Shown here: piece by piece, positions 1-64,000 of the stretch
Layout of the letters: every line of letters starts with the position of its first letter
How positions within the stretch are numbered: position 1 is the stretch's first letter
Source: Alphaproteobacteria bacterium
GTDB lineage: Bacteria; Pseudomonadota; Alphaproteobacteria; Rs-D84
Direction of reading: 5' to 3'
Assembly: GCA_017511715.1 (NCBI GenBank)
Contig: JAFWJF010000007.1
Span: 73,160-137,159 of the forward strand
Length of the DNA: 64,000 nucleotides
The notes under the pieces: model-generated
Databases searched by the model: none
What the model saw: the letters and a program-made list of their open reading frames with translations, nothing else
Told to the model about the DNA's origin: nothing
Program-made: the position numbers and the translations under genes

Positions 1-849
1 TTTAAGCGCCTGTTGTTCGATTTTCAGTTGCATCAAATGTCTGTCCAATTCATCAAGTTTTTCCGGTTTAGAAGCAATTTCAATACGAACGCGTGCTGCC
101 GCTTCATCAATTAAATCAATTGCCTTGTCTGGCAAAAATCTGTCTGTGATATAGCGGTTAGATAATTTCACCGCCGCAACCAACGCAGCATCTGCGATAC
201 GCACACCATGGTGTCCTTCGTATTTATCTTTCAGTCCGCGCAAAATTGAAATCGTATCATCAACCGTTGGTTCATCCACATAGACGGGTTGAAAACGGCG
301 CGCAAGTGCGGGGTCTTTTTCAATATATTGGCGATATTCATCCAATGTGGTTGCTCCCACACAGTGTAATTCACCACGCGCCAACATTGGTTTCAATAAA
401 TTGCCTGCATCCATACTGCCTTCGCCTTTGCCGGCACCAACCATAGTATGCAATTCATCAATGAATAAAATTATTTCGCCATTTGATTCTTTTACTGCTT
501 TCAATATCGCTTTAAGGCGACCTTCGAATTGACCGCGGAACATTGCCCCCGCCATCAATGCGCCCATATCAAGTGATAACAATTTTTTATTCAATAAATT
601 TTCTGGCATATCACCAGAAACTATGCGTTGTGCCAAACCTTCAACAATCGCGGTTTTACCAACCCCAGGATTACCAATTAACACAGGGTTATTTTTTGTT
701 CTGCGCGACAAAACTTGAATAGTTCTGCGCACTTCATCTTCACGCCCGATAACCGGGTCTAATTTACCATCTGCCGCCAATTTAGTAAAATCGGTAGTGT
801 ATTTTTCAATCGCCTGCTGTGGTGTTTCTTGAACTTCATCTGGATTCAT
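1..849 (-). CDS. clpB: ClpB chaperone (5' part; runs off the window edge), lacking the N-terminal Clp-repeat domain
   Basis: Not in the ORF track; translated by hand. [66 protein letters not shown] (Walker A), later [24 protein letters not shown] (ClpB M-domain). GAGGT RBS before the ATG at 849. Confidence 0.92.
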
Positions 850-1002
850 CGAATTACCTCTTGTTTTTTTATTTCTAACATTTATATAGTCGCATATTTC
901 CAAAATTCAAGCCATCGGACAAAAAACCCAAGTCCACCAAAATATTTTTTACTTTTTCAAGATTTTTGTTATACTGACTTTCAAGCAACAAAGGATAAAA
1001 CT

Positions 1003-2412
1003 ATGCTTTTTTCAGATAAAGATTTACAACAAATAAAATCTCATGGTTTAGACATCAATAACATCAATCAACAAATAAAAAATTTCAACCGCGGCTTCCC
1101 TTTTGTCGATATTGTAAAACCAGCAGTATCCAATGATGGCGTACTTTTGTGTGATGACAAAGATATTGAAAAATTTATACAAATTTATGATGCGTATGCA
1201 AAAACACATAAAATAGTAAAATTTGTTCCTGCATCTGGTGCGGCAACGCGTATGTTCAAAGATTTATTTGATTTTGCTTCAAGCGGCAATATGAATGCAA
1301 CCACAGAAAAAACTATAAACAACTTTGATAAATTTGCTTTTTATGATGAAATAAAACCAAATAATTCAGACATTATAGACGGCATTCTGAACAAGTACGG
1401 CAATATGCCAAAAGGTTTGATACCTTTTCATAAATATAAAAATATCACAAAAACACCTGTTGAAGAACATTTAACCGAAGGGGCGAAATACGCAACATCC
1501 AACAATATAGTATATATTCATTTCACAGTATCGCCAGAACACAGGCAAAATTTTAGCGAATTATTAAATCGTATTGTGCCTTTTTATGAATCTGAATATG
1601 GTGTAAAATACGATATAAGTATGTCTGAACAAAAAAAATCTACAGACACTATCGCGGTGAATTTAGACAACACACCTTTCAGAAACACCGATGGTTCGTT
1701 GTTGTTCAGACCGGCTGGACATGGGGCTTTGATTGAAAATCTTAACGATATTGATTCAGATTTAATCTTTATCAAAAACATAGATAATGTTTCTTGTTAT
1801 TATTCAGACACTGTGAAATACAAAAAATTATTGGCAGGCATACTGGTATCTGTTCAATCTAAGGTTTTCGATTTAATTCATAAAATCGATGCTGGCGATA
1901 CCGATGTTGAAACAGTGCATAATTTTATAACAAATGAAATCGGCATAAAATTAAACAGCATGCTATCTATGTCAGAATATAAAGATATTCTGAACCGTCC
2001 ATTGCGCGTTTGTGGTGTGGTAAAAAATTCTGGCGAACCAGGCGGGGGACCTTTCTGGGTTCGTGATAGAAACGGGAAAATCAGCCTGCAAATTGTAGAA
2101 TCCAGCCAAATTGCCCCTGAATCTAAGGATATAATGCAGAAATCTGAATATTTTAATCCGGTAGATTTAGTATGCGGGACAAAAGATTACAAAGGGAACA
2201 AATTCGATTTGACCAAGTACATTGATGAAAACACAGGCTTTATTTCTGAAAAATCTAAAAATGGGAAAACTTTGCGCGCCATGGAACGTCCGGGGCTTTG
2301 GAACGGCGCAATGGCAAATTGGAACACGATACTGGTGTCTGTTCCGGCATCAACTTTTTCCCCGGTGAAAGTGCTAACAGACCTGTTAAAAGATGCGCAC
2401 CAGGTAAAATAA
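1003..2412 (+). CDS. DUF4301 family protein (nucleotide-diphospho-sugar transferase-like fold)
   Basis: KFVPASGAATRMFK, FRPAGHGALI, GEPGGGPFW and ERPGLWNGAMA motifs. Start moved to the ATG at 1003 after AAGGA. Confidence 0.85.
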   Translation: MLFSDKDLQQIKSHGLDINNINQQIKNFNRGFPFVDIVKPAVSNDGVLLCDDKDIEKFIQIYDAYAKTHKIVKFVPASGAATRMFKDLFDFASSGNMNATTEKTINNFDKFAFYDEIKPNNSDIIDGILNKYGNMPKGLIPFHKYKNITKTPVEEHLTEGAKYATSNNIVYIHFTVSPEHRQNFSELLNRIVPFYESEYGVKYDISMSEQKKSTDTIAVNLDNTPFRNTDGSLLFRPAGHGALIENLNDIDSDLIFIKNIDNVSCYYSDTVKYKKLLAGILVSVQSKVFDLIHKIDAGDTDVETVHNFITNEIGIKLNSMLSMSEYKDILNRPLRVCGVVKNSGEPGGGPFWVRDRNGKISLQIVESSQIAPESKDIMQKSEYFNPVDLVCGTKDYKGNKFDLTKYIDENTGFISEKSKNGKTLRAMERPGLWNGAMANWNTILVSVPASTFSPVKVLTDLLKDAHQVK

Positions 2413-2489
2413 CATGAAAAAATAAAAACATTACTTGACTTTTATTAAATTATACTGTAAATTATTGCCCAGTAATTAAAGGATTTAAT

Positions 2490-2864
2490 ATGCCACGTGT
2501 ATGTAAAGTAACTGGAAAAAAGACAATGGTAGGAATGAATGTATCTCATTCTATGCGTCATACAAAACGCACATTCTTGCCGAATTTGCAAAAATTATCG
2601 TTCCACAGTGATATTTTGGGACGCGATTTCAACCTTCGTATTTCAACGGCTGGATTGCGTACATTAACCAAACACGGTGGATTGGATGCCTATGTAATGG
2701 CTAAACCTGTATCCCGTTTGACACCTGATATGGCTGCAATTAAAAAAGCCATTGAAAAGAAAAACGGCAAAGCACCAACTCCTGCGAAAAAACCGGTTCA
2801 CAAACCAACCCGCAGCGCAAGATTGGTGAAAAAGGTTGAATCTAAAAAAGCAGCTGCTAAATAA
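2490..2864 (+). CDS. rpmB: 50S ribosomal protein L28 with Lys/Pro/Ala-rich C-terminal extension
   Basis: MPRVCKVTGKK..GMNVSHS.RHTKRTFLPNLQ..LRISTAGLRT is the L28 signature. Confidence 0.95.
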   Translation: MPRVCKVTGKKTMVGMNVSHSMRHTKRTFLPNLQKLSFHSDILGRDFNLRISTAGLRTLTKHGGLDAYVMAKPVSRLTPDMAAIKKAIEKKNGKAPTPAKKPVHKPTRSARLVKKVESKKAAAK

Positions 2865-2884
2865 TAAACGGCTGCAACAGTTCT

Positions 2885-2969
2885 GGCTCTGTGGTGGAAC
2901 TGGTAGACGCGCTTGACTCAAAATCAAGTTCCGAAAGGAGTGTCGGTTCGATTCCGACCAGAGCCACCA
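2885..2969 (+). tRNA. tRNA-Leu(CAA)
   Basis: GGCTCTG/CAGAGCC acceptor stem, anticodon arm CTTGA-CTCAAAA-TCAAG, long variable arm, GGTTCGATTCC T arm, encoded CCA. Confidence 0.97.
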
Positions 2970-2976
2970 GAAACGA

Positions 2977-3009
2977 AAAAATACACACCCTTGTGGTGTG
3001 TATTTTTTT
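2977..3009 (+). terminator. Intrinsic terminator after tRNA-Leu
   Basis: AAAAATACACACC-cttgt-GGTGTGTATTTTT hairpin followed by a T tract. Confidence 0.7.
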
Positions 3010-3023
3010 GTTTGTTTTGTTTT

Positions 3024-3120
3024 TGGTCGGAAGCGAACCGCGGTTCGTAACGAAGCGTAGCGAAGTGAAAGGGACCCGCGATGCAATCGCGGGAATGTAC
3101 TTTCCGACCAGAGCCTGCCA
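3024..3120. repeat. Structured small element ending in a duplicate of the tRNA-Leu 3' end
   Basis: TTCCGACCAGAGCC at 3102-3115 is identical to 2952-2965. TGGTCGGAA (3024-3032) is the inverted complement of TTCCGACCA. Internal hairpins CGAACCGCGGTTCG and CCCGCGATGCAATCGCGGG. Confidence 0.6.
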
Positions 3121-3249
3121 ATTTTTGTTATTGAACACACAAAGTGTGTGAAATTAAAAAAATTGAGCACACCATCGTTTGATGGTATTTTTTATTTCTG
3201 TTCGGGGTAATGAGTTGGAATCGAACCAAGGGGACATATTCAACATTAC

Positions 3250-4188
3250 CTATTCATCAACACCATAACCCATCACGCCGGAACCGCCCGCCAAATAGAA
3301 TTTTTTCGTCACAGTATCCCACATACCGTTTTGTGGTGTAGTATATCCACAAATGTTTGTTCCTTTGGCCACCGGTTGATATTCATGTATTAATGAGCCC
3401 GACGAATTCCATAACTTTACAGAATAAACTTTCATGCCACCACTGTTTGCTAAATTGTTGTTTACACTGGCAATATGACTGTTTTTAAATATTTTTATTG
3501 TATCATCAGAAGAACACATAGTGTCTGTACGCAAAGTCTTGCCGCCTGCGTTGCTGCCATCAACATATATTACTTTATCTTTTTTACCAGTGTTATTTTG
3601 AACCAAATATACATGTTTTCCAACAGGCCTGTTATATTGAGACTTCAAAGATGCAGACGAAGTTAATGTCCCTATCCTGAAATATATTATCCCGTTATTA
3701 TTGATTGTCACATCATAAAAACACGACGAATCCACAGTCCCCATTAACGGTGCACTTACACCATTAATAATATCAGCTGTCAATTCAACATTATGCGCAG
3801 AATTTACCCCAACCTCTGTATCAAAATACTGGTTACCATCAGACAATAAGTATGCATTTGAATTTGTTTGTTCCCATTCACAAGTATCATCCATCACAAT
3901 TGGTTCTGGTGGAATTTCTGGCACTTCTTCACCGCCACCTTCGTTGCAATCTTCGCCACAAACAGAATATGTCGTTCCATTAAATGCAACACGAACAGTA
4001 TTGGCTGATAATTGGGTGGTTAATGGTGCACACCAAATTTCTTCACCAATCGCCACTTTTATTTTATGTTGTGTGGAACAGGTTTCAAACAACTGTACAG
4101 ATTTGTCCCCAACATGCAAAACACGTGCACCGGCAACCGTGTGCACAAATAGAAGCAAGACCGCTAGAAACATACTGTTGAAGCGCAT
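3250..4188 (-). CDS. Secreted hypothetical protein; Cys-containing N-terminal part, Pro/Glu linker, probable ConA/LamG-like beta-sandwich
   Basis: Signal-peptide-like N-terminus. VYSVKLWN..LIHEYQPV..GMWDTVTKKFY resembles LamG-like domain ends. Confidence 0.5.
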   Translation of the reverse strand: MRFNSMFLAVLLLFVHTVAGARVLHVGDKSVQLFETCSTQHKIKVAIGEEIWCAPLTTQLSANTVRVAFNGTTYSVCGEDCNEGGGEEVPEIPPEPIVMDDTCEWEQTNSNAYLLSDGNQYFDTEVGVNSAHNVELTADIINGVSAPLMGTVDSSCFYDVTINNNGIIYFRIGTLTSSASLKSQYNRPVGKHVYLVQNNTGKKDKVIYVDGSNAGGKTLRTDTMCSSDDTIKIFKNSHIASVNNNLANSGGMKVYSVKLWNSSGSLIHEYQPVAKGTNICGYTTPQNGMWDTVTKKFYLAGGSGVMGYGVDE

Positions 4189-4345
4189 CTATTCCTTTCC
4201 CTATAACAACATAAAAATTTTAGAATAAATTGTTAATACCACACAACAAAAAAATTACATATAAGTATTGATAATCAATACCATTACGGTATTTCACATA
4301 CCATTTTGTGGCACAATATTTGTTTTCTTTGGCTGCTGGTTGATA

Positions 4346-5050
4346 TTATTGGTTCCGCCAAACAACAGATTCAAATAGAGATTCTATTTTTTTCTTTAAA
4401 TTTTCATCATTGAAAAACTGTTCACGTTGTGCGGGTGTGGTTTCACGTTTTTCATTTTCATGATACGGTGTGTATTTTTGCACCGCAAAATTTTTCACTC
4501 CAAAATCAGATGCAATTTTTGCAATTTCCAACAAATCATCTTTGCTGACAAATCGCGGGTCACATGTTGTCCGCACTTCCAAACCGCGCCCCGTTGATAC
4601 CCAATATTGCAACGATTCAATCATACGATCATACGCAATATCTATACCAGTTAAATCTTTGTAGTGTTCTTTTGTTGCCTTGAAATCAAGCCCAACCCAA
4701 TCGACGATATCAACAACTTTTTTTAATAAATCAGGATAAAAACCGTTAGTGTGCAAACCAATTGCGAACCCCAAACCTTTGACACGTTTCATATATTCGA
4801 TTGTTGCATCAGCCTGCATCAGTGCTTCGCCACCTGAAAAGACAATGCCTTCCAATTTGCCTTTGCGGGCGGCAAGCCAATCAAATACTTTTTCGGGATC
4901 ATATTCGCCCTGTTCCACGGCTATCAAATGCGAATTAGAACAATATTCGCAATTCAATGGACACCCCTTAAGAAATAATACAGCGGCCAATTTCCCTGGA
5001 TAATCTATCGTTGTAAAGGAAACCAAGCCGCCGATTTGTAATTCTTTCAT
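4346..5050 (-). CDS. nrdG: Anaerobic ribonucleotide reductase activating enzyme (radical SAM)
   Basis: TTIDYPGKLAAVLF..GCPLNCEYC (CxxxCxxC), FSGGE; downstream of nrdD. Confidence 0.92.
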   Translation of the reverse strand: MKELQIGGLVSFTTIDYPGKLAAVLFLKGCPLNCEYCSNSHLIAVEQGEYDPEKVFDWLAARKGKLEGIVFSGGEALMQADATIEYMKRVKGLGFAIGLHTNGFYPDLLKKVVDIVDWVGLDFKATKEHYKDLTGIDIAYDRMIESLQYWVSTGRGLEVRTTCDPRFVSKDDLLEIAKIASDFGVKNFAVQKYTPYHENEKRETTPAQREQFFNDENLKKKIESLFESVVWRNQ

Positions 5051-5065
5051 AAAACTATAAACCCG

Positions 5066-5251
5066 TTATGCCGCCCTTTTCATCAATTCACAATGACGCG
5101 CACCGGCTGTCAAAGAATTCGCTTCTGTAAATGTATTTCTTTCTTCGAATTCAGCACGTTTACCGATATTGAAATTGCTGATTGGTCTTATATATCCCAT
5201 TGAACGTGAAAAAGTTTCGCATTTTGTTCTTTGTTGTGTTTGTGGGTTCAT
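5066..5251 (-). CDS. Stand-alone glycyl-radical domain of class III RNR (61 aa)
   Basis: RTKCETFSRSMGYIRPISNFNIGKRAEFEER matches the NrdD C-terminal Gly-radical loop (SRxxGYxRP). Own AAGGAGG RBS before the ATG at 5251. Confidence 0.85.
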   Translation of the reverse strand: MNPQTQQRTKCETFSRSMGYIRPISNFNIGKRAEFEERNTFTEANSLTAGARHCELMKRAA

Positions 5252-5276
5252 GTTTTTCCTCCTTTCCTTTTTTTGA

Positions 5277-7331
5277 TTATTCGTGATTGTCACATTTACA
5301 TTGGCAATCGTTATTGTTTGCCGCAATTTCTGCATCGCATTTTGGACAGAAATCGTGCCGACCTGGTAAATAGCCATGTTTCGGACAAATTGAAAATGTA
5401 GGCGTCAATGTCATATATGGCACTTTGTAATTTTCGAATATTGTCCTTACGATTTTTTCAGCCGCTTCGCCAGATGAAACCGGTTCGCCCATATAAAGGT
5501 GCAACATTGTGCCACCTGTATATTTACGCTGTAATTCTTCCTGGTGTTCCAAGGCGACAAATGGGTCGTCTGTGAAATACACTGGTAATTGAGTAGAATT
5601 TGTATAATAAGGCGCATCTTCTGTTCCTGCGGTCAAAATATCAGGGAAATTCTTTTTATCTGTTTTAGCAAAACGATACGCACATCCTTCGGCTGGCGTT
5701 GCTTCCAAATTATACAGATTGCCTGTCGTTTCCTGATAATCAGCCAAATTAGTTCTGATAAAATCCATCACTTCCAAAACAAGATTTTTACCGAATACAG
5801 TTGCGATGTTGTCTGTGCCATTTGTGAAATTCATAACCATTTCATTTGCACCATTAACACCAATTGTTGAAAAGTGATGATTCCAGTTGCCCAGATAACG
5901 TTTTGTAAACGGATAAAGGCCACGTTCCAAATTCTTGGAAATAATTTTGCGTTTGATTTCCAATGAATCACGTGCCAAATCAAGCAATCTTTTCAATTCG
6001 CGCAATAAACCTTCGCGGTCGCCCTTGTGAGTATAACCAAGGCGCGCCAAATTAATTGTCACAACGCCAATAGAACCTGTTTTTTCAGCAGACCCAAACA
6101 AACCACCACCACGCTTTAACAATTCGCGCACATCAAGACGTAATCTGCAACACATGGAACGAACATCCGTTGGATTCAAATCAGAATTCAAGAAGTTCTG
6201 AAAATTCGGAATACCATATTTTGCCGCCAAATCAAACAAAGGTTTCACATTTGGATGTTCCCATGGGAAATCGTCTGTGATGTTGTATGTTGGAATTGGA
6301 AATGTAAACGGCCGCCCCAAAGCATCGCCTTCTGTCATAACTTCGATAAAGGCTTTGTTAATCATATCCATTTCGGCCTGCAAATCACCATAGGTGAAAT
6401 CAACCATTTTTTTGCCAACAAATGGACGCTGTTCACGCAAATCTTTTGGACAAGTCCAATCAAAAGTAAAGTTAATAAACGGCGTTTGTGTTCCCCAACG
6501 ACACGGCACAGAACAATTAAACACCAATGTCTGCATCGCATTTTTTACATCTGCATAGGATAATTTATCAATGCGAACATACGGTGCCAAATATGTATCA
6601 ACAGAAGAAAACGCCTGCGCCCCAGCAAATTCGTTTTGTAAAGTACCCAAGAAATTCACCATATGGGAAATTGCTGTCGCCATATGTTTTGCCGGTTCAC
6701 ATTGTAAATAGCCAGGAACACCATTGAATCCTTCGTACAACAATTCACGCAAAGACCAACCAGCACAATATCCAGTTAACCAACCTAAATCGTGAATATG
6801 AAATGCCGCAGATTTGTGCGCTTCGGCAATTTCTTTTGGATATATGCTTAACCAATATTCTGCCGTCATACGTTCAGAAGAACGCAAAATCAACCCACCA
6901 ATTGAATACCCAATATTCGCATTTTCTTTCACGCGCCAATCTGCTTCACTTACATAGCCGTCAATTACTTCGACCGCATCAACCAACGAATCACGAATTT
7001 CAGCACGTTTTTGACGATATACAATATAGGCTTCTGCTGTCTTATACGCATGCGTATCCATAAGGGTTTGAACAACTATATCTTGAATATTTTCAACGTT
7101 TGGTATTTGACCGGCGTATTTTTTATCCAATCTTTTCAGAACATCTTGTGTAATTTTTACAATATCTGCATCTGAGACTTCACGCGTCACAGCCACAGCA
7201 GATTTAATCGCATCAAAAATCTTTTTCGCATCAAATGGCACAACTTCACCAGAACGTTTCTGTATTGATTCCAATTCACATGTTAATGTCGACACAACTT
7301 GAATTTTTGTTTCGTTTTTATTGCCCGCCAT
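5277..7331 (-). CDS. nrdD: Anaerobic (class III) ribonucleoside-triphosphate reductase, catalytic subunit without the glycyl-radical tail
   Basis: N-terminal ATP cone (IQKRSGEVVPFDAKKI), HIHDL, YCAGWSL, RSMCCRL finger loop, EATPAEG, C-terminal CPKHG..CPKC zinc site. Confidence 0.95.
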   Translation of the reverse strand: MAGNKNETKIQVVSTLTCELESIQKRSGEVVPFDAKKIFDAIKSAVAVTREVSDADIVKITQDVLKRLDKKYAGQIPNVENIQDIVVQTLMDTHAYKTAEAYIVYRQKRAEIRDSLVDAVEVIDGYVSEADWRVKENANIGYSIGGLILRSSERMTAEYWLSIYPKEIAEAHKSAAFHIHDLGWLTGYCAGWSLRELLYEGFNGVPGYLQCEPAKHMATAISHMVNFLGTLQNEFAGAQAFSSVDTYLAPYVRIDKLSYADVKNAMQTLVFNCSVPCRWGTQTPFINFTFDWTCPKDLREQRPFVGKKMVDFTYGDLQAEMDMINKAFIEVMTEGDALGRPFTFPIPTYNITDDFPWEHPNVKPLFDLAAKYGIPNFQNFLNSDLNPTDVRSMCCRLRLDVRELLKRGGGLFGSAEKTGSIGVVTINLARLGYTHKGDREGLLRELKRLLDLARDSLEIKRKIISKNLERGLYPFTKRYLGNWNHHFSTIGVNGANEMVMNFTNGTDNIATVFGKNLVLEVMDFIRTNLADYQETTGNLYNLEATPAEGCAYRFAKTDKKNFPDILTAGTEDAPYYTNSTQLPVYFTDDPFVALEHQEELQRKYTGGTMLHLYMGEPVSSGEAAEKIVRTIFENYKVPYMTLTPTFSICPKHGYLPGRHDFCPKCDAEIAANNNDCQCKCDNHE

Positions 7332-7356
7332 TTTCAACCCCTTAATTTTGACAAAA

Positions 7357-7405
7357 ACACTATATATAGTATTCTTTTGCTTCCTTATGGCACAATATAC
7401 AGTAT
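7357..7405. promoter_or_regulatory. Tandem NrdR boxes upstream of nrdD
   Basis: ACACTATATATAGTAT (7357-7372) and GCACAATATACAGTAT (7390-7405) fit the NrdR consensus acaCwAtATaTwGtg, starts 33 bp apart. A weaker third copy lies at 7527-7542. Confidence 0.8.
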
Positions 7406-7896
7406 TTGTTATTCATTCTCATCCAAAAAAAAATTTTTTTTCCTGTTTTTTCACTTGCATTTTTATATCGCCCACTGAGTGTGCCTTTGCGCATGTTTTT
7501 ATAAAACCGATTCGGTGTGTTTTTGTACACTAAATACAGTTTTGTATTTATTTTCGTCAAAAAACAGATAAAAAAGCGATTCGCAAAAGACTAAAAAATC
7601 AAAATATAGACATTTTTGTTCCGATTCGTATCAAGATATTGATTTTTTTATAATATTGTATTGAATAAAGACGTTTTTACAAAACGAACTCAAAAGAACA
7701 CCATGGAATCAAGAAAATGGGATGATGGGACGACCCAAACAAAAATAGCTGATTCGTTGCGAAAGCCACCATCCCATGTTATATATTCTCTCTTCTCTGC
7801 TTTCGCATGTTTTATATTGTATCACAAAAAAATTATTTTGCAAAAAAAGAATGCCGTTTAGACATTCTTTCCAAAGATACAAAGGTAAAAAAGCCT

Positions 7897-8127
7897 TTAG
7901 TCGCGACGGCGGTGTTCATATTCGCATGTTGGTTTGTCGCCAAAAATCCATATAAACAACCAAATTAACGCTGCCAAACCGATAACAGCATAAACCAAAC
8001 GCGTTAAAATTGTCATTGGACCAAAAAGCCAAGCCACTAAATCGAATCTAAAAAATCCGACCAGCCCCCAGTTCAATGCCCCAACCAAAGATAAAGGTTT
8101 CAAAACATAATGTGTAAATGCACCCAT
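7897..8127 (-). CDS. DUF378 family small membrane protein
   Basis: LVGALNWGLVGFFRFDLVAWLFG..LTRLVYAVIGLA signature. Confidence 0.9.
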   Translation of the reverse strand: MGAFTHYVLKPLSLVGALNWGLVGFFRFDLVAWLFGPMTILTRLVYAVIGLAALIWLFIWIFGDKPTCEYEHRRRD

Positions 8128-8250
8128 TTTTTTCTCCTGTGGTTATAAGTTTTAGTCTTTCAAGACATTGTTATTATACCGCAGGAACGCTTGTAATTCC
8201 GCAGGAACGGTTTCATATCATAATTAATAAAAATATTTATTTCTTATAAA

Positions 8251-8280
8251 AAAATATCCCCACAATTATGGGGATATTTT
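8251..8280 (-). terminator. Intrinsic terminator downstream of ppdK
   Basis: AAAATATCCCCA-caatta-TGGGGATATTTT inverted repeat. Confidence 0.7.
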
Positions 8281-8300
8281 TATTTGTTTTACGCAAAATA

Positions 8301-10961
8301 TTATTTTTTGCGTGGGTGTTTAACCGCCGCTTGTGCCGCCGCCAAACGTGCAATTGGCACGCGGAACGGAGAACAAGATACCGAATTGAATCCGCATTTA
8401 TGGAAGAATTCAATAGAGTCAGGATCACCACCATGTTCACCACACACACCAAGATGAATTTCTTCGCCCTTGGTTGCACGTGCTTTCTCAACAGCGTCTT
8501 TAATCAACAGACCAACACCCAATTGATCAACGGATGCAAATGGGTCTGCGACATAAACACCGCGTGCGCGATATTCGTCTAAGATTTTACCAGTATCATC
8601 ACGCGACATACCCAATGTTGTTTGTGTCAAATCGTTTGTTCCGAATTCAAAGAATTCACAAGATTCTGCGATTTCGTTAGCCAACAATGCCGCACGTGGC
8701 AATTCAATCATTGAACCAACTTTGTATTCAACACTGTCGCCTGTTTCTGCAAACAATGCAGATGCAGTCGCATCAATCACAGATTTAACAATATCCACTT
8801 CTTTCTTTGACCCAACCAATGGAACTTCGATTTCTGGGAATACGCGAACGCCTGCTTTTTTGCATTCGATAGCCGCCGACAAAATTGCACGTGTTTGCAT
8901 TTCGCAGATTTCAGGATATGTAATCGCCAAGCGGCAACCACGATGTCCAAGCATTGGGTTTTGTTCTTTTAATGCTTCACTGCGTGCCTTTACGAATTCA
9001 ACAGATTTGCCAATGTGTTTTGCCAATTCCGCCATGTCTTCTTCGGTATGAGGCAAGAATTCATGTAAAGGTGGATCGATTAAACGAATTGTCACTGGCA
9101 GACCATCCATAATCTTGAACAATTCGACAAAGTCTGCTTTCTGATACGGCAACAATTTATCCAGCGCAGCACGACGACCAGCTTCATCATCAGCCAAAAT
9201 CATTTCACGCATATCTTGGATACGGCTTGGGTCAAAGAACATGTGTTCTGTACGCGCAAGTCCAATACCTTCGGCACCAAAATCACGTGCTTGTTTTGCA
9301 TCTTTTGGTGTTTCTGCGTTTGCTTTCACTGTCAAATCTTTGATTTCATCAACCCATTTCATCAATGTACCAAAATTACCAGTCAATTCTACAGATACAG
9401 TTGGAACCGCACCTTCGATAATTTCGCCTTTGGCGCCATCAATGGAAACCCAATCACCTTCGTGGATAACCGCGCCAGATGTTGTCTTCATTGTCTTGGT
9501 TTCATAATCAATTTTGATGTCAGGCGAACCAGATACGCATGGTGTTCCCATACCACGTGCAACCACAGCCGCGTGTGAAGTCATACCACCACGTGCAGTA
9601 ATAACACCCTGCGCCGCGTTCATACCCGCAATATCTTCTGGGGAAGTTTCAACGCGGATAAGCATAACTTTTTTGCCTTCTTTCTTCCAGGCTTCTGCAT
9701 CTTCTGCGTTAAATACAGCCTGACCAACCGCGGCACCTGGGGACGCAGGAAGTCCGGTCGCTATAACTTTTCTTTCTGCCTTTGGGTCCAACATTGGATG
9801 CAACAAGTGATTTAATTGGTCTGCACCAACGCGCAAGATTGCTTCTTCTTTTGTTAACAAGCCTTCTTCGACCATTTCTACCGCCATACGGACAGCAGCA
9901 GCAGCGGTTCTTTTACCATTACGGCATTGCAACATCCACAATTTTTTGTGTTCAATTGTGAATTCCATATCTTGCATGTCTTTGTAATGTTTTTCCAATT
10001 TATCACGAACATCAACCAATTGTGCATATACTTCTGGCATTGCTTCTTCTAATGAAGTACGACCAGAACCATCTTTTGCCATAGGCTGTGGAGTTCTGAT
10101 ACCTGCCACAACGTCTTCACCCTGGGCATTAATCAGATATTCGCCATAGAATTTGTTTTCACCAGTTGCTGGGTCACGAGAAAAACACACACCAGTTGCA
10201 GAATCATCACCAGAATTACCGAATACCATCGCTTGGACATTTACAGCGGTTCCCCAATCGCCAGGGATGTTATTTAATTTACGATATGTGATGGCTTTTT
10301 TTGACATCCAAGAACCAAACACAGCACCGATACCCAATTTCAACTGTTCCCATGGGTCTTGTGGGAAAACTTTGCCAATTTTGACACCGATTTCCTTGAA
10401 CTTTTCAACCAATTCTTTCAAGTCTTCGGCGGTCAATTCTGTATCGACTTTGTATCCTTTGTCTTCCTTCATACGTTCCAAAGTGTGTTCGAACAAGTCA
10501 ATATCTGCACCCAACACAACGTCCGAAAACATCATAATGAAACGACGATAAGAATCATAAGCAAATCTTTCATTATTTGCCGCCTTTGCCAAAGCCTTTA
10601 CAGTTTCATCATTCAAGCCTAAATTTAATACTGTATCCATCATACCAGGCATGGAAACACGCGCACCAGAACGAACAGACACCAACAAAGGATTTTCGTT
10701 ATCTGCAAATTTTTTGCCCATAATAGATTCAATATGTGCAACACCCGCTTTCACTTGGTCCATCAAATCAGCAGGATAAGTTTGTCCGTTTTCATAATAA
10801 TATGTACAAACATCAGTTGTGACTGTGAAGCCCGCAGGAACCGGCAATCCAACCAAATTCATTTCTGCCAAATTAGCACCCTTGCCCCCCAACAGATTAC
10901 GCATATCTGCGCGACCTTCGGCGGCACCATTTCCAAATGTATAAACCCATTTATTTGCCAT
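8301..10961 (-). CDS. ppdK: Pyruvate, phosphate dikinase
   Basis: LLGGKGANLAEM, SVRSGARVSMPGMMDT, GGMTSHAAVVAR (phospho-His), GTNDLTQ, CGEHGGDP. Start MANKWVY at 10961 after GGAGA. Confidence 0.97.
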   Translation of the reverse strand: MANKWVYTFGNGAAEGRADMRNLLGGKGANLAEMNLVGLPVPAGFTVTTDVCTYYYENGQTYPADLMDQVKAGVAHIESIMGKKFADNENPLLVSVRSGARVSMPGMMDTVLNLGLNDETVKALAKAANNERFAYDSYRRFIMMFSDVVLGADIDLFEHTLERMKEDKGYKVDTELTAEDLKELVEKFKEIGVKIGKVFPQDPWEQLKLGIGAVFGSWMSKKAITYRKLNNIPGDWGTAVNVQAMVFGNSGDDSATGVCFSRDPATGENKFYGEYLINAQGEDVVAGIRTPQPMAKDGSGRTSLEEAMPEVYAQLVDVRDKLEKHYKDMQDMEFTIEHKKLWMLQCRNGKRTAAAAVRMAVEMVEEGLLTKEEAILRVGADQLNHLLHPMLDPKAERKVIATGLPASPGAAVGQAVFNAEDAEAWKKEGKKVMLIRVETSPEDIAGMNAAQGVITARGGMTSHAAVVARGMGTPCVSGSPDIKIDYETKTMKTTSGAVIHEGDWVSIDGAKGEIIEGAVPTVSVELTGNFGTLMKWVDEIKDLTVKANAETPKDAKQARDFGAEGIGLARTEHMFFDPSRIQDMREMILADDEAGRRAALDKLLPYQKADFVELFKIMDGLPVTIRLIDPPLHEFLPHTEEDMAELAKHIGKSVEFVKARSEALKEQNPMLGHRGCRLAITYPEICEMQTRAILSAAIECKKAGVRVFPEIEVPLVGSKKEVDIVKSVIDATASALFAETGDSVEYKVGSMIELPRAALLANEIAESCEFFEFGTNDLTQTTLGMSRDDTGKILDEYRARGVYVADPFASVDQLGVGLLIKDAVEKARATKGEEIHLGVCGEHGGDPDSIEFFHKCGFNSVSCSPFRVPIARLAAAQAAVKHPRKK

Positions 10962-11118
10962 GGTATCTCCTTTATAATTAAGTTTATGTAAGACGGGCGT
11001 ATTGTGAAGAAAAACATTCATAAAAGCAAGGACAAAATCATAAAAATTTGTTTTTTTATCCAAAAATACAAATATTGACAAATGTTGATAAATTGGGTAA
11101 TCTGTCCCTGAACAAGTT

Positions 11119-12897
11119 ATGGGAACAGAAAAAATGAAGAAAATAACTGAAAATATGTTTATAAAAAATTACAAGCGCATGTGGCCATATATCAGGCCGT
11201 TTTGGGTTCGCGCTTTGTTAACAATACTGCTGGCCATCCCTGTGGGTATGTTGGATGCAGTGATTGCATGGGCTATTAAGCCGTTTACCGATGGTATGAT
11301 GACAGAAAACCCATTATTTCCGGCGTGGTTGTTGCCGGTTGTGATTGTTGGCTTTACAACGGTTCAGGGCGCATTGACATACACCGTTGGATACCTGAAC
11401 ACATGGGTTGGTGGCAAGATTACAAATTTACTGAAAGCCGACTTGTTCAAGAAATTGTTAACATTTGAAACAGAATTTTTTACATCAAAAAATTCTGGTG
11501 ATATTTTGGTTAAATTCAGCAGCAATGCCGATACGGCCTGTGCTGGTTTGTTGAGTAATGTAAAATCTTTCGTACAGAAATTCTTCACATCAATTTCTTT
11601 GATATTCGTATTATTTTATAATTCATGGCAATTAGCATTGGTTTGCGTAACAATATTGCTTTGTGCATTTTTGCCAATGTTGTCGTTAAAGAAACGTGTG
11701 ACACCTGTGTTAAATCGTTCAATGCAAGTTGGCGCATCACTGACAACAAAATATAATGAAACATATGCAGGAAACAAAACTATTATCTCTTACAATTTGG
11801 AAGAATATCAGGACAATCGTTATTTAACCGTGCTTGATGAAACTTTCAATTTGGGCATGAAATTATTCAAAAGAACACAATGGTTAACACCTGTAATCCA
11901 CATTGTTTTATCTTTTGGTATCGCACTGGCGTTGTGGTTTGGTTCTTATTTAATCGCGCATGGGCAATTAACCACAGGTGGCTTTGTATCGTTCTTGACA
12001 TCATTGATATTGTTATATACACCAATCAAAGCGTTGAGTGGTGATTATAATTCAATGTTGCGTTCTTTCTGGGCGATTGAGCAAGTATTTGATGTATTGG
12101 ATACAAAACCAGCAATCACAGATTCTAAACACGCAATAGAAATGCCAAAAACACATAAACAAATCAAATTTAATGATGTGACATTTAACTATTTACCTGA
12201 TGTGCCAGTGTTGAAAGACATTAACTTGACTGTTAACCAAGGCGAAACTGTTGCAATAGTTGGTAATTCAGGTGGCGGTAAAACAACATTGGTAAACCTG
12301 TTACCACGTTTTTATGACGTGACAAAGGGGGCAATTACTGTTGACGGTACAGATATTCGTGATTTCACATTGCATTCTTTGCGTCAAAATATCGCTGTTG
12401 TTTTCCAAGATAATTTCTTGTTCGAAGGTACCATTCGTGAAAACATAATGTTGGGTAATGAAAACGCAACCGAAGAAGAAGTAAAACGTGCAACTAAATT
12501 GGCGTATCTTGATGAATTTCTTGCGACATTAAAACACGGTCTTGATACCAAAATTGGCGAACGCGGTATAACATTGTCTGGCGGGCAGCGTCAACGTGTT
12601 GCGATTGCGCGTGCATTTCTTAAAAACGCACCAATATTAGTGTTAGACGAAGCAACATCTGCATTGGATAACAAATCAGAAGCCGTCGTGCAAAAGGCAA
12701 TTGAAAACTTGATGCATGATAAAACAGTGTTTGTTATCGCGCACAGATTATCAACCATCCGTAACGCAACAAAAATTATTGTTGTGAATGATGGAAAAAT
12801 TGTAGAATCTGGTTCACACGAAGATTTATTAAAATTGGAATGCGGTGCATACAAAACATTGTACGAAATGCAATTCAAAACCAAAGAAGACAAATAA
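11119..12897 (+). CDS. msbA: ABC transporter ATP-binding/permease, MsbA-like lipid A flippase
   Basis: Six-TM domain plus GNSGGGKT Walker A, LSGGQRQR signature, LVLDEATSALD, IAHRLST. Confidence 0.75.
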   Translation: MGTEKMKKITENMFIKNYKRMWPYIRPFWVRALLTILLAIPVGMLDAVIAWAIKPFTDGMMTENPLFPAWLLPVVIVGFTTVQGALTYTVGYLNTWVGGKITNLLKADLFKKLLTFETEFFTSKNSGDILVKFSSNADTACAGLLSNVKSFVQKFFTSISLIFVLFYNSWQLALVCVTILLCAFLPMLSLKKRVTPVLNRSMQVGASLTTKYNETYAGNKTIISYNLEEYQDNRYLTVLDETFNLGMKLFKRTQWLTPVIHIVLSFGIALALWFGSYLIAHGQLTTGGFVSFLTSLILLYTPIKALSGDYNSMLRSFWAIEQVFDVLDTKPAITDSKHAIEMPKTHKQIKFNDVTFNYLPDVPVLKDINLTVNQGETVAIVGNSGGGKTTLVNLLPRFYDVTKGAITVDGTDIRDFTLHSLRQNIAVVFQDNFLFEGTIRENIMLGNENATEEEVKRATKLAYLDEFLATLKHGLDTKIGERGITLSGGQRQRVAIARAFLKNAPILVLDEATSALDNKSEAVVQKAIENLMHDKTVFVIAHRLSTIRNATKIIVVNDGKIVESGSHEDLLKLECGAYKTLYEMQFKTKEDK

Positions 12898-12900
12898 ACG

Positions 12901-12927
12901 AAAAGGTCGCAAATGCGACCTTTTTTT
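12901..12927. terminator. Bidirectional intrinsic terminator
   Basis: AAAAGGTCGCA-aa-TGCGACCTTTT between convergent genes. Confidence 0.75.
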
Positions 12928-13047
12928 GTGTGTCAGAAAGAATTTTCCGATTGGTCAAAACCCCATAGAGCATTTTCTCCAACCGATAAATATAATATTA
13001 TTTCTGACGCGTTTTTTACACGGGAACGATTTCCCGGGCATTATTTC

Positions 13048-13353
13048 TTATTTTTTAGCAAAAACATTTTCAGGTGTATTGATATTACATACCCCAACAA
13101 TAAAATCTATCAAAGACCAAATTGCAGTAATAAAAACCCCAAAAACTGTACAGGTCAACAAAAACATTGCCACGCCCGAACCTATTTTTCCGGCATAAAA
13201 ACGATGTGCACCAAACACGCCCAGGAACCAGCACAACAATAAATATACACCCATTGATTTAGAAAAATCATATTGTACATATCCGCACTTTGGACAAGCC
13301 TTTGCTTTATCAGAATGTCTTGCACCACATTCACGACAATAAATCATAGCCAT
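13048..13353 (-). CDS. Zinc-ribbon + TM2 (NINE) domain membrane protein
   Basis: CRECG..CPKCG followed by LLCWFLGVFGAHRFYAGK. Confidence 0.88.
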   Translation of the reverse strand: MAMIYCRECGARHSDKAKACPKCGYVQYDFSKSMGVYLLLCWFLGVFGAHRFYAGKIGSGVAMFLLTCTVFGVFITAIWSLIDFIVGVCNINTPENVFAKK

Positions 13354-13733
13354 TATTTTACCCTTTTTTTGCTTTTAGTTAATTCATACGATACTTTTAT
13401 CAAAAATTCAACATCAGAAATTGAAACGCTGCCATCCAACAACACAGACACCCACGCCACTTTATTCATGTGATAAGCCGGCATAATGCCCTTTTGTGTT
13501 ATAAAACTGCCGATAACGACGGGGTCTGTTTTTACATTCAATACATCAACCAAATCTTCGCCAGACAAGCCCAATTTATATTTCGGAACTGCCATTATCA
13601 ACCCGAACCATTTTCGATTATCCTGATGCCTTAAAACGACAAATTCGGGGTATTTAGCCCATGGTGTATCCCCAGAAACTTTCAGTTTCTTTTTAACAAA
13701 GCCTAAAACATCACTGCGCAAAGATTTTTTCAT
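13353..13733 (-). CDS. MmcQ/YjbR family DNA-binding protein
   Basis: LRHQDNRKWFGLIM..NVKTDP..PAYHMNK..WVSVLLDG..SYELT. Confidence 0.9.
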   Translation of the reverse strand: MKKSLRSDVLGFVKKKLKVSGDTPWAKYPEFVVLRHQDNRKWFGLIMAVPKYKLGLSGEDLVDVLNVKTDPVVIGSFITQKGIMPAYHMNKVAWVSVLLDGSVSISDVEFLIKVSYELTKSKKRVK

Positions 13734-13835
13734 AACAAAAAGATTATATCATAATAATACTTGTTTTTACAAAAAAATGTTCTAGACTCTAGGTTTTAAT
13801 CAGTAATTTCTACTTTTAACCAAGGATGAATAATT

Positions 13836-14423
13836 ATGAAAAAATTGATGCTTGAATATGCATATGTAAAACCTTTCAGGGAAGACCTGAACCCCTACCG
13901 CATCAAAACAGCGTTTAATTTTTATATGAACGATTTGAAGCCACTAATTGCGGAAGCGGGTCAACAACTTGAAGGCCCACACGGTTTGAACACACACACA
14001 ACATCCGTTGTTTTTCGTGGCATAGATTATGCGCTGCATATAGGTTGCAATCCGATTCCAGTGGTTTTTGCCTGTGCATTTCATGATATGGCGCGCAACA
14101 ATGATAACGTTGACCAAGGTCACGGTCAAAGGGCAATACCTATGGCGACAAAAATCATGAAAAAATTCCCATATTTACTTGATTCTGATGCATGCTTTTC
14201 TATCTTGTACGCGATACTGAATCATTCAAATGGTCTTTTTGCCAAAGATTGCATTTCATCTTGCCTTTGGGATGCAGACCGCACACGTATGGCATGGCAA
14301 CATGGTTATAATGAACGTTTTTTCAATACGAATCGCGGCAGATATGTTGCACAACACTATCGAAAATATCTTGAATTTCAGCAAAGTGTTTTCCCGAACA
14401 TACAATGGTCAAGACAGTACTAA
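13836..14423 (+). CDS. HD-domain phosphohydrolase
   Basis: HGLNTH..ACAFHDMAR..GHG..HS..LWDADR metal-binding motifs. Confidence 0.8.
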   Translation: MKKLMLEYAYVKPFREDLNPYRIKTAFNFYMNDLKPLIAEAGQQLEGPHGLNTHTTSVVFRGIDYALHIGCNPIPVVFACAFHDMARNNDNVDQGHGQRAIPMATKIMKKFPYLLDSDACFSILYAILNHSNGLFAKDCISSCLWDADRTRMAWQHGYNERFFNTNRGRYVAQHYRKYLEFQQSVFPNIQWSRQY

Positions 14424-14543
14424 GAATCATGGTGGCAGGCAAAAAACCTGCCATATCTTTTTTTATAAAAATAAAATCCTTGTCTATATTGTTTTAGAGG
14501 TTTATAATATCCCCGTGCAAAGACACATAAAAGGAGAACTATT

Positions 14544-15155
14544 ATGAAAACAAAATTATTATTGATTGGAACAAGCGCATTTGCATTGTCTGTTGCGGGG
14601 GCAAGTGCAACAGAATACAGACCATTTGTTGGCGTTGCCATGGGGGTCCAGGGTATTATTTATGATGATGCAATTGAAGACAGCGCGCCATATTATCTGC
14701 CAAAAGACTTCATTGCGTTTGGTATCGAAGGCGGTATGCGTTTTGGTTCTTATGATAAAATCTATAATGGTGGTTTTTCTGTGAACGTTAATACATCTGA
14801 TTCTGAAAAAGTATCTTATAAGTTCACAAACGAAACATATGCAAAGTTAAAGACAACCACATTAACCACAACATATGACAATTTTATCCGTGTCAGTGGC
14901 AACAAGGCCAAACGTATTGATTTAGTTTTAGGCGCAGGTGTTGGTGCAATGAACTATCATCTTGATTCCCAAATAGCCACAGCAGAAGACGAAACAGCAT
15001 GGTCAACAGCTTTGGCTTTCAAGGCGGGGCTTGATTTCGAATTAACCAAAAACTTAACCCTGTCTGCGAACATGCGTATGTTTGTCCCGACACGTGAACA
15101 TTATAACATTGCGGCATCATATGTTGCTGGTGGTGCGATAAAATATATATTCTAG
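14544..15155 (+). CDS. Outer-membrane beta-barrel protein (8-stranded OmpA/OMP_b-brl-like)
   Basis: Signal peptide, alternating amphipathic strands (LVLGAGVG, FKAGLDFEL), C-terminal Y-x-F. Confidence 0.75.
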   Translation: MKTKLLLIGTSAFALSVAGASATEYRPFVGVAMGVQGIIYDDAIEDSAPYYLPKDFIAFGIEGGMRFGSYDKIYNGGFSVNVNTSDSEKVSYKFTNETYAKLKTTTLTTTYDNFIRVSGNKAKRIDLVLGAGVGAMNYHLDSQIATAEDETAWSTALAFKAGLDFELTKNLTLSANMRMFVPTREHYNIAASYVAGGAIKYIF

Positions 15156-15175
15156 TATGATTATATATACTTAAC

Positions 15176-15202
15176 AAAAAACGCCCGTTGGGGCGTTTTT
15201 TT
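15176..15202. terminator. Bidirectional terminator between the OMP gene and the fibre-gene array
   Basis: AAAAAACGCCC-gttg-GGGCGTTTTTT. Confidence 0.75.
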
Positions 15203-15272
15203 ATGATTATTTTCCATATAGAAACTAAAAACGGTGGCGAACGCCACCGCAAACAAAAGTTTAAGTGAAACT

Positions 15273-15575
15273 TTATTCAACCCAGATATTTGCACGGGTT
15301 GCAGAATTGGTTGACCCCACAGGTATAGTAATTTCATTTGTACGCGTAACGGTGACGGTTCCGTCCGCAGCACTTACCGAAGTCACGATTGCACCGGTGC
15401 CCTGGGTGACGTTTGATGCGGACAATTTTGCCTGTTTCGCGGTGTCCAATGCATTATAAGCACCCTTAACATAACTGGCGGTTGCGACGTTACCATCAGT
15501 GGCCGCCGTCCCTGGTGCCGCCATTGCGGGTGAAATCATTGTTAAAATTGATAAAATACAAAATACTTTTTTCAT
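15273..15575 (-). CDS. Small secreted fibre-family protein (minimal member, 100 aa)
   Basis: Signal peptide; DGNVATASYVKGAYNAL motif shared with neighbours; ends ITIPVG..NIWVE. Confidence 0.75.
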   Translation of the reverse strand: MKKVFCILSILTMISPAMAAPGTAATDGNVATASYVKGAYNALDTAKQAKLSASNVTQGTGAIVTSVSAADGTVTVTRTNEITIPVGSTNSATRANIWVE

Positions 15576-15670
15576 GGTTCAAACAAAATATTTTTTATTA
15601 TATTAATTTATTAACTTGTTTTTTCTGAATGATTGCACAGGACGCGCAATCATTCAGGTTGTTTTTATTT

Positions 15671-17215
15671 TTACGATTCTGTGTATTTAACAGAAGCACT
15701 GTTAATGGACGTGTTAACCGTACCACTGGTCACAGAACCTGTGACTTGCGCGGTGCCAGCGGCTTCGCTTGTCCAATCAGTGACTGTTGCAACAGTCCCT
15801 GTAATCGCAGTACTTGCCAATGAAGAAGTCAACGTTACATCTTTGATTGTTTCAACTACACCGGCTTGTTTTGCCATACTGCTTGTTGCGGTTGTAATTG
15901 CAGAACGAACAGCTTTTTCTGTTGGTAATGATGTGTCAGCACCGGTTGCCCCAACAGAAGTGACTATTGTTCCACTCTTAAAGTTCGTTGTTTTCAAGTT
16001 AGTAATCGAATTACCTGTTCCTTCGGCATCAATAGTCTTGTTCGTGAAAGTATTAGTGCTGCTTGCCGTCACCATACCAGATGTAGCAGTTGCAACTTTT
16101 TCATCAACATAACCCTTGGTGGTTAAACCCGTACCGGTATATGTTGTTGGTGCCGCTGCAGCCTGGATACCATTTGTAAGGCTTACGCCATTTGTATCAA
16201 CAGTGATACCGCCACCAGACTTTGCTTTAACCGCAAGAGTTGTACCATCTTTCGACAAACCGTTTCCGGCACTTTGGATTGCGTTATCAGCCTTAGTACC
16301 TTGTGCAGCAGTTGCATATGCGTTTGATGCGGTGTATGCCGCGGAACCTAAACCATGAACGGCAACATCTGTACCATCAACAGCGATTGTACCGTTTGCT
16401 GTACCTTCAACAACAGATTGAACCGCGCTATCTGCCAAGTCCAAAGATGTCTGCACACCGGAAGCCAGGGCAGTTTTTGCAACTGTACCAGCTGTTAATT
16501 TTGCACCATCCAAAGCACTTGTTGGTTGTAATGCGGTATCTGCCTTTGCACCTTGTGCGGCGGTTGCATATGTACCAGATTTAACCTGTAATGCGCCGGT
16601 TGTTGTGTTCTTTTCGATTGTTGTGCCATCTACTTTGACGCTGATTGTTTTAGAACCATCCGTAGTACCGGCAAATTCCAAACCACCTTTGTCTGTCAAA
16701 TCTGCGCTAACTGTTGTTCCAGATTTCGTTAAACCGTTACCAGCCGTTTGCAGTGCAGAGTCTGCTTTTGTACCTTGTGCAGAGCTTGCATATGCGGTTG
16801 ATGCGGTGTATGCTGCAGAACCTAAGCCTTTAACAGATACATCTGTACCTTTGACACTAATAGTACCGTTTGCAGAACCTGTTGTGATATCCGCCTTTTG
16901 CAATGCGTTTGCACCGGCAGATGCATTTGATCTTATTGTTGCAAGGTCGGAAATTGTATCTTGCTTGGTATCTTGTAATTTATTAACAGCCTTAATCGCA
17001 GCATTATATGCGCCCTTAACATAGCCGGCAGTTGCAACTTTGCCATCATTGGCAGTTGATGTCGCCAATGCATATTTTGGTGGGTTTGTTGCAGATGCAG
17101 CACCAGATGCAGTTGAACCAGGGTCACCGGCAACAACATCGCCAACGGCGGCGCCTGCCATCATTGGGGCGGCGGTTAAAATCGCGACCAACGATATTCC
17201 AAGTAATTTTTTCAT
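15671..17215 (-). CDS. Secreted fibre-family protein (514 aa) with duplicated tail-fibre-like module
   Basis: MKKLLGISLVA signal; ATAGYVKGAYNAAIKAVNK; two copies of ANGTI.V.GTDV.V.GLGSAAYTAS.AYA..AQGTKAD.A.Q.AGNGL.K.GTT, 474 bp apart; VATVTDW near the C-terminus. Confidence 0.8.
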   Translation of the reverse strand: MKKLLGISLVAILTAAPMMAGAAVGDVVAGDPGSTASGAASATNPPKYALATSTANDGKVATAGYVKGAYNAAIKAVNKLQDTKQDTISDLATIRSNASAGANALQKADITTGSANGTISVKGTDVSVKGLGSAAYTASTAYASSAQGTKADSALQTAGNGLTKSGTTVSADLTDKGGLEFAGTTDGSKTISVKVDGTTIEKNTTTGALQVKSGTYATAAQGAKADTALQPTSALDGAKLTAGTVAKTALASGVQTSLDLADSAVQSVVEGTANGTIAVDGTDVAVHGLGSAAYTASNAYATAAQGTKADNAIQSAGNGLSKDGTTLAVKAKSGGGITVDTNGVSLTNGIQAAAAPTTYTGTGLTTKGYVDEKVATATSGMVTASSTNTFTNKTIDAEGTGNSITNLKTTNFKSGTIVTSVGATGADTSLPTEKAVRSAITTATSSMAKQAGVVETIKDVTLTSSLASTAITGTVATVTDWTSEAAGTAQVTGSVTSGTVNTSINSASVKYTES

Positions 17216-17309
17216 GTTTTCCTTCCTTTTTTTCCTTTCCTAAGAATCTTTTTGCGATTAAATTATAACATAATTCACGCTTTTATTCCAAACACTTTTT
17301 TGCCAAATA

Positions 17310-18008
17310 TTATTCCAAAGTAGGCAAACTGACCAATTTCGTTGTCACAGGCTGTGGGTTGGACCAACTTTCAACATAAGTGATTGTTTTGTTTTCCAAT
17401 GTATTAACCGCGGAATTTACTTCATTAATCGCGCCAACAGCGCTGTCTTTGTCTGATGTGTTCAAACCATCCAAATTACCAACCGTAGAATATACTTCAT
17501 TAATCGCACCAACAACGTTGGTTTGGTCTGTTGTGTTCAAATCATTCAAATTACCAACACTGGCAGATGTTCCTTCGTAATCTTGCAAGGCATCTGCTAT
17601 CTGGGATGCAACAGAACCCGCCACATCTGCACCACCATTCAAGGTTTCAATAGCCTCATGGTCATCGTTAACGATTTTTGCCAAACCATTTACTGGATCC
17701 AAAATCATATCAGAAGTCGATTTTACCTGGTTATCCAATGCGGTCAAATTAGCTGAAACTGATTTGCCGGCCTTGATAAAAGTTCCATCCGTTGTCACGG
17801 CGGTATCGTCAATTAACAAATCGATTTTGTCGGCTGTTGTTTTATACGCGCCACCGACATAAGATGTCGTTGCCAAATTAGAAGTCGCAACCGGGTCAGC
17901 CGCATCTAATTTTGTCAAAGATGCAGAACGGTCACCTTCTGCCGCCATTGCCATCATTGGCGACACGGCCAAAACCGCAACCAAAGATATTCCAAGTATT
18001 TTTTTCAT
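17310..18008 (-). CDS. Secreted fibre-family protein (232 aa), coiled-coil type
   Basis: MKKILGISLVAVLAVSPMMAMA signal; ATTSYVGGAY; two VGNL..LNT.D....VGAINEV repeats; ITYVESW near the C-terminus. Confidence 0.8.
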   Translation of the reverse strand: MKKILGISLVAVLAVSPMMAMAAEGDRSASLTKLDAADPVATSNLATTSYVGGAYKTTADKIDLLIDDTAVTTDGTFIKAGKSVSANLTALDNQVKSTSDMILDPVNGLAKIVNDDHEAIETLNGGADVAGSVASQIADALQDYEGTSASVGNLNDLNTTDQTNVVGAINEVYSTVGNLDGLNTSDKDSAVGAINEVNSAVNTLENKTITYVESWSNPQPVTTKLVSLPTLE

Positions 18009-18127
18009 TTCTTCCTTCCCTTTTTTCCTTTGAATAAAATAAGAAATATTTTTTATATCGAAATATTTTCCATTTTATCCGCCTTGGACGGTTGCGCCTA
18101 AACGCAACCGCCCAAAATGGGAATTAA

Positions 18128-19171
18128 TTAATTCCTAAACGAACTAATCGTCATTGTGGATGTGGTATCGTTACCACTTGCCCCGCCCCAAGCCGTTGCG
18201 ACAGGAATTGCAGTGCCATCGATTGCTTCAATACCACCGGCAAGACTTACCAAGTTACCCGCAACACCTGCACCCTCGGTCAAAATTGTATGAGCTTGTG
18301 CTTGTGCAGCAGTAACGGTTGAATCAGATTTGTCTTGTTTCGCCGCCAAATCAGTTGTGTAATCAGCCACAGCAGTTGCAGCATTATCCCAAGCAGTTTT
18401 TTGAGCTTCTGTTACAAAAGCGTTATTTGCATCTGTTGCGACATATGCAGGATTCAATTGGTTAGTAGCAGATAATTCATCCTGTTTGCCAGACCATGTT
18501 GTTTTTTCTGCATCCGTCACGAATCGGTGATCTGCATCCGTTGTGATATCAGATGCAGCGCCAGTTGTTGCGACAGTTGCCAAACCTGTGATATCAGATG
18601 CTGCACCGGTTGTTGCGACTGTTGCAAGACTCCCTGGTTGAACCGCTGTGTCTGCCAAGCCCAAAGATGTAACAACACCAGATGCCAATTGAGTTGTGCC
18701 GATACTGCCAGCCTTGACTTCTAATTGTTTGTTGGCGTTTAATCCAACTGTTGTATCATCGACTTTTACGCTAAAAACACCTTCGGCACTTTTCGCCAAA
18801 CCGTCACCAGCAGATGTTGCAGATGTGCTGACTGCATTTTTGATTGCATAACCGATTGTGCCTTCAACATAACCTTCATCATTTGCATTATATGTTGCAA
18901 GTGCAGCCTTATCTTTGATCTCTTTCCTTACAGAACCGGCGGTTTGATCATTACCGTTTAATTTTGTAACGGCGGCATTAACATTTGCCAAATCGCCTTC
19001 TACTGCATTATACGCGCCCTTTACATAAGATTGGGTTGTGAATGCAGAACCAGTTGTATCGTTCAAAGTACCGGCGATTGTGACGGCGGACCCCAGTTCG
19101 CCCTCTGCCATTGCCATCATTGGCGACACAGCCAAAACCGCAACCAATGATATTCCAAGTATTTTTTTCAT
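18128..19171 (-). CDS. Secreted fibre-family protein (347 aa)
   Basis: Same signal peptide; FTTQSYVKGAYNA; LATVATTGAASDIT twice; HRFVTDAEKTTW / AFVTEAQKTAW; IPVATAW near the C-terminus. Confidence 0.8.
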   Translation of the reverse strand: MKKILGISLVAVLAVSPMMAMAEGELGSAVTIAGTLNDTTGSAFTTQSYVKGAYNAVEGDLANVNAAVTKLNGNDQTAGSVRKEIKDKAALATYNANDEGYVEGTIGYAIKNAVSTSATSAGDGLAKSAEGVFSVKVDDTTVGLNANKQLEVKAGSIGTTQLASGVVTSLGLADTAVQPGSLATVATTGAASDITGLATVATTGAASDITTDADHRFVTDAEKTTWSGKQDELSATNQLNPAYVATDANNAFVTEAQKTAWDNAATAVADYTTDLAAKQDKSDSTVTAAQAQAHTILTEGAGVAGNLVSLAGGIEAIDGTAIPVATAWGGASGNDTTSTMTISSFRN

Positions 19172-19375
19172 GTTTTCCTTCCTTTGTTTTGTTTATTTTC
19201 TCTCTAAAAACTTTTTTCCTTTCCATGACATTTTATCATAAATCGGACAAGTGTTTCAAACGCTTTTTATGTTTTTTTTACGATAAAATGAAAAATATTT
19301 CGATTCGGAAAATATTTTCTATTTTATCCTTTGTAATGGATGGATGGGATAACCCCACCCACCCAAAACAAGAGA

Positions 19376-20461
19376 TTATGACTCTGTACCCGTTTGATAA
19401 GATTGAACCTGTGGGCTGGTTGATGCCTCTGTTCCAGTAAAGGAAAAACCAGTTGCATTAATGTTATCCGCCGTTTGGGTTTCCCAATCTGTCATAGCAG
19501 GAATCGTACCAGAAATAGTTCCCTCAGGCGTAAATGTTACGATTGCCGAATTAATTGTCGCAGTAACACCAGTTTGTGTTGCATAATTGCCTTTTTCATC
19601 TTCAATTGTCTTGATACGATTACTCAAAGCAGTATCCGCATCATAAACAGCCTTTGCACCGGCAACCTGTTCATTTGTTGATGACCCAGTCAAAGTTGAT
19701 GCGATAGAATCTTTCGCAACTTTGTTTTCATCAGCATAATCTTCAGCATAACCTTTTGCATTTTGTTCTGCTGTCGCTGCTGCACCGGCTGCATCATATG
19801 CAGAGGAATCTGTATATGCCGCGGTACCCAAGCCATGAACGGCTATATCTGTACCATCAACAGATACAGTACCGTTTGCTGTACCTTCAGCAACAGATTG
19901 AACCGCGCCGTCTGCCAAGTCCAAAGAATTTTGAACAGCAGTCGCCAATTTAGCCTTGGTTACGTTTCCATCTGCGATTTTTGCTGTTGTAACAGAATCA
20001 GTCGCCAATTTAGCCGCAGTTACGTTCGCATCTACGATATTTTCTGTTTGAACTGCATTGTCAGCCAATTTCGCATTAGTAACCGCATCAGCACCCAACT
20101 TATCTGTGGTTACAGCACCATTATTGATTAAGCCCGTTGTGACAGAGCCAGCCGTAACATTGCCCAAAGTTGTGTTCGCATAGTTGCCTGCCAAACCATC
20201 AGCATATGATTTTGCATCATCAAATGTTTTATTAACTGCTTTGATTGCGGCATTGTATGCGCCCTTTACGTATCCAGCGGTCGCGAACTTGCCGTCGTTT
20301 GTCGCATCTGCCGGCGCCAACCCGTATTTTGGCGCGTTTTGCGCAACAGGTGCATTGGTGGAGACAGTTGCACCAGGATCTGCAGTATCTACCGCAGCGC
20401 CCGCAATCAATGGCATAGCAGTTAAAACCGCCACCAATGATATTCCAAGTATTTTTTTCAT
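19376..20461 (-). CDS. Secreted fibre-family protein (361 aa) with 10-residue VTxxK[LI]A repeats
   Basis: MKKILGISLVAVL signal; ATAGYVKGAYNAAIKAVNK; run of VTTDKLG/VTNAKLA/VTAAKLA/VTTAKIA/VTKAKLA; module shared with the 514-aa paralogue; IPAMTDW. Confidence 0.8.
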   Translation of the reverse strand: MKKILGISLVAVLTAMPLIAGAAVDTADPGATVSTNAPVAQNAPKYGLAPADATNDGKFATAGYVKGAYNAAIKAVNKTFDDAKSYADGLAGNYANTTLGNVTAGSVTTGLINNGAVTTDKLGADAVTNAKLADNAVQTENIVDANVTAAKLATDSVTTAKIADGNVTKAKLATAVQNSLDLADGAVQSVAEGTANGTVSVDGTDIAVHGLGTAAYTDSSAYDAAGAAATAEQNAKGYAEDYADENKVAKDSIASTLTGSSTNEQVAGAKAVYDADTALSNRIKTIEDEKGNYATQTGVTATINSAIVTFTPEGTISGTIPAMTDWETQTADNINATGFSFTGTEASTSPQVQSYQTGTES

Positions 20462-20577
20462 GTTTTCCTTCCTTTTTTTGGTTGTTTTGTTCTTGTTTTG
20501 TTTGTTAATTCTTCGTCTTTTTCTTCTTCTATAATCTCAGTCTATCACAATTCAATTTTTCAATTCAAGTGTTTTTA

Positions 20578-21117
20578 TTATCCACCAAAATCAAAATCTG
20601 GGTCAAAGGTATCTTCGACCGTTATCGCGTCCCAACCATTGCTGGTATAGACGTATTTTTTGCCGTCTTCCACATCACCAGACGTGATAAAACCGGCGTT
20701 ATCAATTTCATCTTTGGTGTAAACATCTGCCGCGTTCGCCTTTGCATCTATGTCAGCGTTTGTTAAATAACCCTTGGCTTCTATTTCTTGTTTGGTGTAA
20801 ACATCCGCCGCGTTCGCCTTTGCATCTATGTCAGCGTCTGTTAAATAGCCCTTGGCTTCTATTTCTTGTTTGGTGTAAACATCCGCCGCATTCGCTTTGT
20901 TTTCAACATCGGCTGTTGTTAAATAGCCCTTGGCTTCTATTTCTTGTTTGGTATAGACGTCGTTCTTGTTCGCCTTTTCCGCGTCAATCTTTTGATAAAC
21001 CGTACGCAAGCCCTTGTCAACATAACCCTGGGTCGTCAAAACCGCAGAATCTGCCAACGCAGCCCCCGTCATTATTGATACAGATGTCATTATTCCGAAA
21101 AATGCTAACTTTTTCAT
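20578..21117 (-). CDS. Secreted fibre-associated protein with 26-aa tandem repeats
   Basis: Signal peptide MKKLAFFG..ALA; LTTQGYVDKG; repeats AN..DVYTKQEIEAKGYLT.AD...K; C-terminal WDAITVEDTFDPDFDF. Start moved to 21117 after AAAGGGG. Confidence 0.78.
   Translation of the reverse strand: MKKLAFFGIMTSVSIMTGAALADSAVLTTQGYVDKGLRTVYQKIDAEKANKNDVYTKQEIEAKGYLTTADVENKANAADVYTKQEIEAKGYLTDADIDAKANAADVYTKQEIEAKGYLTNADIDAKANAADVYTKDEIDNAGFITSGDVEDGKKYVYTSNGWDAITVEDTFDPDFDFGG
20700..20980. repeat. 78-bp tandem repeat (~3.5 copies), in frame
   Basis: TTTGGT(G/A)TA recurs at 20713, 20791, 20869 and 20947 with near-identical intervening sequence. Confidence 0.92.
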
Positions 21118-21137
21118 TTCCCCTTTCCTTTTCTGCA

Positions 21138-21806
21138 TTATTCAGTGAAATCAAAATTTTCATCAAACTCGTCTACGACACTTATCGAATCGTAATTCAC
21201 ATTTTGTTGCGTGGTCGATGGGTATGTCGATGTCGCCCCAACATTATCCAATAAACCATCTATTTCGTCTGCCGTGTAGTAATCATCCGCCAACACAGTT
21301 TCAACCTGATTCTGAACCGCCGCAGAATCTAAAGATATCGTGTTGCCAGTTTTTACCAAACCATCACCAACACTTATTGCATCTTGCTTTCCATTTTCAA
21401 GGTTTTGTACACGGTCCGCCAAATTAGTAAAATCACCCGATGAAATGCCCGCAGTTGATGCCGAACCCGTCGTCGGCTTTATCGTCCCGGCACTCACACC
21501 AGTTGAATGAATATATTTTCCCAAACTTAAACGTGATTCTTCGGCAGAATTTACAGCGTTCGCCTTGGTCGGAACTTTGTTAATCGTCAACGGCGTACCA
21601 CTTGTCACATTTGTTGAACGAATAGACCCCAGCCTTTGTGTCGTTGGGGTCGATGTATTATTAGTCCTTACCACCGATGTGTTTGTACCAACGCGCGCGG
21701 TATTTGTACCCAACATTTTAACACTGGGGGCCGCAGAAACACTGCACATGCCAAAAACCGACATTACCAAAACACTTGATAAAAATCGTATATTAAATTT
21801 GTTCAT
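21138..21806 (-). CDS. Secreted fibre-associated protein with Thr/Ser-rich disordered N-half
   Basis: Signal peptide; LENGKQDAISVGDGLVKTGNTISLD and DYYTADEID fibre-like motifs; C-terminal YDSISVVDEFDENFDF matching the downstream gene. Confidence 0.72.
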   Translation of the reverse strand: MNKFNIRFLSSVLVMSVFGMCSVSAAPSVKMLGTNTARVGTNTSVVRTNNTSTPTTQRLGSIRSTNVTSGTPLTINKVPTKANAVNSAEESRLSLGKYIHSTGVSAGTIKPTTGSASTAGISSGDFTNLADRVQNLENGKQDAISVGDGLVKTGNTISLDSAAVQNQVETVLADDYYTADEIDGLLDNVGATSTYPSTTQQNVNYDSISVVDEFDENFDFTE

Positions 21807-21960
21807 GATTCCTTTCCTTGTCAGATATGATATCACAAAACCAAAATATAACCAAGGGTTTTTTAAGACTTTTTTTCAAATTTTTTCACAAAGCCCGAAT
21901 TTCCGGCATTTATAATAAAAAATGGGGCGTTGCCGCCCCAATCATTAATAATGACATACA

Positions 21961-23700
21961 CTACATGCTTTCTTTCAATGTGCAACCTAATGTTTCAAGT
22001 CCATTGCCAATCACATTACGCAGTGCCATTACCATTAACATATGGTTGTCTGTTGTCGCTTTATCGTTTTCATTTATCAATTTGACCCCACTGTGTGATG
22101 ACCAAAGTGAATGAAATGTCGCTGCAACTTCTTCCATATATTTAGTCAGCAAATTTGGCGCTTTGTTTTTACCCGCACTTTCCACCACAGACGGATAATC
22201 ACCCAACAACTTTATCAAATTGCGTTCCACGTCTGACGCAGATGCAAAATCATATCTTTGTGTTGCTAATTTTTCCAAACTGCCTGGGAACAATGAATCG
22301 TATTTCTTTAACACCGAACATGCACGCGCATAGGCATATTGCATGTAATAAACAGGGTTGTCTTTGGACTGTTCCTTTGCCTTTTGCAAATCAAAAGTCA
22401 TTTGGGTATCTGCGCTTTTAATAATCATGAACAAACGCAAAACATCTGCATCAATTTCATCCAAAACATCTTCTATCATGACAAAATTGCCCGCGCGTTT
22501 TGACATTTTGAACGGTTTGCCGTCTTTTTCAAGGTTCACAATCTGACATAAAACAACATCTAAATCAGCCTTATTATTAGTCACCGCCCCCAATGCTGAT
22601 TTTATACGCTTTACATAACCACCATGGTCTGCGCCCCAAACATTAACCTGTTTCACAAAACCACGATTAAATTTATTCAAATGATATGCGATATCAGACG
22701 CAAAATATGTCGTTTCACCGTTTGAACGTGCAATCACACGATCCGAATCGTCCCCAAATTGAGTCGCCTTGAACAACAACTGTTCTGTTGGAACCCAATC
22801 TTCATCAGATTCACCCAATGGCTTTGGCAAAGTCCCTTTGTACAAAAGCCCCTTTGATTCCATAAATTCCAAAGTTTTTGCAACCTGACCAGATTCCACC
22901 AATTCGCGTTCAGATGTGAACACATCAAATTCTATGCCAATTTTACGTAAACTTGCACGTATCAAGTCCATCATCGCAGCAGATGCAACTTTCTTGAAAT
23001 ATGGAACATATTCGCTTTCCGGCGCAGACAGCCATTTATCGCCATCTTCATCTTTTATCTTTTGCGCCACAGGTATCAGATAATCACCAGGATATGCGCC
23101 CTCTGGCAAAGATTCACCATCGTGCATGCCAAATAATTCTTGATACCGCCAAAATACCGAATGCGCCAAAACATCAACCTGATGCCCATAATCATTGATA
23201 TAATATTCTTTGGTGACATCAAAACCGTTCTTTTTCAACAAACGCGCCAAAACATCACCCAATATCGCACCACGCGCGTGTCCGATGTGAACAGGCCCGG
23301 TTGGATTGGCCGATAAAAATTCTACATTGATTTTTTCGCCATGCCCTAAATCTGAATTACCGTATTCTGATGGATTGGACAATATAGATTCCACCAAACT
23401 TTGCCACATCGCATCCGAAACATTCATGTTTATAAAGCCCGGTCCCGCAACAGATACTTCCGTAATTTCAGGAATATCTTTGATATAAGGCAACAATAAA
23501 TCTGCAACTTCGCGCGGGTTCTTTCTTAATTCGCGCGACAAAACCATCGCAACATTGGTCGAAAAATCACCAAAATCACGGTTCTTTGGAACTTCCACAA
23601 CAATATTGTTCCACTTTTCAGAATTTACAAAATCATGTAATTCTGGGATAGATTGCAATTTTTCCCGTATCTTGCCGGAAATCAATTTGTATATGTTCAT
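21961..23700 (-). CDS. argS: Arginine--tRNA ligase
   Basis: GDFSTN, VAGPGFIN, SANPTGPVHIGH (HIGH), KMSKR, YMQYAYAR. Confidence 0.97.
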   Translation of the reverse strand: MNIYKLISGKIREKLQSIPELHDFVNSEKWNNIVVEVPKNRDFGDFSTNVAMVLSRELRKNPREVADLLLPYIKDIPEITEVSVAGPGFINMNVSDAMWQSLVESILSNPSEYGNSDLGHGEKINVEFLSANPTGPVHIGHARGAILGDVLARLLKKNGFDVTKEYYINDYGHQVDVLAHSVFWRYQELFGMHDGESLPEGAYPGDYLIPVAQKIKDEDGDKWLSAPESEYVPYFKKVASAAMMDLIRASLRKIGIEFDVFTSERELVESGQVAKTLEFMESKGLLYKGTLPKPLGESDEDWVPTEQLLFKATQFGDDSDRVIARSNGETTYFASDIAYHLNKFNRGFVKQVNVWGADHGGYVKRIKSALGAVTNNKADLDVVLCQIVNLEKDGKPFKMSKRAGNFVMIEDVLDEIDADVLRLFMIIKSADTQMTFDLQKAKEQSKDNPVYYMQYAYARACSVLKKYDSLFPGSLEKLATQRYDFASASDVERNLIKLLGDYPSVVESAGKNKAPNLLTKYMEEVAATFHSLWSSHSGVKLINENDKATTDNHMLMVMALRNVIGNGLETLGCTLKESM

Positions 23701-23766
23701 TTCTTGCCCCATTTTTTGTACAAAATGCATGATAATAGTATTATGCGGTTTTTCAAGATTTTTTTG

Positions 23767-24990
23767 TTAATTTTTCTTGAATATCAGCGAAGTATTTATC
23801 CCACCAAATGCAAAATTGTTGTTCATCACAAAATCAGCACTAAAACTGCGCCCCTGTTTCGTTATATAGTCCAATGCACCACACTTGTCATCAACAGTGT
23901 TCAAATTCAACGTCGGTGCAAACCAATTATTATTCATCATTTGAATCGACCATATCGATTCCAATGCACCACATGCACCCAAAGTATGTCCAACATAACT
24001 TTTCAAGCTGCTGACCGGAACAGTGTCGCCAAAAACCCGATTTGTTGCGACAGATTCTGCGATATCACCGAATGTCGTTCCCGTACCATGCAAACATATA
24101 TAGCCTATATCTTTTGGGTTCAGATTTGCAGATTCCAACGACAATTCTAAACAACGTGCTATCGTATCAGGGTTTGGTTGTGTAATATGCGTACCATCTG
24201 TATTTGTGCCGAAACCAACGATTTCTGCATAAATCTTGGCACCACGCGCGATTGCGTGTTCTCGTTCTTCCAATATCAGTGTTCCGGCACCACATCCGAT
24301 AACAAGCCCATCGCGATTTACATCAAATGGCGAAGGCGTTTTTTCAGGCGTATCGTTTTTTGTGCTGGTCGCGTACAGAGTATCAAATACAGCAACCTGG
24401 GTTGGGTCTAGTTCTTCGGCACCACCCGCAATCATTATGTCTTGTGCGCCAGACTTTATATTTTCATACGCAAACCCAACCGACAAACTGCCCGAAGTGC
24501 ATGCCGTTCCGCTGGGAATCAAACGCCCAGTTGTCTTGAAATATAACGATATATTAACCGCTGCGGTTTGTGGCATTATTTTTATATAAGACGAAGATGT
24601 GACATTACCAATTTCATTTGTTTTAACCATGGAAAAGAAATCTGCCACAGGACCCGCCGACCCAAACGAAGAACCATATGCGACACCTGTGCGTCCACTG
24701 GTTAATTCTGGCGAATCTAAAAGCCCCGCATCTTTTAACGCGTTTTCTGCAGAATATACCGCCATCACAGATACTGGTCCCATGGTGCGCAACACTTTGC
24801 GCGTAAAATGTTCCGGCGCGGTAAAATCTGCCGGCGCAGCTAAATGTGAATTTAACCCGCGTATTGCCGCTAAATTATCCATTTTACACACTGCATTTTT
24901 ATATACGTGCAAACGATTAAATGCGCCCCCCAGGTCATTACCCAGCGCACTAACCAAGCCCATACCAGTAACAACAACCCTTCTTGTCAT
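23767..24990 (-). CDS. Beta-ketoacyl-ACP synthase, ApeR/FabF-like (aryl polyene cluster)
   Basis: RRVVVTGMG, TACTSG catalytic Cys, HGTGT, KSYVGHTLGACG, NNFAFGGIN. Confidence 0.9.
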   Translation of the reverse strand: MTRRVVVTGMGLVSALGNDLGGAFNRLHVYKNAVCKMDNLAAIRGLNSHLAAPADFTAPEHFTRKVLRTMGPVSVMAVYSAENALKDAGLLDSPELTSGRTGVAYGSSFGSAGPVADFFSMVKTNEIGNVTSSSYIKIMPQTAAVNISLYFKTTGRLIPSGTACTSGSLSVGFAYENIKSGAQDIMIAGGAEELDPTQVAVFDTLYATSTKNDTPEKTPSPFDVNRDGLVIGCGAGTLILEEREHAIARGAKIYAEIVGFGTNTDGTHITQPNPDTIARCLELSLESANLNPKDIGYICLHGTGTTFGDIAESVATNRVFGDTVPVSSLKSYVGHTLGACGALESIWSIQMMNNNWFAPTLNLNTVDDKCGALDYITKQGRSFSADFVMNNNFAFGGINTSLIFKKN

Positions 24991-24991
24991 A

Positions 24992-25717
24992 TTAAATCAA
25001 GCCCCCATTTACAGATATAACCTGGCGCGTTATATAACCCGCATCATCAGATAACAAATAGGCAACCAAACTTGCCACTTCATCTGGCGTTCCGGCACGT
25101 CGCATCGGTATTGCTTGTTCAACAACATCTTTTGGCAAGTCTGCTGTCATATCTGTTTCTATGATACCAGGTGCAATACAATTTACTGTTATATTGCGCC
25201 GCGCCAATTCAATCGCCAAAGATTTACACGCACCGATAATTCCTGCCTTGGAAGCAGCATAATTTGTTTGCCCACGATTTCCCATAATACCAGACACAGA
25301 AGACAATGCTATTATACGCCCCCCCTTGCGCGCAGATATCATGGGCATAACAGTCGGATGTAAAACATTATACAAACCGTCCAGATTTGTATGCACCACC
25401 TTATCCCATACATCGCCTTCTATTGCTGGAAATGGAGCATCCTTGTTTATTCCGGCATTACAAATAACACCCCAATATGCCCCATGTTCTGTGATATCTG
25501 TGTTTATAACATCTTTTGTCTGTTCGCGATTTGCAATATCAAAACACAAAAGCCTTGCCTTTACTCCAAAAGATTTTACATCTTTAAGAGTTTCATTTGC
25601 TGCATCAACATTAGAATTATAATGCAACACCAAATCATAACCTGCACGTGCAAGATATATAGCAATAGACCGGCCAATACCACGACTTGCGCCTGTGATA
25701 AGTATTGTTTTATTCAT
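24992..25717 (-). CDS. 3-oxoacyl-ACP reductase, ApeQ/FabG-like
   Basis: TGASRGIG, NAG, GNRGQTNYAASKAG, YITRQVISVNGG. Confidence 0.92.
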   Translation of the reverse strand: MNKTILITGASRGIGRSIAIYLARAGYDLVLHYNSNVDAANETLKDVKSFGVKARLLCFDIANREQTKDVINTDITEHGAYWGVICNAGINKDAPFPAIEGDVWDKVVHTNLDGLYNVLHPTVMPMISARKGGRIIALSSVSGIMGNRGQTNYAASKAGIIGACKSLAIELARRNITVNCIAPGIIETDMTADLPKDVVEQAIPMRRAGTPDEVASLVAYLLSDDAGYITRQVISVNGGLI

Positions 25718-26180
25718 TTTTAGTCTCCATAAATTGTTTTATGTCATCTGGTCGAAATGCGTTTAATGCACCTGTTGCAATGACATTGTTGTCTTCATCT
25801 ACAATATTACAATCAAACGATGCGATGTTTTGATCGCAAAACATAGATTTAACATGTATAAAATATGAGTGGCCTGCTAAATACACAGGTTTTAACACAG
25901 ATATTTTTCGTGAACCCAACACAAACCCTACCGCCGGCGTAGCACTTGGATTCTTATGCAAATCACTAAGCCCAACACAACATGCAATACTCTGTGCCAT
26001 AAATTCCAAAGATGCCCACGAAGGAATTCCGCCTAAGTTTTTATCAAACAACAAATCTGTATCTTTTACATCAACACGCGTGACCAAAGTTTGATTTTCA
26101 TAATCAAATTCTTCCACGTCTGATAAAAAAATCATAGGGGCCTTTTGTGGTATAAGTTTTGTTAAATCGTACTTGCTCAT
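25710..26180 (-). CDS. Hotdog-fold 3-hydroxyacyl-ACP dehydratase subunit, ApeP-like
   Basis: LIPQKAPMIFL..PSWASLEFMAQ..VGFVLGSR pattern and cluster position. Confidence 0.82.
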   Translation of the reverse strand: MSKYDLTKLIPQKAPMIFLSDVEEFDYENQTLVTRVDVKDTDLLFDKNLGGIPSWASLEFMAQSIACCVGLSDLHKNPSATPAVGFVLGSRKISVLKPVYLAGHSYFIHVKSMFCDQNIASFDCNIVDEDNNVIATGALNAFRPDDIKQFMETKNE

Positions 26181-26181
26181 T

Positions 26182-27318
26182 TTACCGTCCAATTATTACG
26201 CTTGCGTTACTGCCCCCAAAAGCAAAGGCGTTACATAACACATTATTGATGTTTTTTTTGTTTTGCGTGGTTGCAAGTTTTATCTTTGCACAATCTGTTG
26301 CATATTCACCATCAAAAATATGTGGTATAACAAATTGATGTTTTATCATTAACCAAGACAATGCCACACTAACCGCCCCGGCCGCGCCAAGAGTGTGCCC
26401 TGTCAGCGGTTTAGTTGATGCACACAAAACATTATCCCCGAAAACAGAATTTATTGCTAACGATTCCATCGCATCATTGGCCACAGTCCCTGTTCCATGC
26501 ATGTTTATAAAATCAATTGCATCTGACGCAAGACCTGCATTTGTTAATGCGGAATTCATGGAAGCGATAGCCCCACTACCTGTTGGATCGGGACTGGTTA
26601 AATGGTATGCGTCTGAACTTTCGCCAACACCCAGTAATTTTATACCCTCTTCGCCACGCACCATTATAAAAAGGGCTGCCGCTTCACCCAAATTGATACC
26701 ATCTCGATTTCGGGACATAGGGTTTGTATGTTTATAACTAAGTGCCGACAAAGCATTAAAACCATTCAAAGCAAAATCACACCGCGCATCAACCCCACCA
26801 ACCAAAACCGCATCACAAATATCTTGTTCTATTAAATCTTTGGCATCTTGAAAAACTTTCGCACTGGACGAACAAGCCGTTGATACAGTATATGCAGGAC
26901 CTGCAAAACCAGTTTTTTCACGTAAAAAAGCAGTCGGTGAATATAATTCTATTTCAGACAAAGAAAACTCTTGCGGTAGCGTTCCTGTTTCTAGTGCAAT
27001 GTTCAAATGCTTTTGGGCTTCGTGTATTCCGGTATTGCTTGCCCCGATAATAATTCCAAGTCTATTTAATGGATAGTCTGATTTCAATTTTAATATGGGG
27101 TCTTCAATTTGCTTTAATGCTGCAAGTAATAAATCATAACATCTTATCTTTTGAGTTGTTTCAATATTAACAGACCCAAATGGCACCCGCACGTCAGCAA
27201 CTTCTGGTTTAACACGAAACATACCTGATGTATCACCGCGTTTTGCGTTTGCAACGATTTCATCGTGCGTTATTCCTAACGCACACACAAAACCCAAATC
27301 TTGCAATACTACCGTCAT
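26182..27318 (-). CDS. Beta-ketoacyl synthase, ApeO-like
   Basis: GPAYTVSTACSSSAK, RDGINLGEAA, HGTGT..ND.ME, STKPLTGHTLGAAG, NAFAFGGSN. Confidence 0.9.
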   Translation of the reverse strand: MTVVLQDLGFVCALGITHDEIVANAKRGDTSGMFRVKPEVADVRVPFGSVNIETTQKIRCYDLLLAALKQIEDPILKLKSDYPLNRLGIIIGASNTGIHEAQKHLNIALETGTLPQEFSLSEIELYSPTAFLREKTGFAGPAYTVSTACSSSAKVFQDAKDLIEQDICDAVLVGGVDARCDFALNGFNALSALSYKHTNPMSRNRDGINLGEAAALFIMVRGEEGIKLLGVGESSDAYHLTSPDPTGSGAIASMNSALTNAGLASDAIDFINMHGTGTVANDAMESLAINSVFGDNVLCASTKPLTGHTLGAAGAVSVALSWLMIKHQFVIPHIFDGEYATDCAKIKLATTQNKKNINNVLCNAFAFGGSNASVIIGR

Positions 27319-27394
27319 CTATATAAACCCACTTGCAAATTATGATTTTTTTCATATAATGCCAGTATTCTATAAAAAAAAGCATTTTTCAAGC

Positions 27395-28027
27395 ATGAAC
27401 AATAAAATATATATTGATGATTTTATTATTTGGCAAGAATCGACAGATGAAAAATTACCAGATTTTTCGTTTATTCCACCAATGGTACGACGTCGCATGT
27501 CCAACATAGAAAAAATTGCGGTGGGGCTGGCTGGAAAAATTGCCCCAGAAAACCCGAATTACACAACTGTATTTGCATCGAAATTTGGCGAATGGGGGCA
27601 AACGATTCAGTTGATTAAACAATTTTTTGATGAAAAAGAAATGTCGCCTGCGGGCTTTAGTAATTCTGTACACAACGCAGCCGCAGGCCTGTTTTCTTTG
27701 CTTACAAAAAACACTAACAGCTACACTTCTATCGCAGCCGGGGATAACACATTGGAAATGGCGATATTAAAAGCATTAACAGAAAAACAAGATGTCATGG
27801 TTGTTTTTGCTGGCGAACACAGTCCTGATATATATTCGCCTGTGTTGGACGGGGAACAGCATGCCTTTGGCATGGCTTTTCTGATTAAACACAGCGGTAA
27901 ACGCGCAATTAAAATTACCCACGGCACAGATAGCGCGGACACACTGACATTTAAAACAATGGCAGATTTTCTGGAAGGGCGCACAAACACTATAACAACA
28001 AAGAATTGGGCAATGCAAAATGATTAA
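27395..28027 (+). CDS. Ketosynthase chain-length factor, ApeC-like
   Basis: IPPMVRRRMS..VFASKFGE..SPAGFSNSVHNAAAG; no catalytic Cys. Confidence 0.88.
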   Translation: MNNKIYIDDFIIWQESTDEKLPDFSFIPPMVRRRMSNIEKIAVGLAGKIAPENPNYTTVFASKFGEWGQTIQLIKQFFDEKEMSPAGFSNSVHNAAAGLFSLLTKNTNSYTSIAAGDNTLEMAILKALTEKQDVMVVFAGEHSPDIYSPVLDGEQHAFGMAFLIKHSGKRAIKITHGTDSADTLTFKTMADFLEGRTNTITTKNWAMQND

Positions 28028-28760
28028 AATAATACGTTCATTTTTGTGTGCTTTTTGTTTTTGTGTTTTTGGTTTGGGTGGTTTGTTGATAGGTTCTGTA
28101 ATTTTTCCGATTATTTTACTGATATACAAACCTGAAAAACAGCAAAAAATATTTGTGAACACAATTCATTTGTCGTGGCGATTTTTTACTTGGTTAATGT
28201 GTTTTTTACACTTGATAAAAATAAACTGCCCGGAAAGCAAACGATTGAAATCTTTGCGTGGAACCATCGTGATTGCCAATCATCCATCTTTGATTGATGT
28301 CGTTATTTTGGTGTCCAAAATCCCAAATTCTGTATGCGTTGTCAAAGGAAGCCTGTTCAAGAATCTGTTTATACGTAAAGTTATCGGAAGAACCTATTTA
28401 TCTAACACAATGGAACCAGATGAATTTATCGCGTGCGGTTCTGATGTTTTATCAAAAGGATACAACATTGTTATTTTTCCCGAAGGAACCAGAACAATAC
28501 CAGATAAAAAGATTCATTTACATCGGGGGTTTGCCTATTTACAGACAGCAACCGGCGCAAACATTTTACCGATAAAAATTACTAACACCCCCAAAATACT
28601 TGGAAAGAACCAAAAATGGTGGGATGTCGGTGCATCGGTATCTGTTTACGATATTATTATTAAGCCATCCATTTCTTATGATACAAAAAGCCCATTACAA
28701 AAACGTGCTGCCGCCATTGATATTACAAACAAAGCCAAAAACTTGTTGTTTCAGGCATAA
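28020..28760 (+). CDS. PlsC-type acyltransferase, ApeD-like
   Basis: ANHPSLID (HxxxxD), FPEGTRT. Confidence 0.88.
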   Translation: MIKIIRSFLCAFCFCVFGLGGLLIGSVIFPIILLIYKPEKQQKIFVNTIHLSWRFFTWLMCFLHLIKINCPESKRLKSLRGTIVIANHPSLIDVVILVSKIPNSVCVVKGSLFKNLFIRKVIGRTYLSNTMEPDEFIACGSDVLSKGYNIVIFPEGTRTIPDKKIHLHRGFAYLQTATGANILPIKITNTPKILGKNQKWWDVGASVSVYDIIIKPSISYDTKSPLQKRAAAIDITNKAKNLLFQA

Positions 28761-28815
28761 ATTCCTTGAATTTTGATTTGTATATTGCTAGCATTGATCG
28801 CATAAAGGAAACACT

Positions 28816-29091
28816 ATGAAACGAGATTTATTAGAACGCGAAATTAAGGAACTGATTGTATCTGCACTAGATTTAGAAGACATAAGCGCAGATGACATTG
28901 ATACAAATGCGCCATTGTTTGGAACAGGACTTGGGCTTGATTCAATTGATGCACTGGAATTAGGCATGGCATTAAAGAAAAAGTATCAGGTAAATTTCAA
29001 ATCCGATAAAGAGGCTAATAAAGAATACTTTAAGTCCGTTGCCCATTTGGCAGCATATATAGCAGAATCAAAAAACATCACATTGGAGTAA
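28816..29091 (+). CDS. Acyl carrier protein 1 (ApeE-like)
   Basis: PLFGTGLGLDSIDALEL phosphopantetheine site. Confidence 0.92.
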   Translation: MKRDLLEREIKELIVSALDLEDISADDIDTNAPLFGTGLGLDSIDALELGMALKKKYQVNFKSDKEANKEYFKSVAHLAAYIAESKNITLE

Positions 29092-29097
29092 ATTAAC

Positions 29098-29352
29098 ATG
29101 TATACAAAAGACGAGATTTTTAATCATATAAAAAACATATTGGTTAAAGAATTTGATGCGGATGCTGACAAAATAACCCCTGAAACCCTTTTGGTTGAAG
29201 ATTTAGATTTAGATTCAATTGATGCGGTAGATTTGGTTGTCCGTCTGCAAAAAATTATTGGTTGCAAAGTAGAGCCTGATGATTTCAAACAAATTCGCAC
29301 TTTACAAGATATGGTTGATGCTATTGAAAAAATCGTTAATAAAGCTAATTAA
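29098..29352 (+). CDS. Acyl carrier protein 2 (ApeF-like)
   Basis: LDLDSIDAVDL..FKQIRTLQD. Confidence 0.92.
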   Translation: MYTKDEIFNHIKNILVKEFDADADKITPETLLVEDLDLDSIDAVDLVVRLQKIIGCKVEPDDFKQIRTLQDMVDAIEKIVNKAN

Positions 29353-29875
29353 GATTATTGCCTTTGGGGTCACGATTTTTTACCCGTTTATTGTGTTTTT
29401 GATATTAAAAAAACACATGCCTGTTCGTTTTTTGGCTTTATTTTTATTAACAATCGCTGGCATGACATTTATACGCAATAAAAACATTTGGATATTTGCA
29501 TGTTTATTACTGCTTGGCACCGGACTGATTATCTTTAACGACAATATTTTTCTGAAATTATATCCCGTTTTAATGAATATCAATGTCGGTTTAATGTTTG
29601 CGTTATCTTTGCGGGGCACCCCTTTAATTGAAAAATTTGCAAAAAGAATGGGGCAGAATCTGAACACGAAACAAAAAGAATATGCCAAAAGCGCAACTTG
29701 TGCATGGGCTGTATTTATGCTTTGTTTGACAATTGTTTCTTTCATAACAATATTCTTATCTGATGAAGCATGGGTTCTATTTAACGGTTTGATTTCCTAT
29801 ATTTTGATTGCTATCATGATGGGTACAGAATTTATAATTCGTAAAAGGTTTGTGAATGTTCACAGAAATAAATAA
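29318..29875 (+). CDS. COG4648-type membrane protein (ApeG-like)
   Basis: YPFIVF..LKLYPVLMN..PLIEKFA..WVLFNGLISY..EFIIR; position after the two ACPs. Confidence 0.82.
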   Translation: MLLKKSLIKLIKIIAFGVTIFYPFIVFLILKKHMPVRFLALFLLTIAGMTFIRNKNIWIFACLLLLGTGLIIFNDNIFLKLYPVLMNINVGLMFALSLRGTPLIEKFAKRMGQNLNTKQKEYAKSATCAWAVFMLCLTIVSFITIFLSDEAWVLFNGLISYILIAIMMGTEFIIRKRFVNVHRNK

Positions 29876-31553
29876 ATTCTTTATCAGTAATATTGCCCCA
29901 ACACATACTGTTTTTTATCGTGGCGATAAAAAAGTGTCTTTTGCTGAATTTTCTGATGATGTTGCGCGCATGGCAAATGTATTCAATCGCATAAAATCAG
30001 ATACTGTGATTTTATATATTCCTGAAAACATATATTTATTTCATGTGATGTTTATGGCATTGATGCAGGCAAAAAAAGATGTTATTTTACCGGCCATATT
30101 AACGGAACAAAGCATTGATGCTCTGCGCACCGAAACGGATACAATTGTATCAGACCAAATGATTAATTTTGCTGGTTTTACATCTGTAGATATTAATCAA
30201 GATTTTGGAAGCGACTGGAATTTTTGTGATATGGATGACCGATTGATATATTTCTTTACTTCGGGCAGCACCGGCACACCAAAGAAAATATGCAAAACAT
30301 TTCACAACCTGTCCGCAGAAGTTGCCATGCACAATAAAATGCAATACAACGCTTTCAATATGTCGCCTGTAACGATTGCTTCCATTGCACCATATCATAT
30401 GTACGGGTTATTGTGGCGTTTTTTGATTCCTATGGCTGGCGGAATTGCGATTGATACAAACATGATTTTTACCCCGGAAGAATTACAGGATGCACAACAA
30501 AAATTTGACGCGGTTTTATTCGCAACAACACCGTCTTTCCTGGACGGAATAGTAAAATATCAAGGTCAATATAAATTTCCAGATAATTGTGTTGGTATAT
30601 TTTCATCTGGCAGTTTACTTAATTTGCAAACTTCTGAAAAAACACGCAAAATCTTTGGTGTATCACCCTTTGAGGTTTTTGGCAGCACAGAAACCGGAGG
30701 CGTTGCTTTCCGTCAACAAGAAAACGGACCTCTTTGGACTGTCTTTGATGGTGTAAAAATAAATTCAGATGAAAATAATTGTATAATTGCAGATTCAGAA
30801 TTTTGCTGTGTTCGCCCATTTCAAATGTCAGATGTAATAGAATCACAAAACGAACACCAGTTTGTGTTAAAAGGTCGCGCCGACAGAATTGTAAAAATAG
30901 CCGAAGAACGAATTTCTTTGCCTGAATACGAAGATAGATTATGTTCACATAAATTTGTTGAACACGCTTATGTGACAACAGTTAATCAAAACGGACGAGT
31001 TGTTATAGGTTGCGTTTTGACCCTAACAGACGAAGGTAAAAATTTCATAACATCACATGGGCGGCATGAATTTATAACAAATATAAAAAATTTATTGTCA
31101 GCATATTTCCCGAATGTCGCACTGCCACGAAAAATTAGAATTGTTAATAAAATACCTATGAATACCCAAGGTAAAATATTAAAATTAGAGATTAATGAAA
31201 TCTTGCGTTCCATTGTGGCAGAACCAATCGCAAAAAAATTGACGACAACAGATTCTTTCTTGACCGCAGAACTTATGTTTTTAGGTGATTCTGCCTATTT
31301 CAAGGGGCATTTCGAAGATTGTCCTGTTTTGCCTGGGGTAATACAATTACATTTTGTTATTAAATTTATCCAGACCTTTTTTCATAAAAAAATCGAAGTT
31401 TATGATGTTATAAAACTGAAATTTACCAGTTTAATTTTACCAGATACTTTGGTACATTTTCAGTTGAACAAATTAAGTGATAACGAATTTAGTTTCTGTT
31501 ATGAAAAAGGTGATGTAAAATATTCTGCCGGAAAAATTGTTATAAAGGAATAA
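29856..31553 (+). CDS. Acyl-ACP synthetase (ApeH-like) fused to ApeI-like dehydratase domain
   Basis: FTSGSTGTPK, HMYGL, FGSTETGG, GRADRIVKI, then YFKGHF..PVLPGVIQ hotdog motif. Confidence 0.88.
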   Translation: MFTEINKFFISNIAPTHTVFYRGDKKVSFAEFSDDVARMANVFNRIKSDTVILYIPENIYLFHVMFMALMQAKKDVILPAILTEQSIDALRTETDTIVSDQMINFAGFTSVDINQDFGSDWNFCDMDDRLIYFFTSGSTGTPKKICKTFHNLSAEVAMHNKMQYNAFNMSPVTIASIAPYHMYGLLWRFLIPMAGGIAIDTNMIFTPEELQDAQQKFDAVLFATTPSFLDGIVKYQGQYKFPDNCVGIFSSGSLLNLQTSEKTRKIFGVSPFEVFGSTETGGVAFRQQENGPLWTVFDGVKINSDENNCIIADSEFCCVRPFQMSDVIESQNEHQFVLKGRADRIVKIAEERISLPEYEDRLCSHKFVEHAYVTTVNQNGRVVIGCVLTLTDEGKNFITSHGRHEFITNIKNLLSAYFPNVALPRKIRIVNKIPMNTQGKILKLEINEILRSIVAEPIAKKLTTTDSFLTAELMFLGDSAYFKGHFEDCPVLPGVIQLHFVIKFIQTFFHKKIEVYDVIKLKFTSLILPDTLVHFQLNKLSDNEFSFCYEKGDVKYSAGKIVIKE

Positions 31554-31555
31554 AA

Positions 31556-32860
31556 ATGTTTAGAGCCGTCATAATAATACCTTGTTTTAATCACGCAGAT
31601 GCATTTGTCACGGTTGCAAACAAACTTGATAAATACAAACTGCCGGTGATTGTCATTGATGACGGCAGTGAAACCAACCAATCAAAAAAGATAAAAAGCA
31701 CATGTCAAAAATACAATTATATGTATGTAAAACATGATAAAAACTCTGGCAAAGGTGCTGCTATGCTGACAGGGTTTCGGCAGGCTGCCCAAAAAGGTTT
31801 TTCAAATGCATTACAAATTGATGCAGATGGTCAGCACGATATAAACGATATTCCAAAATTTATAAAACTTGCACAAAAACACCCAAATGCACTGATTGTG
31901 GGTCAACCTGTGTATGATTCTTCTGCGCCAAAATCACGTTTAATTGGACGCAAAATCACAGACTTTTGGGTTGCAATCGAAACATTAAACCCGCACATGC
32001 CTGACGCAATGTGTGGGTTTCGCGTGTATCCAGTAAAAGAAACAAATACAATATTATCGTCATTATGTTTTATGCGCATGGGTTTTGATATTGAAATTCT
32101 TGTTAAACTATACCGCATGGGGATAAATATTATCACCACACAAACACGTGTCACGTATCCAAAATCAGGCGTTTCTCATTTTCGTGTTTGGCATGATAAT
32201 TTTTACATAAGTTTATTACATACATATTTATTCTTTGGGTTGCCGTTGTGGTTGTTAAACGGTTTCGCTGGAAAAATTAAAAATTTATTTTTGGTGTTTG
32301 TATTGTTTTGTGGCACTGCCAATGCCAAAAACATTACACAAATGCCAGACACATTAAAAACATTTACTGATAATTTAGGTACGGTTTCTGCTGCATACAC
32401 CCAATCTAAAACATTGCCTGAATCAACAAAAATATTTCATGCACGTGGTGTTGTTAAATTCGTAAAAGATAGTGGGTTCAAGTGGAAACAACTGGATCCA
32501 AATTCTTTTGATTTTACATCTACACTTGACACTTATTGCGTGAATGGGTCACCAGAAACTTTATCCAGTTTACCATATTTTTCACAAATTCAATCTATGA
32601 TAAAAGATATGCTGGATGGCGACATGAACGACTTTTTGACGGCATTTGATGCTGATTACACAGAAAGCAAAAAAGGACAAAACTGGACTCTGTTGGCATC
32701 ACCAAAAATTTCAGCAATTTCTGACTTCCTTGAATCAATGACAATGACAGGAAACAAAAAAGATTTAACACAAATTGTTATAAAATATAAAAACGGTACG
32801 AAAATCGTACTTGACTTTAGGCGCTTGAAAACAGATTTAACTGATGAAATTGAATGTTAA
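31556..32860 (+). CDS. GT2 glycosyltransferase (ApeJ N-half) fused to a LolA-like carrier domain (ApeL-like)
   Basis: IIPCFNH, IDDGS, QIDADGQH, DAMCGFRVYP, RMGFDIEILV, SHF..HDN; then a hydrophobic segment and YTQSKTL..RGVVKF...GFKW..WTLLASP typical of the LolA fold. Confidence 0.8.
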   Translation: MFRAVIIIPCFNHADAFVTVANKLDKYKLPVIVIDDGSETNQSKKIKSTCQKYNYMYVKHDKNSGKGAAMLTGFRQAAQKGFSNALQIDADGQHDINDIPKFIKLAQKHPNALIVGQPVYDSSAPKSRLIGRKITDFWVAIETLNPHMPDAMCGFRVYPVKETNTILSSLCFMRMGFDIEILVKLYRMGINIITTQTRVTYPKSGVSHFRVWHDNFYISLLHTYLFFGLPLWLLNGFAGKIKNLFLVFVLFCGTANAKNITQMPDTLKTFTDNLGTVSAAYTQSKTLPESTKIFHARGVVKFVKDSGFKWKQLDPNSFDFTSTLDTYCVNGSPETLSSLPYFSQIQSMIKDMLDGDMNDFLTAFDADYTESKKGQNWTLLASPKISAISDFLESMTMTGNKKDLTQIVIKYKNGTKIVLDFRRLKTDLTDEIEC

Positions 32861-34991
32861 AAAGATTTTCTTTGTAAGCATATTTTTATGCAGTCTATGC
32901 ATACTGTGTTTGTGGCGCACGCCATTATCTTTGCAAACAAATCTTAATTCGCTTATTGAAACAAACAACACAGATTGGCCGGTTGATGAATTAACAAATA
33001 AATTTTCAGATGTTGTTAATATCGTTGTTAAATCTGAAAATCTAAACGACGCGAAACGCACAGCGGCAAACATAACAGACGCATTATCCACAGAACAATT
33101 TGATGATTTGTCTGTTATAACCACCGACATATCTGTATCTGATGCACTTAATCAGATTAATATTCACAGAAATTCGTTTTTAAGTTCTGATTATCGCGAC
33201 ATATTGAAACAAGAAAATTTTGCAAAAATTACTGCCAATGCGGTTTCGACGGTTTCCAGTTCGATGGTTCCGGGTATTTTAAGTCTAAAAGACGACCCTT
33301 TTCTTTTGGCGACAAATTATATAAGCGAACTAAAATCTGCAAACGGAAAATGGAATTACAGGGACGGGTTCTTGTGGCAATATGTTGCACCAAATCATTA
33401 TATTTTAATTTCTGTTAATGTTGCGAATCACGACACAAATAAATTGATAACAAATATCAACTCTTTAACAACATTAGTAAAGAAATGCAACGAAAACGAC
33501 ACACAGGTATTCTTGTCTGGTGTTCCGATGCACACCGCAAACATGACTCAAACCAGTAAAATGCAGTTAAGCGTTTTCTCTTTGATAGCATTAATGGTGG
33601 CTGTATTACTAAATTGGTTATTATTTCGTAAAACAGCAACGCTGTTACCTGTTATCTTAAGTTTGTTTTTTGGTTTCATATCTGGTTCTGTTGCGTTGTT
33701 TTTGTGTTTTTCCGAACCACATATATTAACATTTGTGTTTGGCACGACATTGATTGGACTTGGCATAGATTATTCTTTCCATTTTATTAGTTCTTTACTT
33801 AATAAAAACGATAAAAAAATTCATAAAAACATTTTACATTCCTTTTTAACTACACTTGTGTGTTTTTTACCGTTAATGTTTTCTGGCTTGTCTTTGCTGC
33901 AACAGATATCAGTATTTACCATTGCCGGTTTGTCCGCGATTTATTTAGGCTGGTTGGTATTCATGCCTAAATCAATAAATGCCACGAACACCGTAATAAA
34001 AATACCACATGCTGTTTCCAAAAAATATCGTCCTTTTGTAATTGGAACAATGATTATGGCGATATTGATAACAACACCTTTTATAAAGGCACAAAATAAT
34101 ATGTCGCAATTATACAGGCCAAATGCCGAACTGTTAAAAGCAGAAGTTTTAATGCAAAAACTGAATAATATTGATGCATCTAAATTTTTACTTATTCGTG
34201 GCGAAAACCTTAACGATGTTTTGCGCACTTCTGAAAGAATAAAAGAAAAATCTGGCAATTTTTTTGATTTATCAACCATTATTCCATCGCAAGAACGTCA
34301 GATTGAAAATCAAGATTTAATTCGTGCACTGTACAAATCAGAATCAAAAAAAATTTATCGCGAATTAGGACTTCGTACAATTCCGAAATTTGTTGAAACG
34401 CCACTAATTCAATTTTCAGATATTCAGAATAACGAAACACTGAATAATTTATTAAATAAGTTTATATTTAATGATGGCAAATATGTGTATCTTGTTGCAC
34501 AAGTCAATTCTGAATTTAAGACAACAGCCACCAACGCAATAATAGTTTCGCCGAAACAACAAATGGCTGATTTAATGCAACAATATTCGTATGAATCATA
34601 TCGTTTGTTAACAATATGCGGTATTTCTTTGGTTTTGCTGTTGTTGGTGTTATACGGGAAAAAGGCTTTGCTGTATTTGACACCTTCGTTATTGGCCGTT
34701 GGGTTAACTGCCACGGTATTAACATGGTTTAATCAGCCGATAACATTTTTCCATCTATTAAGTTTATTCATTGTTGTCGGTTTGACATTAGATTATTCTA
34801 TTTTTCACATTAATGCGACGGATAACCACGAAATAAAACCTGTATTCTTTTCGTTTTTAACCAGTTTTGCGGGGTTTGGAATATTAGGCTTTGCCAGTTT
34901 CTTTTTAATTCAGTCAATGGGTATTACACTGGGGCTTGGTTTAACCTTAGGTTATTTAATATCTTTATTTCTTTTTCGCCGTCAAAATTGA
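32844..34991 (+). CDS. MMPL/RND-family exporter (ApeM-like)
   Basis: Two TM bundles with HILTFVFGTTLIGLGIDYS and GLTLDYSIF motifs. Confidence 0.88.
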   Translation: MKLNVKKIFFVSIFLCSLCILCLWRTPLSLQTNLNSLIETNNTDWPVDELTNKFSDVVNIVVKSENLNDAKRTAANITDALSTEQFDDLSVITTDISVSDALNQINIHRNSFLSSDYRDILKQENFAKITANAVSTVSSSMVPGILSLKDDPFLLATNYISELKSANGKWNYRDGFLWQYVAPNHYILISVNVANHDTNKLITNINSLTTLVKKCNENDTQVFLSGVPMHTANMTQTSKMQLSVFSLIALMVAVLLNWLLFRKTATLLPVILSLFFGFISGSVALFLCFSEPHILTFVFGTTLIGLGIDYSFHFISSLLNKNDKKIHKNILHSFLTTLVCFLPLMFSGLSLLQQISVFTIAGLSAIYLGWLVFMPKSINATNTVIKIPHAVSKKYRPFVIGTMIMAILITTPFIKAQNNMSQLYRPNAELLKAEVLMQKLNNIDASKFLLIRGENLNDVLRTSERIKEKSGNFFDLSTIIPSQERQIENQDLIRALYKSESKKIYRELGLRTIPKFVETPLIQFSDIQNNETLNNLLNKFIFNDGKYVYLVAQVNSEFKTTATNAIIVSPKQQMADLMQQYSYESYRLLTICGISLVLLLLVLYGKKALLYLTPSLLAVGLTATVLTWFNQPITFFHLLSLFIVVGLTLDYSIFHINATDNHEIKPVFFSFLTSFAGFGILGFASFFLIQSMGITLGLGLTLGYLISLFLFRRQN

Positions 34992-35459
34992 TTCTGCATC
35001 AAAAAAACTTAGACGCGGAACCGAAAATTGTCGCGTTGACACAATACAAATTAAATAGTCATCATGCATTATAAAACGAGTACAATCAGATGGGGCGTCT
35101 AATTTATATGTGGCCTCGCTTTCTGTGAAAACTTTATAAAAATCAAACAATGTTTTTGGTGCTTTTAGCCCCGCAAGAGCCGCGCCAGCAACAAAATCAC
35201 GTTCAACAGACACATTTTCTATATCAATACCCACAGGCGTATTTTGTGCGCTTGCAACAACAACAAATCTGTCCTTGTGGGCGATAGATGTGTATTTTTT
35301 TCCGATACTGTTAACCATTAAATGCCCTAATATAAACTGCAGTTTTCGCGTATGTTTTTGGAATTTTGTTGCACGAAGTTTATCTTCTGGCGACAACAGC
35401 GCCAGATAATCATCGGGGTTCTTGCTTATTGAATCAATATCTGCTATAAATACCTGCAT
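34965..35459 (-). CDS. 4'-phosphopantetheinyl transferase (short, Sfp-like, divergent)
   Basis: LLSPED..R..F..R, TSIAH, PVGIDIE, FYKVFTESEATYK (W-x-x-K-E-A equivalent). Start uncertain (35459/35468). Confidence 0.72.
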   Translation of the reverse strand: MQVFIADIDSISKNPDDYLALLSPEDKLRATKFQKHTRKLQFILGHLMVNSIGKKYTSIAHKDRFVVVASAQNTPVGIDIENVSVERDFVAGAALAGLKAPKTLFDFYKVFTESEATYKLDAPSDCTRFIMHDDYLICIVSTRQFSVPRLSFFDAESILTAKKK

Positions 35460-35500
35460 AGGATGCATTATAAAATAAAAAAAGCCAAAGGCAAGTCGCA

Positions 35501-36412
35501 TTGAATACAGACAAATGGTATCAACAGCAAGAACAAGGTGCCGGCAGTTTTCGTCTGAATCTGCTTTTTTGGATATACAAAATTTTTGGCATAATATTTG
35601 TGAAATTTTGGACACGATTGGTGGCAACCATAATTGGAACAGGTGCTAAATCTGCAAAGCAATTCTCAAGTAAATACAGGCAAATTTTGAACGAATACCA
35701 AATCAATCACAATATTAAGCCAACCAAATTTTCCCCGGCACAACACATTAGTTTTTTTGCAGATTCTTTGGTTGATAAAATGGTGGCGATGTGTTCTGTA
35801 AAAAATCGTTTAACATTTTTGGTCAAAAATAATGCTGATTGGAAAGAATTCCAAAAACTGATTAAACAAAAACAAGGTATATTTTTAATCTGCAGTCACA
35901 TTGGAAACATAGAAGCTCTGGCTGCATTCCCCGACAGTAAAAACATCAAGATTCACGCTTTTCAGCAAATTAGTCAAACAGGTATTTTTCATACGTTTAT
36001 TTCGCGACATTCTGTAAGAAAAAATACAATAATTCACGCAATAGAAGATATGAATATTGGCACTGCCGCGGAAATGTTTGACTTTTTGGGAAACGGGGAA
36101 TTGGTTATGATGGCGGGCGACAGAATATCTGCCACGAACCCGGGCAAGACAATACACACACAAATCTTGGGGCATGATTGCGAATTACCAATGGGCGTTT
36201 TTAGATTTGCTAAATCTATGTCTTGCCCTGTTTTTGCAGTGGCTTTATTGAATACTGGGCGCGAAAAATACACACTAATTGTTGAAAAATTAGACAATAA
36301 AAATGTAAACGACATGGCAAATGGATTTGCTAAATTCTTGGAACAAAATATTTTAATTGCACCAATTCAGTGGTTTAATTTTTACGATTTCTTTGGCAAA
36401 AGACGCAGCTAG
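35501..36412 (+). CDS. LpxL-like acyltransferase (ApeJ C-half as a separate gene)
   Basis: WYQQQEQG, ICSHIGNIE, MAGDR, APIQWFNFYDF; TTG start. Confidence 0.82.
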   Translation: MNTDKWYQQQEQGAGSFRLNLLFWIYKIFGIIFVKFWTRLVATIIGTGAKSAKQFSSKYRQILNEYQINHNIKPTKFSPAQHISFFADSLVDKMVAMCSVKNRLTFLVKNNADWKEFQKLIKQKQGIFLICSHIGNIEALAAFPDSKNIKIHAFQQISQTGIFHTFISRHSVRKNTIIHAIEDMNIGTAAEMFDFLGNGELVMMAGDRISATNPGKTIHTQILGHDCELPMGVFRFAKSMSCPVFAVALLNTGREKYTLIVEKLDNKNVNDMANGFAKFLEQNILIAPIQWFNFYDFFGKRRS

Positions 36413-36511
36413 CACCCCCCCTATTCTATCAAAACGCATATAAAAATGTTGACAAAACAACATATTTTGCTAATTTCTTAGAAAGAATACGTATTGAAAA
36501 AGGATATGTTT

Positions 36512-36817
36512 ATGAAGAACAGATATCTTCAGTTTTTGTTCCGGGAAAAAGATTATACATCTCGTACTATCGGGTGCACACCGACACCGCTTTGCAGAAA
36601 AACAATGAAAGAATGTCCGGTTTACAAAGGCTTGGTGGATATCAAACTTTTACCTGTTGTTGATGATCCTGATACCAATTATGTTAATCAGTTACAATAC
36701 TTTCATGCTGTCATAGTTACGTTTCCGGCGCATTTTGGTTCTGTTTTGCAACGAAAGTTGACAGACAGATACTGTACCATGTGCCGCCAATGCGGCAAAG
36801 GGATAAAAATAAAATAA
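36512..36817 (+). CDS. Hypothetical Cys-motif protein
   Basis: ORF with AAGGA RBS, C..C..CP and CxxCxxC motifs, followed by a terminator. Confidence 0.55.
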   Translation: MKNRYLQFLFREKDYTSRTIGCTPTPLCRKTMKECPVYKGLVDIKLLPVVDDPDTNYVNQLQYFHAVIVTFPAHFGSVLQRKLTDRYCTMCRQCGKGIKIK

Positions 36818-36820
36818 AAT

Positions 36821-36841
36821 AAAACGCCCCGTTGGGCGTTT
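36821..36841. terminator. Intrinsic terminator
   Basis: AAACGCCC-cgtt-GGGCGTTT. Confidence 0.65.
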
Positions 36842-37095
36842 GATTTTTGTGGCGGGCCAGAAGATAATCGAAAGGTCGGATTTTTTTGCCACGTGTGCGA
36901 ATTTCTTCTTTTTACACAAAGTATGCCATGATATTTTTTTAACCCCACAAAAGCCAAAATTTCGAATGTTTCCAGGGATTGTTTTTATAAAAAATATGTT
37001 GTACAAATATTGGTGTCTTATAAAAACGTGCATATCTTTTGGCATATAAACAAGAACGTCGAAAAGGTAGAATATAGAGCAGTTTTGTTACCGGA

Positions 37096-37938
37096 TTAAC
37101 AAGATGGTAAAAACAACCAATTATATTCTGGAAATGTTATAGGTTTATCGTATCCCAAATCACGCAATATTTGTATAACTTCTTCTGCATGACAGGGCAA
37201 GTAGTCGTGACAATATGCAGGAAAACTTTCTATGAAGATAGCGGGTTTGTGTTTTTTTATCGTATTTATCATTCCTTTCAAAACTTCCATTTCAAAGCCC
37301 TCAACATCTATTTTAACGAAATCTATCTTTTTCAAATTTAATTTAAAGCTATCCAAAGATACTATTTTAAAACTAAATTTATTTTTTGTGTTCGATGTTT
37401 TTATACTTGTTCCGCCAATATTATCAGATGCCATAAAATCAATTTCTCCGTTCCCGCAATCGTGCCCCAGACCGACATTATATGCAGTCACAATTTTATC
37501 AAGATTATTTATTTTAATGTTGTTTCGTAGCATTCTGAAAGTTTCTTGAACCGGCTCAAAAGCAATTACACGCTTTGCGCCGCCGATTGTTGAAAAAAAC
37601 ACCGAATGATTACCGATATTTGCGCCGATGTCCAATATGGTGGCATTTTTCGGTAAATATTTCAACAGAGTGTAAAGGATGTCTTGCTCAAAAAATTTAG
37701 ATGTGTTCACGATAGTGCGTTGTATTACGTCCCACGGATACAAAGGGCAATACATTTTTACAGAATTTGGCATCGTAAAAACATCACCGTTTTGTATCAA
37801 AGACATTTTTCTGCAAATCGTATCCGTATCAGAAAAGACAGGAATATATTTTGGTAATATACTGTGCTTCCGTTGGAATTTGCGGCGTTTGTCTTTTGAT
37901 ATAATAAAAAAAGATATTGTTTTCAGTATGCCTTTCAT
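37096..37938 (-). CDS. FkbM family SAM-dependent methyltransferase
   Basis: ILDIGANIGNHS, AFEP, FVKIDVEGFEMEVLKG, PAIFIE. Confidence 0.92.
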   Translation of the reverse strand: MKGILKTISFFIISKDKRRKFQRKHSILPKYIPVFSDTDTICRKMSLIQNGDVFTMPNSVKMYCPLYPWDVIQRTIVNTSKFFEQDILYTLLKYLPKNATILDIGANIGNHSVFFSTIGGAKRVIAFEPVQETFRMLRNNIKINNLDKIVTAYNVGLGHDCGNGEIDFMASDNIGGTSIKTSNTKNKFSFKIVSLDSFKLNLKKIDFVKIDVEGFEMEVLKGMINTIKKHKPAIFIESFPAYCHDYLPCHAEEVIQILRDLGYDKPITFPEYNWLFLPSC

Positions 37939-37956
37939 GGTGTCTCCATATTGTGT

Positions 37957-38610
37957 TTAATATATTTCTATTTTTTTATCCCAATCAATGTCGTGCTTTA
38001 CAATTTTTGCAGGATTTCCCGCAACAACTGTATTTGTTTCATAGAATGCCTTTGATACAACAGCAGAATTTGCGACAACCGAGTTGTTTGGAATTTTTGC
38101 CCGTTTTGTCAAGATGGCATTTGCGCCAATCCAACAATGATCGCCGATGGTCAAAGAATCCCGTGGAATATTTATAACCTGTTTTGTTTTTTTATCAATC
38201 AGCGCATGAAAATCAGACGCCCATATTTGAACGCCACTTGAAATCAAACATTCTTTGCCAATATTACATTTTGCACCGGCGGATATATAGATGTGTATTT
38301 CTTGGATATATGTGTTGTCATCAATACAAAGGTAATTACCGTTTCCACGTTCCATCAATATATCTGTATCGTTAAACATACAATTTTTGCCCAATTTTAT
38401 AACATTATCATCGGATAATATCGTGATGTTTATATTTGCGGGGTTTAACGGAAGCCCCACATAAATTCTGTTATTATTCCCATGTATTTTGATTTTTCCC
38501 AATTTGCGAATTTCTTGGCGGCCCAACTTAAAAAGTTTGTCGTCTACAACAGCAGCGATAATGTTGTTTTTACCATTGATATCAAATTTATTAAAACCGA
38601 ATATTGACAT
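37957..38610 (-). CDS. Hexapeptide-repeat (LbH) O-acyltransferase
   Basis: IGKECLIS..SDFH..IGDHCWIG..VAGNPAKIVK. Confidence 0.88.
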   Translation of the reverse strand: MSIFGFNKFDINGKNNIIAAVVDDKLFKLGRQEIRKLGKIKIHGNNNRIYVGLPLNPANINITILSDDNVIKLGKNCMFNDTDILMERGNGNYLCIDDNTYIQEIHIYISAGAKCNIGKECLISSGVQIWASDFHALIDKKTKQVINIPRDSLTIGDHCWIGANAILTKRAKIPNNSVVANSAVVSKAFYETNTVVAGNPAKIVKHDIDWDKKIEIY

Positions 38611-38706
38611 ATTGTATTGTATTGTAATTTATGGTGTCGGTTTTTCAAGCTTTTTCTTGATATTTGATACTTTGTGTACAATCATAATAAAAAAAGAGGT
38701 TTTGCA

Positions 38707-39468
38707 ATGATCCCAAAAATTTCCGTTTTTATGCCCGCGTATAATTCAGAAGCATTTATAGCAGAGGCCATAGAAAGTATTTTAAATCAAACTTTCAAAG
38801 ATTTTGAATTTATAATAATAAATGATGGTTCCACAGATAATACGTGGAATATAATACAAAAATATGCAAAACAAGATGACAGAATTCGTGCGTATTCCAG
38901 ATGTAAAAACAAAGGAATTGTTTATACGGCAAATGAAGGTTTTGACCTGGCCAGAGGTGAATATATTGCCCGCATGGACAGCGATGATGTGTCTTTGCCA
39001 GAACGTTTTGAAAAACAGATAACATATATGGATGAACATCCGGATGTCGGGCTGCTCGGGGCATGGACACAATATTTTCCGGGATTTGATATTTCCAAAC
39101 GACCAGAGAATATAGATTTGTTTTATCTGTTAAAAGATTGTCCGGTGGATCAACCTGTTGTAATGATAAGAAAATCAGTCATAGATAAATATAAGTTACG
39201 ATATGATGAAGATTATTTGGCATGTGAAGATCAAGAATTATGGTTCAGATTGATCAAGGTTTCCAAAATAGCAAACTTGCAAGAATTGTTATTGAAGCAC
39301 AGATGGCATGGAAATAATATATCAATCAAAATGGGCGATGTTCAACAACAAAATATTCAAAAAATTCGAAAACAGATTTTAAATTTCATAACAACATCCC
39401 CAGAACAGCAAGATGCTATAGCTAAGATTATACCAGAAATGTTTGAGCCCTTGGTATTAAAATCTTGA
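38707..39468 (+). CDS. GT2 family glycosyltransferase
   Basis: ISVFMPAYN, INDGSTD, ARMDSDD, ED.ELW. Confidence 0.92.
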   Translation: MIPKISVFMPAYNSEAFIAEAIESILNQTFKDFEFIIINDGSTDNTWNIIQKYAKQDDRIRAYSRCKNKGIVYTANEGFDLARGEYIARMDSDDVSLPERFEKQITYMDEHPDVGLLGAWTQYFPGFDISKRPENIDLFYLLKDCPVDQPVVMIRKSVIDKYKLRYDEDYLACEDQELWFRLIKVSKIANLQELLLKHRWHGNNISIKMGDVQQQNIQKIRKQILNFITTSPEQQDAIAKIIPEMFEPLVLKS

Positions 39469-39514
39469 CAACTATATATTTTGTGCTATATGTATAAAAA
39501 CAAATGGCAAGAAC

Positions 39515-40966
39515 ATGAAATTTGAAGATGGCACCACTTTGATACAATTATCTGATAATGTGTACTGTTTAAATAATGCTTATCGTCAGTCGCAAATTTT
39601 TGGTGACCGCACATTAAAAGCTGTTTTTGAAAAATTATCCAAAAATAATTATGTAAATTCTGATAGTTACAATATACTGTTACATAATAATTTTTTAACA
39701 AATCAAAGACCAGATGTATACAAGCAAAAATTATTGCAAGATTCTGTTAAATATAGTATACAACCAAAATTTAATTTGTTGCGAATTTTGCTGACTGATG
39801 TTTGTAATTTAAATTGTGATTATTGCAAAGTTATAAAATTAATAGATGCACCGTCGGCGAAACCAACACAACCAGAACGTTTAGAAAAGGCTATAAAATT
39901 TTTCTTTGAAAATTCTACTGCGGCAGAACCAAAAATAATTCATATTACTGGTGGTGAACCCACGTTATTTTTTGACAGTATAAGACAAATAATACAATTC
40001 AAAAATACTTATGCACGCCCAAATGAAAATTGTTGGATTGTTGTTGGAACAAACGCGATTGCTATAACTCCGGAAAAAGCACGTTTTTTCGCTGATAATA
40101 ACATGAAATGTATTGTGTCAATGGACGGACCAGAACAAGTACATAATATTTTACGAAAAAATCATGCTGGTCAGGGAACATGGTCACAGGTCGATAAAAA
40201 TATTAAATTGTTGCAATCTTTTGGTGTAGAAATATCTATTTCTGCTGTGATGGGAAAACATACAATTTATCAGGCCGATGAAAATATCTCTTTTTTGATA
40301 AATGAATATAATCCAACTGGCCTAGGTATTAACTTTATGAAGCCACCGACTACAAATTCTAGCGATTATAAATATTTAATTGATGAAAAATTATACGCAA
40401 AAACAATGTATAGATTACATCAAAAATATCGTACGTGTGGCGTGTTTTTTGAGCTTATTTTCAGACACTTAGAGCCTTTTGTAAAACAAAATTTCAGATT
40501 TCATGATTGTGGGGCAGCGGCCAGCCAAAATTTGAATATAGATGCCAAGGGCAATATCGGACCCTGTAAGTCATTTTTGTTGTTGAACAAGATGGCAATG
40601 AAAAATATAAATATCCAAGAATATAGCAATATTGTATCTGAAAATTGGGAAAGACGCTCACCAATTCATTTCGAACCATGTCAAAATTGTTCATGTATTG
40701 GTATATGTGGAAATGGGTGTGCGTATGATGCTTTTATCAATAACCGAGATATGTTGGCCATAGATACCAGGGGCTGTAAATATGTAAAATGTTTTTATGA
40801 TTTGTTTTTAAAAGATTTATATGAAATATCGTGCAAAACACATGAGGGGCAAAATATTTTTGTGCCATCTCAAGCGGACAGACAACAAATGTTAGGAAAT
40901 GTAAAGGAAATTCAAAATTCTTTAAGTTATTCAATTGGACACCAAACGAAACATTTTCAAAAATGA
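39515..40966 (+). CDS. Radical SAM/SPASM domain protein
   Basis: CNLNCDYC, TGGEP, SMDGP, SPASM cysteines HDCGA..GPC..CQNCSCIGICGNGC..GC; about 85-aa N-terminal extension. Confidence 0.9.
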   Translation: MKFEDGTTLIQLSDNVYCLNNAYRQSQIFGDRTLKAVFEKLSKNNYVNSDSYNILLHNNFLTNQRPDVYKQKLLQDSVKYSIQPKFNLLRILLTDVCNLNCDYCKVIKLIDAPSAKPTQPERLEKAIKFFFENSTAAEPKIIHITGGEPTLFFDSIRQIIQFKNTYARPNENCWIVVGTNAIAITPEKARFFADNNMKCIVSMDGPEQVHNILRKNHAGQGTWSQVDKNIKLLQSFGVEISISAVMGKHTIYQADENISFLINEYNPTGLGINFMKPPTTNSSDYKYLIDEKLYAKTMYRLHQKYRTCGVFFELIFRHLEPFVKQNFRFHDCGAAASQNLNIDAKGNIGPCKSFLLLNKMAMKNINIQEYSNIVSENWERRSPIHFEPCQNCSCIGICGNGCAYDAFINNRDMLAIDTRGCKYVKCFYDLFLKDLYEISCKTHEGQNIFVPSQADRQQMLGNVKEIQNSLSYSIGHQTKHFQK

Positions 40967-41565
40967 TAAAAAGAAGTACTTTGTTTTCTGTTTTAATAAC
41001 TGGATACAGTATTTTAAATCGACGCAAAAACTTTGTGCATAATTTTAGCCACAGTAAACGTGTTTTTTATAATAATATATGTATTTTGGGGTTGCGTGCG
41101 ATTCCTTTCCTTCGCGTTTTATTATTGACTTCGATATGGCATGATGTTGGACAAAGTGATTTTAAACAACAGGCTAAATATCATCATATATATTCTGCCA
41201 GATTATTCAAATTTTTTACCAAAGAAAATAAATACACAGATATCGTTGTGAATATAATTTTATGTCACAGAAATCGTGGTGCAAATGCGCAATATTGCCC
41301 CAAAACATTATTACAACAGGCCTTTTTTGATGCTGATAAATTGGACGTGTTAAATATACCACGGTCAAAAAAATTGATAAAAATGTATTCGCGTGGTTTT
41401 TCATGTGGTGAATTTAATATCAAGGATACAATTTGTTTTTGGGAAGATTTTATCACAAATGGTGAAAATATTTTATTTTTAGAAAAATCTAAGAAACTAT
41501 TCCGTCAAAGGAAAAATGCTTTCGTAAAATTTGTATCCGAAATCAAAGGAAAATATAATGTCTGA
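40963..41565 (+). CDS. HD-domain protein
   Basis: HNFSHSKRV..IWHDVG..HH..CHR..DADKLD; ATGA overlap with the rSAM gene. Confidence 0.85.
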   Translation: MIKRSTLFSVLITGYSILNRRKNFVHNFSHSKRVFYNNICILGLRAIPFLRVLLLTSIWHDVGQSDFKQQAKYHHIYSARLFKFFTKENKYTDIVVNIILCHRNRGANAQYCPKTLLQQAFFDADKLDVLNIPRSKKLIKMYSRGFSCGEFNIKDTICFWEDFITNGENILFLEKSKKLFRQRKNAFVKFVSEIKGKYNV

Positions 41566-42925
41566 TATGGAAAAAGTAGAAATTACAAATATGAATGTTT
41601 TTTTTGATTATATCAAAAAACATTTTTTTACCGGCATCACAAATCAGCAGTATTTATTAAACAACACGCCGAACGGTGTATTGAATTCCATTTTGGAATC
41701 GTTAAAACAAGAGTTGTCGCCTGATAATGTAAAACAAATAAAAAATATATTGTTTTACAAATGGATTTATACAAATGGTATGAAATCTTTGTTGCTGGAC
41801 CAACAATCAGATTATATTGTAAAAACGGATGCTGGATATGAATTTGTGCCAAGGCAAGAACTTTACGGACATTTATTACAAATCAAAGATTATTTTGATT
41901 ATATGATAGATTTTTATATTAAAAAAAATATGTCTTATAAATTGAAATTGGCCCTGTTTACATCGGAAACATTTGAATCTGCGTTTCACAAGGCCAATAT
42001 TGAATTTGAAAAACGGGTAAAAAGAAATTCTGCGTTGGGCATAGATAATGAAAAAAATATTTTAATGCATCTTGATAATGAATATAAGCTTGTAAAATTA
42101 AACACAGTGTATGATTTGGATTATGAAGGGTTATGTATCGGGCACTGTATTGGCGAGGGTGTCTTGGACAAAGAAATAAATGATAAAAAATCAACAATAA
42201 CAGTTTGTTCTTTGCGTAAAGATATGTTGATGAAAGAACGCATATCTGGAAAAAACATAATTCGGTCAATACCTTTTGCTTCAATTGTCATAGATCGTTT
42301 TGAAAAACGTCTAAACGGAAAATTATATGGCAATGTAATTTCCATTGAAGGACATATCGCAGGCACAGTAAGATATTATCTTAAAAACAAATTGGAAAAA
42401 CAAGATGCATGGAAAGGCAGATTTCCACCATACGTTCATGCTATGCCAATATCAAACGAAGAAATTATGTTTCGTGATACAGAATTACAACAAACACTGA
42501 TAAATTTATTTATGCAAAACGAATTGGTAATATGTGGCGAAAGAAAATATACGCCATGTTTGACCAAAGATTATAATATTGGTATGCCAACAACATATTC
42601 TGTACGCGTTAAAAACCAAGATGATTTAATTCGTGTCGCCAGTCACGGATTTCATCATATTGTTGTCCCGTCATATGATATTTTTATGTCAACAATTCAA
42701 CCGATTAAGGTGGAAACTTTTGATAACAAAAATACAATAGATATAACAAAAGCTGGAACATACGATTTAACAGAATTGCAAAATTTAAATACAATAAATG
42801 TTTTTGCGAATTGTGTGACAATATATTGTTATAATTGTAATAATTTACAACGTGTGAATCGTTCGCCGGATACAAATGTGTTGATGGAGCGTAATAAATA
42901 TAATATTATACAAAATATTCGTTAA
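41558..42925 (+). CDS. Hypothetical protein with PcfJ-like motif
   Basis: YKLVKLNTVYDLDYEGLCIGHCIG..VCSLR resembles the PcfJ-family L..EG..M.HCVG..IFSLR motif. Confidence 0.55.
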   Translation: MSDMEKVEITNMNVFFDYIKKHFFTGITNQQYLLNNTPNGVLNSILESLKQELSPDNVKQIKNILFYKWIYTNGMKSLLLDQQSDYIVKTDAGYEFVPRQELYGHLLQIKDYFDYMIDFYIKKNMSYKLKLALFTSETFESAFHKANIEFEKRVKRNSALGIDNEKNILMHLDNEYKLVKLNTVYDLDYEGLCIGHCIGEGVLDKEINDKKSTITVCSLRKDMLMKERISGKNIIRSIPFASIVIDRFEKRLNGKLYGNVISIEGHIAGTVRYYLKNKLEKQDAWKGRFPPYVHAMPISNEEIMFRDTELQQTLINLFMQNELVICGERKYTPCLTKDYNIGMPTTYSVRVKNQDDLIRVASHGFHHIVVPSYDIFMSTIQPIKVETFDNKNTIDITKAGTYDLTELQNLNTINVFANCVTIYCYNCNNLQRVNRSPDTNVLMERNKYNIIQNIR

Positions 42926-42936
42926 GGGATGTTTCA

Positions 42937-43806
42937 ATGAAAATATACAAAGATGGATGGTTAAAAACCGACGGCAAACACAAGATTTATTATATGCAAT
43001 TGGGCAATCCAAATGGGATTCCGGTTTTGTCTTTTCATGCTGGTCCTGGTGATTGTTCATGGGCGGGATTTTATGATTTTTTGGACGAAACAAAGTATAA
43101 TATTATAACATTCGATCAGCGTGGTTGTGGAAAATCTGAACCGTTCGGTGAAATCGCGGATAATACAACCGACAAAATTTTGACTGATGCAAAGGAGTTG
43201 TTGGATTTTATAGGGATTCGCGAAAAATGTATTTTATTTGGTGGATCATGGGGCTCTGCATTGGCGTTGTCTTTTGGCGCCAGATATCCAGACACAACAA
43301 AATCATTGGTGTTGTCAAATGTTCTGTTGGGGCGTCATCACGATTTAAAAAAACTTATGTGTGATTTAAAAATTTTTAAGCCGTTATCAAATTACAATGT
43401 TGATGAAAATAATATATTTTTGAAAATAAAACATGCAATACAAACTAATGATATTGAATTTATATCAAAATACAATGATTATGAAATATACAAATACACT
43501 TTTCATAAAAATAACGGATTAAAAACAAATTTAGCTGGTAAAGATTTTTTGCAAAAACGTCTATATTGTCATTTTTTATGTAATAATTTATTTTTGCCGG
43601 ATAATGGTATTGTGGATGAATTGACCGCGCTATCGGGAAAGCCGATTTATTTGGTGCACAATAAATACGACCCAATATGTAATATAGAACAGGCGCATCT
43701 TTTAAAAAAACTGTTGCCACAAACCGAATTGGTCGTGTTAAATAAACGTGGACATGGGGGTGATTTTCAAATTGACACAATTAAAAAATTCTTTAAAAAA
43801 GCTTAA
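42937..43806 (+). CDS. Proline iminopeptidase-like alpha/beta hydrolase (S33)
   Basis: GNPNGIPV..HAGPG, FDQRGCGKS.P, FGGSWGS nucleophile, YD..C, GH. Confidence 0.85.
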   Translation: MKIYKDGWLKTDGKHKIYYMQLGNPNGIPVLSFHAGPGDCSWAGFYDFLDETKYNIITFDQRGCGKSEPFGEIADNTTDKILTDAKELLDFIGIREKCILFGGSWGSALALSFGARYPDTTKSLVLSNVLLGRHHDLKKLMCDLKIFKPLSNYNVDENNIFLKIKHAIQTNDIEFISKYNDYEIYKYTFHKNNGLKTNLAGKDFLQKRLYCHFLCNNLFLPDNGIVDELTALSGKPIYLVHNKYDPICNIEQAHLLKKLLPQTELVVLNKRGHGGDFQIDTIKKFFKKA

Positions 43807-44998
43807 TATATGCCTGGTTTACCCTGGATATCCACCATACGAACGGGAGTCCGGGGGAATTGCATCTTATGTCCAAGAAAATGTAAGGTTTTTAACCGCC
43901 ATGGGGCATAATGTTGTTGTTATTTCGCGTGCACCGGATATATCGCATGTTATAGAAACAAATACCGATAAAACAAAAATAATATATTTGCCTCATTTTC
44001 TGCCACGCATCTGCAAATTTTTTACCCCACTAAAATTTAATAAATATGGTGCATATTTTTATTCATACAAAGCATATAAACAATTAAAAAAAATAGAAAA
44101 AGAAAATCATATTCACTTTGATGTCATCGAAACCAGCGATTGGGGCGGCGAAGGTTATTTCTTTGTAAAAAAATTCCAAGACAGGACAATTATAAAATGT
44201 GACACCCCCAGTTTTATATCGGAATCATACAACCCCAACAATCCAGCGTATCTAAGTTCTTTTGTAAAGAAATTGGAACAAAGAACATTATTGAATGCGA
44301 AAAACATTGTCACAAACAGCAAAATTTTGATGCAAAAAATCTGTGCTGTGTTGCACAAAGATTTACCATTCACATTGGTACAATTGTCAATAAAAACAAC
44401 ACCAATTAAAAAAACAAAATACACCAATAAATTTTCAAAAAACAATCCAATGAAAATAATATTTTCTGGTCGCATAGAAGAACGCAAAGGGATTTTTGGT
44501 TTAATAGATGCTATAAAACAACTTCGAAAAAAAGGATTGTATATAGAACTTCATTGCTTTGGTGCGACAACGCCAATGAAACATACGGACAGTATAACAC
44601 TATTAAAAAACGAGGGGTATAGTTGGCTCCATTTTTATGGACAAATTCCCAGAGACCAAATAATAAAAGAATATAAAAATTACGATTTGTGTGTTGTGCC
44701 GTCAGTGTTTGATAGTTTTTGTCTGACGGCATTAGAAGCGATATTGTCAAAAATTCCAACTATTGTTTCAGATACAACAGGCATTTCAGATTTAATATCG
44801 GATAAATTTCTTGTCTTCTCTTTTCCCAGAGACATTATATCAAAAATAAAGGATGTGTATTTTAATTACGCATCCTATGCACGAAAGACAGATTTGGTAT
44901 TGGATGATTTACTTTGTGAAACCGATAGAGCAAATATTGATCGCATGACATATTACTTTAAAATTGCCAAACAAAATAATTTAAAATCAAAGTGTTAA
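43754..44998 (+). CDS. GT4 family glycosyltransferase
   Basis: ICLVYPGYPP...GGIASY..GHNVVVI, FSGRIEERKG, VPSVFDSFCLTALEA. Start uncertain (43748-43772), overlapping the upstream gene. Confidence 0.88.
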   Translation: MGVIFKLTQLKNSLKKLNICLVYPGYPPYERESGGIASYVQENVRFLTAMGHNVVVISRAPDISHVIETNTDKTKIIYLPHFLPRICKFFTPLKFNKYGAYFYSYKAYKQLKKIEKENHIHFDVIETSDWGGEGYFFVKKFQDRTIIKCDTPSFISESYNPNNPAYLSSFVKKLEQRTLLNAKNIVTNSKILMQKICAVLHKDLPFTLVQLSIKTTPIKKTKYTNKFSKNNPMKIIFSGRIEERKGIFGLIDAIKQLRKKGLYIELHCFGATTPMKHTDSITLLKNEGYSWLHFYGQIPRDQIIKEYKNYDLCVVPSVFDSFCLTALEAILSKIPTIVSDTTGISDLISDKFLVFSFPRDIISKIKDVYFNYASYARKTDLVLDDLLCETDRANIDRMTYYFKIAKQNNLKSKC

Positions 44999-45282
44999 AC
45001 CATAACTTGTTTGATCAAAGCACGAAAGCCTGTCTTTGTTTAAGGATCGAAAATATGCTAATAATTCCTACCTTAAGATATCGGGTTCAATATCTTATGC
45101 TTTAACATATTTGTATCGTTCATATAGAACCTTTTATTTACTGAATCCTAAAATTAGGAGAAAACTGGCATCGCATTTTTTGGCAAGATATATAAATATC
45201 ATAAACATGGGCGGATTGTTGGCAACTGGCGATATACATTGGAAATATCGTGGCTAAAAACCGCCGGAAATGGGGCAAAAAA

Positions 45283-45313
45283 GAACATCCCGTGGAATTT
45301 CCACGGGATGTTC
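45283..45313 (-). terminator. Terminator hairpin 3' of tRNA-Ser
   Basis: GAACATCCCGTGGAA-t-TTCCACGGGATGTTC perfect inverted repeat. Confidence 0.75.
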
Positions 45314-45321
45314 AATATTCC

Positions 45322-45411
45322 TGGCGGATGGTGAGGGATTCGAACCCCCGGACGAGTTGCCCCGTCAGCGGTTTTCAAGACCGTCGCATTCGACCGCTCT
45401 GCCAACCATCC
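45322..45411 (-). tRNA. tRNA-Ser(TGA)
   Basis: Reverse complement GGATGGT..CGGTCTTGAAAACCG..long variable arm..GGTTCGAATCC..ACCATCCGCCA. Confidence 0.97.
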
Positions 45412-45531
45412 TGAACTATTTTTGCATGCACAGTTTATATTCAGCACAGCCAAAAGTCAAACGTTTTGTTTAACCTTCCATATCATTTTTCATAATTCTC
45501 ATATTTTCTCCTTTTGTACATATTAAAATTG

Positions 45532-46353
45532 TTACTTGTGTTTCTTCATTGCACAAGTTAAAACAATTACACCAATAATGAACACAGCCCCTGAAAGTAG
45601 CATTCCCATTGTCAAACCCCAGCTGGTAAGGAAACCAATTTGGGAATCTGGTTGACGAAATTGTTCACAGAACACACGAAATACCGCATACAATATACAA
45701 AATATACCAGATAAAGCCCCCGTGTGTTTCCTTAAATTTGTTTTCCAATAAAGCAACCACATTATCAAGAATAAAACAAACCCTTCAAGCGTTGCTTCAT
45801 AAAGGGGGCTTGGGTGGCGCGGAATATCTGTTTGCCCAACAAAAACTATGCCCAACGGAGAATTTGTGACACGACCCATTACTTCCATATTTATAAAGTT
45901 TGCTATTCGCCCAAGCCCTAAGCCTATTGGTGCTAAAACGGTTAAAATGTCTAAAATCTTGAAAGAATTTTTTGTTATTGAACCTTTTGCAAAATGTTGA
46001 TTTTTTACGAACAAGAATGTAGCCGCTATTGCCCCCAGAAAACCACCATGGAAACTCATACCGCCATGCCAAAGTGCAAATATTTCCAACGGATTAAACA
46101 GAAAATATGGCAAATTATAGAATAACACATAGCCCAATCGTCCACCAACAATTACCCCCAATACGAAGTACGAAAGAAAATCATCCATTTGACTTTTAGA
46201 AAGGATGATTTCGCCATCTTTTCTGCTTGTTAAATATTTCATTATGAAAAAACCGACTACAAACGCGACAATATATGCCAGCGCATACCACCGTACAGGC
46301 AAGCCCAAAACAGAAAATGCAACAGGGTTAATTGGATTGATAATGATTGACAT
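45532..46353 (-). CDS. lgt: Prolipoprotein diacylglyceryl transferase
   Basis: VRWYALAY, GGRLGYVLFY, GGMSFHGG, GRIANFIN.E..GR, RHPSPLYE, EQFRQPD. Confidence 0.96.
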   Translation of the reverse strand: MSIIINPINPVAFSVLGLPVRWYALAYIVAFVVGFFIMKYLTSRKDGEIILSKSQMDDFLSYFVLGVIVGGRLGYVLFYNLPYFLFNPLEIFALWHGGMSFHGGFLGAIAATFLFVKNQHFAKGSITKNSFKILDILTVLAPIGLGLGRIANFINMEVMGRVTNSPLGIVFVGQTDIPRHPSPLYEATLEGFVLFLIMWLLYWKTNLRKHTGALSGIFCILYAVFRVFCEQFRQPDSQIGFLTSWGLTMGMLLSGAVFIIGVIVLTCAMKKHK

Positions 46354-46454
46354 GCTAATACATCCTTTTGTGGTATTGTATTATCAAAAGCCTATTCTTT
46401 TCAACAAAAAATCAAGGTCGCAAACAGGCGACCTTGATTTGAAGACTTTTTCAA

Positions 46455-46769
46455 TTATCTCTTGTGTGTACGAATTCTCTTTTCTATTTCAATTTGCATA
46501 GTTATTACAGTAATCGAAAATTCACAATTTTGTTTAATTTCACGACATTTTTTCAGACGTTTTATATCTTGTTCTGATACTGGCATCCCAGCTTTGCGCG
46601 CATCTTCAATCTTTTTTTCCAAAGATTTTATTTCGATGTTCATCTGTTTTATAACATTTTTTTTGTCTTTAATATAATCTGATTTTTCTGTTGCGAAACC
46701 GTTTGGAATATATTGTCTGCATGGTCTCAATTCCATATTTTCCGTTATTCTGATGTCTATAGTTATCAT
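46455..46769 (-). CDS. Hypothetical coiled-coil protein
   Basis: ORF with AAGGGG RBS and a downstream hairpin (46409-46440). Confidence 0.5.
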   Translation of the reverse strand: MITIDIRITENMELRPCRQYIPNGFATEKSDYIKDKKNVIKQMNIEIKSLEKKIEDARKAGMPVSEQDIKRLKKCREIKQNCEFSITVITMQIEIEKRIRTHKR

Positions 46770-46916
46770 AAGCACCCCTTTTGGTTTGTTTAAGCACATT
46801 ATACTTGACAAAAATCGGTTTGTCAAATAAAAAATCAAAAAAATTTATGTTTTGTTATCTCTTGAATTATTACCCATTGTGTATTATATTTTCAGCATAA
46901 CAAAACAAAGGAGAAC

Positions 46917-47621
46917 ATGATGGCTATAGCAAAATCTGTGTCCAAAACGGTTAGCGGCATAGAATTATATCTTAGGAAAATTTTCAGTTTAATGACTGGT
47001 GCAGTTGGCATAACAGCATTGACTACTTTTATTATGATGGCGACTGGTGCATGGACTGCGTTGATTAGCAACGGCGGTTTATCCGTTACATATTACATTA
47101 TCGCATTTGGCGGTTTGGGCTTGTCGCTTTGGGCACAAGCGCGCGCATTTAACATGAAACCCGCAACCGCAAAAATATTGTTATTTTTGTATTCAATTTT
47201 GATGGGCGTGGCATTAACGCCGATGATTTTGGTGTCATCATTTTCGACAATCATGATTGCCCTTGTTTTGGCCGCGGTCATGTTTGCCTGTATGGCGTTG
47301 TTCGGATATAAAACCGCGAAAGACTTATCGTTCCTTGGTATATTCCTTTTCTTAGGCATGATTGGTTTATTGTTGGTTGGAATTGTGTCTATATTCACGG
47401 GGCCAATGGGCGTGGTGTTTAATCAGGTTGTATGCTTGCTGGGTGTATTAATATTTGCGCTTTTTGCTGCATATGATATGCAAAATCTGAAAAACGCTTA
47501 TTATGCGGTTGGCAACGGCGAACAGAAAGACCAATTGGCTGTACTTGGCGCATTGCACATGTATATATCTTTTGTGGCAATGTTCGAATACATATTGGGA
47601 CTTCTGAACAGCAGAGATTAA
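46917..47621 (+). CDS. Bax inhibitor-1/YccA family membrane protein
   Basis: Seven hydrophobic segments, GYKTAKDLS, AYDMQNLK, GALHMYISF. Confidence 0.9.
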   Translation: MMAIAKSVSKTVSGIELYLRKIFSLMTGAVGITALTTFIMMATGAWTALISNGGLSVTYYIIAFGGLGLSLWAQARAFNMKPATAKILLFLYSILMGVALTPMILVSSFSTIMIALVLAAVMFACMALFGYKTAKDLSFLGIFLFLGMIGLLLVGIVSIFTGPMGVVFNQVVCLLGVLIFALFAAYDMQNLKNAYYAVGNGEQKDQLAVLGALHMYISFVAMFEYILGLLNSRD

Positions 47622-47646
47622 GAAACAAGAAGAAAAGGAAAACAAA

Positions 47647-47826
47647 ATGGCTTATAAAATAGACAAAACAAAATGTATTGGATGTCATACTTGCATGGGG
47701 GTGTGTCCTGCGATGGCTATTATTGATGCAGAAGGTGGCAAATGCGCAATAGACAAGAACAAATGTATGGGATGCGGTACCTGTGCAGCGGTTTGTCCAG
47801 TCAATGCGATTGAACCTGATTTATAA
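47647..47826 (+). CDS. 2[4Fe-4S] ferredoxin (59 aa; below the ORF-track cutoff)
   Basis: Translated by hand: MAYKIDKTKCIGCHTCMGVCPAMAIIDAEGGKCAIDKNKCMGCGTCAAVCPVNAIEPDL, two CxxCxxCxxxCP motifs, AAGGA RBS. Confidence 0.95.
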   Translation: MAYKIDKTKCIGCHTCMGVCPAMAIIDAEGGKCAIDKNKCMGCGTCAAVCPVNAIEPDL

Positions 47827-47884
47827 GTTGAAAAAGAATTAAAAAGGTCTAATATTATCGGCAGTAAAATTATAGGGGTAAAAA

Positions 47885-49246
47885 ATGCCAGCAAAATCAG
47901 TAAATGACATAGTTGCACTTTGCAAAAGACGGGGTTTTATTTTCACAGGTTCTGAAATTTATGGTGGACTTGGTGGGGCTTATGACTATGGTCCATACGG
48001 TGTTGAATTGATGCGCAATATTCGCAACGCATGGTGGAACGCAATGATTTATGCACGCAATGATATCGAAGGATTGGATGCAGCCTTGATTTCTAATCGT
48101 TTGATGTGGAAATATTCTGGTCACGAAGGCAGTTTTTCTGACCCATTGGTTGAATGCAAAAAATGTGGTGCACGCATGCGTCAGGATAAAATGAAGGATC
48201 CAACAAAATGCGACAACTGTGGCAGCACTGATATCACCGAACCACGCGCATATCAATTAATGATGGGTTTGTCAATTGGTGCAATGGCAGATGGCGCAAT
48301 CAATGCCTATTTGCGACCAGAAACCGCAACAACAACTTATGTTAATTTCAAGAATGTCCTTGATTCTAAACCACACAAATTACCATTTGGAATCGCCCAA
48401 ATTGGAAAGGCGTTCCGTAATGAAATCTCTCCGCGCGGTTTCGTTTTCCGCATGCGCGAATTTGAACAGGCTGAAATGCAATATTTTGTTAACCCAAGTG
48501 AAGATGAAAAGTATTTTGAATATTGGAAGGCTACCCGTCTTGCATGGTGGATAAATGTTTTGGGGATACCCGCAGAAAAACTTCGTTTCTTACCACATGT
48601 AAAATTGGCTCACTATGCAAAAGCAGCAGTTGACATCGAATATGCTTTCCCAGATGGTTTTGATGAAGTCGAAGGTGTCCACAATCGTCAAGATTTTGAT
48701 TTGGGTTCTCATACCAAGGCGCAAAATGAATTCAAATTGGCTGCTAATGTTATGGAAAACAAAGATTCCACAACTAAATTGTCTTACAGTGATGCTCAAA
48801 CCGGCGAAAACTTTATTCCGTATGTGATTGAAACTGCGATGGGTGTAAATCGCGCTATGTTGGCAGTTATGATAGAAGCATATGATGAAGAAGACCTGGG
48901 AGATGGAAAATCACGCATAGTGTTAAGATTAAAACCTTGGTTATCACCGGTCAAAGCCGCTGTTATTCCTCTGGTTCGTAATGTTCCTGAAATCGTAGAT
49001 TTATCAAATAAAATTGTTGATGAATTGCGTGGCTTAGGAATCGGTAAAATAGAACTGGAAAATTCTGGAAACATTGGTAAAAACTATCGCCGTCACGATG
49101 AAATTGGAACGCCGATTTGTATAACAGTTGACCACCAAACATTGGAAGATGGCACTGTCACAATAAGATATCGCGATACAATGGAACAAGAACGGATAAA
49201 AACAACCGATATTGCAAAAAAATTACTTGAAATAGTAAAGCATTAA
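47885..49246 (+). CDS. glyQS: Glycine--tRNA ligase, homodimeric (alpha2) type
   Basis: LCKRRGF..SEIYGG..YDYGPYG, YLRPETA, IGKAFRNEI, REFEQAE, LAHYA, PYVIE, YRRHDEIGTP. Confidence 0.95.
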   Translation: MPAKSVNDIVALCKRRGFIFTGSEIYGGLGGAYDYGPYGVELMRNIRNAWWNAMIYARNDIEGLDAALISNRLMWKYSGHEGSFSDPLVECKKCGARMRQDKMKDPTKCDNCGSTDITEPRAYQLMMGLSIGAMADGAINAYLRPETATTTYVNFKNVLDSKPHKLPFGIAQIGKAFRNEISPRGFVFRMREFEQAEMQYFVNPSEDEKYFEYWKATRLAWWINVLGIPAEKLRFLPHVKLAHYAKAAVDIEYAFPDGFDEVEGVHNRQDFDLGSHTKAQNEFKLAANVMENKDSTTKLSYSDAQTGENFIPYVIETAMGVNRAMLAVMIEAYDEEDLGDGKSRIVLRLKPWLSPVKAAVIPLVRNVPEIVDLSNKIVDELRGLGIGKIELENSGNIGKNYRRHDEIGTPICITVDHQTLEDGTVTIRYRDTMEQERIKTTDIAKKLLEIVKH

Positions 49247-49250
49247 ACAA

Positions 49251-49285
49251 TAAACAAAAACCGCCATTTAGGCGGTTTTTGTTTA
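49251..49285 (+). terminator. Intrinsic terminator after glyQS
   Basis: TAAACAAAAACCGCC-attta-GGCGGTTTTTGTTTA 15-bp perfect stem. Confidence 0.8.
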
Positions 49286-49388
49286 TAAAAAATTGTTGCT
49301 TTTCATATTTTGTTAATCAAGTCAAGACAATTTATATTTTGACTTTATTTCCATAATATATAAAAATATGTCTGCCTTATCGCAAAGC

Positions 49389-49451
49389 GTACTATTGCCA
49401 ATAATGGGTGGTATGGATGGGGCACCGGTCTTGCCAATAATGGGGGTCGGT
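49389..49451 (+). promoter_or_regulatory. Candidate twin-hairpin 5' leader of the OMP gene
   Basis: Two hairpins, each with UG bulge-CC-AAUAAU-GG apex; lower stems differ in sequence but both pair. Confidence 0.45.
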
Positions 49452-49480
49452 TATTTCATCAAATAAAAAAGGAGAAATGG

Positions 49481-50509
49481 ATGAAAAAACCTTTGATAAG
49501 TTTGATTGCGCTGACTGCTTCAGTTGCTTCAGCAAATGCATTGGCGGCATCAAACATGGAAAATCCACTTTATATGCCTCAAAATCGCGAAGTATATCTG
49601 AAACCTGCTGTCGCGATGATGTATAAAACAGTGGAAGGAACAAAAGCAACCGAAAAGAAAGGCACAAGTGGCCAAGAAGAATTTCCAGTATGGCGCTTCT
49701 TTGGTGATATTGGGTACGGCATCACAGACAGATTGGATGTACACGGACGTTTCGGATACACACGCGATAACGAAATCAACCGCAAGGGCATGCACCGCGG
49801 TCGTATCGGTTTGACGTATCGTGTTTTGACAGAAGAAGCCCCATTCGTACTTGATTTGTACGGGGATGCTTATTTGTCTGGCATTTCACCAATGAAGGGA
49901 ACATACACTGCAAAAGGCTTCGATTTTGCGAACTATTCAAATGGTCGTTGGGGCGCAATATTTGGAACTCGTTTTGGTAAAACATGGAACGATTTCACAT
50001 TGGCGGCACACGTTGAATATTTGCAAACATTTGGAAACCACAATAATAAAATTGCGATTGATCCAGAAAATGCCTTTGCACCATTATTCCCATCTGAAAT
50101 TTCTGTTGAATTGAAGTCAACTCATGAAACAGTTGCAGGATTTGACGCGATGTATCAAATGAACAGCAAATGGTCATTGGGCGCAGGGTTTGAATACATT
50201 GAACATTCTGACAATGGTGTAAAAAGTATTCATACACAAATGCCTGATTTTGCCGGTGATGCTCCTGCTGTGCAGGCTTACAAGAAAGGTCAACAGCAAT
50301 ATGTTATCGATCAATTGTTGGCAGAAACAGCGGATATGGATGACGGTTGGGATGAATATGTAATCAAAACCAGTGTTGCATATCAAATGACTGACGATGT
50401 TCAATTTTCAATGTTCTTTGAATACACATTGGATGATGCACACGCACAATCTCAAAATGCAACAGATACAAAAATGGAATTGGGTATCCGTATGGGTGCA
50501 AGATTCTAA
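49481..50509 (+). CDS. Outer-membrane beta-barrel (porin-like) protein
   Basis: Signal peptide, amphipathic strands (GYGITDRLDV, YQMTDDVQFS), C-terminal Phe (GARF), strong AAGGAGA RBS. Confidence 0.75.
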   Translation: MKKPLISLIALTASVASANALAASNMENPLYMPQNREVYLKPAVAMMYKTVEGTKATEKKGTSGQEEFPVWRFFGDIGYGITDRLDVHGRFGYTRDNEINRKGMHRGRIGLTYRVLTEEAPFVLDLYGDAYLSGISPMKGTYTAKGFDFANYSNGRWGAIFGTRFGKTWNDFTLAAHVEYLQTFGNHNNKIAIDPENAFAPLFPSEISVELKSTHETVAGFDAMYQMNSKWSLGAGFEYIEHSDNGVKSIHTQMPDFAGDAPAVQAYKKGQQQYVIDQLLAETADMDDGWDEYVIKTSVAYQMTDDVQFSMFFEYTLDDAHAQSQNATDTKMELGIRMGARF

Positions 50510-50542
50510 ATTTGTAATCTAAAAATAACTTATATTGGACAC

Positions 50543-50567
50543 TTGCACCCTTTTGGGTGCAATTTTT
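50543..50567 (+). terminator. Intrinsic terminator
   Basis: TTGCACCC-tttt-GGGTGCAA followed by a T tract. Confidence 0.7.
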
Positions 50568-50650
50568 ATTTTATGGGACAAATGTTATTTTATGACTTTC
50601 CTTGATTTTATTTTTATGATATAATACTCACAAAGGAAGTCGATAAAACG

Positions 50651-51799
50651 ATGAAAAAGACCACGATTTTTGCGGTTTTGACCGGCATTATGGTATCTGC
50701 CCAAATTGGTGCACATGCCGCGTACCCTGTGTATAATCCACAACAAATGGCACGACAAGGATATGTGATAAACACTTATCCGCAACAACAGGTTGTTGGC
50801 TATCAACAGCCACAAATGGTTGGGCGTGCAACAAACATCACAACCCAGCAATTGGTTGCGGCTTCTGCGACAAACGGTCGTCCGATTGCTGCAACGAACC
50901 CGAATCGTATAACCGGAACGTTGCCACGTGTTGGTTCTGCGGCAACAAACGCGGGGCGTCAGTATTATCAGTCCTCAGATTATGACAGATTGGCGGACAG
51001 TGGTCTATATGTCGGGCTTTCTGCGGGGTACAGCACGATGATAAGCGGTCAAATATCCGCCGATTATGCTGGTCAGGAAAATTCTTTCTTTGCGCCCGGG
51101 GCGTTTCGTGCATCTGACGTACAATCGGACAGCGTGATTCCATTATCAGTTTCTGTAGGTGCCGCGATTAACAGTGATATCCGCGTAGATTTTTCTTATT
51201 TGCGTTATACCGGCATGTCTTATGCCAGCAATGTTCAGACATCCACAGGTGATGGCTTTGTTGATGCAACTGTATCTGGTGGTGCGATAACATCTAATGC
51301 AACAATGTTGAACGTTTATTACAACATAGATTCGTTTACTGGGAATGTTATGGGTGGGCAATTACGTCCATATGTTGGTGCGGGCGTTGGGTTATCATTG
51401 AACACTATTGCTGACTATGTCGTTTTTGATAACAGTTTTTATGATGAAACAAATGGACTTGGCCCTGGCAGCATACAGGCCGGTGGTTTGACCGCAATAA
51501 GCGACGTTTATGCATATCACAACGGTGGCACAATGGAACAGTTGGCATTCCAACTGGAAGGCGGTGTCACGACGGCTATGAATGATGGATTGAAACTTGA
51601 TTTCTTTGTTCGTTATGCCCGTTTGGGTAAGGTTAAAACATCTGGTTCTATTATTGTATCTCAGACAGAATGGTTAAGTGATGGTGCCGGCGATGAATAC
51701 GAAGCGCCTTATGACAGCGTTTTCCATTATACGAACTGGTTTGAAAGTGGAACATTATCAAGTTTGGATGTAGGCGTTCGTTTAAGATTAGAATTTTAA
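50651..51799 (+). CDS. Outer-membrane beta-barrel protein (OmpA/Opa-like) with Gln/Thr-rich N-terminal extension
   Basis: Signal peptide; GLYVGLSAGY, RVDFSY, MLNVYYNID, RPYVGAGVG, C-terminal GVRLRLEF. Confidence 0.75.
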   Translation: MKKTTIFAVLTGIMVSAQIGAHAAYPVYNPQQMARQGYVINTYPQQQVVGYQQPQMVGRATNITTQQLVAASATNGRPIAATNPNRITGTLPRVGSAATNAGRQYYQSSDYDRLADSGLYVGLSAGYSTMISGQISADYAGQENSFFAPGAFRASDVQSDSVIPLSVSVGAAINSDIRVDFSYLRYTGMSYASNVQTSTGDGFVDATVSGGAITSNATMLNVYYNIDSFTGNVMGGQLRPYVGAGVGLSLNTIADYVVFDNSFYDETNGLGPGSIQAGGLTAISDVYAYHNGGTMEQLAFQLEGGVTTAMNDGLKLDFFVRYARLGKVKTSGSIIVSQTEWLSDGAGDEYEAPYDSVFHYTNWFESGTLSSLDVGVRLRLEF

Positions 51800-51805
51800 C
51801 ATAAA

Positions 51806-53566
51806 ATGAAAAATAAAGTATGTAAAATATCTTTGTTTTCTGCAATTTTGGCAAGCATTTCTGCCCTGCCAGTTGATGCGCGTGTTGTTGTGAACACAAA
51901 AAACGCCGGACGTTCTTATGCGGATGCGTATCAACAGGTTAACGCAGTACGCTATCAACAAGAATACATGAATGCAACCGCAACGAATGCAACAACCTCA
52001 TCTGCGACAGCAAATTTGCCGGTAAGGGTTTCTGACGAAAAGTTGGCTTCGGCGATATTAAGCAACACATCAGAAACAACCGTTGCACATCTGGAAAACT
52101 GTGCGATGATTTATCCAAACGGTGTTTTCATGTGGGCGGTTCCAGAATCTGGCATTCGTCAAAACCAACTTGACCAATGCGTTGCAGAAGTATCTTTGGT
52201 TGATGCGAATACCAACATTGTGTTGGCTACGACAACTTTGGCGGCAGGCGATGCGATGAAATGCAACATTGATTCGTTCCCTGAAAACGGGATGAATGTG
52301 GCAGCGTTATCAAAGGTAATTTTACCCGCAGACGATGCACCAACCATGGCAGATGTCGAAGCGGTCATGAACCAAGAACAAAAACAAAACGCCGGAATAA
52401 AAATCGCGGCTGGTGCAATTATACACGCTGTGGCGGGAAACATTTTGGCACCAAAGGATGCTGGCGATACAAAACTTTTGGGTACTGGTAAAAACAGAAT
52501 GACAGGAACCGCAATTGGTGCAGTGACCGGTGCAGGAATCGAAGCCGCAGGCGCATACTCTGGCAAGGTTGCAGGCGATACCATAAAATCAACCGTTATT
52601 AACGCAGAAGCCGGTGCCATTGTTGGCAACATGTTGGCGGGCGCATCCAGTGATGGCGAATTTTTGACAATAAAGAAATGTACGGTTGATAAAAAAGAAT
52701 ACGATTGTGTTGTTGGACGCGTAGAAAAAGAAGGGGACGATTTTAGCACAAAAATAAAAGAAGCCGAGAACAGTAACAAATTCTATATTGTCAAACTGAA
52801 CGGAACCGATGTAAGATTGTGCGAAACAGACAACAATGACCCAAATAAATATAAATGTAGTCCATATTCCAACCGTCTGTTGAATATAGAAGTAAAAGGT
52901 CGTGATGGTTCTGTATCATTAAAAAACCTTAAGGACTCTAATAAAAAACAGACCCCAGAAAATTTTGAAATTTCCGAACGCTATGCGGTAAGTGATGAAG
53001 GCAGTTCTGTTTTCGAAAAAATAACCGATGCCAGAAAAAAAGCAGATGATGCATATTTCGTCATAGCCAGCGCAACTGCAACAACTGGCATGGGATACCC
53101 CGCTTATGCTGTTATGAAAAGTGGAATTTCAAGTAAATTTGGTGGGCATAAAACTTCTGAATGGGGCAGTACAATCGGAAAAACCGAAGGTTCATATACA
53201 TTAAGATATCGTAATTCTGACGGTTCTGTGGGGTCAGAAATATCGCCAAAAAGCGACAAAGAAGAAAACACGTCCGCTGCCAAGTTTGTTTTCACCCCAA
53301 CTTCCGGCAGTGCTGATGATGGTGATTTAATTGACTTTTCTAACCCTGGTCGTACCAAGGGCACAGTTGCAGGTGCGGCAACAGGTGGCGCATTGGGTGG
53401 TTTTGCCGGATATCAGGGCGCAAAAACAGAAATAACAGACCGTTGGGTTGCGGCAAGTCGTGAATACGAAGATTCTTTGTCTAACTTTGTATGCATGACC
53501 GGGACACGATTCCTGGGCAAATACAACGATTATATTGAAATACCCGAACCAAATAAATCTGAATAA
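51806..53566 (+). CDS. Secreted hypothetical protein with glycine-zipper segments and paired Cys
   Basis: Signal peptide; GTAIGAVTGAG, AGAIVGNM and GAATGGALGG segments. Confidence 0.6.
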   Translation: MKNKVCKISLFSAILASISALPVDARVVVNTKNAGRSYADAYQQVNAVRYQQEYMNATATNATTSSATANLPVRVSDEKLASAILSNTSETTVAHLENCAMIYPNGVFMWAVPESGIRQNQLDQCVAEVSLVDANTNIVLATTTLAAGDAMKCNIDSFPENGMNVAALSKVILPADDAPTMADVEAVMNQEQKQNAGIKIAAGAIIHAVAGNILAPKDAGDTKLLGTGKNRMTGTAIGAVTGAGIEAAGAYSGKVAGDTIKSTVINAEAGAIVGNMLAGASSDGEFLTIKKCTVDKKEYDCVVGRVEKEGDDFSTKIKEAENSNKFYIVKLNGTDVRLCETDNNDPNKYKCSPYSNRLLNIEVKGRDGSVSLKNLKDSNKKQTPENFEISERYAVSDEGSSVFEKITDARKKADDAYFVIASATATTGMGYPAYAVMKSGISSKFGGHKTSEWGSTIGKTEGSYTLRYRNSDGSVGSEISPKSDKEENTSAAKFVFTPTSGSADDGDLIDFSNPGRTKGTVAGAATGGALGGFAGYQGAKTEITDRWVAASREYEDSLSNFVCMTGTRFLGKYNDYIEIPEPNKSE

Positions 53567-53567
53567 T

Positions 53568-53594
53568 AAAAAACGCCAAATCGGCGTTTTTTTT
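53568..53594. terminator. Bidirectional terminator
   Basis: AAAAAACGCC-aaatc-GGCGTTTTTT between convergent genes. Confidence 0.75.
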
Positions 53595-54837
53595 ATTTAT
53601 GCTTGTACGCCAAAATCAATGGCACCATTTTATCACGATATTTTACCGGTATGGCGCTGATTGGTATTAAAAGCGAATTAGACTGCCCTGCGGACATTTT
53701 TGGCAATTCAGAGCCATCTTTGGCGTTAATAATATGTTCCAAAACAACCGAAACTTTTTCTTGAATATACGGCAAAACAAAATTAATCGTATCACCAGCC
53801 CGTATTTCATTACGCAATTCAAATGTTATGTTGGTATCATCAACATTTGTTATGACACCTGCGACACAATAATCTGAATTAGAATGGGTTTGTTCATAAT
53901 CATGTGCATCACTTGGCAAAGGCCCATCAAAAAACGCAGTCGTATATCCACGTGTTTCAAGTAAATCTAAATCTGCCATAAAAGGCGTTGGGTCAAAATT
54001 TTCTGGGTCGCGCGCATACGCATCCAGTGCATTACGATACGCACGTGTCACCATCCCGACATAGTATTCACTGCGATTTCTGCCTTCGATTTTAAGTGTA
54101 TCAGGGTGTGATTCTATTACTTCCTTTAATCGTGGCATAAGGCACAAATCTTTGCTGTTCATAATATATGCGCCACGTTCGTCTTCTTCGATTGGCATTT
54201 CTATACCAGATTCTTTTTCGCGTAAAATCACATCATATTTCCAACGGCAAAGTTGCGCACACGCCCCACGATTAGATGGACGCCCCGTTATATAATTCGA
54301 CAACAAACACCGCCCTGAATAAGACATACACATCGCACCATGAACAAATATTTCAAGTCCTATATCAGGACACTGTTCACGGATAGACTTAAATTCATTA
54401 TGCGATACTTCGCGTGCCAAAACACACTGCACCGCACCCGCATTTTGCCAAAACTTGACCGTGGATGCGCTGCATATATTCGCTTGGGTCGATATATGAA
54501 TTGGAATATCTGGATGATGTTGTTTTACCCACATTAAAACACCTGCATCAGATATAATAAGCGCATCAGGACGAAGATATTTCAAGACTTCGCTTACCCG
54601 ATCCATATTTTCATAATCGCGGTCATGAGCAAATAAATTAAACGCTAAATAAACTTTTTTACCGTGTTCGTGCGCAAAATCTATACCTTGCTTTACTTCG
54701 TCCACAGTAATTTTCGCACGTGCACGCATAGAAAACCCCGGCAAACCCGCATAAATCGCATCTGCGCCATATAAAATCGCAGTCTTGAACGCGTCTAATG
54801 TTCCCGCCGGCGATAAAAGTTCTGGTATTTTTTTCAT
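53593..54837 (-). CDS. Peptidase U32 family protein, TrhP/YegQ-like tRNA hydroxylation enzyme
   Basis: PELLSPAG, HISTQAN, LARE, FVHGAMCMSYSGRCLLS, NRGACAQLCRW, SKDLC, LKIEGR. Confidence 0.9.
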   Translation of the reverse strand: MKKIPELLSPAGTLDAFKTAILYGADAIYAGLPGFSMRARAKITVDEVKQGIDFAHEHGKKVYLAFNLFAHDRDYENMDRVSEVLKYLRPDALIISDAGVLMWVKQHHPDIPIHISTQANICSASTVKFWQNAGAVQCVLAREVSHNEFKSIREQCPDIGLEIFVHGAMCMSYSGRCLLSNYITGRPSNRGACAQLCRWKYDVILREKESGIEMPIEEDERGAYIMNSKDLCLMPRLKEVIESHPDTLKIEGRNRSEYYVGMVTRAYRNALDAYARDPENFDPTPFMADLDLLETRGYTTAFFDGPLPSDAHDYEQTHSNSDYCVAGVITNVDDTNITFELRNEIRAGDTINFVLPYIQEKVSVVLEHIINAKDGSELPKMSAGQSNSLLIPISAIPVKYRDKMVPLILAYKHK

Positions 54838-54905
54838 GCCCTGTATTTTATCAGTGTTTTTTATAATAGCAATAAAAAACGGGCAAATGCCCGTTTAGGT
54901 TAACT

Positions 54906-55355
54906 TTATAAACTGCGCACCTTGTCCAAAGCGGCCTGCACAGACTTTTGCTGTAATTCTTGCAACTTGTTTTTTTTCTGCTTTTTTCTCTCTTGTTGTA
55001 ATTTCAACCAAGCTGCTTGCAATTTTTTTTGTTTTTCTTCTTCGGCATCTTTGCGCCCCCTGGCAACTTTACAAAGCAAATCGTGAAACCATTTGGTTCT
55101 TGCTTTTTGCATATCAGATAATTCATCATAATGACAATCCAAAGATGTAATTTCTGCACCAGATTTATCAAACACTATTATTTTACGATTTGTTATGTCA
55201 AACCATATGTCTAAATTGTCCAGTTTATATATTTCTGTATTAGAATTATTGCCACCATAACAAGAATGAAAACTGACAGATTTTTTTATCTTTTTTGCCA
55301 ATTCAGAAATTAAATTTTGTTCCAAACGAAATTGTTTATTAAAAAACAAAAACAT
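54906..55355 (-). CDS. Hypothetical protein with Lys/Gln-rich C-terminal helix
   Basis: ORF with AAGGAG RBS before MFLFFNK. Confidence 0.55.
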   Translation of the reverse strand: MFLFFNKQFRLEQNLISELAKKIKKSVSFHSCYGGNNSNTEIYKLDNLDIWFDITNRKIIVFDKSGAEITSLDCHYDELSDMQKARTKWFHDLLCKVARGRKDAEEEKQKKLQAAWLKLQQERKKQKKNKLQELQQKSVQAALDKVRSL

Positions 55356-55487
55356 TTTTACTCCTTTGATTGTTTTTGTTAATGTAGCAACAAATTGACA
55401 AAAAGTCAAGAGTTTGTCAAAGTGTTTTTTTGACACGACGCATTTTTTACAATATAATCAGCAGACAGCCAATAAAAAGGGAAAAAA

Positions 55488-55829
55488 ATGGTCGCACAAA
55501 CAAAAATTGACAACTTATTTATTGAAGTACTGAAAAAATCAGATATAAGGCACGTCTTTGTTAACGGCTTTGATAAATATATCGTTTACGACAAACGGGG
55601 AACTTTATTTGTCATAGGGCGCAACCCAAAGACAAACCAACACGGATTTGGACGCACACCGTTAATGATGAAAGAATACCAACGTATCCAGCTGCCCACA
55701 GATATTTTACCTGATTATCCTGTTCTTTACAGCAAAATAGAACGCATATATAAAATATATCGAACTGTGACCAGTGAATTTCAGCCAATATTTGACATGA
55801 TTGATACTTTCTGTGGGAAAAAGAGATAA
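55488..55829 (+). CDS. Hypothetical protein
   Basis: ORF with AAGGGA RBS, divergent from the previous gene. Confidence 0.55.
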   Translation: MVAQTKIDNLFIEVLKKSDIRHVFVNGFDKYIVYDKRGTLFVIGRNPKTNQHGFGRTPLMMKEYQRIQLPTDILPDYPVLYSKIERIYKIYRTVTSEFQPIFDMIDTFCGKKR

Positions 55830-55894
55830 AAAAAAGATTATTTGTATTTTTTACTTGCAAAAAAGCATATTTGCCTATATTATATATCTCGCTT

Positions 55895-55970
55895 GCCAGT
55901 TTAGCTCAGTTGGTAGAGCATCTGATTTGTAATCAGAGGGTCGTTGGTTCAAGTCCGACAACTGGCACCA
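55895..55970 (+). tRNA. tRNA-Thr(TGT)
   Basis: GCCAGTT/AACTGGC acceptor stem, TCTGA-TTTGTAA-TCAGA anticodon arm, GGTTCAAGTCC, encoded CCA. Confidence 0.97.
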
Positions 55971-55997
55971 GAATTAAAACGCACCATTGGTGCGTTT

Positions 55998-57029
55998 TTA
56001 TTTTTGTTTTTCCAAAAACTTCAATGCCATTTGATTCATGCGCACACCAAAATTTGTTTCCACAGTATTAAATACAGTTTTGCTTTGGACTGCGTTCTGA
56101 AAACCTAACACATCTGCTTCCAAATTTGGTAACGCTGCAGGTTTCAATTTCATGCTGATTTTTTCATTTTTTTGCAAATATTTTGCCTTTTGTACAAAAC
56201 CCTTTTGCCAAAACACGCCACCCAATCCCTTTGCGGTATCATAACTGTGTTCCCGCACATAATTACTAATTGGTAAATCATCCTTTGGGCTTAAAAAATC
56301 ACGATATATCGGCTGATAAAAAGTGATAGATTCTGAATTTGGGATAAAATTTTGGACTATTGGATTTACAACTTTTTTGCGTTCATTTTCAACAACATCT
56401 ATTTCCATAACACCCGTGATGTCATTTAACGGACACGCATTTACAACTTTTGGGAAACCAACACGTGGCGAAACCAGATTATGCGTTGACGCATTGAAAA
56501 AATAGTAATCGTTTATTAGCATTGTGAATGCTGTCGGGCAATAATTAAACAAATGCGTCATTGTTCCACCACAATAAATACCTTTGTTTTTGCCCTCTTC
56601 CAAGTTTAATTTCTGAATTGATAACAATCTGTCTTTTTTGGCGACACCATAATCTATGTGATAATGCGGATGCACATTATGCTTTAATACCGGGTCATAA
56701 AACATATTTGACAACCATAAACCAATACGAACTTTATCAAACCAGTCCATAAGCAAACTTGCATCCGCACCATTTATAGATTGCCCCGCCAAGACACGTT
56801 CCAATACAGGTTTTACCGCCGCTTCCATTTTGGAATATTTGCTGTTGCATTCTGTACATGCCGGGAAAGAAAAATGCATAAATGAAATATTACGACCTAA
56901 ATTTGGATGCGGCGCAAAAACAGTTTTCTTTTCAACGCCAGCCATCCTTATCAACCATTGTGGAATAACATGTTCCAGGTTTTTATTTTTCGGTTCTTTA
57001 CCACAAAATATACAAAATTTTTCTGACAT
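55998..57029 (-). CDS. Protein with N-terminal HNH-like zinc-binding domain
   Basis: CIFCG..NLEHVIPQW..ACTECNSKY (CxxC..EH.IP..CxxCN). Confidence 0.65.
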   Translation of the reverse strand: MSEKFCIFCGKEPKNKNLEHVIPQWLIRMAGVEKKTVFAPHPNLGRNISFMHFSFPACTECNSKYSKMEAAVKPVLERVLAGQSINGADASLLMDWFDKVRIGLWLSNMFYDPVLKHNVHPHYHIDYGVAKKDRLLSIQKLNLEEGKNKGIYCGGTMTHLFNYCPTAFTMLINDYYFFNASTHNLVSPRVGFPKVVNACPLNDITGVMEIDVVENERKKVVNPIVQNFIPNSESITFYQPIYRDFLSPKDDLPISNYVREHSYDTAKGLGGVFWQKGFVQKAKYLQKNEKISMKLKPAALPNLEADVLGFQNAVQSKTVFNTVETNFGVRMNQMALKFLEKQK

Positions 57030-57065
57030 ACTGGCAACATAGCACCAAATATTATTTTTGTCAAC

Positions 57066-57473
57066 TTATTTATTTTTCTTTGCGCCGCTTTTTATCAGTG
57101 CATCCAATATATCATTCATGGTTTTTGTGGTTTTTGGGTGTTTTGTTATGAATTTTTGTATCCCTGCAACTGTCAAGGCGACTAAAAAACGTTCAATTTC
57201 TTGATTTGATATCACTTCCTTGAAAGAAGTTTGTTTGTCTTGGTGTGGTTCGCATTGGCACTTTCCACAAAAAACTCTTGATATCTCTGGCAGCCACCAC
57301 GCAAACAATATCACCATTGATGGAACAATTATGCACAAGAAAAAATATTTAAGAGAATTGGTACAAAAACTAGCGTTGAAGAAACCACCGCAATATCTTG
57401 GTATTTGCAATATTGTTAACATCGCAAATTCATAAAGAGTTAAAATTGTCACAAATATTTTCAATTTTCGCAT
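57066..57473 (-). CDS. Hypothetical two-TM membrane protein
   Basis: Two hydrophobic segments with Cys; start at MRKLK. Confidence 0.55.
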   Translation of the reverse strand: MRKLKIFVTILTLYEFAMLTILQIPRYCGGFFNASFCTNSLKYFFLCIIVPSMVILFAWWLPEISRVFCGKCQCEPHQDKQTSFKEVISNQEIERFLVALTVAGIQKFITKHPKTTKTMNDILDALIKSGAKKNK

Positions 57474-57547
57474 ACTATAATTAAAATAATAAAAGCGTCC
57501 TTTTTCAACAGGACACTTTTCCAAAAATAAAACCGTTCTGTACGGTT

Positions 57548-58252
57548 TTATTTCGATTCTTTCTGAATTGCGTTCGCCACAGATTCTATTTGCAACAATT
57601 GATTTTCCAGTGCCGCACGTTCCGAAGTTTTATAGCCTGTTTCGGTTGGTTTCTTTTCTTCGATTGGTTCTGCTTTCTTTTTTTCAACCATTGGACTTAT
57701 AAGGTTTTTATGTTGTTTTCTGTCTTGTTCCAAATCTTGCTTTAACAATTTGCTGTTGCCAAAGAAAAACCAATCATCCATTTTACTGGCTGTCAATTGC
57801 ATTACCGGACGGGTACGCGCATCAGCAATCCATCGTGGCAAACCACGTGGCATATCTGAATAATACCAAAGCATTCCCCAATACACAAACCCCATCACGA
57901 TAACACTGCGAATAATGCCAAAGACCACCCCAAGCGTTCTGTCTGTGACAGACAAAAAACTGTCCTGTATTCTTTCACGAATTTTGTGATTTATAAAACC
58001 AACAATAACCAATATCACAAAAAACACTATAAAATACGATGCAATCAGTGTCACAACAGTTGAATCTGGCAAATGAAACCATTTTTGTAATTGAGTATCC
58101 AAATATGGCGATGTAAAACGCGCAGTTATCGCCGCCACTATCCACGACAAAGTAGCAATTGTTTCGTATATCCCGCCACGTATTGTTGCCCAAACGGTCG
58201 AAGCCAATATAACCAGGATATAAATATAATCAAGAACAGTTAAATCAAACAT
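57548..58252 (-). CDS. cvpA: CvpA (colicin V production) family membrane protein
   Basis: LDYIYI..IRGGIYE..SWIVA..DRTLGVVFGIIR. Confidence 0.85.
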   Translation of the reverse strand: MFDLTVLDYIYILVILASTVWATIRGGIYETIATLSWIVAAITARFTSPYLDTQLQKWFHLPDSTVVTLIASYFIVFFVILVIVGFINHKIRERIQDSFLSVTDRTLGVVFGIIRSVIVMGFVYWGMLWYYSDMPRGLPRWIADARTRPVMQLTASKMDDWFFFGNSKLLKQDLEQDRKQHKNLISPMVEKKKAEPIEEKKPTETGYKTSERAALENQLLQIESVANAIQKESK

Positions 58253-58261
58253 ATGTTTTAC

Positions 58262-58825
58262 CTATTTATGTTTTTTCAACAAAACAAAGCCCATCCCAAC
58301 AAACAACACTATCAAAAATCCATATAACAAAATATCTGTTATATTAACTTTTGTTTTGCTTGTTGTTGTTTTTGTTATTTTTTTTTCGGATATTGCATTT
58401 TTTCTGTCGGCGTGCGCTGTTACAAAAGCATCTTTATCTTTTTCCATTTCTGCCTTGTTTGATGCAGCCACTTGTTTTTGTTCATCGGTTAAATCAATCT
58501 CTATCGCGGTGCGCATTTCTGGTTTTGTCGCTTCGCCAAAGCCCTGAAAGCATTTATCACCAACAACAATTACCGGCACCCCACCAGATTCATATTTGCA
58601 TTTTTCAAGTGTTTTTACAAATTCTGCGTAATTGTCTTTTTCCATGACATTTACTGTTGTCACATTCAAATCAGAATATTCATATATCAAAGTGCTTTCA
58701 ATAAATTCTCGCGCATGATGACAATGCGGACATGTCGGTGAATAAAAAATTGTTATATCTGCAGCATTTGCACCAAATGCAAACACACTACACACAAACG
58801 CAAACAATAATTTTGACAATTTCAT
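58262..58825 (-). CDS. Exported thioredoxin/glutaredoxin-like protein with C-terminal TM anchor
   Basis: Signal peptide, FYSPTCPHCHHA (CxxC), GVPVIVVG. Confidence 0.82.
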   Translation of the reverse strand: MKLSKLLFAFVCSVFAFGANAADITIFYSPTCPHCHHAREFIESTLIYEYSDLNVTTVNVMEKDNYAEFVKTLEKCKYESGGVPVIVVGDKCFQGFGEATKPEMRTAIEIDLTDEQKQVAASNKAEMEKDKDAFVTAHADRKNAISEKKITKTTTSKTKVNITDILLYGFLIVLFVGMGFVLLKKHK

Positions 58826-58950
58826 GATAATTCTCCTTTTTGCTTTATTCGATAAATTATAAATAAAACAAAGAAACAAACGCAAGTACTTTTTATTTTT
58901 TTCTTGATAAAAAAAGCAGAATATATATCCTTATTCTATAAGGAAAGATT

Positions 58951-59670
58951 ATGGGAAAATTTAGAGATTTTTCATATAAAAAAATCTGTGTGATGCTGAC
59001 ATTATGCAACGTCGCGTTTGCTTGTGGCGCATTGGCTGAAGATGCCTCTAGTGATGGGTCAAGCACTACAAAAACATTGTGCACAGAAGGATATTATTTG
59101 TCACGTTGTGGTCAAAATGTCGCGTTGGGTACCAATTGGCTAAAGGGCATAAGATCAAGTACATCTTCTGATGGCACCCAAACAACCGCAATAACCATAA
59201 CAACCGGTGATTACTATTCTGATGCCAAGCCTGTTTCAGACATAACGCATATCACCAACCTGCGCATTTTTTTCGAGGCAACCCAAGACTTGACGGTGTA
59301 CACAAAAAATAAGGGGAAAAAACAAATACCTGCGAGCACCTATAAAAATGATAAAAATAACATGCTGTCCAAGATTTGCACGGATAACACGGGCAGCCTT
59401 ATTGGGATAGAATGCGAAAAGTGTCCGGACAACGCATCCGTTCCCGCGTCAACAGTTGACCTAGACACAAATGGCAAACCGTTATTGCACTCATGGAATG
59501 TTCATACGATTGCAGATTGTTATGTAAAAGAATTTTCTGACAATACTGGCACTTACAAATATGTATCATCAAGCGCAGAAGAAACACTTCCTGCCCAAAA
59601 GTGTTATTATTCTAGAAACGTACCGGGAGATTCGTTAAACACGTTAAATGACAATGATTCTGGCAACTAG
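58951..59670 (+). CDS. Secreted Cys-containing hypothetical protein
   Basis: Signal-like N-terminus; CTEGYYL, CEKCP, IADCY, DNTGTY..CYY. Confidence 0.6.
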   Translation: MGKFRDFSYKKICVMLTLCNVAFACGALAEDASSDGSSTTKTLCTEGYYLSRCGQNVALGTNWLKGIRSSTSSDGTQTTAITITTGDYYSDAKPVSDITHITNLRIFFEATQDLTVYTKNKGKKQIPASTYKNDKNNMLSKICTDNTGSLIGIECEKCPDNASVPASTVDLDTNGKPLLHSWNVHTIADCYVKEFSDNTGTYKYVSSSAEETLPAQKCYYSRNVPGDSLNTLNDNDSGN

Positions 59671-59993
59671 TTTCCGTGACTTAACACGTGCAAAAATATA
59701 CTAATTATAAATAAAACTGTTATCACGGACAGAATTATTTTCTGTTTCTTGTGAGATTTTTCGTCATCACATTCCGAACATGGGCAATCTGGTAAAATTA
59801 ATACCCACGACACCCCCAACATCAACGCAGAAAAAACAAACAGCCACGGTTCCAACCATTCAGGAATCAAAGAAGAGTGCGCGAATTCAGGCGCAAACAA
59901 ACCGACCACCGCCAAAACTATCGGCAACACACAGCAAAACAAATGTGGCAAAACAGATGCGATTATTCCTATTTTTACGGCTTTGTTTTTCAT
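59667..59993 (-). CDS. MerC/MerT-like small metal-binding membrane protein
   Basis: Three TM segments, HLFCCVLP vicinal Cys in TM1, CPCSEC..H loop. Confidence 0.6.
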   Translation of the reverse strand: MKNKAVKIGIIASVLPHLFCCVLPIVLAVVGLFAPEFAHSSLIPEWLEPWLFVFSALMLGVSWVLILPDCPCSECDDEKSHKKQKIILSVITVLFIISIFLHVLSHGN

Positions 59994-60032
59994 ATTTGCG
60001 TTTTCCTTGATTATATCATTTACTAAAACTTA

Positions 60033-60108
60033 TGGCGTCCCCAGCAGAACTCGAATCTGCATCTAATCCTTAGGAGGGATTTGTTCTATCCAACTGAACT
60101 ATGGGGAC
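60033..60108 (-). tRNA. tRNA-Arg(CCT)
   Basis: Reverse complement GTCCCCA..AATCC-CTCCTAA-GGATT..GCAGA-TTCGAGT-TCTGC-TGGGGAC-GCCA. Confidence 0.93.
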
Positions 60109-60214
60109 AGATGACTTAATTGTACATCAATAAAAAAATAAATCAATATTTAGTGATTGCTTTCTATGAAAGAGTCTGTATAATGATAACTATAATGAAA
60201 GGTAGATATATACT

Positions 60215-60505
60215 ATGGCAACGATAACACGTATAGATTTAGCAAACGCCCTTCGCAATCGCTTCGGTTTGACTGCGACAGATTCTTATCGGATGATAGA
60301 TATTATATTTAGTGAAATTGAAGAATCTTTGGTAAATGGCGAAGAAGTAAAAATCACAGGTTTTGGGACATTCAAAATATTATCAAAATCTGCACGCATT
60401 GGTCGCAATCCTAAAACAGGCGTACCCGCAGTAATATCTGCACGCAATGTTGCCGCTTTTCACCCAAGCAGTGAATTTAGAAAAATAGTTTCAAACAAAA
60501 AATAA
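60215..60505 (+). CDS. HU/IHF family DNA-binding protein (IHF-alpha-like)
   Basis: TITRIDLA..GEEVKITGFGTF..RIGRNPKTG..ISAR.V..F.PS. Confidence 0.92.
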   Translation: MATITRIDLANALRNRFGLTATDSYRMIDIIFSEIEESLVNGEEVKITGFGTFKILSKSARIGRNPKTGVPAVISARNVAAFHPSSEFRKIVSNKK

Positions 60506-60516
60506 AAGGATATACA

Positions 60517-60780
60517 ATGGCAAAGAAAAGCATCAACTATGCCGGCATGGACGACATGTTTGTTCAACAGGCAATTGACGAAAAAACAGCTTCGTTTGAA
60601 GTCGCCCGTGAAAAATTAGAACAGGAAATTCGCGATTTGGAAAACTTTGATGGCGTGAACGATTCTGGGCTTTCTGCGGCGGAAAACAGAAATGAAATAA
60701 ATTATCTAAAAGAAGAAATAAGATACTTGGAAAAAAAGTATTATGAAGATATCTCGAAATTGAAAACAAACCAAAAATAA
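60517..60780 (+). CDS. Hypothetical acidic coiled-coil protein
   Basis: ORF with AAGGA RBS directly after the IHF gene; terminator at 60779-60804. Confidence 0.6.
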   Translation: MAKKSINYAGMDDMFVQQAIDEKTASFEVAREKLEQEIRDLENFDGVNDSGLSAAENRNEINYLKEEIRYLEKKYYEDISKLKTNQK

Positions 60781-60806
60781 AAAAACGCCGTTTGGCGTTT
60801 TTTATT

Positions 60807-62789
60807 TTACCATAACTTAACACGTTTTTCTGGTTTCAGGTATAAGTTATCCGCTGTACCGATATTGAACACTTCGTACCATGCTTCGACATGTGGTAAT
60901 ATACCATTTACACGCCAACGCGATAAAGAATGTTCATCCATCTTTGTTCTGCGCAAAATTTCTGCATCACGAATATTACCCGCTTCCGTCATGGCATAAG
61001 CCACAAAGAACCTCTGTTCTGGCGTCATACCAATTGCATTTTCTGATTTTTCCCCGAATTTCTTATAGGCATCAAAGGCAATCGTCACACCACCGTAATC
61101 AGCCAAATTTTCACCCAACGTAAATTCACCGTTTGCATAAGTATCTGGCGCAACCAGAATATTGTTAAAGTGTTCTTTCATTTTATTTGTTCTTGCCGTA
61201 AACTTTTCAGCATCGTTTTCGGTCCACCAATCTTTCATGTTCCCGTCTTTGTCAAAATGCCGTCCAGAATCATCAAAACCGTGTGTCATTTCATGTCCAA
61301 TCACAGAACCTATTGCGCCATAATTAAACGCATCGTCCGCAGACATATCAAAAAACGGATATTGCAATATTCCAGCCGGAAAACAAATTTCATTATTGGA
61401 CGGATCATAATAAGCGTTTACTTCATGAGCATTCATATACCAAATACTTGGGTCTTTTTCTTTGCCTATTTTATTCAACCAAAACTTATCTTCAAATTCA
61501 CTGACCCGCATCATATTTGCATAAAGCGAATCATCTTTGATTTCCAACGCCGAATAATCACGCCATTTATCTGGATACCCAATTTTAGCATTAAATTTTT
61601 TCAACTTTTCAATTGCGCGTTTTTTAGTGTCTTCGCCCATCCATGTTAAATTTTCAATTCTGTTTTCATATGCGCGCTGTAAATTTTTCACTAATTTTTC
61701 CATACGTTTTTTTGCATCACTGGAAAAATATTTTTTTACATATAATTCACCCACCATTTCCCCCAACGAACCATCAATCATAGCAACCGCCCTTTTCCAA
61801 CGCGGTTTTGGTTCTTTTTGATCAGACAAAACGCGATTATAAAAATCAAAAGCAATATCATATGTCTTGTCGTCCAAAAATGCAGACGAACCATTTATGA
61901 TTCGATATTTAAGATAAGTTTTTATCAATTCTAAATCAGTATCATTTATTATTGCGATTGATTCCATTATTGGTTCTGGCTGATTGATATTTATATAATC
62001 TGTTTTTACACCACGTTCGGAAAAATAAGTATCCCAATCAAAACCGCTAAATTCAGCCTTGAATTCATCCATCGTTTTTTTGTGATAGTTTGCCAATGGG
62101 TCGCGCAATTTTTCTTTTTTGTAAAAAGATTTTGCCATGCGTTCTTCCAGCGCATACAATTTTTCAACATCAACAGTTTCGCCAAAATTGCTCATTTGTT
62201 TTTTTATGTATTCTTTGTATTTTTTGCGAACTTGTTTTGATTTCGCATCGTTATCAAAATAGTAATCACGCGAAAGACCTGTACCACTTTGCCCGATGTT
62301 ATAAAGGTAATGAGTACTGTCCATTTCATCTAATCCAACGCCATCGCCCCAAAATGCAGATGAAAACCGATGCATTTTTCCCAAGTACTTTGGCAATTCA
62401 CTTTTTGATTTAATCGCATTTATTTCATCAAGATAAGGTTTTACAGGGAACGTTTTTTCCATATTTAATTTTTCATCATCCATCGCAATTTTATAAAGCA
62501 ACCCTATTTTACCATTGTCGTTTTCAACAATTTCACGAACCCGTTTATTATTTTCTTCAATTAGCATATCAAAAGAACCATAGCGTGTATAATCATCCGG
62601 AATTGGATTATTTTTTCGCCAACCTAATGTTGCATAATCATAAAAATCATTTCCAGGATTAACACTTAAATTCATATTTTCTGTTTTTATACCAACTTGC
62701 ATTACTTTCCCCCTTGTTATAAAAAATGCGACAATCAGTGCAATACATACCGCAACAATTCCCATGATGTTATAAAATTTGTTTTTCAT
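60807..62789 (-). CDS. M13 family metallopeptidase (PepO/neprilysin-like)
   Basis: PGNDFYDYA, KIGYPDKW, VNAYY, FPAGILQ, GHEMTHGFD, GENLAD. Confidence 0.95.
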   Translation of the reverse strand: MKNKFYNIMGIVAVCIALIVAFFITRGKVMQVGIKTENMNLSVNPGNDFYDYATLGWRKNNPIPDDYTRYGSFDMLIEENNKRVREIVENDNGKIGLLYKIAMDDEKLNMEKTFPVKPYLDEINAIKSKSELPKYLGKMHRFSSAFWGDGVGLDEMDSTHYLYNIGQSGTGLSRDYYFDNDAKSKQVRKKYKEYIKKQMSNFGETVDVEKLYALEERMAKSFYKKEKLRDPLANYHKKTMDEFKAEFSGFDWDTYFSERGVKTDYININQPEPIMESIAIINDTDLELIKTYLKYRIINGSSAFLDDKTYDIAFDFYNRVLSDQKEPKPRWKRAVAMIDGSLGEMVGELYVKKYFSSDAKKRMEKLVKNLQRAYENRIENLTWMGEDTKKRAIEKLKKFNAKIGYPDKWRDYSALEIKDDSLYANMMRVSEFEDKFWLNKIGKEKDPSIWYMNAHEVNAYYDPSNNEICFPAGILQYPFFDMSADDAFNYGAIGSVIGHEMTHGFDDSGRHFDKDGNMKDWWTENDAEKFTARTNKMKEHFNNILVAPDTYANGEFTLGENLADYGGVTIAFDAYKKFGEKSENAIGMTPEQRFFVAYAMTEAGNIRDAEILRRTKMDEHSLSRWRVNGILPHVEAWYEVFNIGTADNLYLKPEKRVKLW

Positions 62790-63841
62790 TTTACTATATC
62801 CACAATTATATCGTCCAATATCAATAAGCCTGTGTTCGTAGTATGCAAATATTCACCTGTCTTTTCAACCAAATCTTTATGGGAATTTATCCAATCAAAA
62901 TCAAGTTTATTTTTAACATCTTCACTCAATTTAACACCACGCATTGTTCGCATACCAGTTAATATTTTTTCTGTTGCGCGAACATCGTCTGATATTTCAT
63001 TAAAAAGTTCCCAGTTGCCCCGTTGTTCAAACCAAGCATTATTGAAATAAACACGACCTGCCGCACCTTGCCCGACACCTATATATGCTTCACCAGACCA
63101 AACGTTTACATTATGCTGACATTCACTGCCTGGTTTAGCATAATTAGAAACCTCATACCGGGGCAAAGATAAAACCTGTGGAATCATGTTATACATCTGT
63201 GCCATTTCTTCGTTATCTGGCATATCCAAATTCATTTTTCCAAATGGCGTATTTGCTTCAATCGTCAATTCATACATCGACACGTGCGACAAACCAAGAG
63301 TATTTATACCTTTACACAAATCGACAACATTTTGCACAGATTGGTTGGGCAATCCATAAATAAAATCTGCATTAACGCGCAAACCAATGTTCATCGCATT
63401 TTCTAATAAATTCATCGCAGTTTTAACATCGTGCCTGCGCCCAAGGAATTTCAATTCCATATCATTCAATGATTGCACACCTACCGACAATCGATTTACA
63501 CCATTTTGTACAAAGCCTGATAATTTTTCTTTATCCAATGTACCTGGGTTTGATTCCAGTGTTATTTCGCAATCTTTATTAACAGAAAACTTGCGATTGA
63601 TACAATCTATTATTTGTTCAAATATTGAAACTGGCATCAAAGACGGCGTGCCACCACCAAAAAATATTGTTGGGATATTTATTTTTCCTAATTTTTCAGC
63701 CCAAAAATCTAACTCTTTGCAAATAGCATCTGCATATTTTGTCCAATCTGGGCTTTGACACGCAACAGAATAAAAAGCGCAATAATTGCACTTTGACATA
63801 CAAAACGGAACATGAATATATAAATTATGCGCTTTGTTCAT
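62786..63841 (-). CDS. hemW: Radical SAM heme chaperone HemW
   Basis: LYIHVPFCMSKCNYCAF, FGGGTPS, RLSVGVQS, YEVSNY, HNVNVW. Confidence 0.9.
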   Translation of the reverse strand: MNKAHNLYIHVPFCMSKCNYCAFYSVACQSPDWTKYADAICKELDFWAEKLGKINIPTIFFGGGTPSLMPVSIFEQIIDCINRKFSVNKDCEITLESNPGTLDKEKLSGFVQNGVNRLSVGVQSLNDMELKFLGRRHDVKTAMNLLENAMNIGLRVNADFIYGLPNQSVQNVVDLCKGINTLGLSHVSMYELTIEANTPFGKMNLDMPDNEEMAQMYNMIPQVLSLPRYEVSNYAKPGSECQHNVNVWSGEAYIGVGQGAAGRVYFNNAWFEQRGNWELFNEISDDVRATEKILTGMRTMRGVKLSEDVKNKLDFDWINSHKDLVEKTGEYLHTTNTGLLILDDIIVDIVK

Positions 63842-63939
63842 AGTGAAATTTATCATAGCCTACGAAAAATAAAATTCAACCGAAACAAATGCTTCCCTTA
63901 CTTAATTTTTTGTGTTATAATCAATCGTACGAAAGGAAT

Positions 63940-64000
63940 ATGAAGAACAAATTTTTAGTTTTTTTATGCTCAATAACGGCTTCATCTGCATCTTTTGCGG
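63940..64000 (+). CDS. Start of a secreted protein (partial)
   Basis: AAGGA RBS, then MKNKFLVFLCSITASSASFA signal peptide; open to the window end. Confidence 0.55.
   Translation, partial: MKNKFLVFLCSITASSASFA

What the first reader, a model, noticed from the sequence alone, without database searches (positions are those of the whole stretch)
15273..21806. Seven-gene array of secreted proteins built from phage-tail-fibre-like modules between shared end motifs: candidate undescribed surface fibre system
Seen: seven co-oriented genes, all with Sec-type signal peptides, four beginning MKK[IL]LGISLVA. Five share an early T-x-x-YV-[KG]-GAY motif (ATASYVKGAY, ATAGYVKGAY twice, ATTSYVGGAY, TTQSYVKGAY) and a sixth has TTQGYVDKG. 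Six have a C-terminal [IV]-x-x-x-[TDE]-x-[WF] motif (VATVTDW, ITYVESW, IPVATAW, IPAMTDW, ITVEDTF, ISVVDEF). The middles are different combinations of repeats: GLGSAAYT..AAQG.KAD.A.Q, AGNGL.K.GTT, LNT.D..VGAINEV, LATVATTG, HRFVTDAEK..W, VTxxKLA decads and DVYTK.EI. From memory these repeat types occur in trimeric phage tail-fibre shafts. No phage genes, YadA anchor, autotransporter barrel or prepilin cleavage site is present. Inference: domesticated fibre-shaft modules are exported and assembled, possibly head-to-tail through the conserved end motifs, into variable surface filaments or adhesins. The 100-aa member could be a tip or cap.
Basis: partly seen in the sequence, partly recalled or inferred. 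Interest (0 to 1): 0.85.

Follow-up and report, generated by a model that had tools for sequence, protein, structure and literature searches.

The report
Exported phage-fibre-like proteins, gut symbiont
A tiny-genome gut bacterium that probably depends on other cells carries a conserved set of genes for exported, three-stranded fibre proteins built partly from phage tail-fibre pieces, most likely surface fibres for holding on to a partner.

Summary
In detail: seven co-oriented minus-strand genes (15273-21806), each with a Sec-type signal peptide and the quoted motifs. They are two sequence families, not one: five 'A' genes (g1-g5) and two 'B' genes (g6, g7). The array is an expanded copy of a conserved cassette, B1 - B2 - one or more long A - one ~100-aa short A. 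That exact order occurs in 20 of the 39 family-bearing loci among 57 related loci fetched, mostly gut and rumen Alphaproteobacteria / 'Candidatus Enterousia' MAGs. No Pfam, NCBIfam or PDB family fits. The middles share modules with phage tail fibres, but the signal peptide and end modules were not seen in viral contigs. A g5 homotrimer model passes its controls (0.79 against 0.00). The 845-kb genome shows no capsid, portal, sheath, baseplate or usher match. Best reading: Sec-exported homotrimeric envelope or surface fibres, analogous to Bdellovibrio MAT fibres, probably for partner attachment. Head-to-tail assembly, surface location and target remain untested. It is a new variant of a known kind, of moderate to high interest.

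The parts
21138..21806 (-). g7, type B1. It has a signal peptide, then a conserved ~100-aa polar and basic N-region (APSVKMLG.., QRLGSIR, RLSLGKYIH), then fibre-like modules (GDGLV..NTISLD, YYTADEID), then a C-tail V.D.FD..FDF.
   Evidence: ORF. There are 47 homologues, all unnamed or 'hypothetical'. No Pfam family was found. The N-region also heads 733-aa and 928-aa fibrous ORFs in other genomes of the genus.
20578..21117 (-). g6, type B2 (an alternative start is at 21138). It has a signal peptide, LTTQGYVDKGL, four KANxADVYTKxEI repeats, and a C-end YVYTSNGW..ITVEDTFDPDFDF.
   Evidence: See (78-nt tandem repeat). phrog_5004 matches at 2.7e-9. Weak, non-significant PDB alignments were found to NadA repeats (E 0.88) and to a chain carrying a foldon tag (E 0.72). 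The tail is homologous to the g7 tail.
19376..20461 (-). g5, long A. It has a signal peptide, PKY..ATAGYVKGAYNAA, VT..KLA decads, an NGT.SVDGTD.AVHGLG.AAY module, and the C-module ..TIPAMTDW...
   Evidence: PHROG tail-fibre hits are 7.5e-19 and 1.5e-17. The homotrimer model scores 0.79 against a best control of 0.00. Viral contigs match only residues 90-305.
18128..19171 (-). g4, long A, with LATVATTG and HRFVTDAEK..W modules.
   Evidence: It has one short hit in cultured phages, at residues 207-257 with E 5e-4.
17310..18008 (-). g3, long A, with LNT.D..VGAINEV repeats.
   Evidence: phrog_25848 (tail fibre) matches at 2.8e-11 over residues 105-204. An in-frame 75-nt repeat-copy variant appears in contigs of other samples.
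15671..17215 (-). g2, long A and the longest member at 514 aa, with two GLGSAAYT..AAQGTKAD units and AGNGL.K.GTT units.
   Evidence: Residues 369-442 hit tail fibre-like proteins of cyanophages at E 1e-4.
15273..15575 (-). g1, short A. It has a signal peptide, ATASYVKGAYNAL, KQAKL, and the C-module ..VTSVSAADGTVTVTRT.EITIPVGS....RANIWVE.
   Evidence: See (26-row alignment, mean column identity 56%). It comes last in 31 of 32 loci that hold one. hhalign to long A gives probability 91%, E 9e-7. Its profile finds only 164 cluster representatives among 1.84 billion at E <= 1e-3.
21923..21940 (-). Terminator-like hairpin between the argS stop and g7; it marks the upstream edge of the array.
   Evidence: Consensus scan only.
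15231..15250 (-). Terminator-like hairpin just after the g1 stop; it marks the downstream edge of the array.
   Evidence: Consensus scan only.
20577..20606 (-). Promoter-like site upstream of g5. Similar boxes lie at 19230-19259 (g4) and 17262-17291 (g2). Each is followed by an A-rich leader and AAGGAAGGAAAAC-ATG.
   Evidence: These are pattern matches, not evidence of function.
14544..15155 (+). Convergent 203-aa outer-membrane-barrel-like protein ending ..KYIF. It is a frequent neighbour of the cassette and is not shown to belong to it.
   Evidence: tblastn finds it beside the cassette in 9 of the 57 loci. The only family hint is TIGR04565 at E 0.005, below its cut-off.

Best explanation
The array encodes Sec-exported, anchor-less homotrimeric fibre proteins of the cell envelope, most likely displayed on the cell surface. 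The host is a reduced-genome gut alphaproteobacterium related to 'Candidatus Enterousia' MAGs (order Rs-D84 according to PMC12306168). It is an expanded copy of a conserved cassette with four protein types: B1 (g7), B2 (g6), one to several variable long A fibres (g5-g2), and one conserved minimal A fibre (g1). The proposed course is as follows. Each gene appears to be transcribed from its own promoter. The signal peptide takes the chain across the inner membrane and is cut off. Three chains then fold into a parallel fibre. The lineage-specific N-terminal modules ('..YVKGAYNA..' in A; the ~100-aa 'SVKMLG..RLSLGKYIH' region in B1) hold the fibre at the envelope or serve export. The middles, partly shared with phage tail fibres and with autotransporter stalks, set length and are swapped or copy-varied in frame between strains. 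The C-terminal modules nucleate trimerisation and/or bind the target. The likely role is attachment to the partner cells on which this metabolically dependent bacterium is thought to live, as proposed for Bdellovibrio MAT fibres and prey. Shown by computation: gene structure, family relations, cassette conservation, module sharing with phages, a trimer model for one member, and no phage-particle, usher or S74 match. Inferred only: surface location, route across the outer membrane, which end is proximal, and the target.
For: All seven proteins have signal-peptide-like N-termini. For residues 40-361 of g5 as three copies, the score was 0.79 and the best of 3 controls 0.00. That mark was reached by 20 of 30 proteins solved as pairs of one chain and by 1 of 23 solved as single chains. 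The runs agree in at least 93% of contacts and partner pLDDT is at least 81. These counts hold only roughly, because my own alignment and three copies were used. The confident interface runs nearly unbroken from residue 99 to 355. Phage relationship: PHROG tail-fibre families hit g3 (2.8e-11) and g5 (7.5e-19, 1.5e-17). In viral contigs, 241 stretches are related to g5. The best 80 match only residues 90-305, and 0 of 77 ORFs carrying the shared module have YV.GAYN; the one crude signal-peptide flag looks false. Of the 120 best homologues of g5, 59 carry YV.GAY, and almost all of these start with the MKK-type signal peptide. Another 59 carry neither motif nor signal peptide, and many of them start like phage fibres (PF24243). 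The array is not a prophage. Its neighbours are argS, fatty-acid-type genes, PPDK and an ABC transporter. The 97%-complete genome gives no match to Phage_sheath_1, Baseplate_J, Phage_capsid or Phage_portal. Conserved cassette: of 57 related loci 39 hold members, all co-oriented. Twenty read exactly B1-B2-L(1-2)-S, and most of the rest are cut by contig ends or are expanded. Lineage restriction: the short-A profile matched 58 of 151 genomes sampled in the order, 56 of them among the 107 of the same genus, and 0 of 29 in the other five families. The B1 profile matched 34 of 151, all in the genus. Strain variation: six joints in contigs of other samples replace or drop modules by net 159, 75, 60, 120, 510 and 141 nt, all multiples of three. 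Module shuffling: one locus has a B1 N-region joined to a short-A C-module, and the short-A C-module ends proteins of up to 714 aa. The same genome uses g6-like DVY[ST]K repeats in a true YadA-anchored adhesin. Lifestyle: Rs-D84/Enterousia lack most biosynthesis and transporters and are proposed to be obligate symbionts or parasites (PMC12306168, whole text).
Against: There is no experimental or proteomic evidence that the proteins are made, trimeric or on the surface. Only one member (g5) was modelled as a trimer, and the pass may partly reflect likeness to solved phage fibres. No outer-membrane anchor, lipobox, sorting motif or dedicated export gene lies in the cassette, so a periplasmic or released location cannot be excluded. 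The N-motif region of g5 (residues 40-98) has no confident contacts in the model, so its role is open. Monomer AlphaFold2 models are poor (pLDDT 62 and 63). Foldseek found nothing in PDB or BFVD, so fibre-fold likeness rests on sequence modules and the trimer model. g1, g4 and g7 have no PHROG hit at E <= 0.1, and g2 has only a weak one. Adhesion to a partner is inferred from analogy and lifestyle alone. RNA support is weak: only contigs from metatranscriptome libraries were seen, and these can hold DNA.
Confidence: 0.6

Rival explanations
1. Composite filament. The four types join end to end, as the four proteins of the phage T4 long tail fibre do (recalled). B1 would be the base, B2 an adaptor, the long A trimers interchangeable shaft segments, and short A the cap that has the N-joint but no further C-joint.
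For: Gene order is fixed and short A comes last in 31 of 32 loci that hold one. The N-module is shared by long and short A. B1 and B2 share a C-tail that is more alike within a genome than between genomes: mean score 24.9 against 20.6, with 1 of 5000 permutations reaching the observed value. The N-motif region is not used in the homotrimer interface of the model.
Against: Each gene seems to have its own promoter and hairpin. Cassettes with one to four long genes work with one short gene, which independent fibres explain equally well. Two extra long A genes sit on another contig with no B or short partner beside them.
Confidence: 0.12
2. Periplasmic or envelope-structural trimers, for example spacers or tethers between the membranes and the wall, rather than exposed adhesins.
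For: There is a Sec signal but no recognisable route or anchor for the outer membrane in the cassette. The proteins are rich in coiled-coil-like segments. The B1 N-region is basic and polar and could bind wall or membrane components.
Against: Lengths range from 100 to 514 aa within one genome, and B1-headed relatives reach 928 aa, which fits poorly with a fixed periplasmic width. In-frame repeat and module variation between strains and lineage-restricted, fast-diverging middles are typical of exposed proteins. The modules are shared with phage receptor-binding fibres and with the passenger of a YadA-type adhesin.
Confidence: 0.1
3. Released soluble fibres, secreted into the medium through the type IVb-pilus or type II-like secretin. 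They might act as decoys for phages or as bridging lectins rather than staying on the cell.
For: The genome keeps TcpQ, secretin, PilO-, T2SSE- and T2SSF-type genes. Type IVb pilus systems are known to export Sec-dependent soluble proteins recognised by their N-terminal part (recalled: TcpF of Vibrio cholerae, CofJ of ETEC; not checked in a paper here).
Against: TcpQ is found in 149 of 151 genomes of the order, whether or not they hold the cassette, so co-occurrence says nothing. No linkage exists between the loci. Conserved N-modules are more simply retention devices, as argued for MAT fibres.
Confidence: 0.08
4. Decaying remnants of a prophage or of autotransporter passengers, with no present function.
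For: The middles share modules with phage fibres and with autotransporter stalks.
Against: All seven frames are intact with signal peptides. The cassette order is kept across many species-level genomes. Variants between strains are in frame. The genome is highly reduced yet spends about 6.5 kb here. No phage structural genes were found.
Confidence: 0.02

Closest known systems
Bdellovibrio bacteriovorus mosaic adhesive trimer (MAT) fibres (PMC10769870; passages read)
   Same: Both have a signal peptide, a conserved N-terminal part, a homotrimeric fibre mosaic with phage tail-fibre-like modules, and diversified distal parts. Both are multigene repertoires in a bacterium that lives on other cells, and in neither is the outer-membrane route or anchor known.
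   Different: MATs are 626 aa or more among those quoted and carry a ~130-aa beta-rich N-domain; 13 of 21 end in an S74 peptidase/chaperone domain. Here the proteins are 100-514 aa. The A-type N-part is a short motif plus a predicted helix (low-confidence monomer model). No S74 domain is in the proteins or the genome. Both ends are conserved while the middle varies, and the genes form a fixed four-type cassette. Homology to the MAT N-domain could not be tested, because no Bdellovibrio sequence was at hand. The paper's Supplementary Tables 3-4, which list MAT-like proteins of other bacteria, could not be seen.
Trimeric autotransporter adhesins (type Vc; YadA, NadA)
   Same: Both are Sec-exported trimeric fibres with repetitive stalk motifs. 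The g6 DVYTK repeats align weakly to NadA (E 0.88, not significant) and match at 28% identity the passenger of this genome's own YadA-anchored protein.
   Different: None of the seven proteins has a YadA-like C-terminal anchor, whereas the same search finds one in the true adhesin (6.7e-10). These proteins therefore cannot secrete themselves by the type Vc route.
Phage tail fibres and fibritin-like fibres
   Same: Sequence modules are shared (PHROG hits; viral contigs), along with homotrimeric parallel architecture in the model. The g6 C-end aligns weakly to a foldon tag (E 0.72, not significant). Atlas leads to Fibritin_C clusters scored 0.80-0.81, below the level that counts.
   Different: Phage versions have no signal peptide and have virion-attachment N-termini such as PF24243. 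Here the ends are lineage-specific, the genes are chromosomal among housekeeping genes, and no virion genes were found in the genome.

Membership tests
Bdellovibrio MAT superfamily | Signal peptide at the N-terminus | tested here: met
   Read from the translations of all seven proteins. No predictor was run.
Bdellovibrio MAT superfamily | [quoted passage not shown] | tested here: inconclusive
   No MAT N-domain sequence or structure was available. A-type proteins have only a ~20-60-aa variable leader plus the YVKGAY motif, predicted helical in a low-confidence monomer model. B1 has a conserved ~100-aa polar region with no Pfam or PDB match.
Bdellovibrio MAT superfamily | Homotrimeric intertwined fibre | tested here: met
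   Tested for g5 only, by a model: score 0.79, best of 3 controls 0.00. The mark was reached by 20 of 30 proteins solved as pairs and 1 of 23 solved as single chains. Runs agree in at least 93% of contacts, and pLDDT is at least 81. This is not a measurement.
Bdellovibrio MAT superfamily | C-terminal S74 peptidase/chaperone domain (S74 subgroup) or a globular adhesive tip domain (NS74 subgroup) | tested here: not met
   There is no Peptidase_S74 match in the proteins or in the genome. The C-ends are short ~45-70-aa modules. One paralogue on contig C3 has a Cys-rich C-extension with no family.
Bdellovibrio MAT superfamily | Display on the cell surface | not testable with these tools
   This needs labelling or fractionation.
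Trimeric autotransporter adhesin (type Vc) | YadA-like C-terminal membrane anchor (PF03895) | tested here: not met
   No hit at E <= 1 in any of the seven proteins. As a positive control in the same genome, C4:55455-57248 hits at 6.7e-10.
Virion tail fibre of a (pro)phage, GTA or tailocin | Encoded with virion structural genes and lacking an export signal | tested here: not met
   The neighbours are housekeeping genes. The genome has no sheath, baseplate J, HK97-type capsid or portal match. All seven proteins have signal peptides.
Chaperone-usher pili | Usher (PF00577) with adjacent chaperone | tested here: not met
   No usher match in the genome, and none among the neighbours.
Type IV pilins | Prepilin leader with G/[FM]xxxE cleavage motif | tested here: not met
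   The N-termini are classical signal peptides ending A-x-A. Type IVb machinery exists elsewhere in the genome.
Fibritin foldon (PF07921) | C-terminal foldon domain recognised by the family model | tested here: inconclusive
   No Pfam hit at E <= 1. The g6 C-end aligns to a foldon tag in a PDB chain, but with whole-sequence E 0.72. Atlas leads are below 0.9.

The most novel reading that the evidence does not exclude
The fixed B1-B2-long-short cassette builds one hierarchical, cell-borne organelle. It would be a bacterial counterpart of a phage long tail fibre, with a base (B1), an adaptor (B2), exchangeable phage-derived receptor-binding segments (long A) and a cap (short A). It would be exported by an as yet unknown anchor-less route, possibly with the help of the type IVb pilus system that is kept throughout this order. 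By this reading it is the main host-attachment device of an uncultured, obligately partner-dependent gut alphaproteobacterium.
Probability: 0.12. Interest if true: 0.85.

Novelty: new variant of a known kind. Interest (0 to 1): 0.6.

Why it matters
Rs-D84/Enterousia bacteria are widespread in the guts of ruminants, horses and birds. Their genomes are under 1 Mb, and they are thought to live off other cells, but nothing is known about how they meet or hold a partner (PMC12306168). This cassette is a concrete candidate for that contact apparatus. It is lineage-specific and conserved in gene order. It varies in the way contact proteins do, and it is costly for so small a genome. If it is a contact apparatus, the use of phage receptor-binding modules as exported bacterial fibres would not be peculiar to predatory Bdellovibrio. 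It would recur in an unrelated, partner-dependent lineage, here with different end modules and no known anchor. That sharpens an open question: how do anchor-less trimeric fibres reach and stay on a Gram-negative surface? The long A fibres could also serve as probes to find the unknown partner of these uncultured bacteria.

Tried and rejected
Curated families. Pfam and NCBIfam scans of the seven proteins gave nothing above any cut-off. A Pfam scan of the 24 g7-type proteins gave only single stray hits, and the two paralogues on C3 gave none.

PDB by sequence. Profiles A1 and A2 found nothing useful (A1: none at E <= 1; A2: best E 4.8). A3 had a best E of 0.16. g2 and g4 found nothing. g6 gave only E 0.72 and 0.88.

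Structure. AlphaFold2 monomers of g1 and g5 had pLDDT 62.1 and 63.1. The g5 model found no match in PDB and one meaningless match in BFVD at E 8. The g1 model was not searched, being too poor. The ESM Atlas gave only leads below 0.9.

Cultured-phage tblastn gave few, short hits: g4 had 1 record and g2 had 5.

Link to the type IVb pilus. TcpQ is in 149 of 151 genomes of the order, so co-occurrence with the cassette cannot be tested.

Operator idea. The palindrome GAAAATATTTTC upstream of g3 and g4 is not enriched: 5 matches against 2.6 expected, and 10 of 100 shuffles reach 5. The 71-nt 'inverted repeat' around g4 comes from this palindrome being present in both spacers.

Recent gene conversion of the 5' ends is unlikely, since these are only 65-75% identical in DNA.

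Expression. Three metatranscriptome runs from two studies hold contigs over parts of g2, g3, g5, g7 and the neighbouring barrel gene. These are contigs, the libraries can hold DNA, and the runs were found with these very genes. The lack of RNA contigs over argS is therefore no evidence, and depth was not used. Shares under 0.2 were not used for habitat.

Supplementary Tables 1, 3 and 4 of PMC10769870 (lists of MAT and MAT-like proteins) may bear on the novelty claim.

Searches for prior description: 'Enterousia' (16 papers), 'Rs-D84' (12 papers), and 'tail fiber-like' + 'signal peptide' + 'adhesin' + 'trimeric' (0 papers). None of the listed titles or abstracts, nor the passages read, describes these genes.

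Full report
WHAT IS THERE. The region 15273-21806 holds seven intact minus-strand ORFs. In transcription order they are g7 (21806-21138), g6 (21117 or 21138-20578), g5 (20461-19376), g4 (19171-18128), g3 (18008-17310), g2 (17215-15671) and g1 (15575-15273). Every one starts with a basic n-region, a hydrophobic core and an A-x-A-type site. The internal repeats are real tandem DNA repeats. Terminator-like hairpins lie just upstream of g7, after argS, and just downstream of g1. The spacers before g5, g4, g2 and g7 share -35 and extended -10-like boxes, an A-rich leader and the ribosome-binding stretch AAGGAAGGAAAAC-ATG. The genes therefore look like separate, strongly translated units rather than one operon; these are pattern matches only. 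The 5' ends are 65-75% identical in DNA, so their likeness is kept by selection and not by recent conversion.

TWO FAMILIES, NOT ONE. BLASTP within the genome links g1-g5 to each other (E 7e-9 to 7e-52) and to two further paralogues on contig C3. g6 matches only the passenger of a 597-aa protein elsewhere on the contig, and g7 matches nothing. Profile comparison agrees: short A against long A gives probability 91% (E 9e-7), and g7-type against long A gives 0.1%. I call g1-g5 family A (long A = g2-g5; short A = g1), g7 'B1' and g6 'B2'. B1 and B2 share only a C-terminal tail, V.V.D.[FW]D..F. In this genome that tail occurs in just these two of 3098 ORFs. Across 28 genomes the two tails are more alike within a genome than between genomes (mean score 24.9 against 20.6; 1 of 5000 permutations reaches the observed value).

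THE ORGANISM. The window is part of an 845,597-bp, 8-contig genome rated 97% complete. The related loci come mostly from rumen and gut MAGs labelled Alphaproteobacteria, proteobacterium or 'Candidatus Enterousia'. By its relatives the genome belongs to this group. Enterousia is assigned to order Rs-D84, whose members have genomes under about 1 Mb. They lack most biosynthesis, respiration and standard transporters and are proposed to be obligate symbionts or parasites (PMC12306168, whole text; one passage of PMC13196213).

A CONSERVED CASSETTE. I classified all ORFs of the 57 related loci with four HMMs. Thirty-nine loci hold members, always co-oriented. Twenty read exactly B1-B2-L-S (18 loci) or B1-B2-L-L-S (2 loci). 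Ten of the other 19 are cut by a contig end, and most of the rest are expansions or lack one type (12LLSLS, 12LLSS, 1LLLS, 12LLLS1, 12S, 1LS, LS). Short A is the last family member in 31 of the 32 loci that hold one. The window, B1-B2-L-L-L-L-S, is the largest array seen. Downstream synteny (a 203-aa barrel-like protein, TM2, YjbR, an ABC transporter, PPDK) is often kept, while the upstream side varies. In a sample of 151 genomes of the order, the short-A profile matched 58: 56 of 107 in the same genus (plus the window's own genome), 1 in a sister genus, and 0 of 29 in the other five families. Full-length short A occurred in about 15. The B1 profile matched 34, all in the genus. Against 1.84 billion cluster representatives the short-A profile finds only 164 proteins at E <= 1e-3, and g7 has 47 homologues, all unnamed. 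The family is small, lineage-restricted and uncurated: Pfam, NCBIfam and PDB sequence searches give nothing significant.

RELATION TO PHAGE FIBRES. PHROG tail-fibre families hit g3 (2.8e-11) and g5 (7.5e-19, 1.5e-17). g6 hits a PHROG of unknown function (2.7e-9), g2 has one weak hit (0.022), and g1, g4 and g7 have none at E <= 0.1. The 120 best database relatives of g5 fall into two classes. Fifty-nine carry YV.GAY, and nearly all of these have the MKK-type signal peptide; the named ones are from Alphaproteobacteria MAGs. Fifty-nine have neither, and many of them begin like phage fibres, with the PF24243 'phage tail tip' N-terminus confirmed on three. In IMG/VR, 241 stretches are related to g5, but the best 80 match only residues 90-305. 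None of 77 ORFs carrying the shared module has the N motif or a credible signal peptide. The middles are therefore common currency with phages, while the signal peptide and both end modules belong to the bacterial family. The genome shows no sheath, baseplate J, HK97-type capsid or portal match, and the neighbours are housekeeping genes. This is not a prophage, GTA or tailocin. The g6-type stalk repeat is also used in this genome's true YadA-anchored adhesin. None of the seven proteins has such an anchor.

STRUCTURE. Three copies of g5 residues 40-361, given with a 22-row alignment, scored 0.79 against 0.00 for the best of 3 controls. That mark was reached by 20 of 30 proteins solved as pairs of one chain and by 1 of 23 solved as single chains. 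The runs agree in at least 93% of contacts and partner pLDDT is at least 81. The counts hold only roughly, because my own alignment and three copies were used, and the pass may owe something to solved phage fibres. Confident contacts run from residue 99 to 355, through the decads, the NGT..V..GLGSAAY module and the C-module. Residues 40-98, which hold the N motif and the following predicted helix, are not among them. Monomer models are poor and gave no fold matches.

MODULARITY AND VARIATION. Contigs from other samples differ from the window by six replaced or dropped segments of net 159, 75, 60, 120, 510 and 141 nt. All are in frame, and two of them have the length of one tandem repeat unit and lie at those repeats in g3 and g5. 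One related locus has a B1 N-region fused to a short-A C-module. The short-A C-module ends proteins of up to 714 aa. The B1 N-region heads fibrous ORFs of 733 and 928 aa in other genomes of the genus. The system thus consists of a few conserved N-modules and C-modules with freely exchanged middles.

HOW IT MOST LIKELY WORKS. Shown by computation are export signals, trimer propensity for one member, phage-shared middles, lineage-specific ends, a conserved four-type cassette, in-frame variation, and no phage-particle, usher or S74 match. I infer that the proteins cross the inner membrane by Sec and form parallel homotrimers. They are then held at or beyond the outer membrane by their conserved N-modules. 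The variable remainder would serve as length-setting and contact surface for attachment to a partner cell. The route across the outer membrane is unknown. A type IVb pilus/secretin set is present but is universal in the order (149 of 151 genomes), so it cannot be linked to the cassette by distribution. I put 0.6 on 'exported homotrimeric envelope or surface fibres'. Within that, I put roughly even odds on partner adhesion as the role.

RIVALS. (a) An end-to-end composite filament (0.12). The fixed order, the single terminal short A, the shared N-module and the co-varying B tails fit, but nothing was tested. (b) Periplasmic structural trimers (0.10). The length range and strain variation speak against this. 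(c) Released soluble fibres (0.08). (d) Non-functional remnants (0.02).

COMPARISON WITH THE KNOWN. The nearest described thing is the Bdellovibrio MAT superfamily: signal peptide, conserved N-domain, trimeric phage-like fibre, variable tips, surface display, anchor unknown (PMC10769870, passages). The present family works like it on paper but fails or cannot be tested on defining features. It has no S74 domain and no large tip domains, its N-part is different and shorter, and its proteins are much shorter. It also adds a fixed four-type cassette. It is not a trimeric autotransporter (no anchor), not a virion fibre (signal peptides, no virion genes), and not a chaperone-usher or type IV pilus subunit.

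VERDICT. This is a new, uncurated, lineage-specific family that represents a new variant of a known kind. It matters mainly as a candidate contact apparatus of an uncultured, partner-dependent gut lineage. Interest is 0.6.

Noticed in passing
window 23767-31553 (and 35501-36412): Directly upstream of argS lies a cluster resembling aryl-polyene or special-lipid synthesis. It holds two ketoacyl synthases, a ketoreductase, an ApeP-like dehydratase, a Ketoacyl-synt_2 protein, an AMP-binding protein with an ApeI-like domain, a family-2 glycosyltransferase and a lipid A acyltransferase-like protein. This is notable in a genome said to lack lipid biosynthesis.
   Followed up: partly
G000:C7:60765-65780 and G000:C5:93048-97703 (loci L065, L064): These loci hold type IVb-pilus-like genes (TcpQ, secretin, PilO of the R64 type, T2SSE ATPase, T2SSF platform). 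TcpQ is found in 149 of 151 sampled genomes of the order despite extreme genome reduction, so the pilus is probably central to the lifestyle.
   Followed up: partly
G000:C4:55455-57248 (locus L067): This is a 596-aa trimeric autotransporter with a YadA anchor (6.7e-10). Its passenger shares DVYSK-type stalk repeats with g6.
   Followed up: partly
G000:C4:62634-67562; homologues in L015 7482-12719 and L044 7448-12691: This is a giant (1642-1747 aa) Cys-rich repeat protein with a signal-peptide-like start. In two related loci its homologue lies directly downstream of the fibre cassette on the opposite strand.
   Followed up: no
G000:C3:17867-18496 and 18611-19660 (locus L066): Two further long A paralogues lie away from the cassette, among other predicted outer-membrane and secreted proteins. 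The 349-aa one carries an extra Cys-rich C-terminal region of about 150 aa with no family match, possibly a tip domain.
   Followed up: partly
L053 8157-8933: This is a chimeric gene: a B1-type N-region joined to a short-A-type C-module (..VPVGS....ADVWLQ), placed just after the short A gene. It is direct evidence for module exchange between the two families.
   Followed up: no
window 18059-18070 and 19308-19319: The palindrome GAAAATATTTTC (one copy with a mismatch) sits in the spacers upstream of g3 and g4 and causes an apparent 71-nt inverted repeat around g4. It is not enriched in the window (5 matches against 2.6 expected).
   Followed up: yes
window 28000-46000: This is a low-G+C stretch (31-35% against about 39% for the genome). 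It encodes glycosyltransferases (GT2, GT4), an FkbM/RfbT-like methyltransferase, a radical SAM protein and a hydrolase, and it looks like a surface polysaccharide locus.
   Followed up: no
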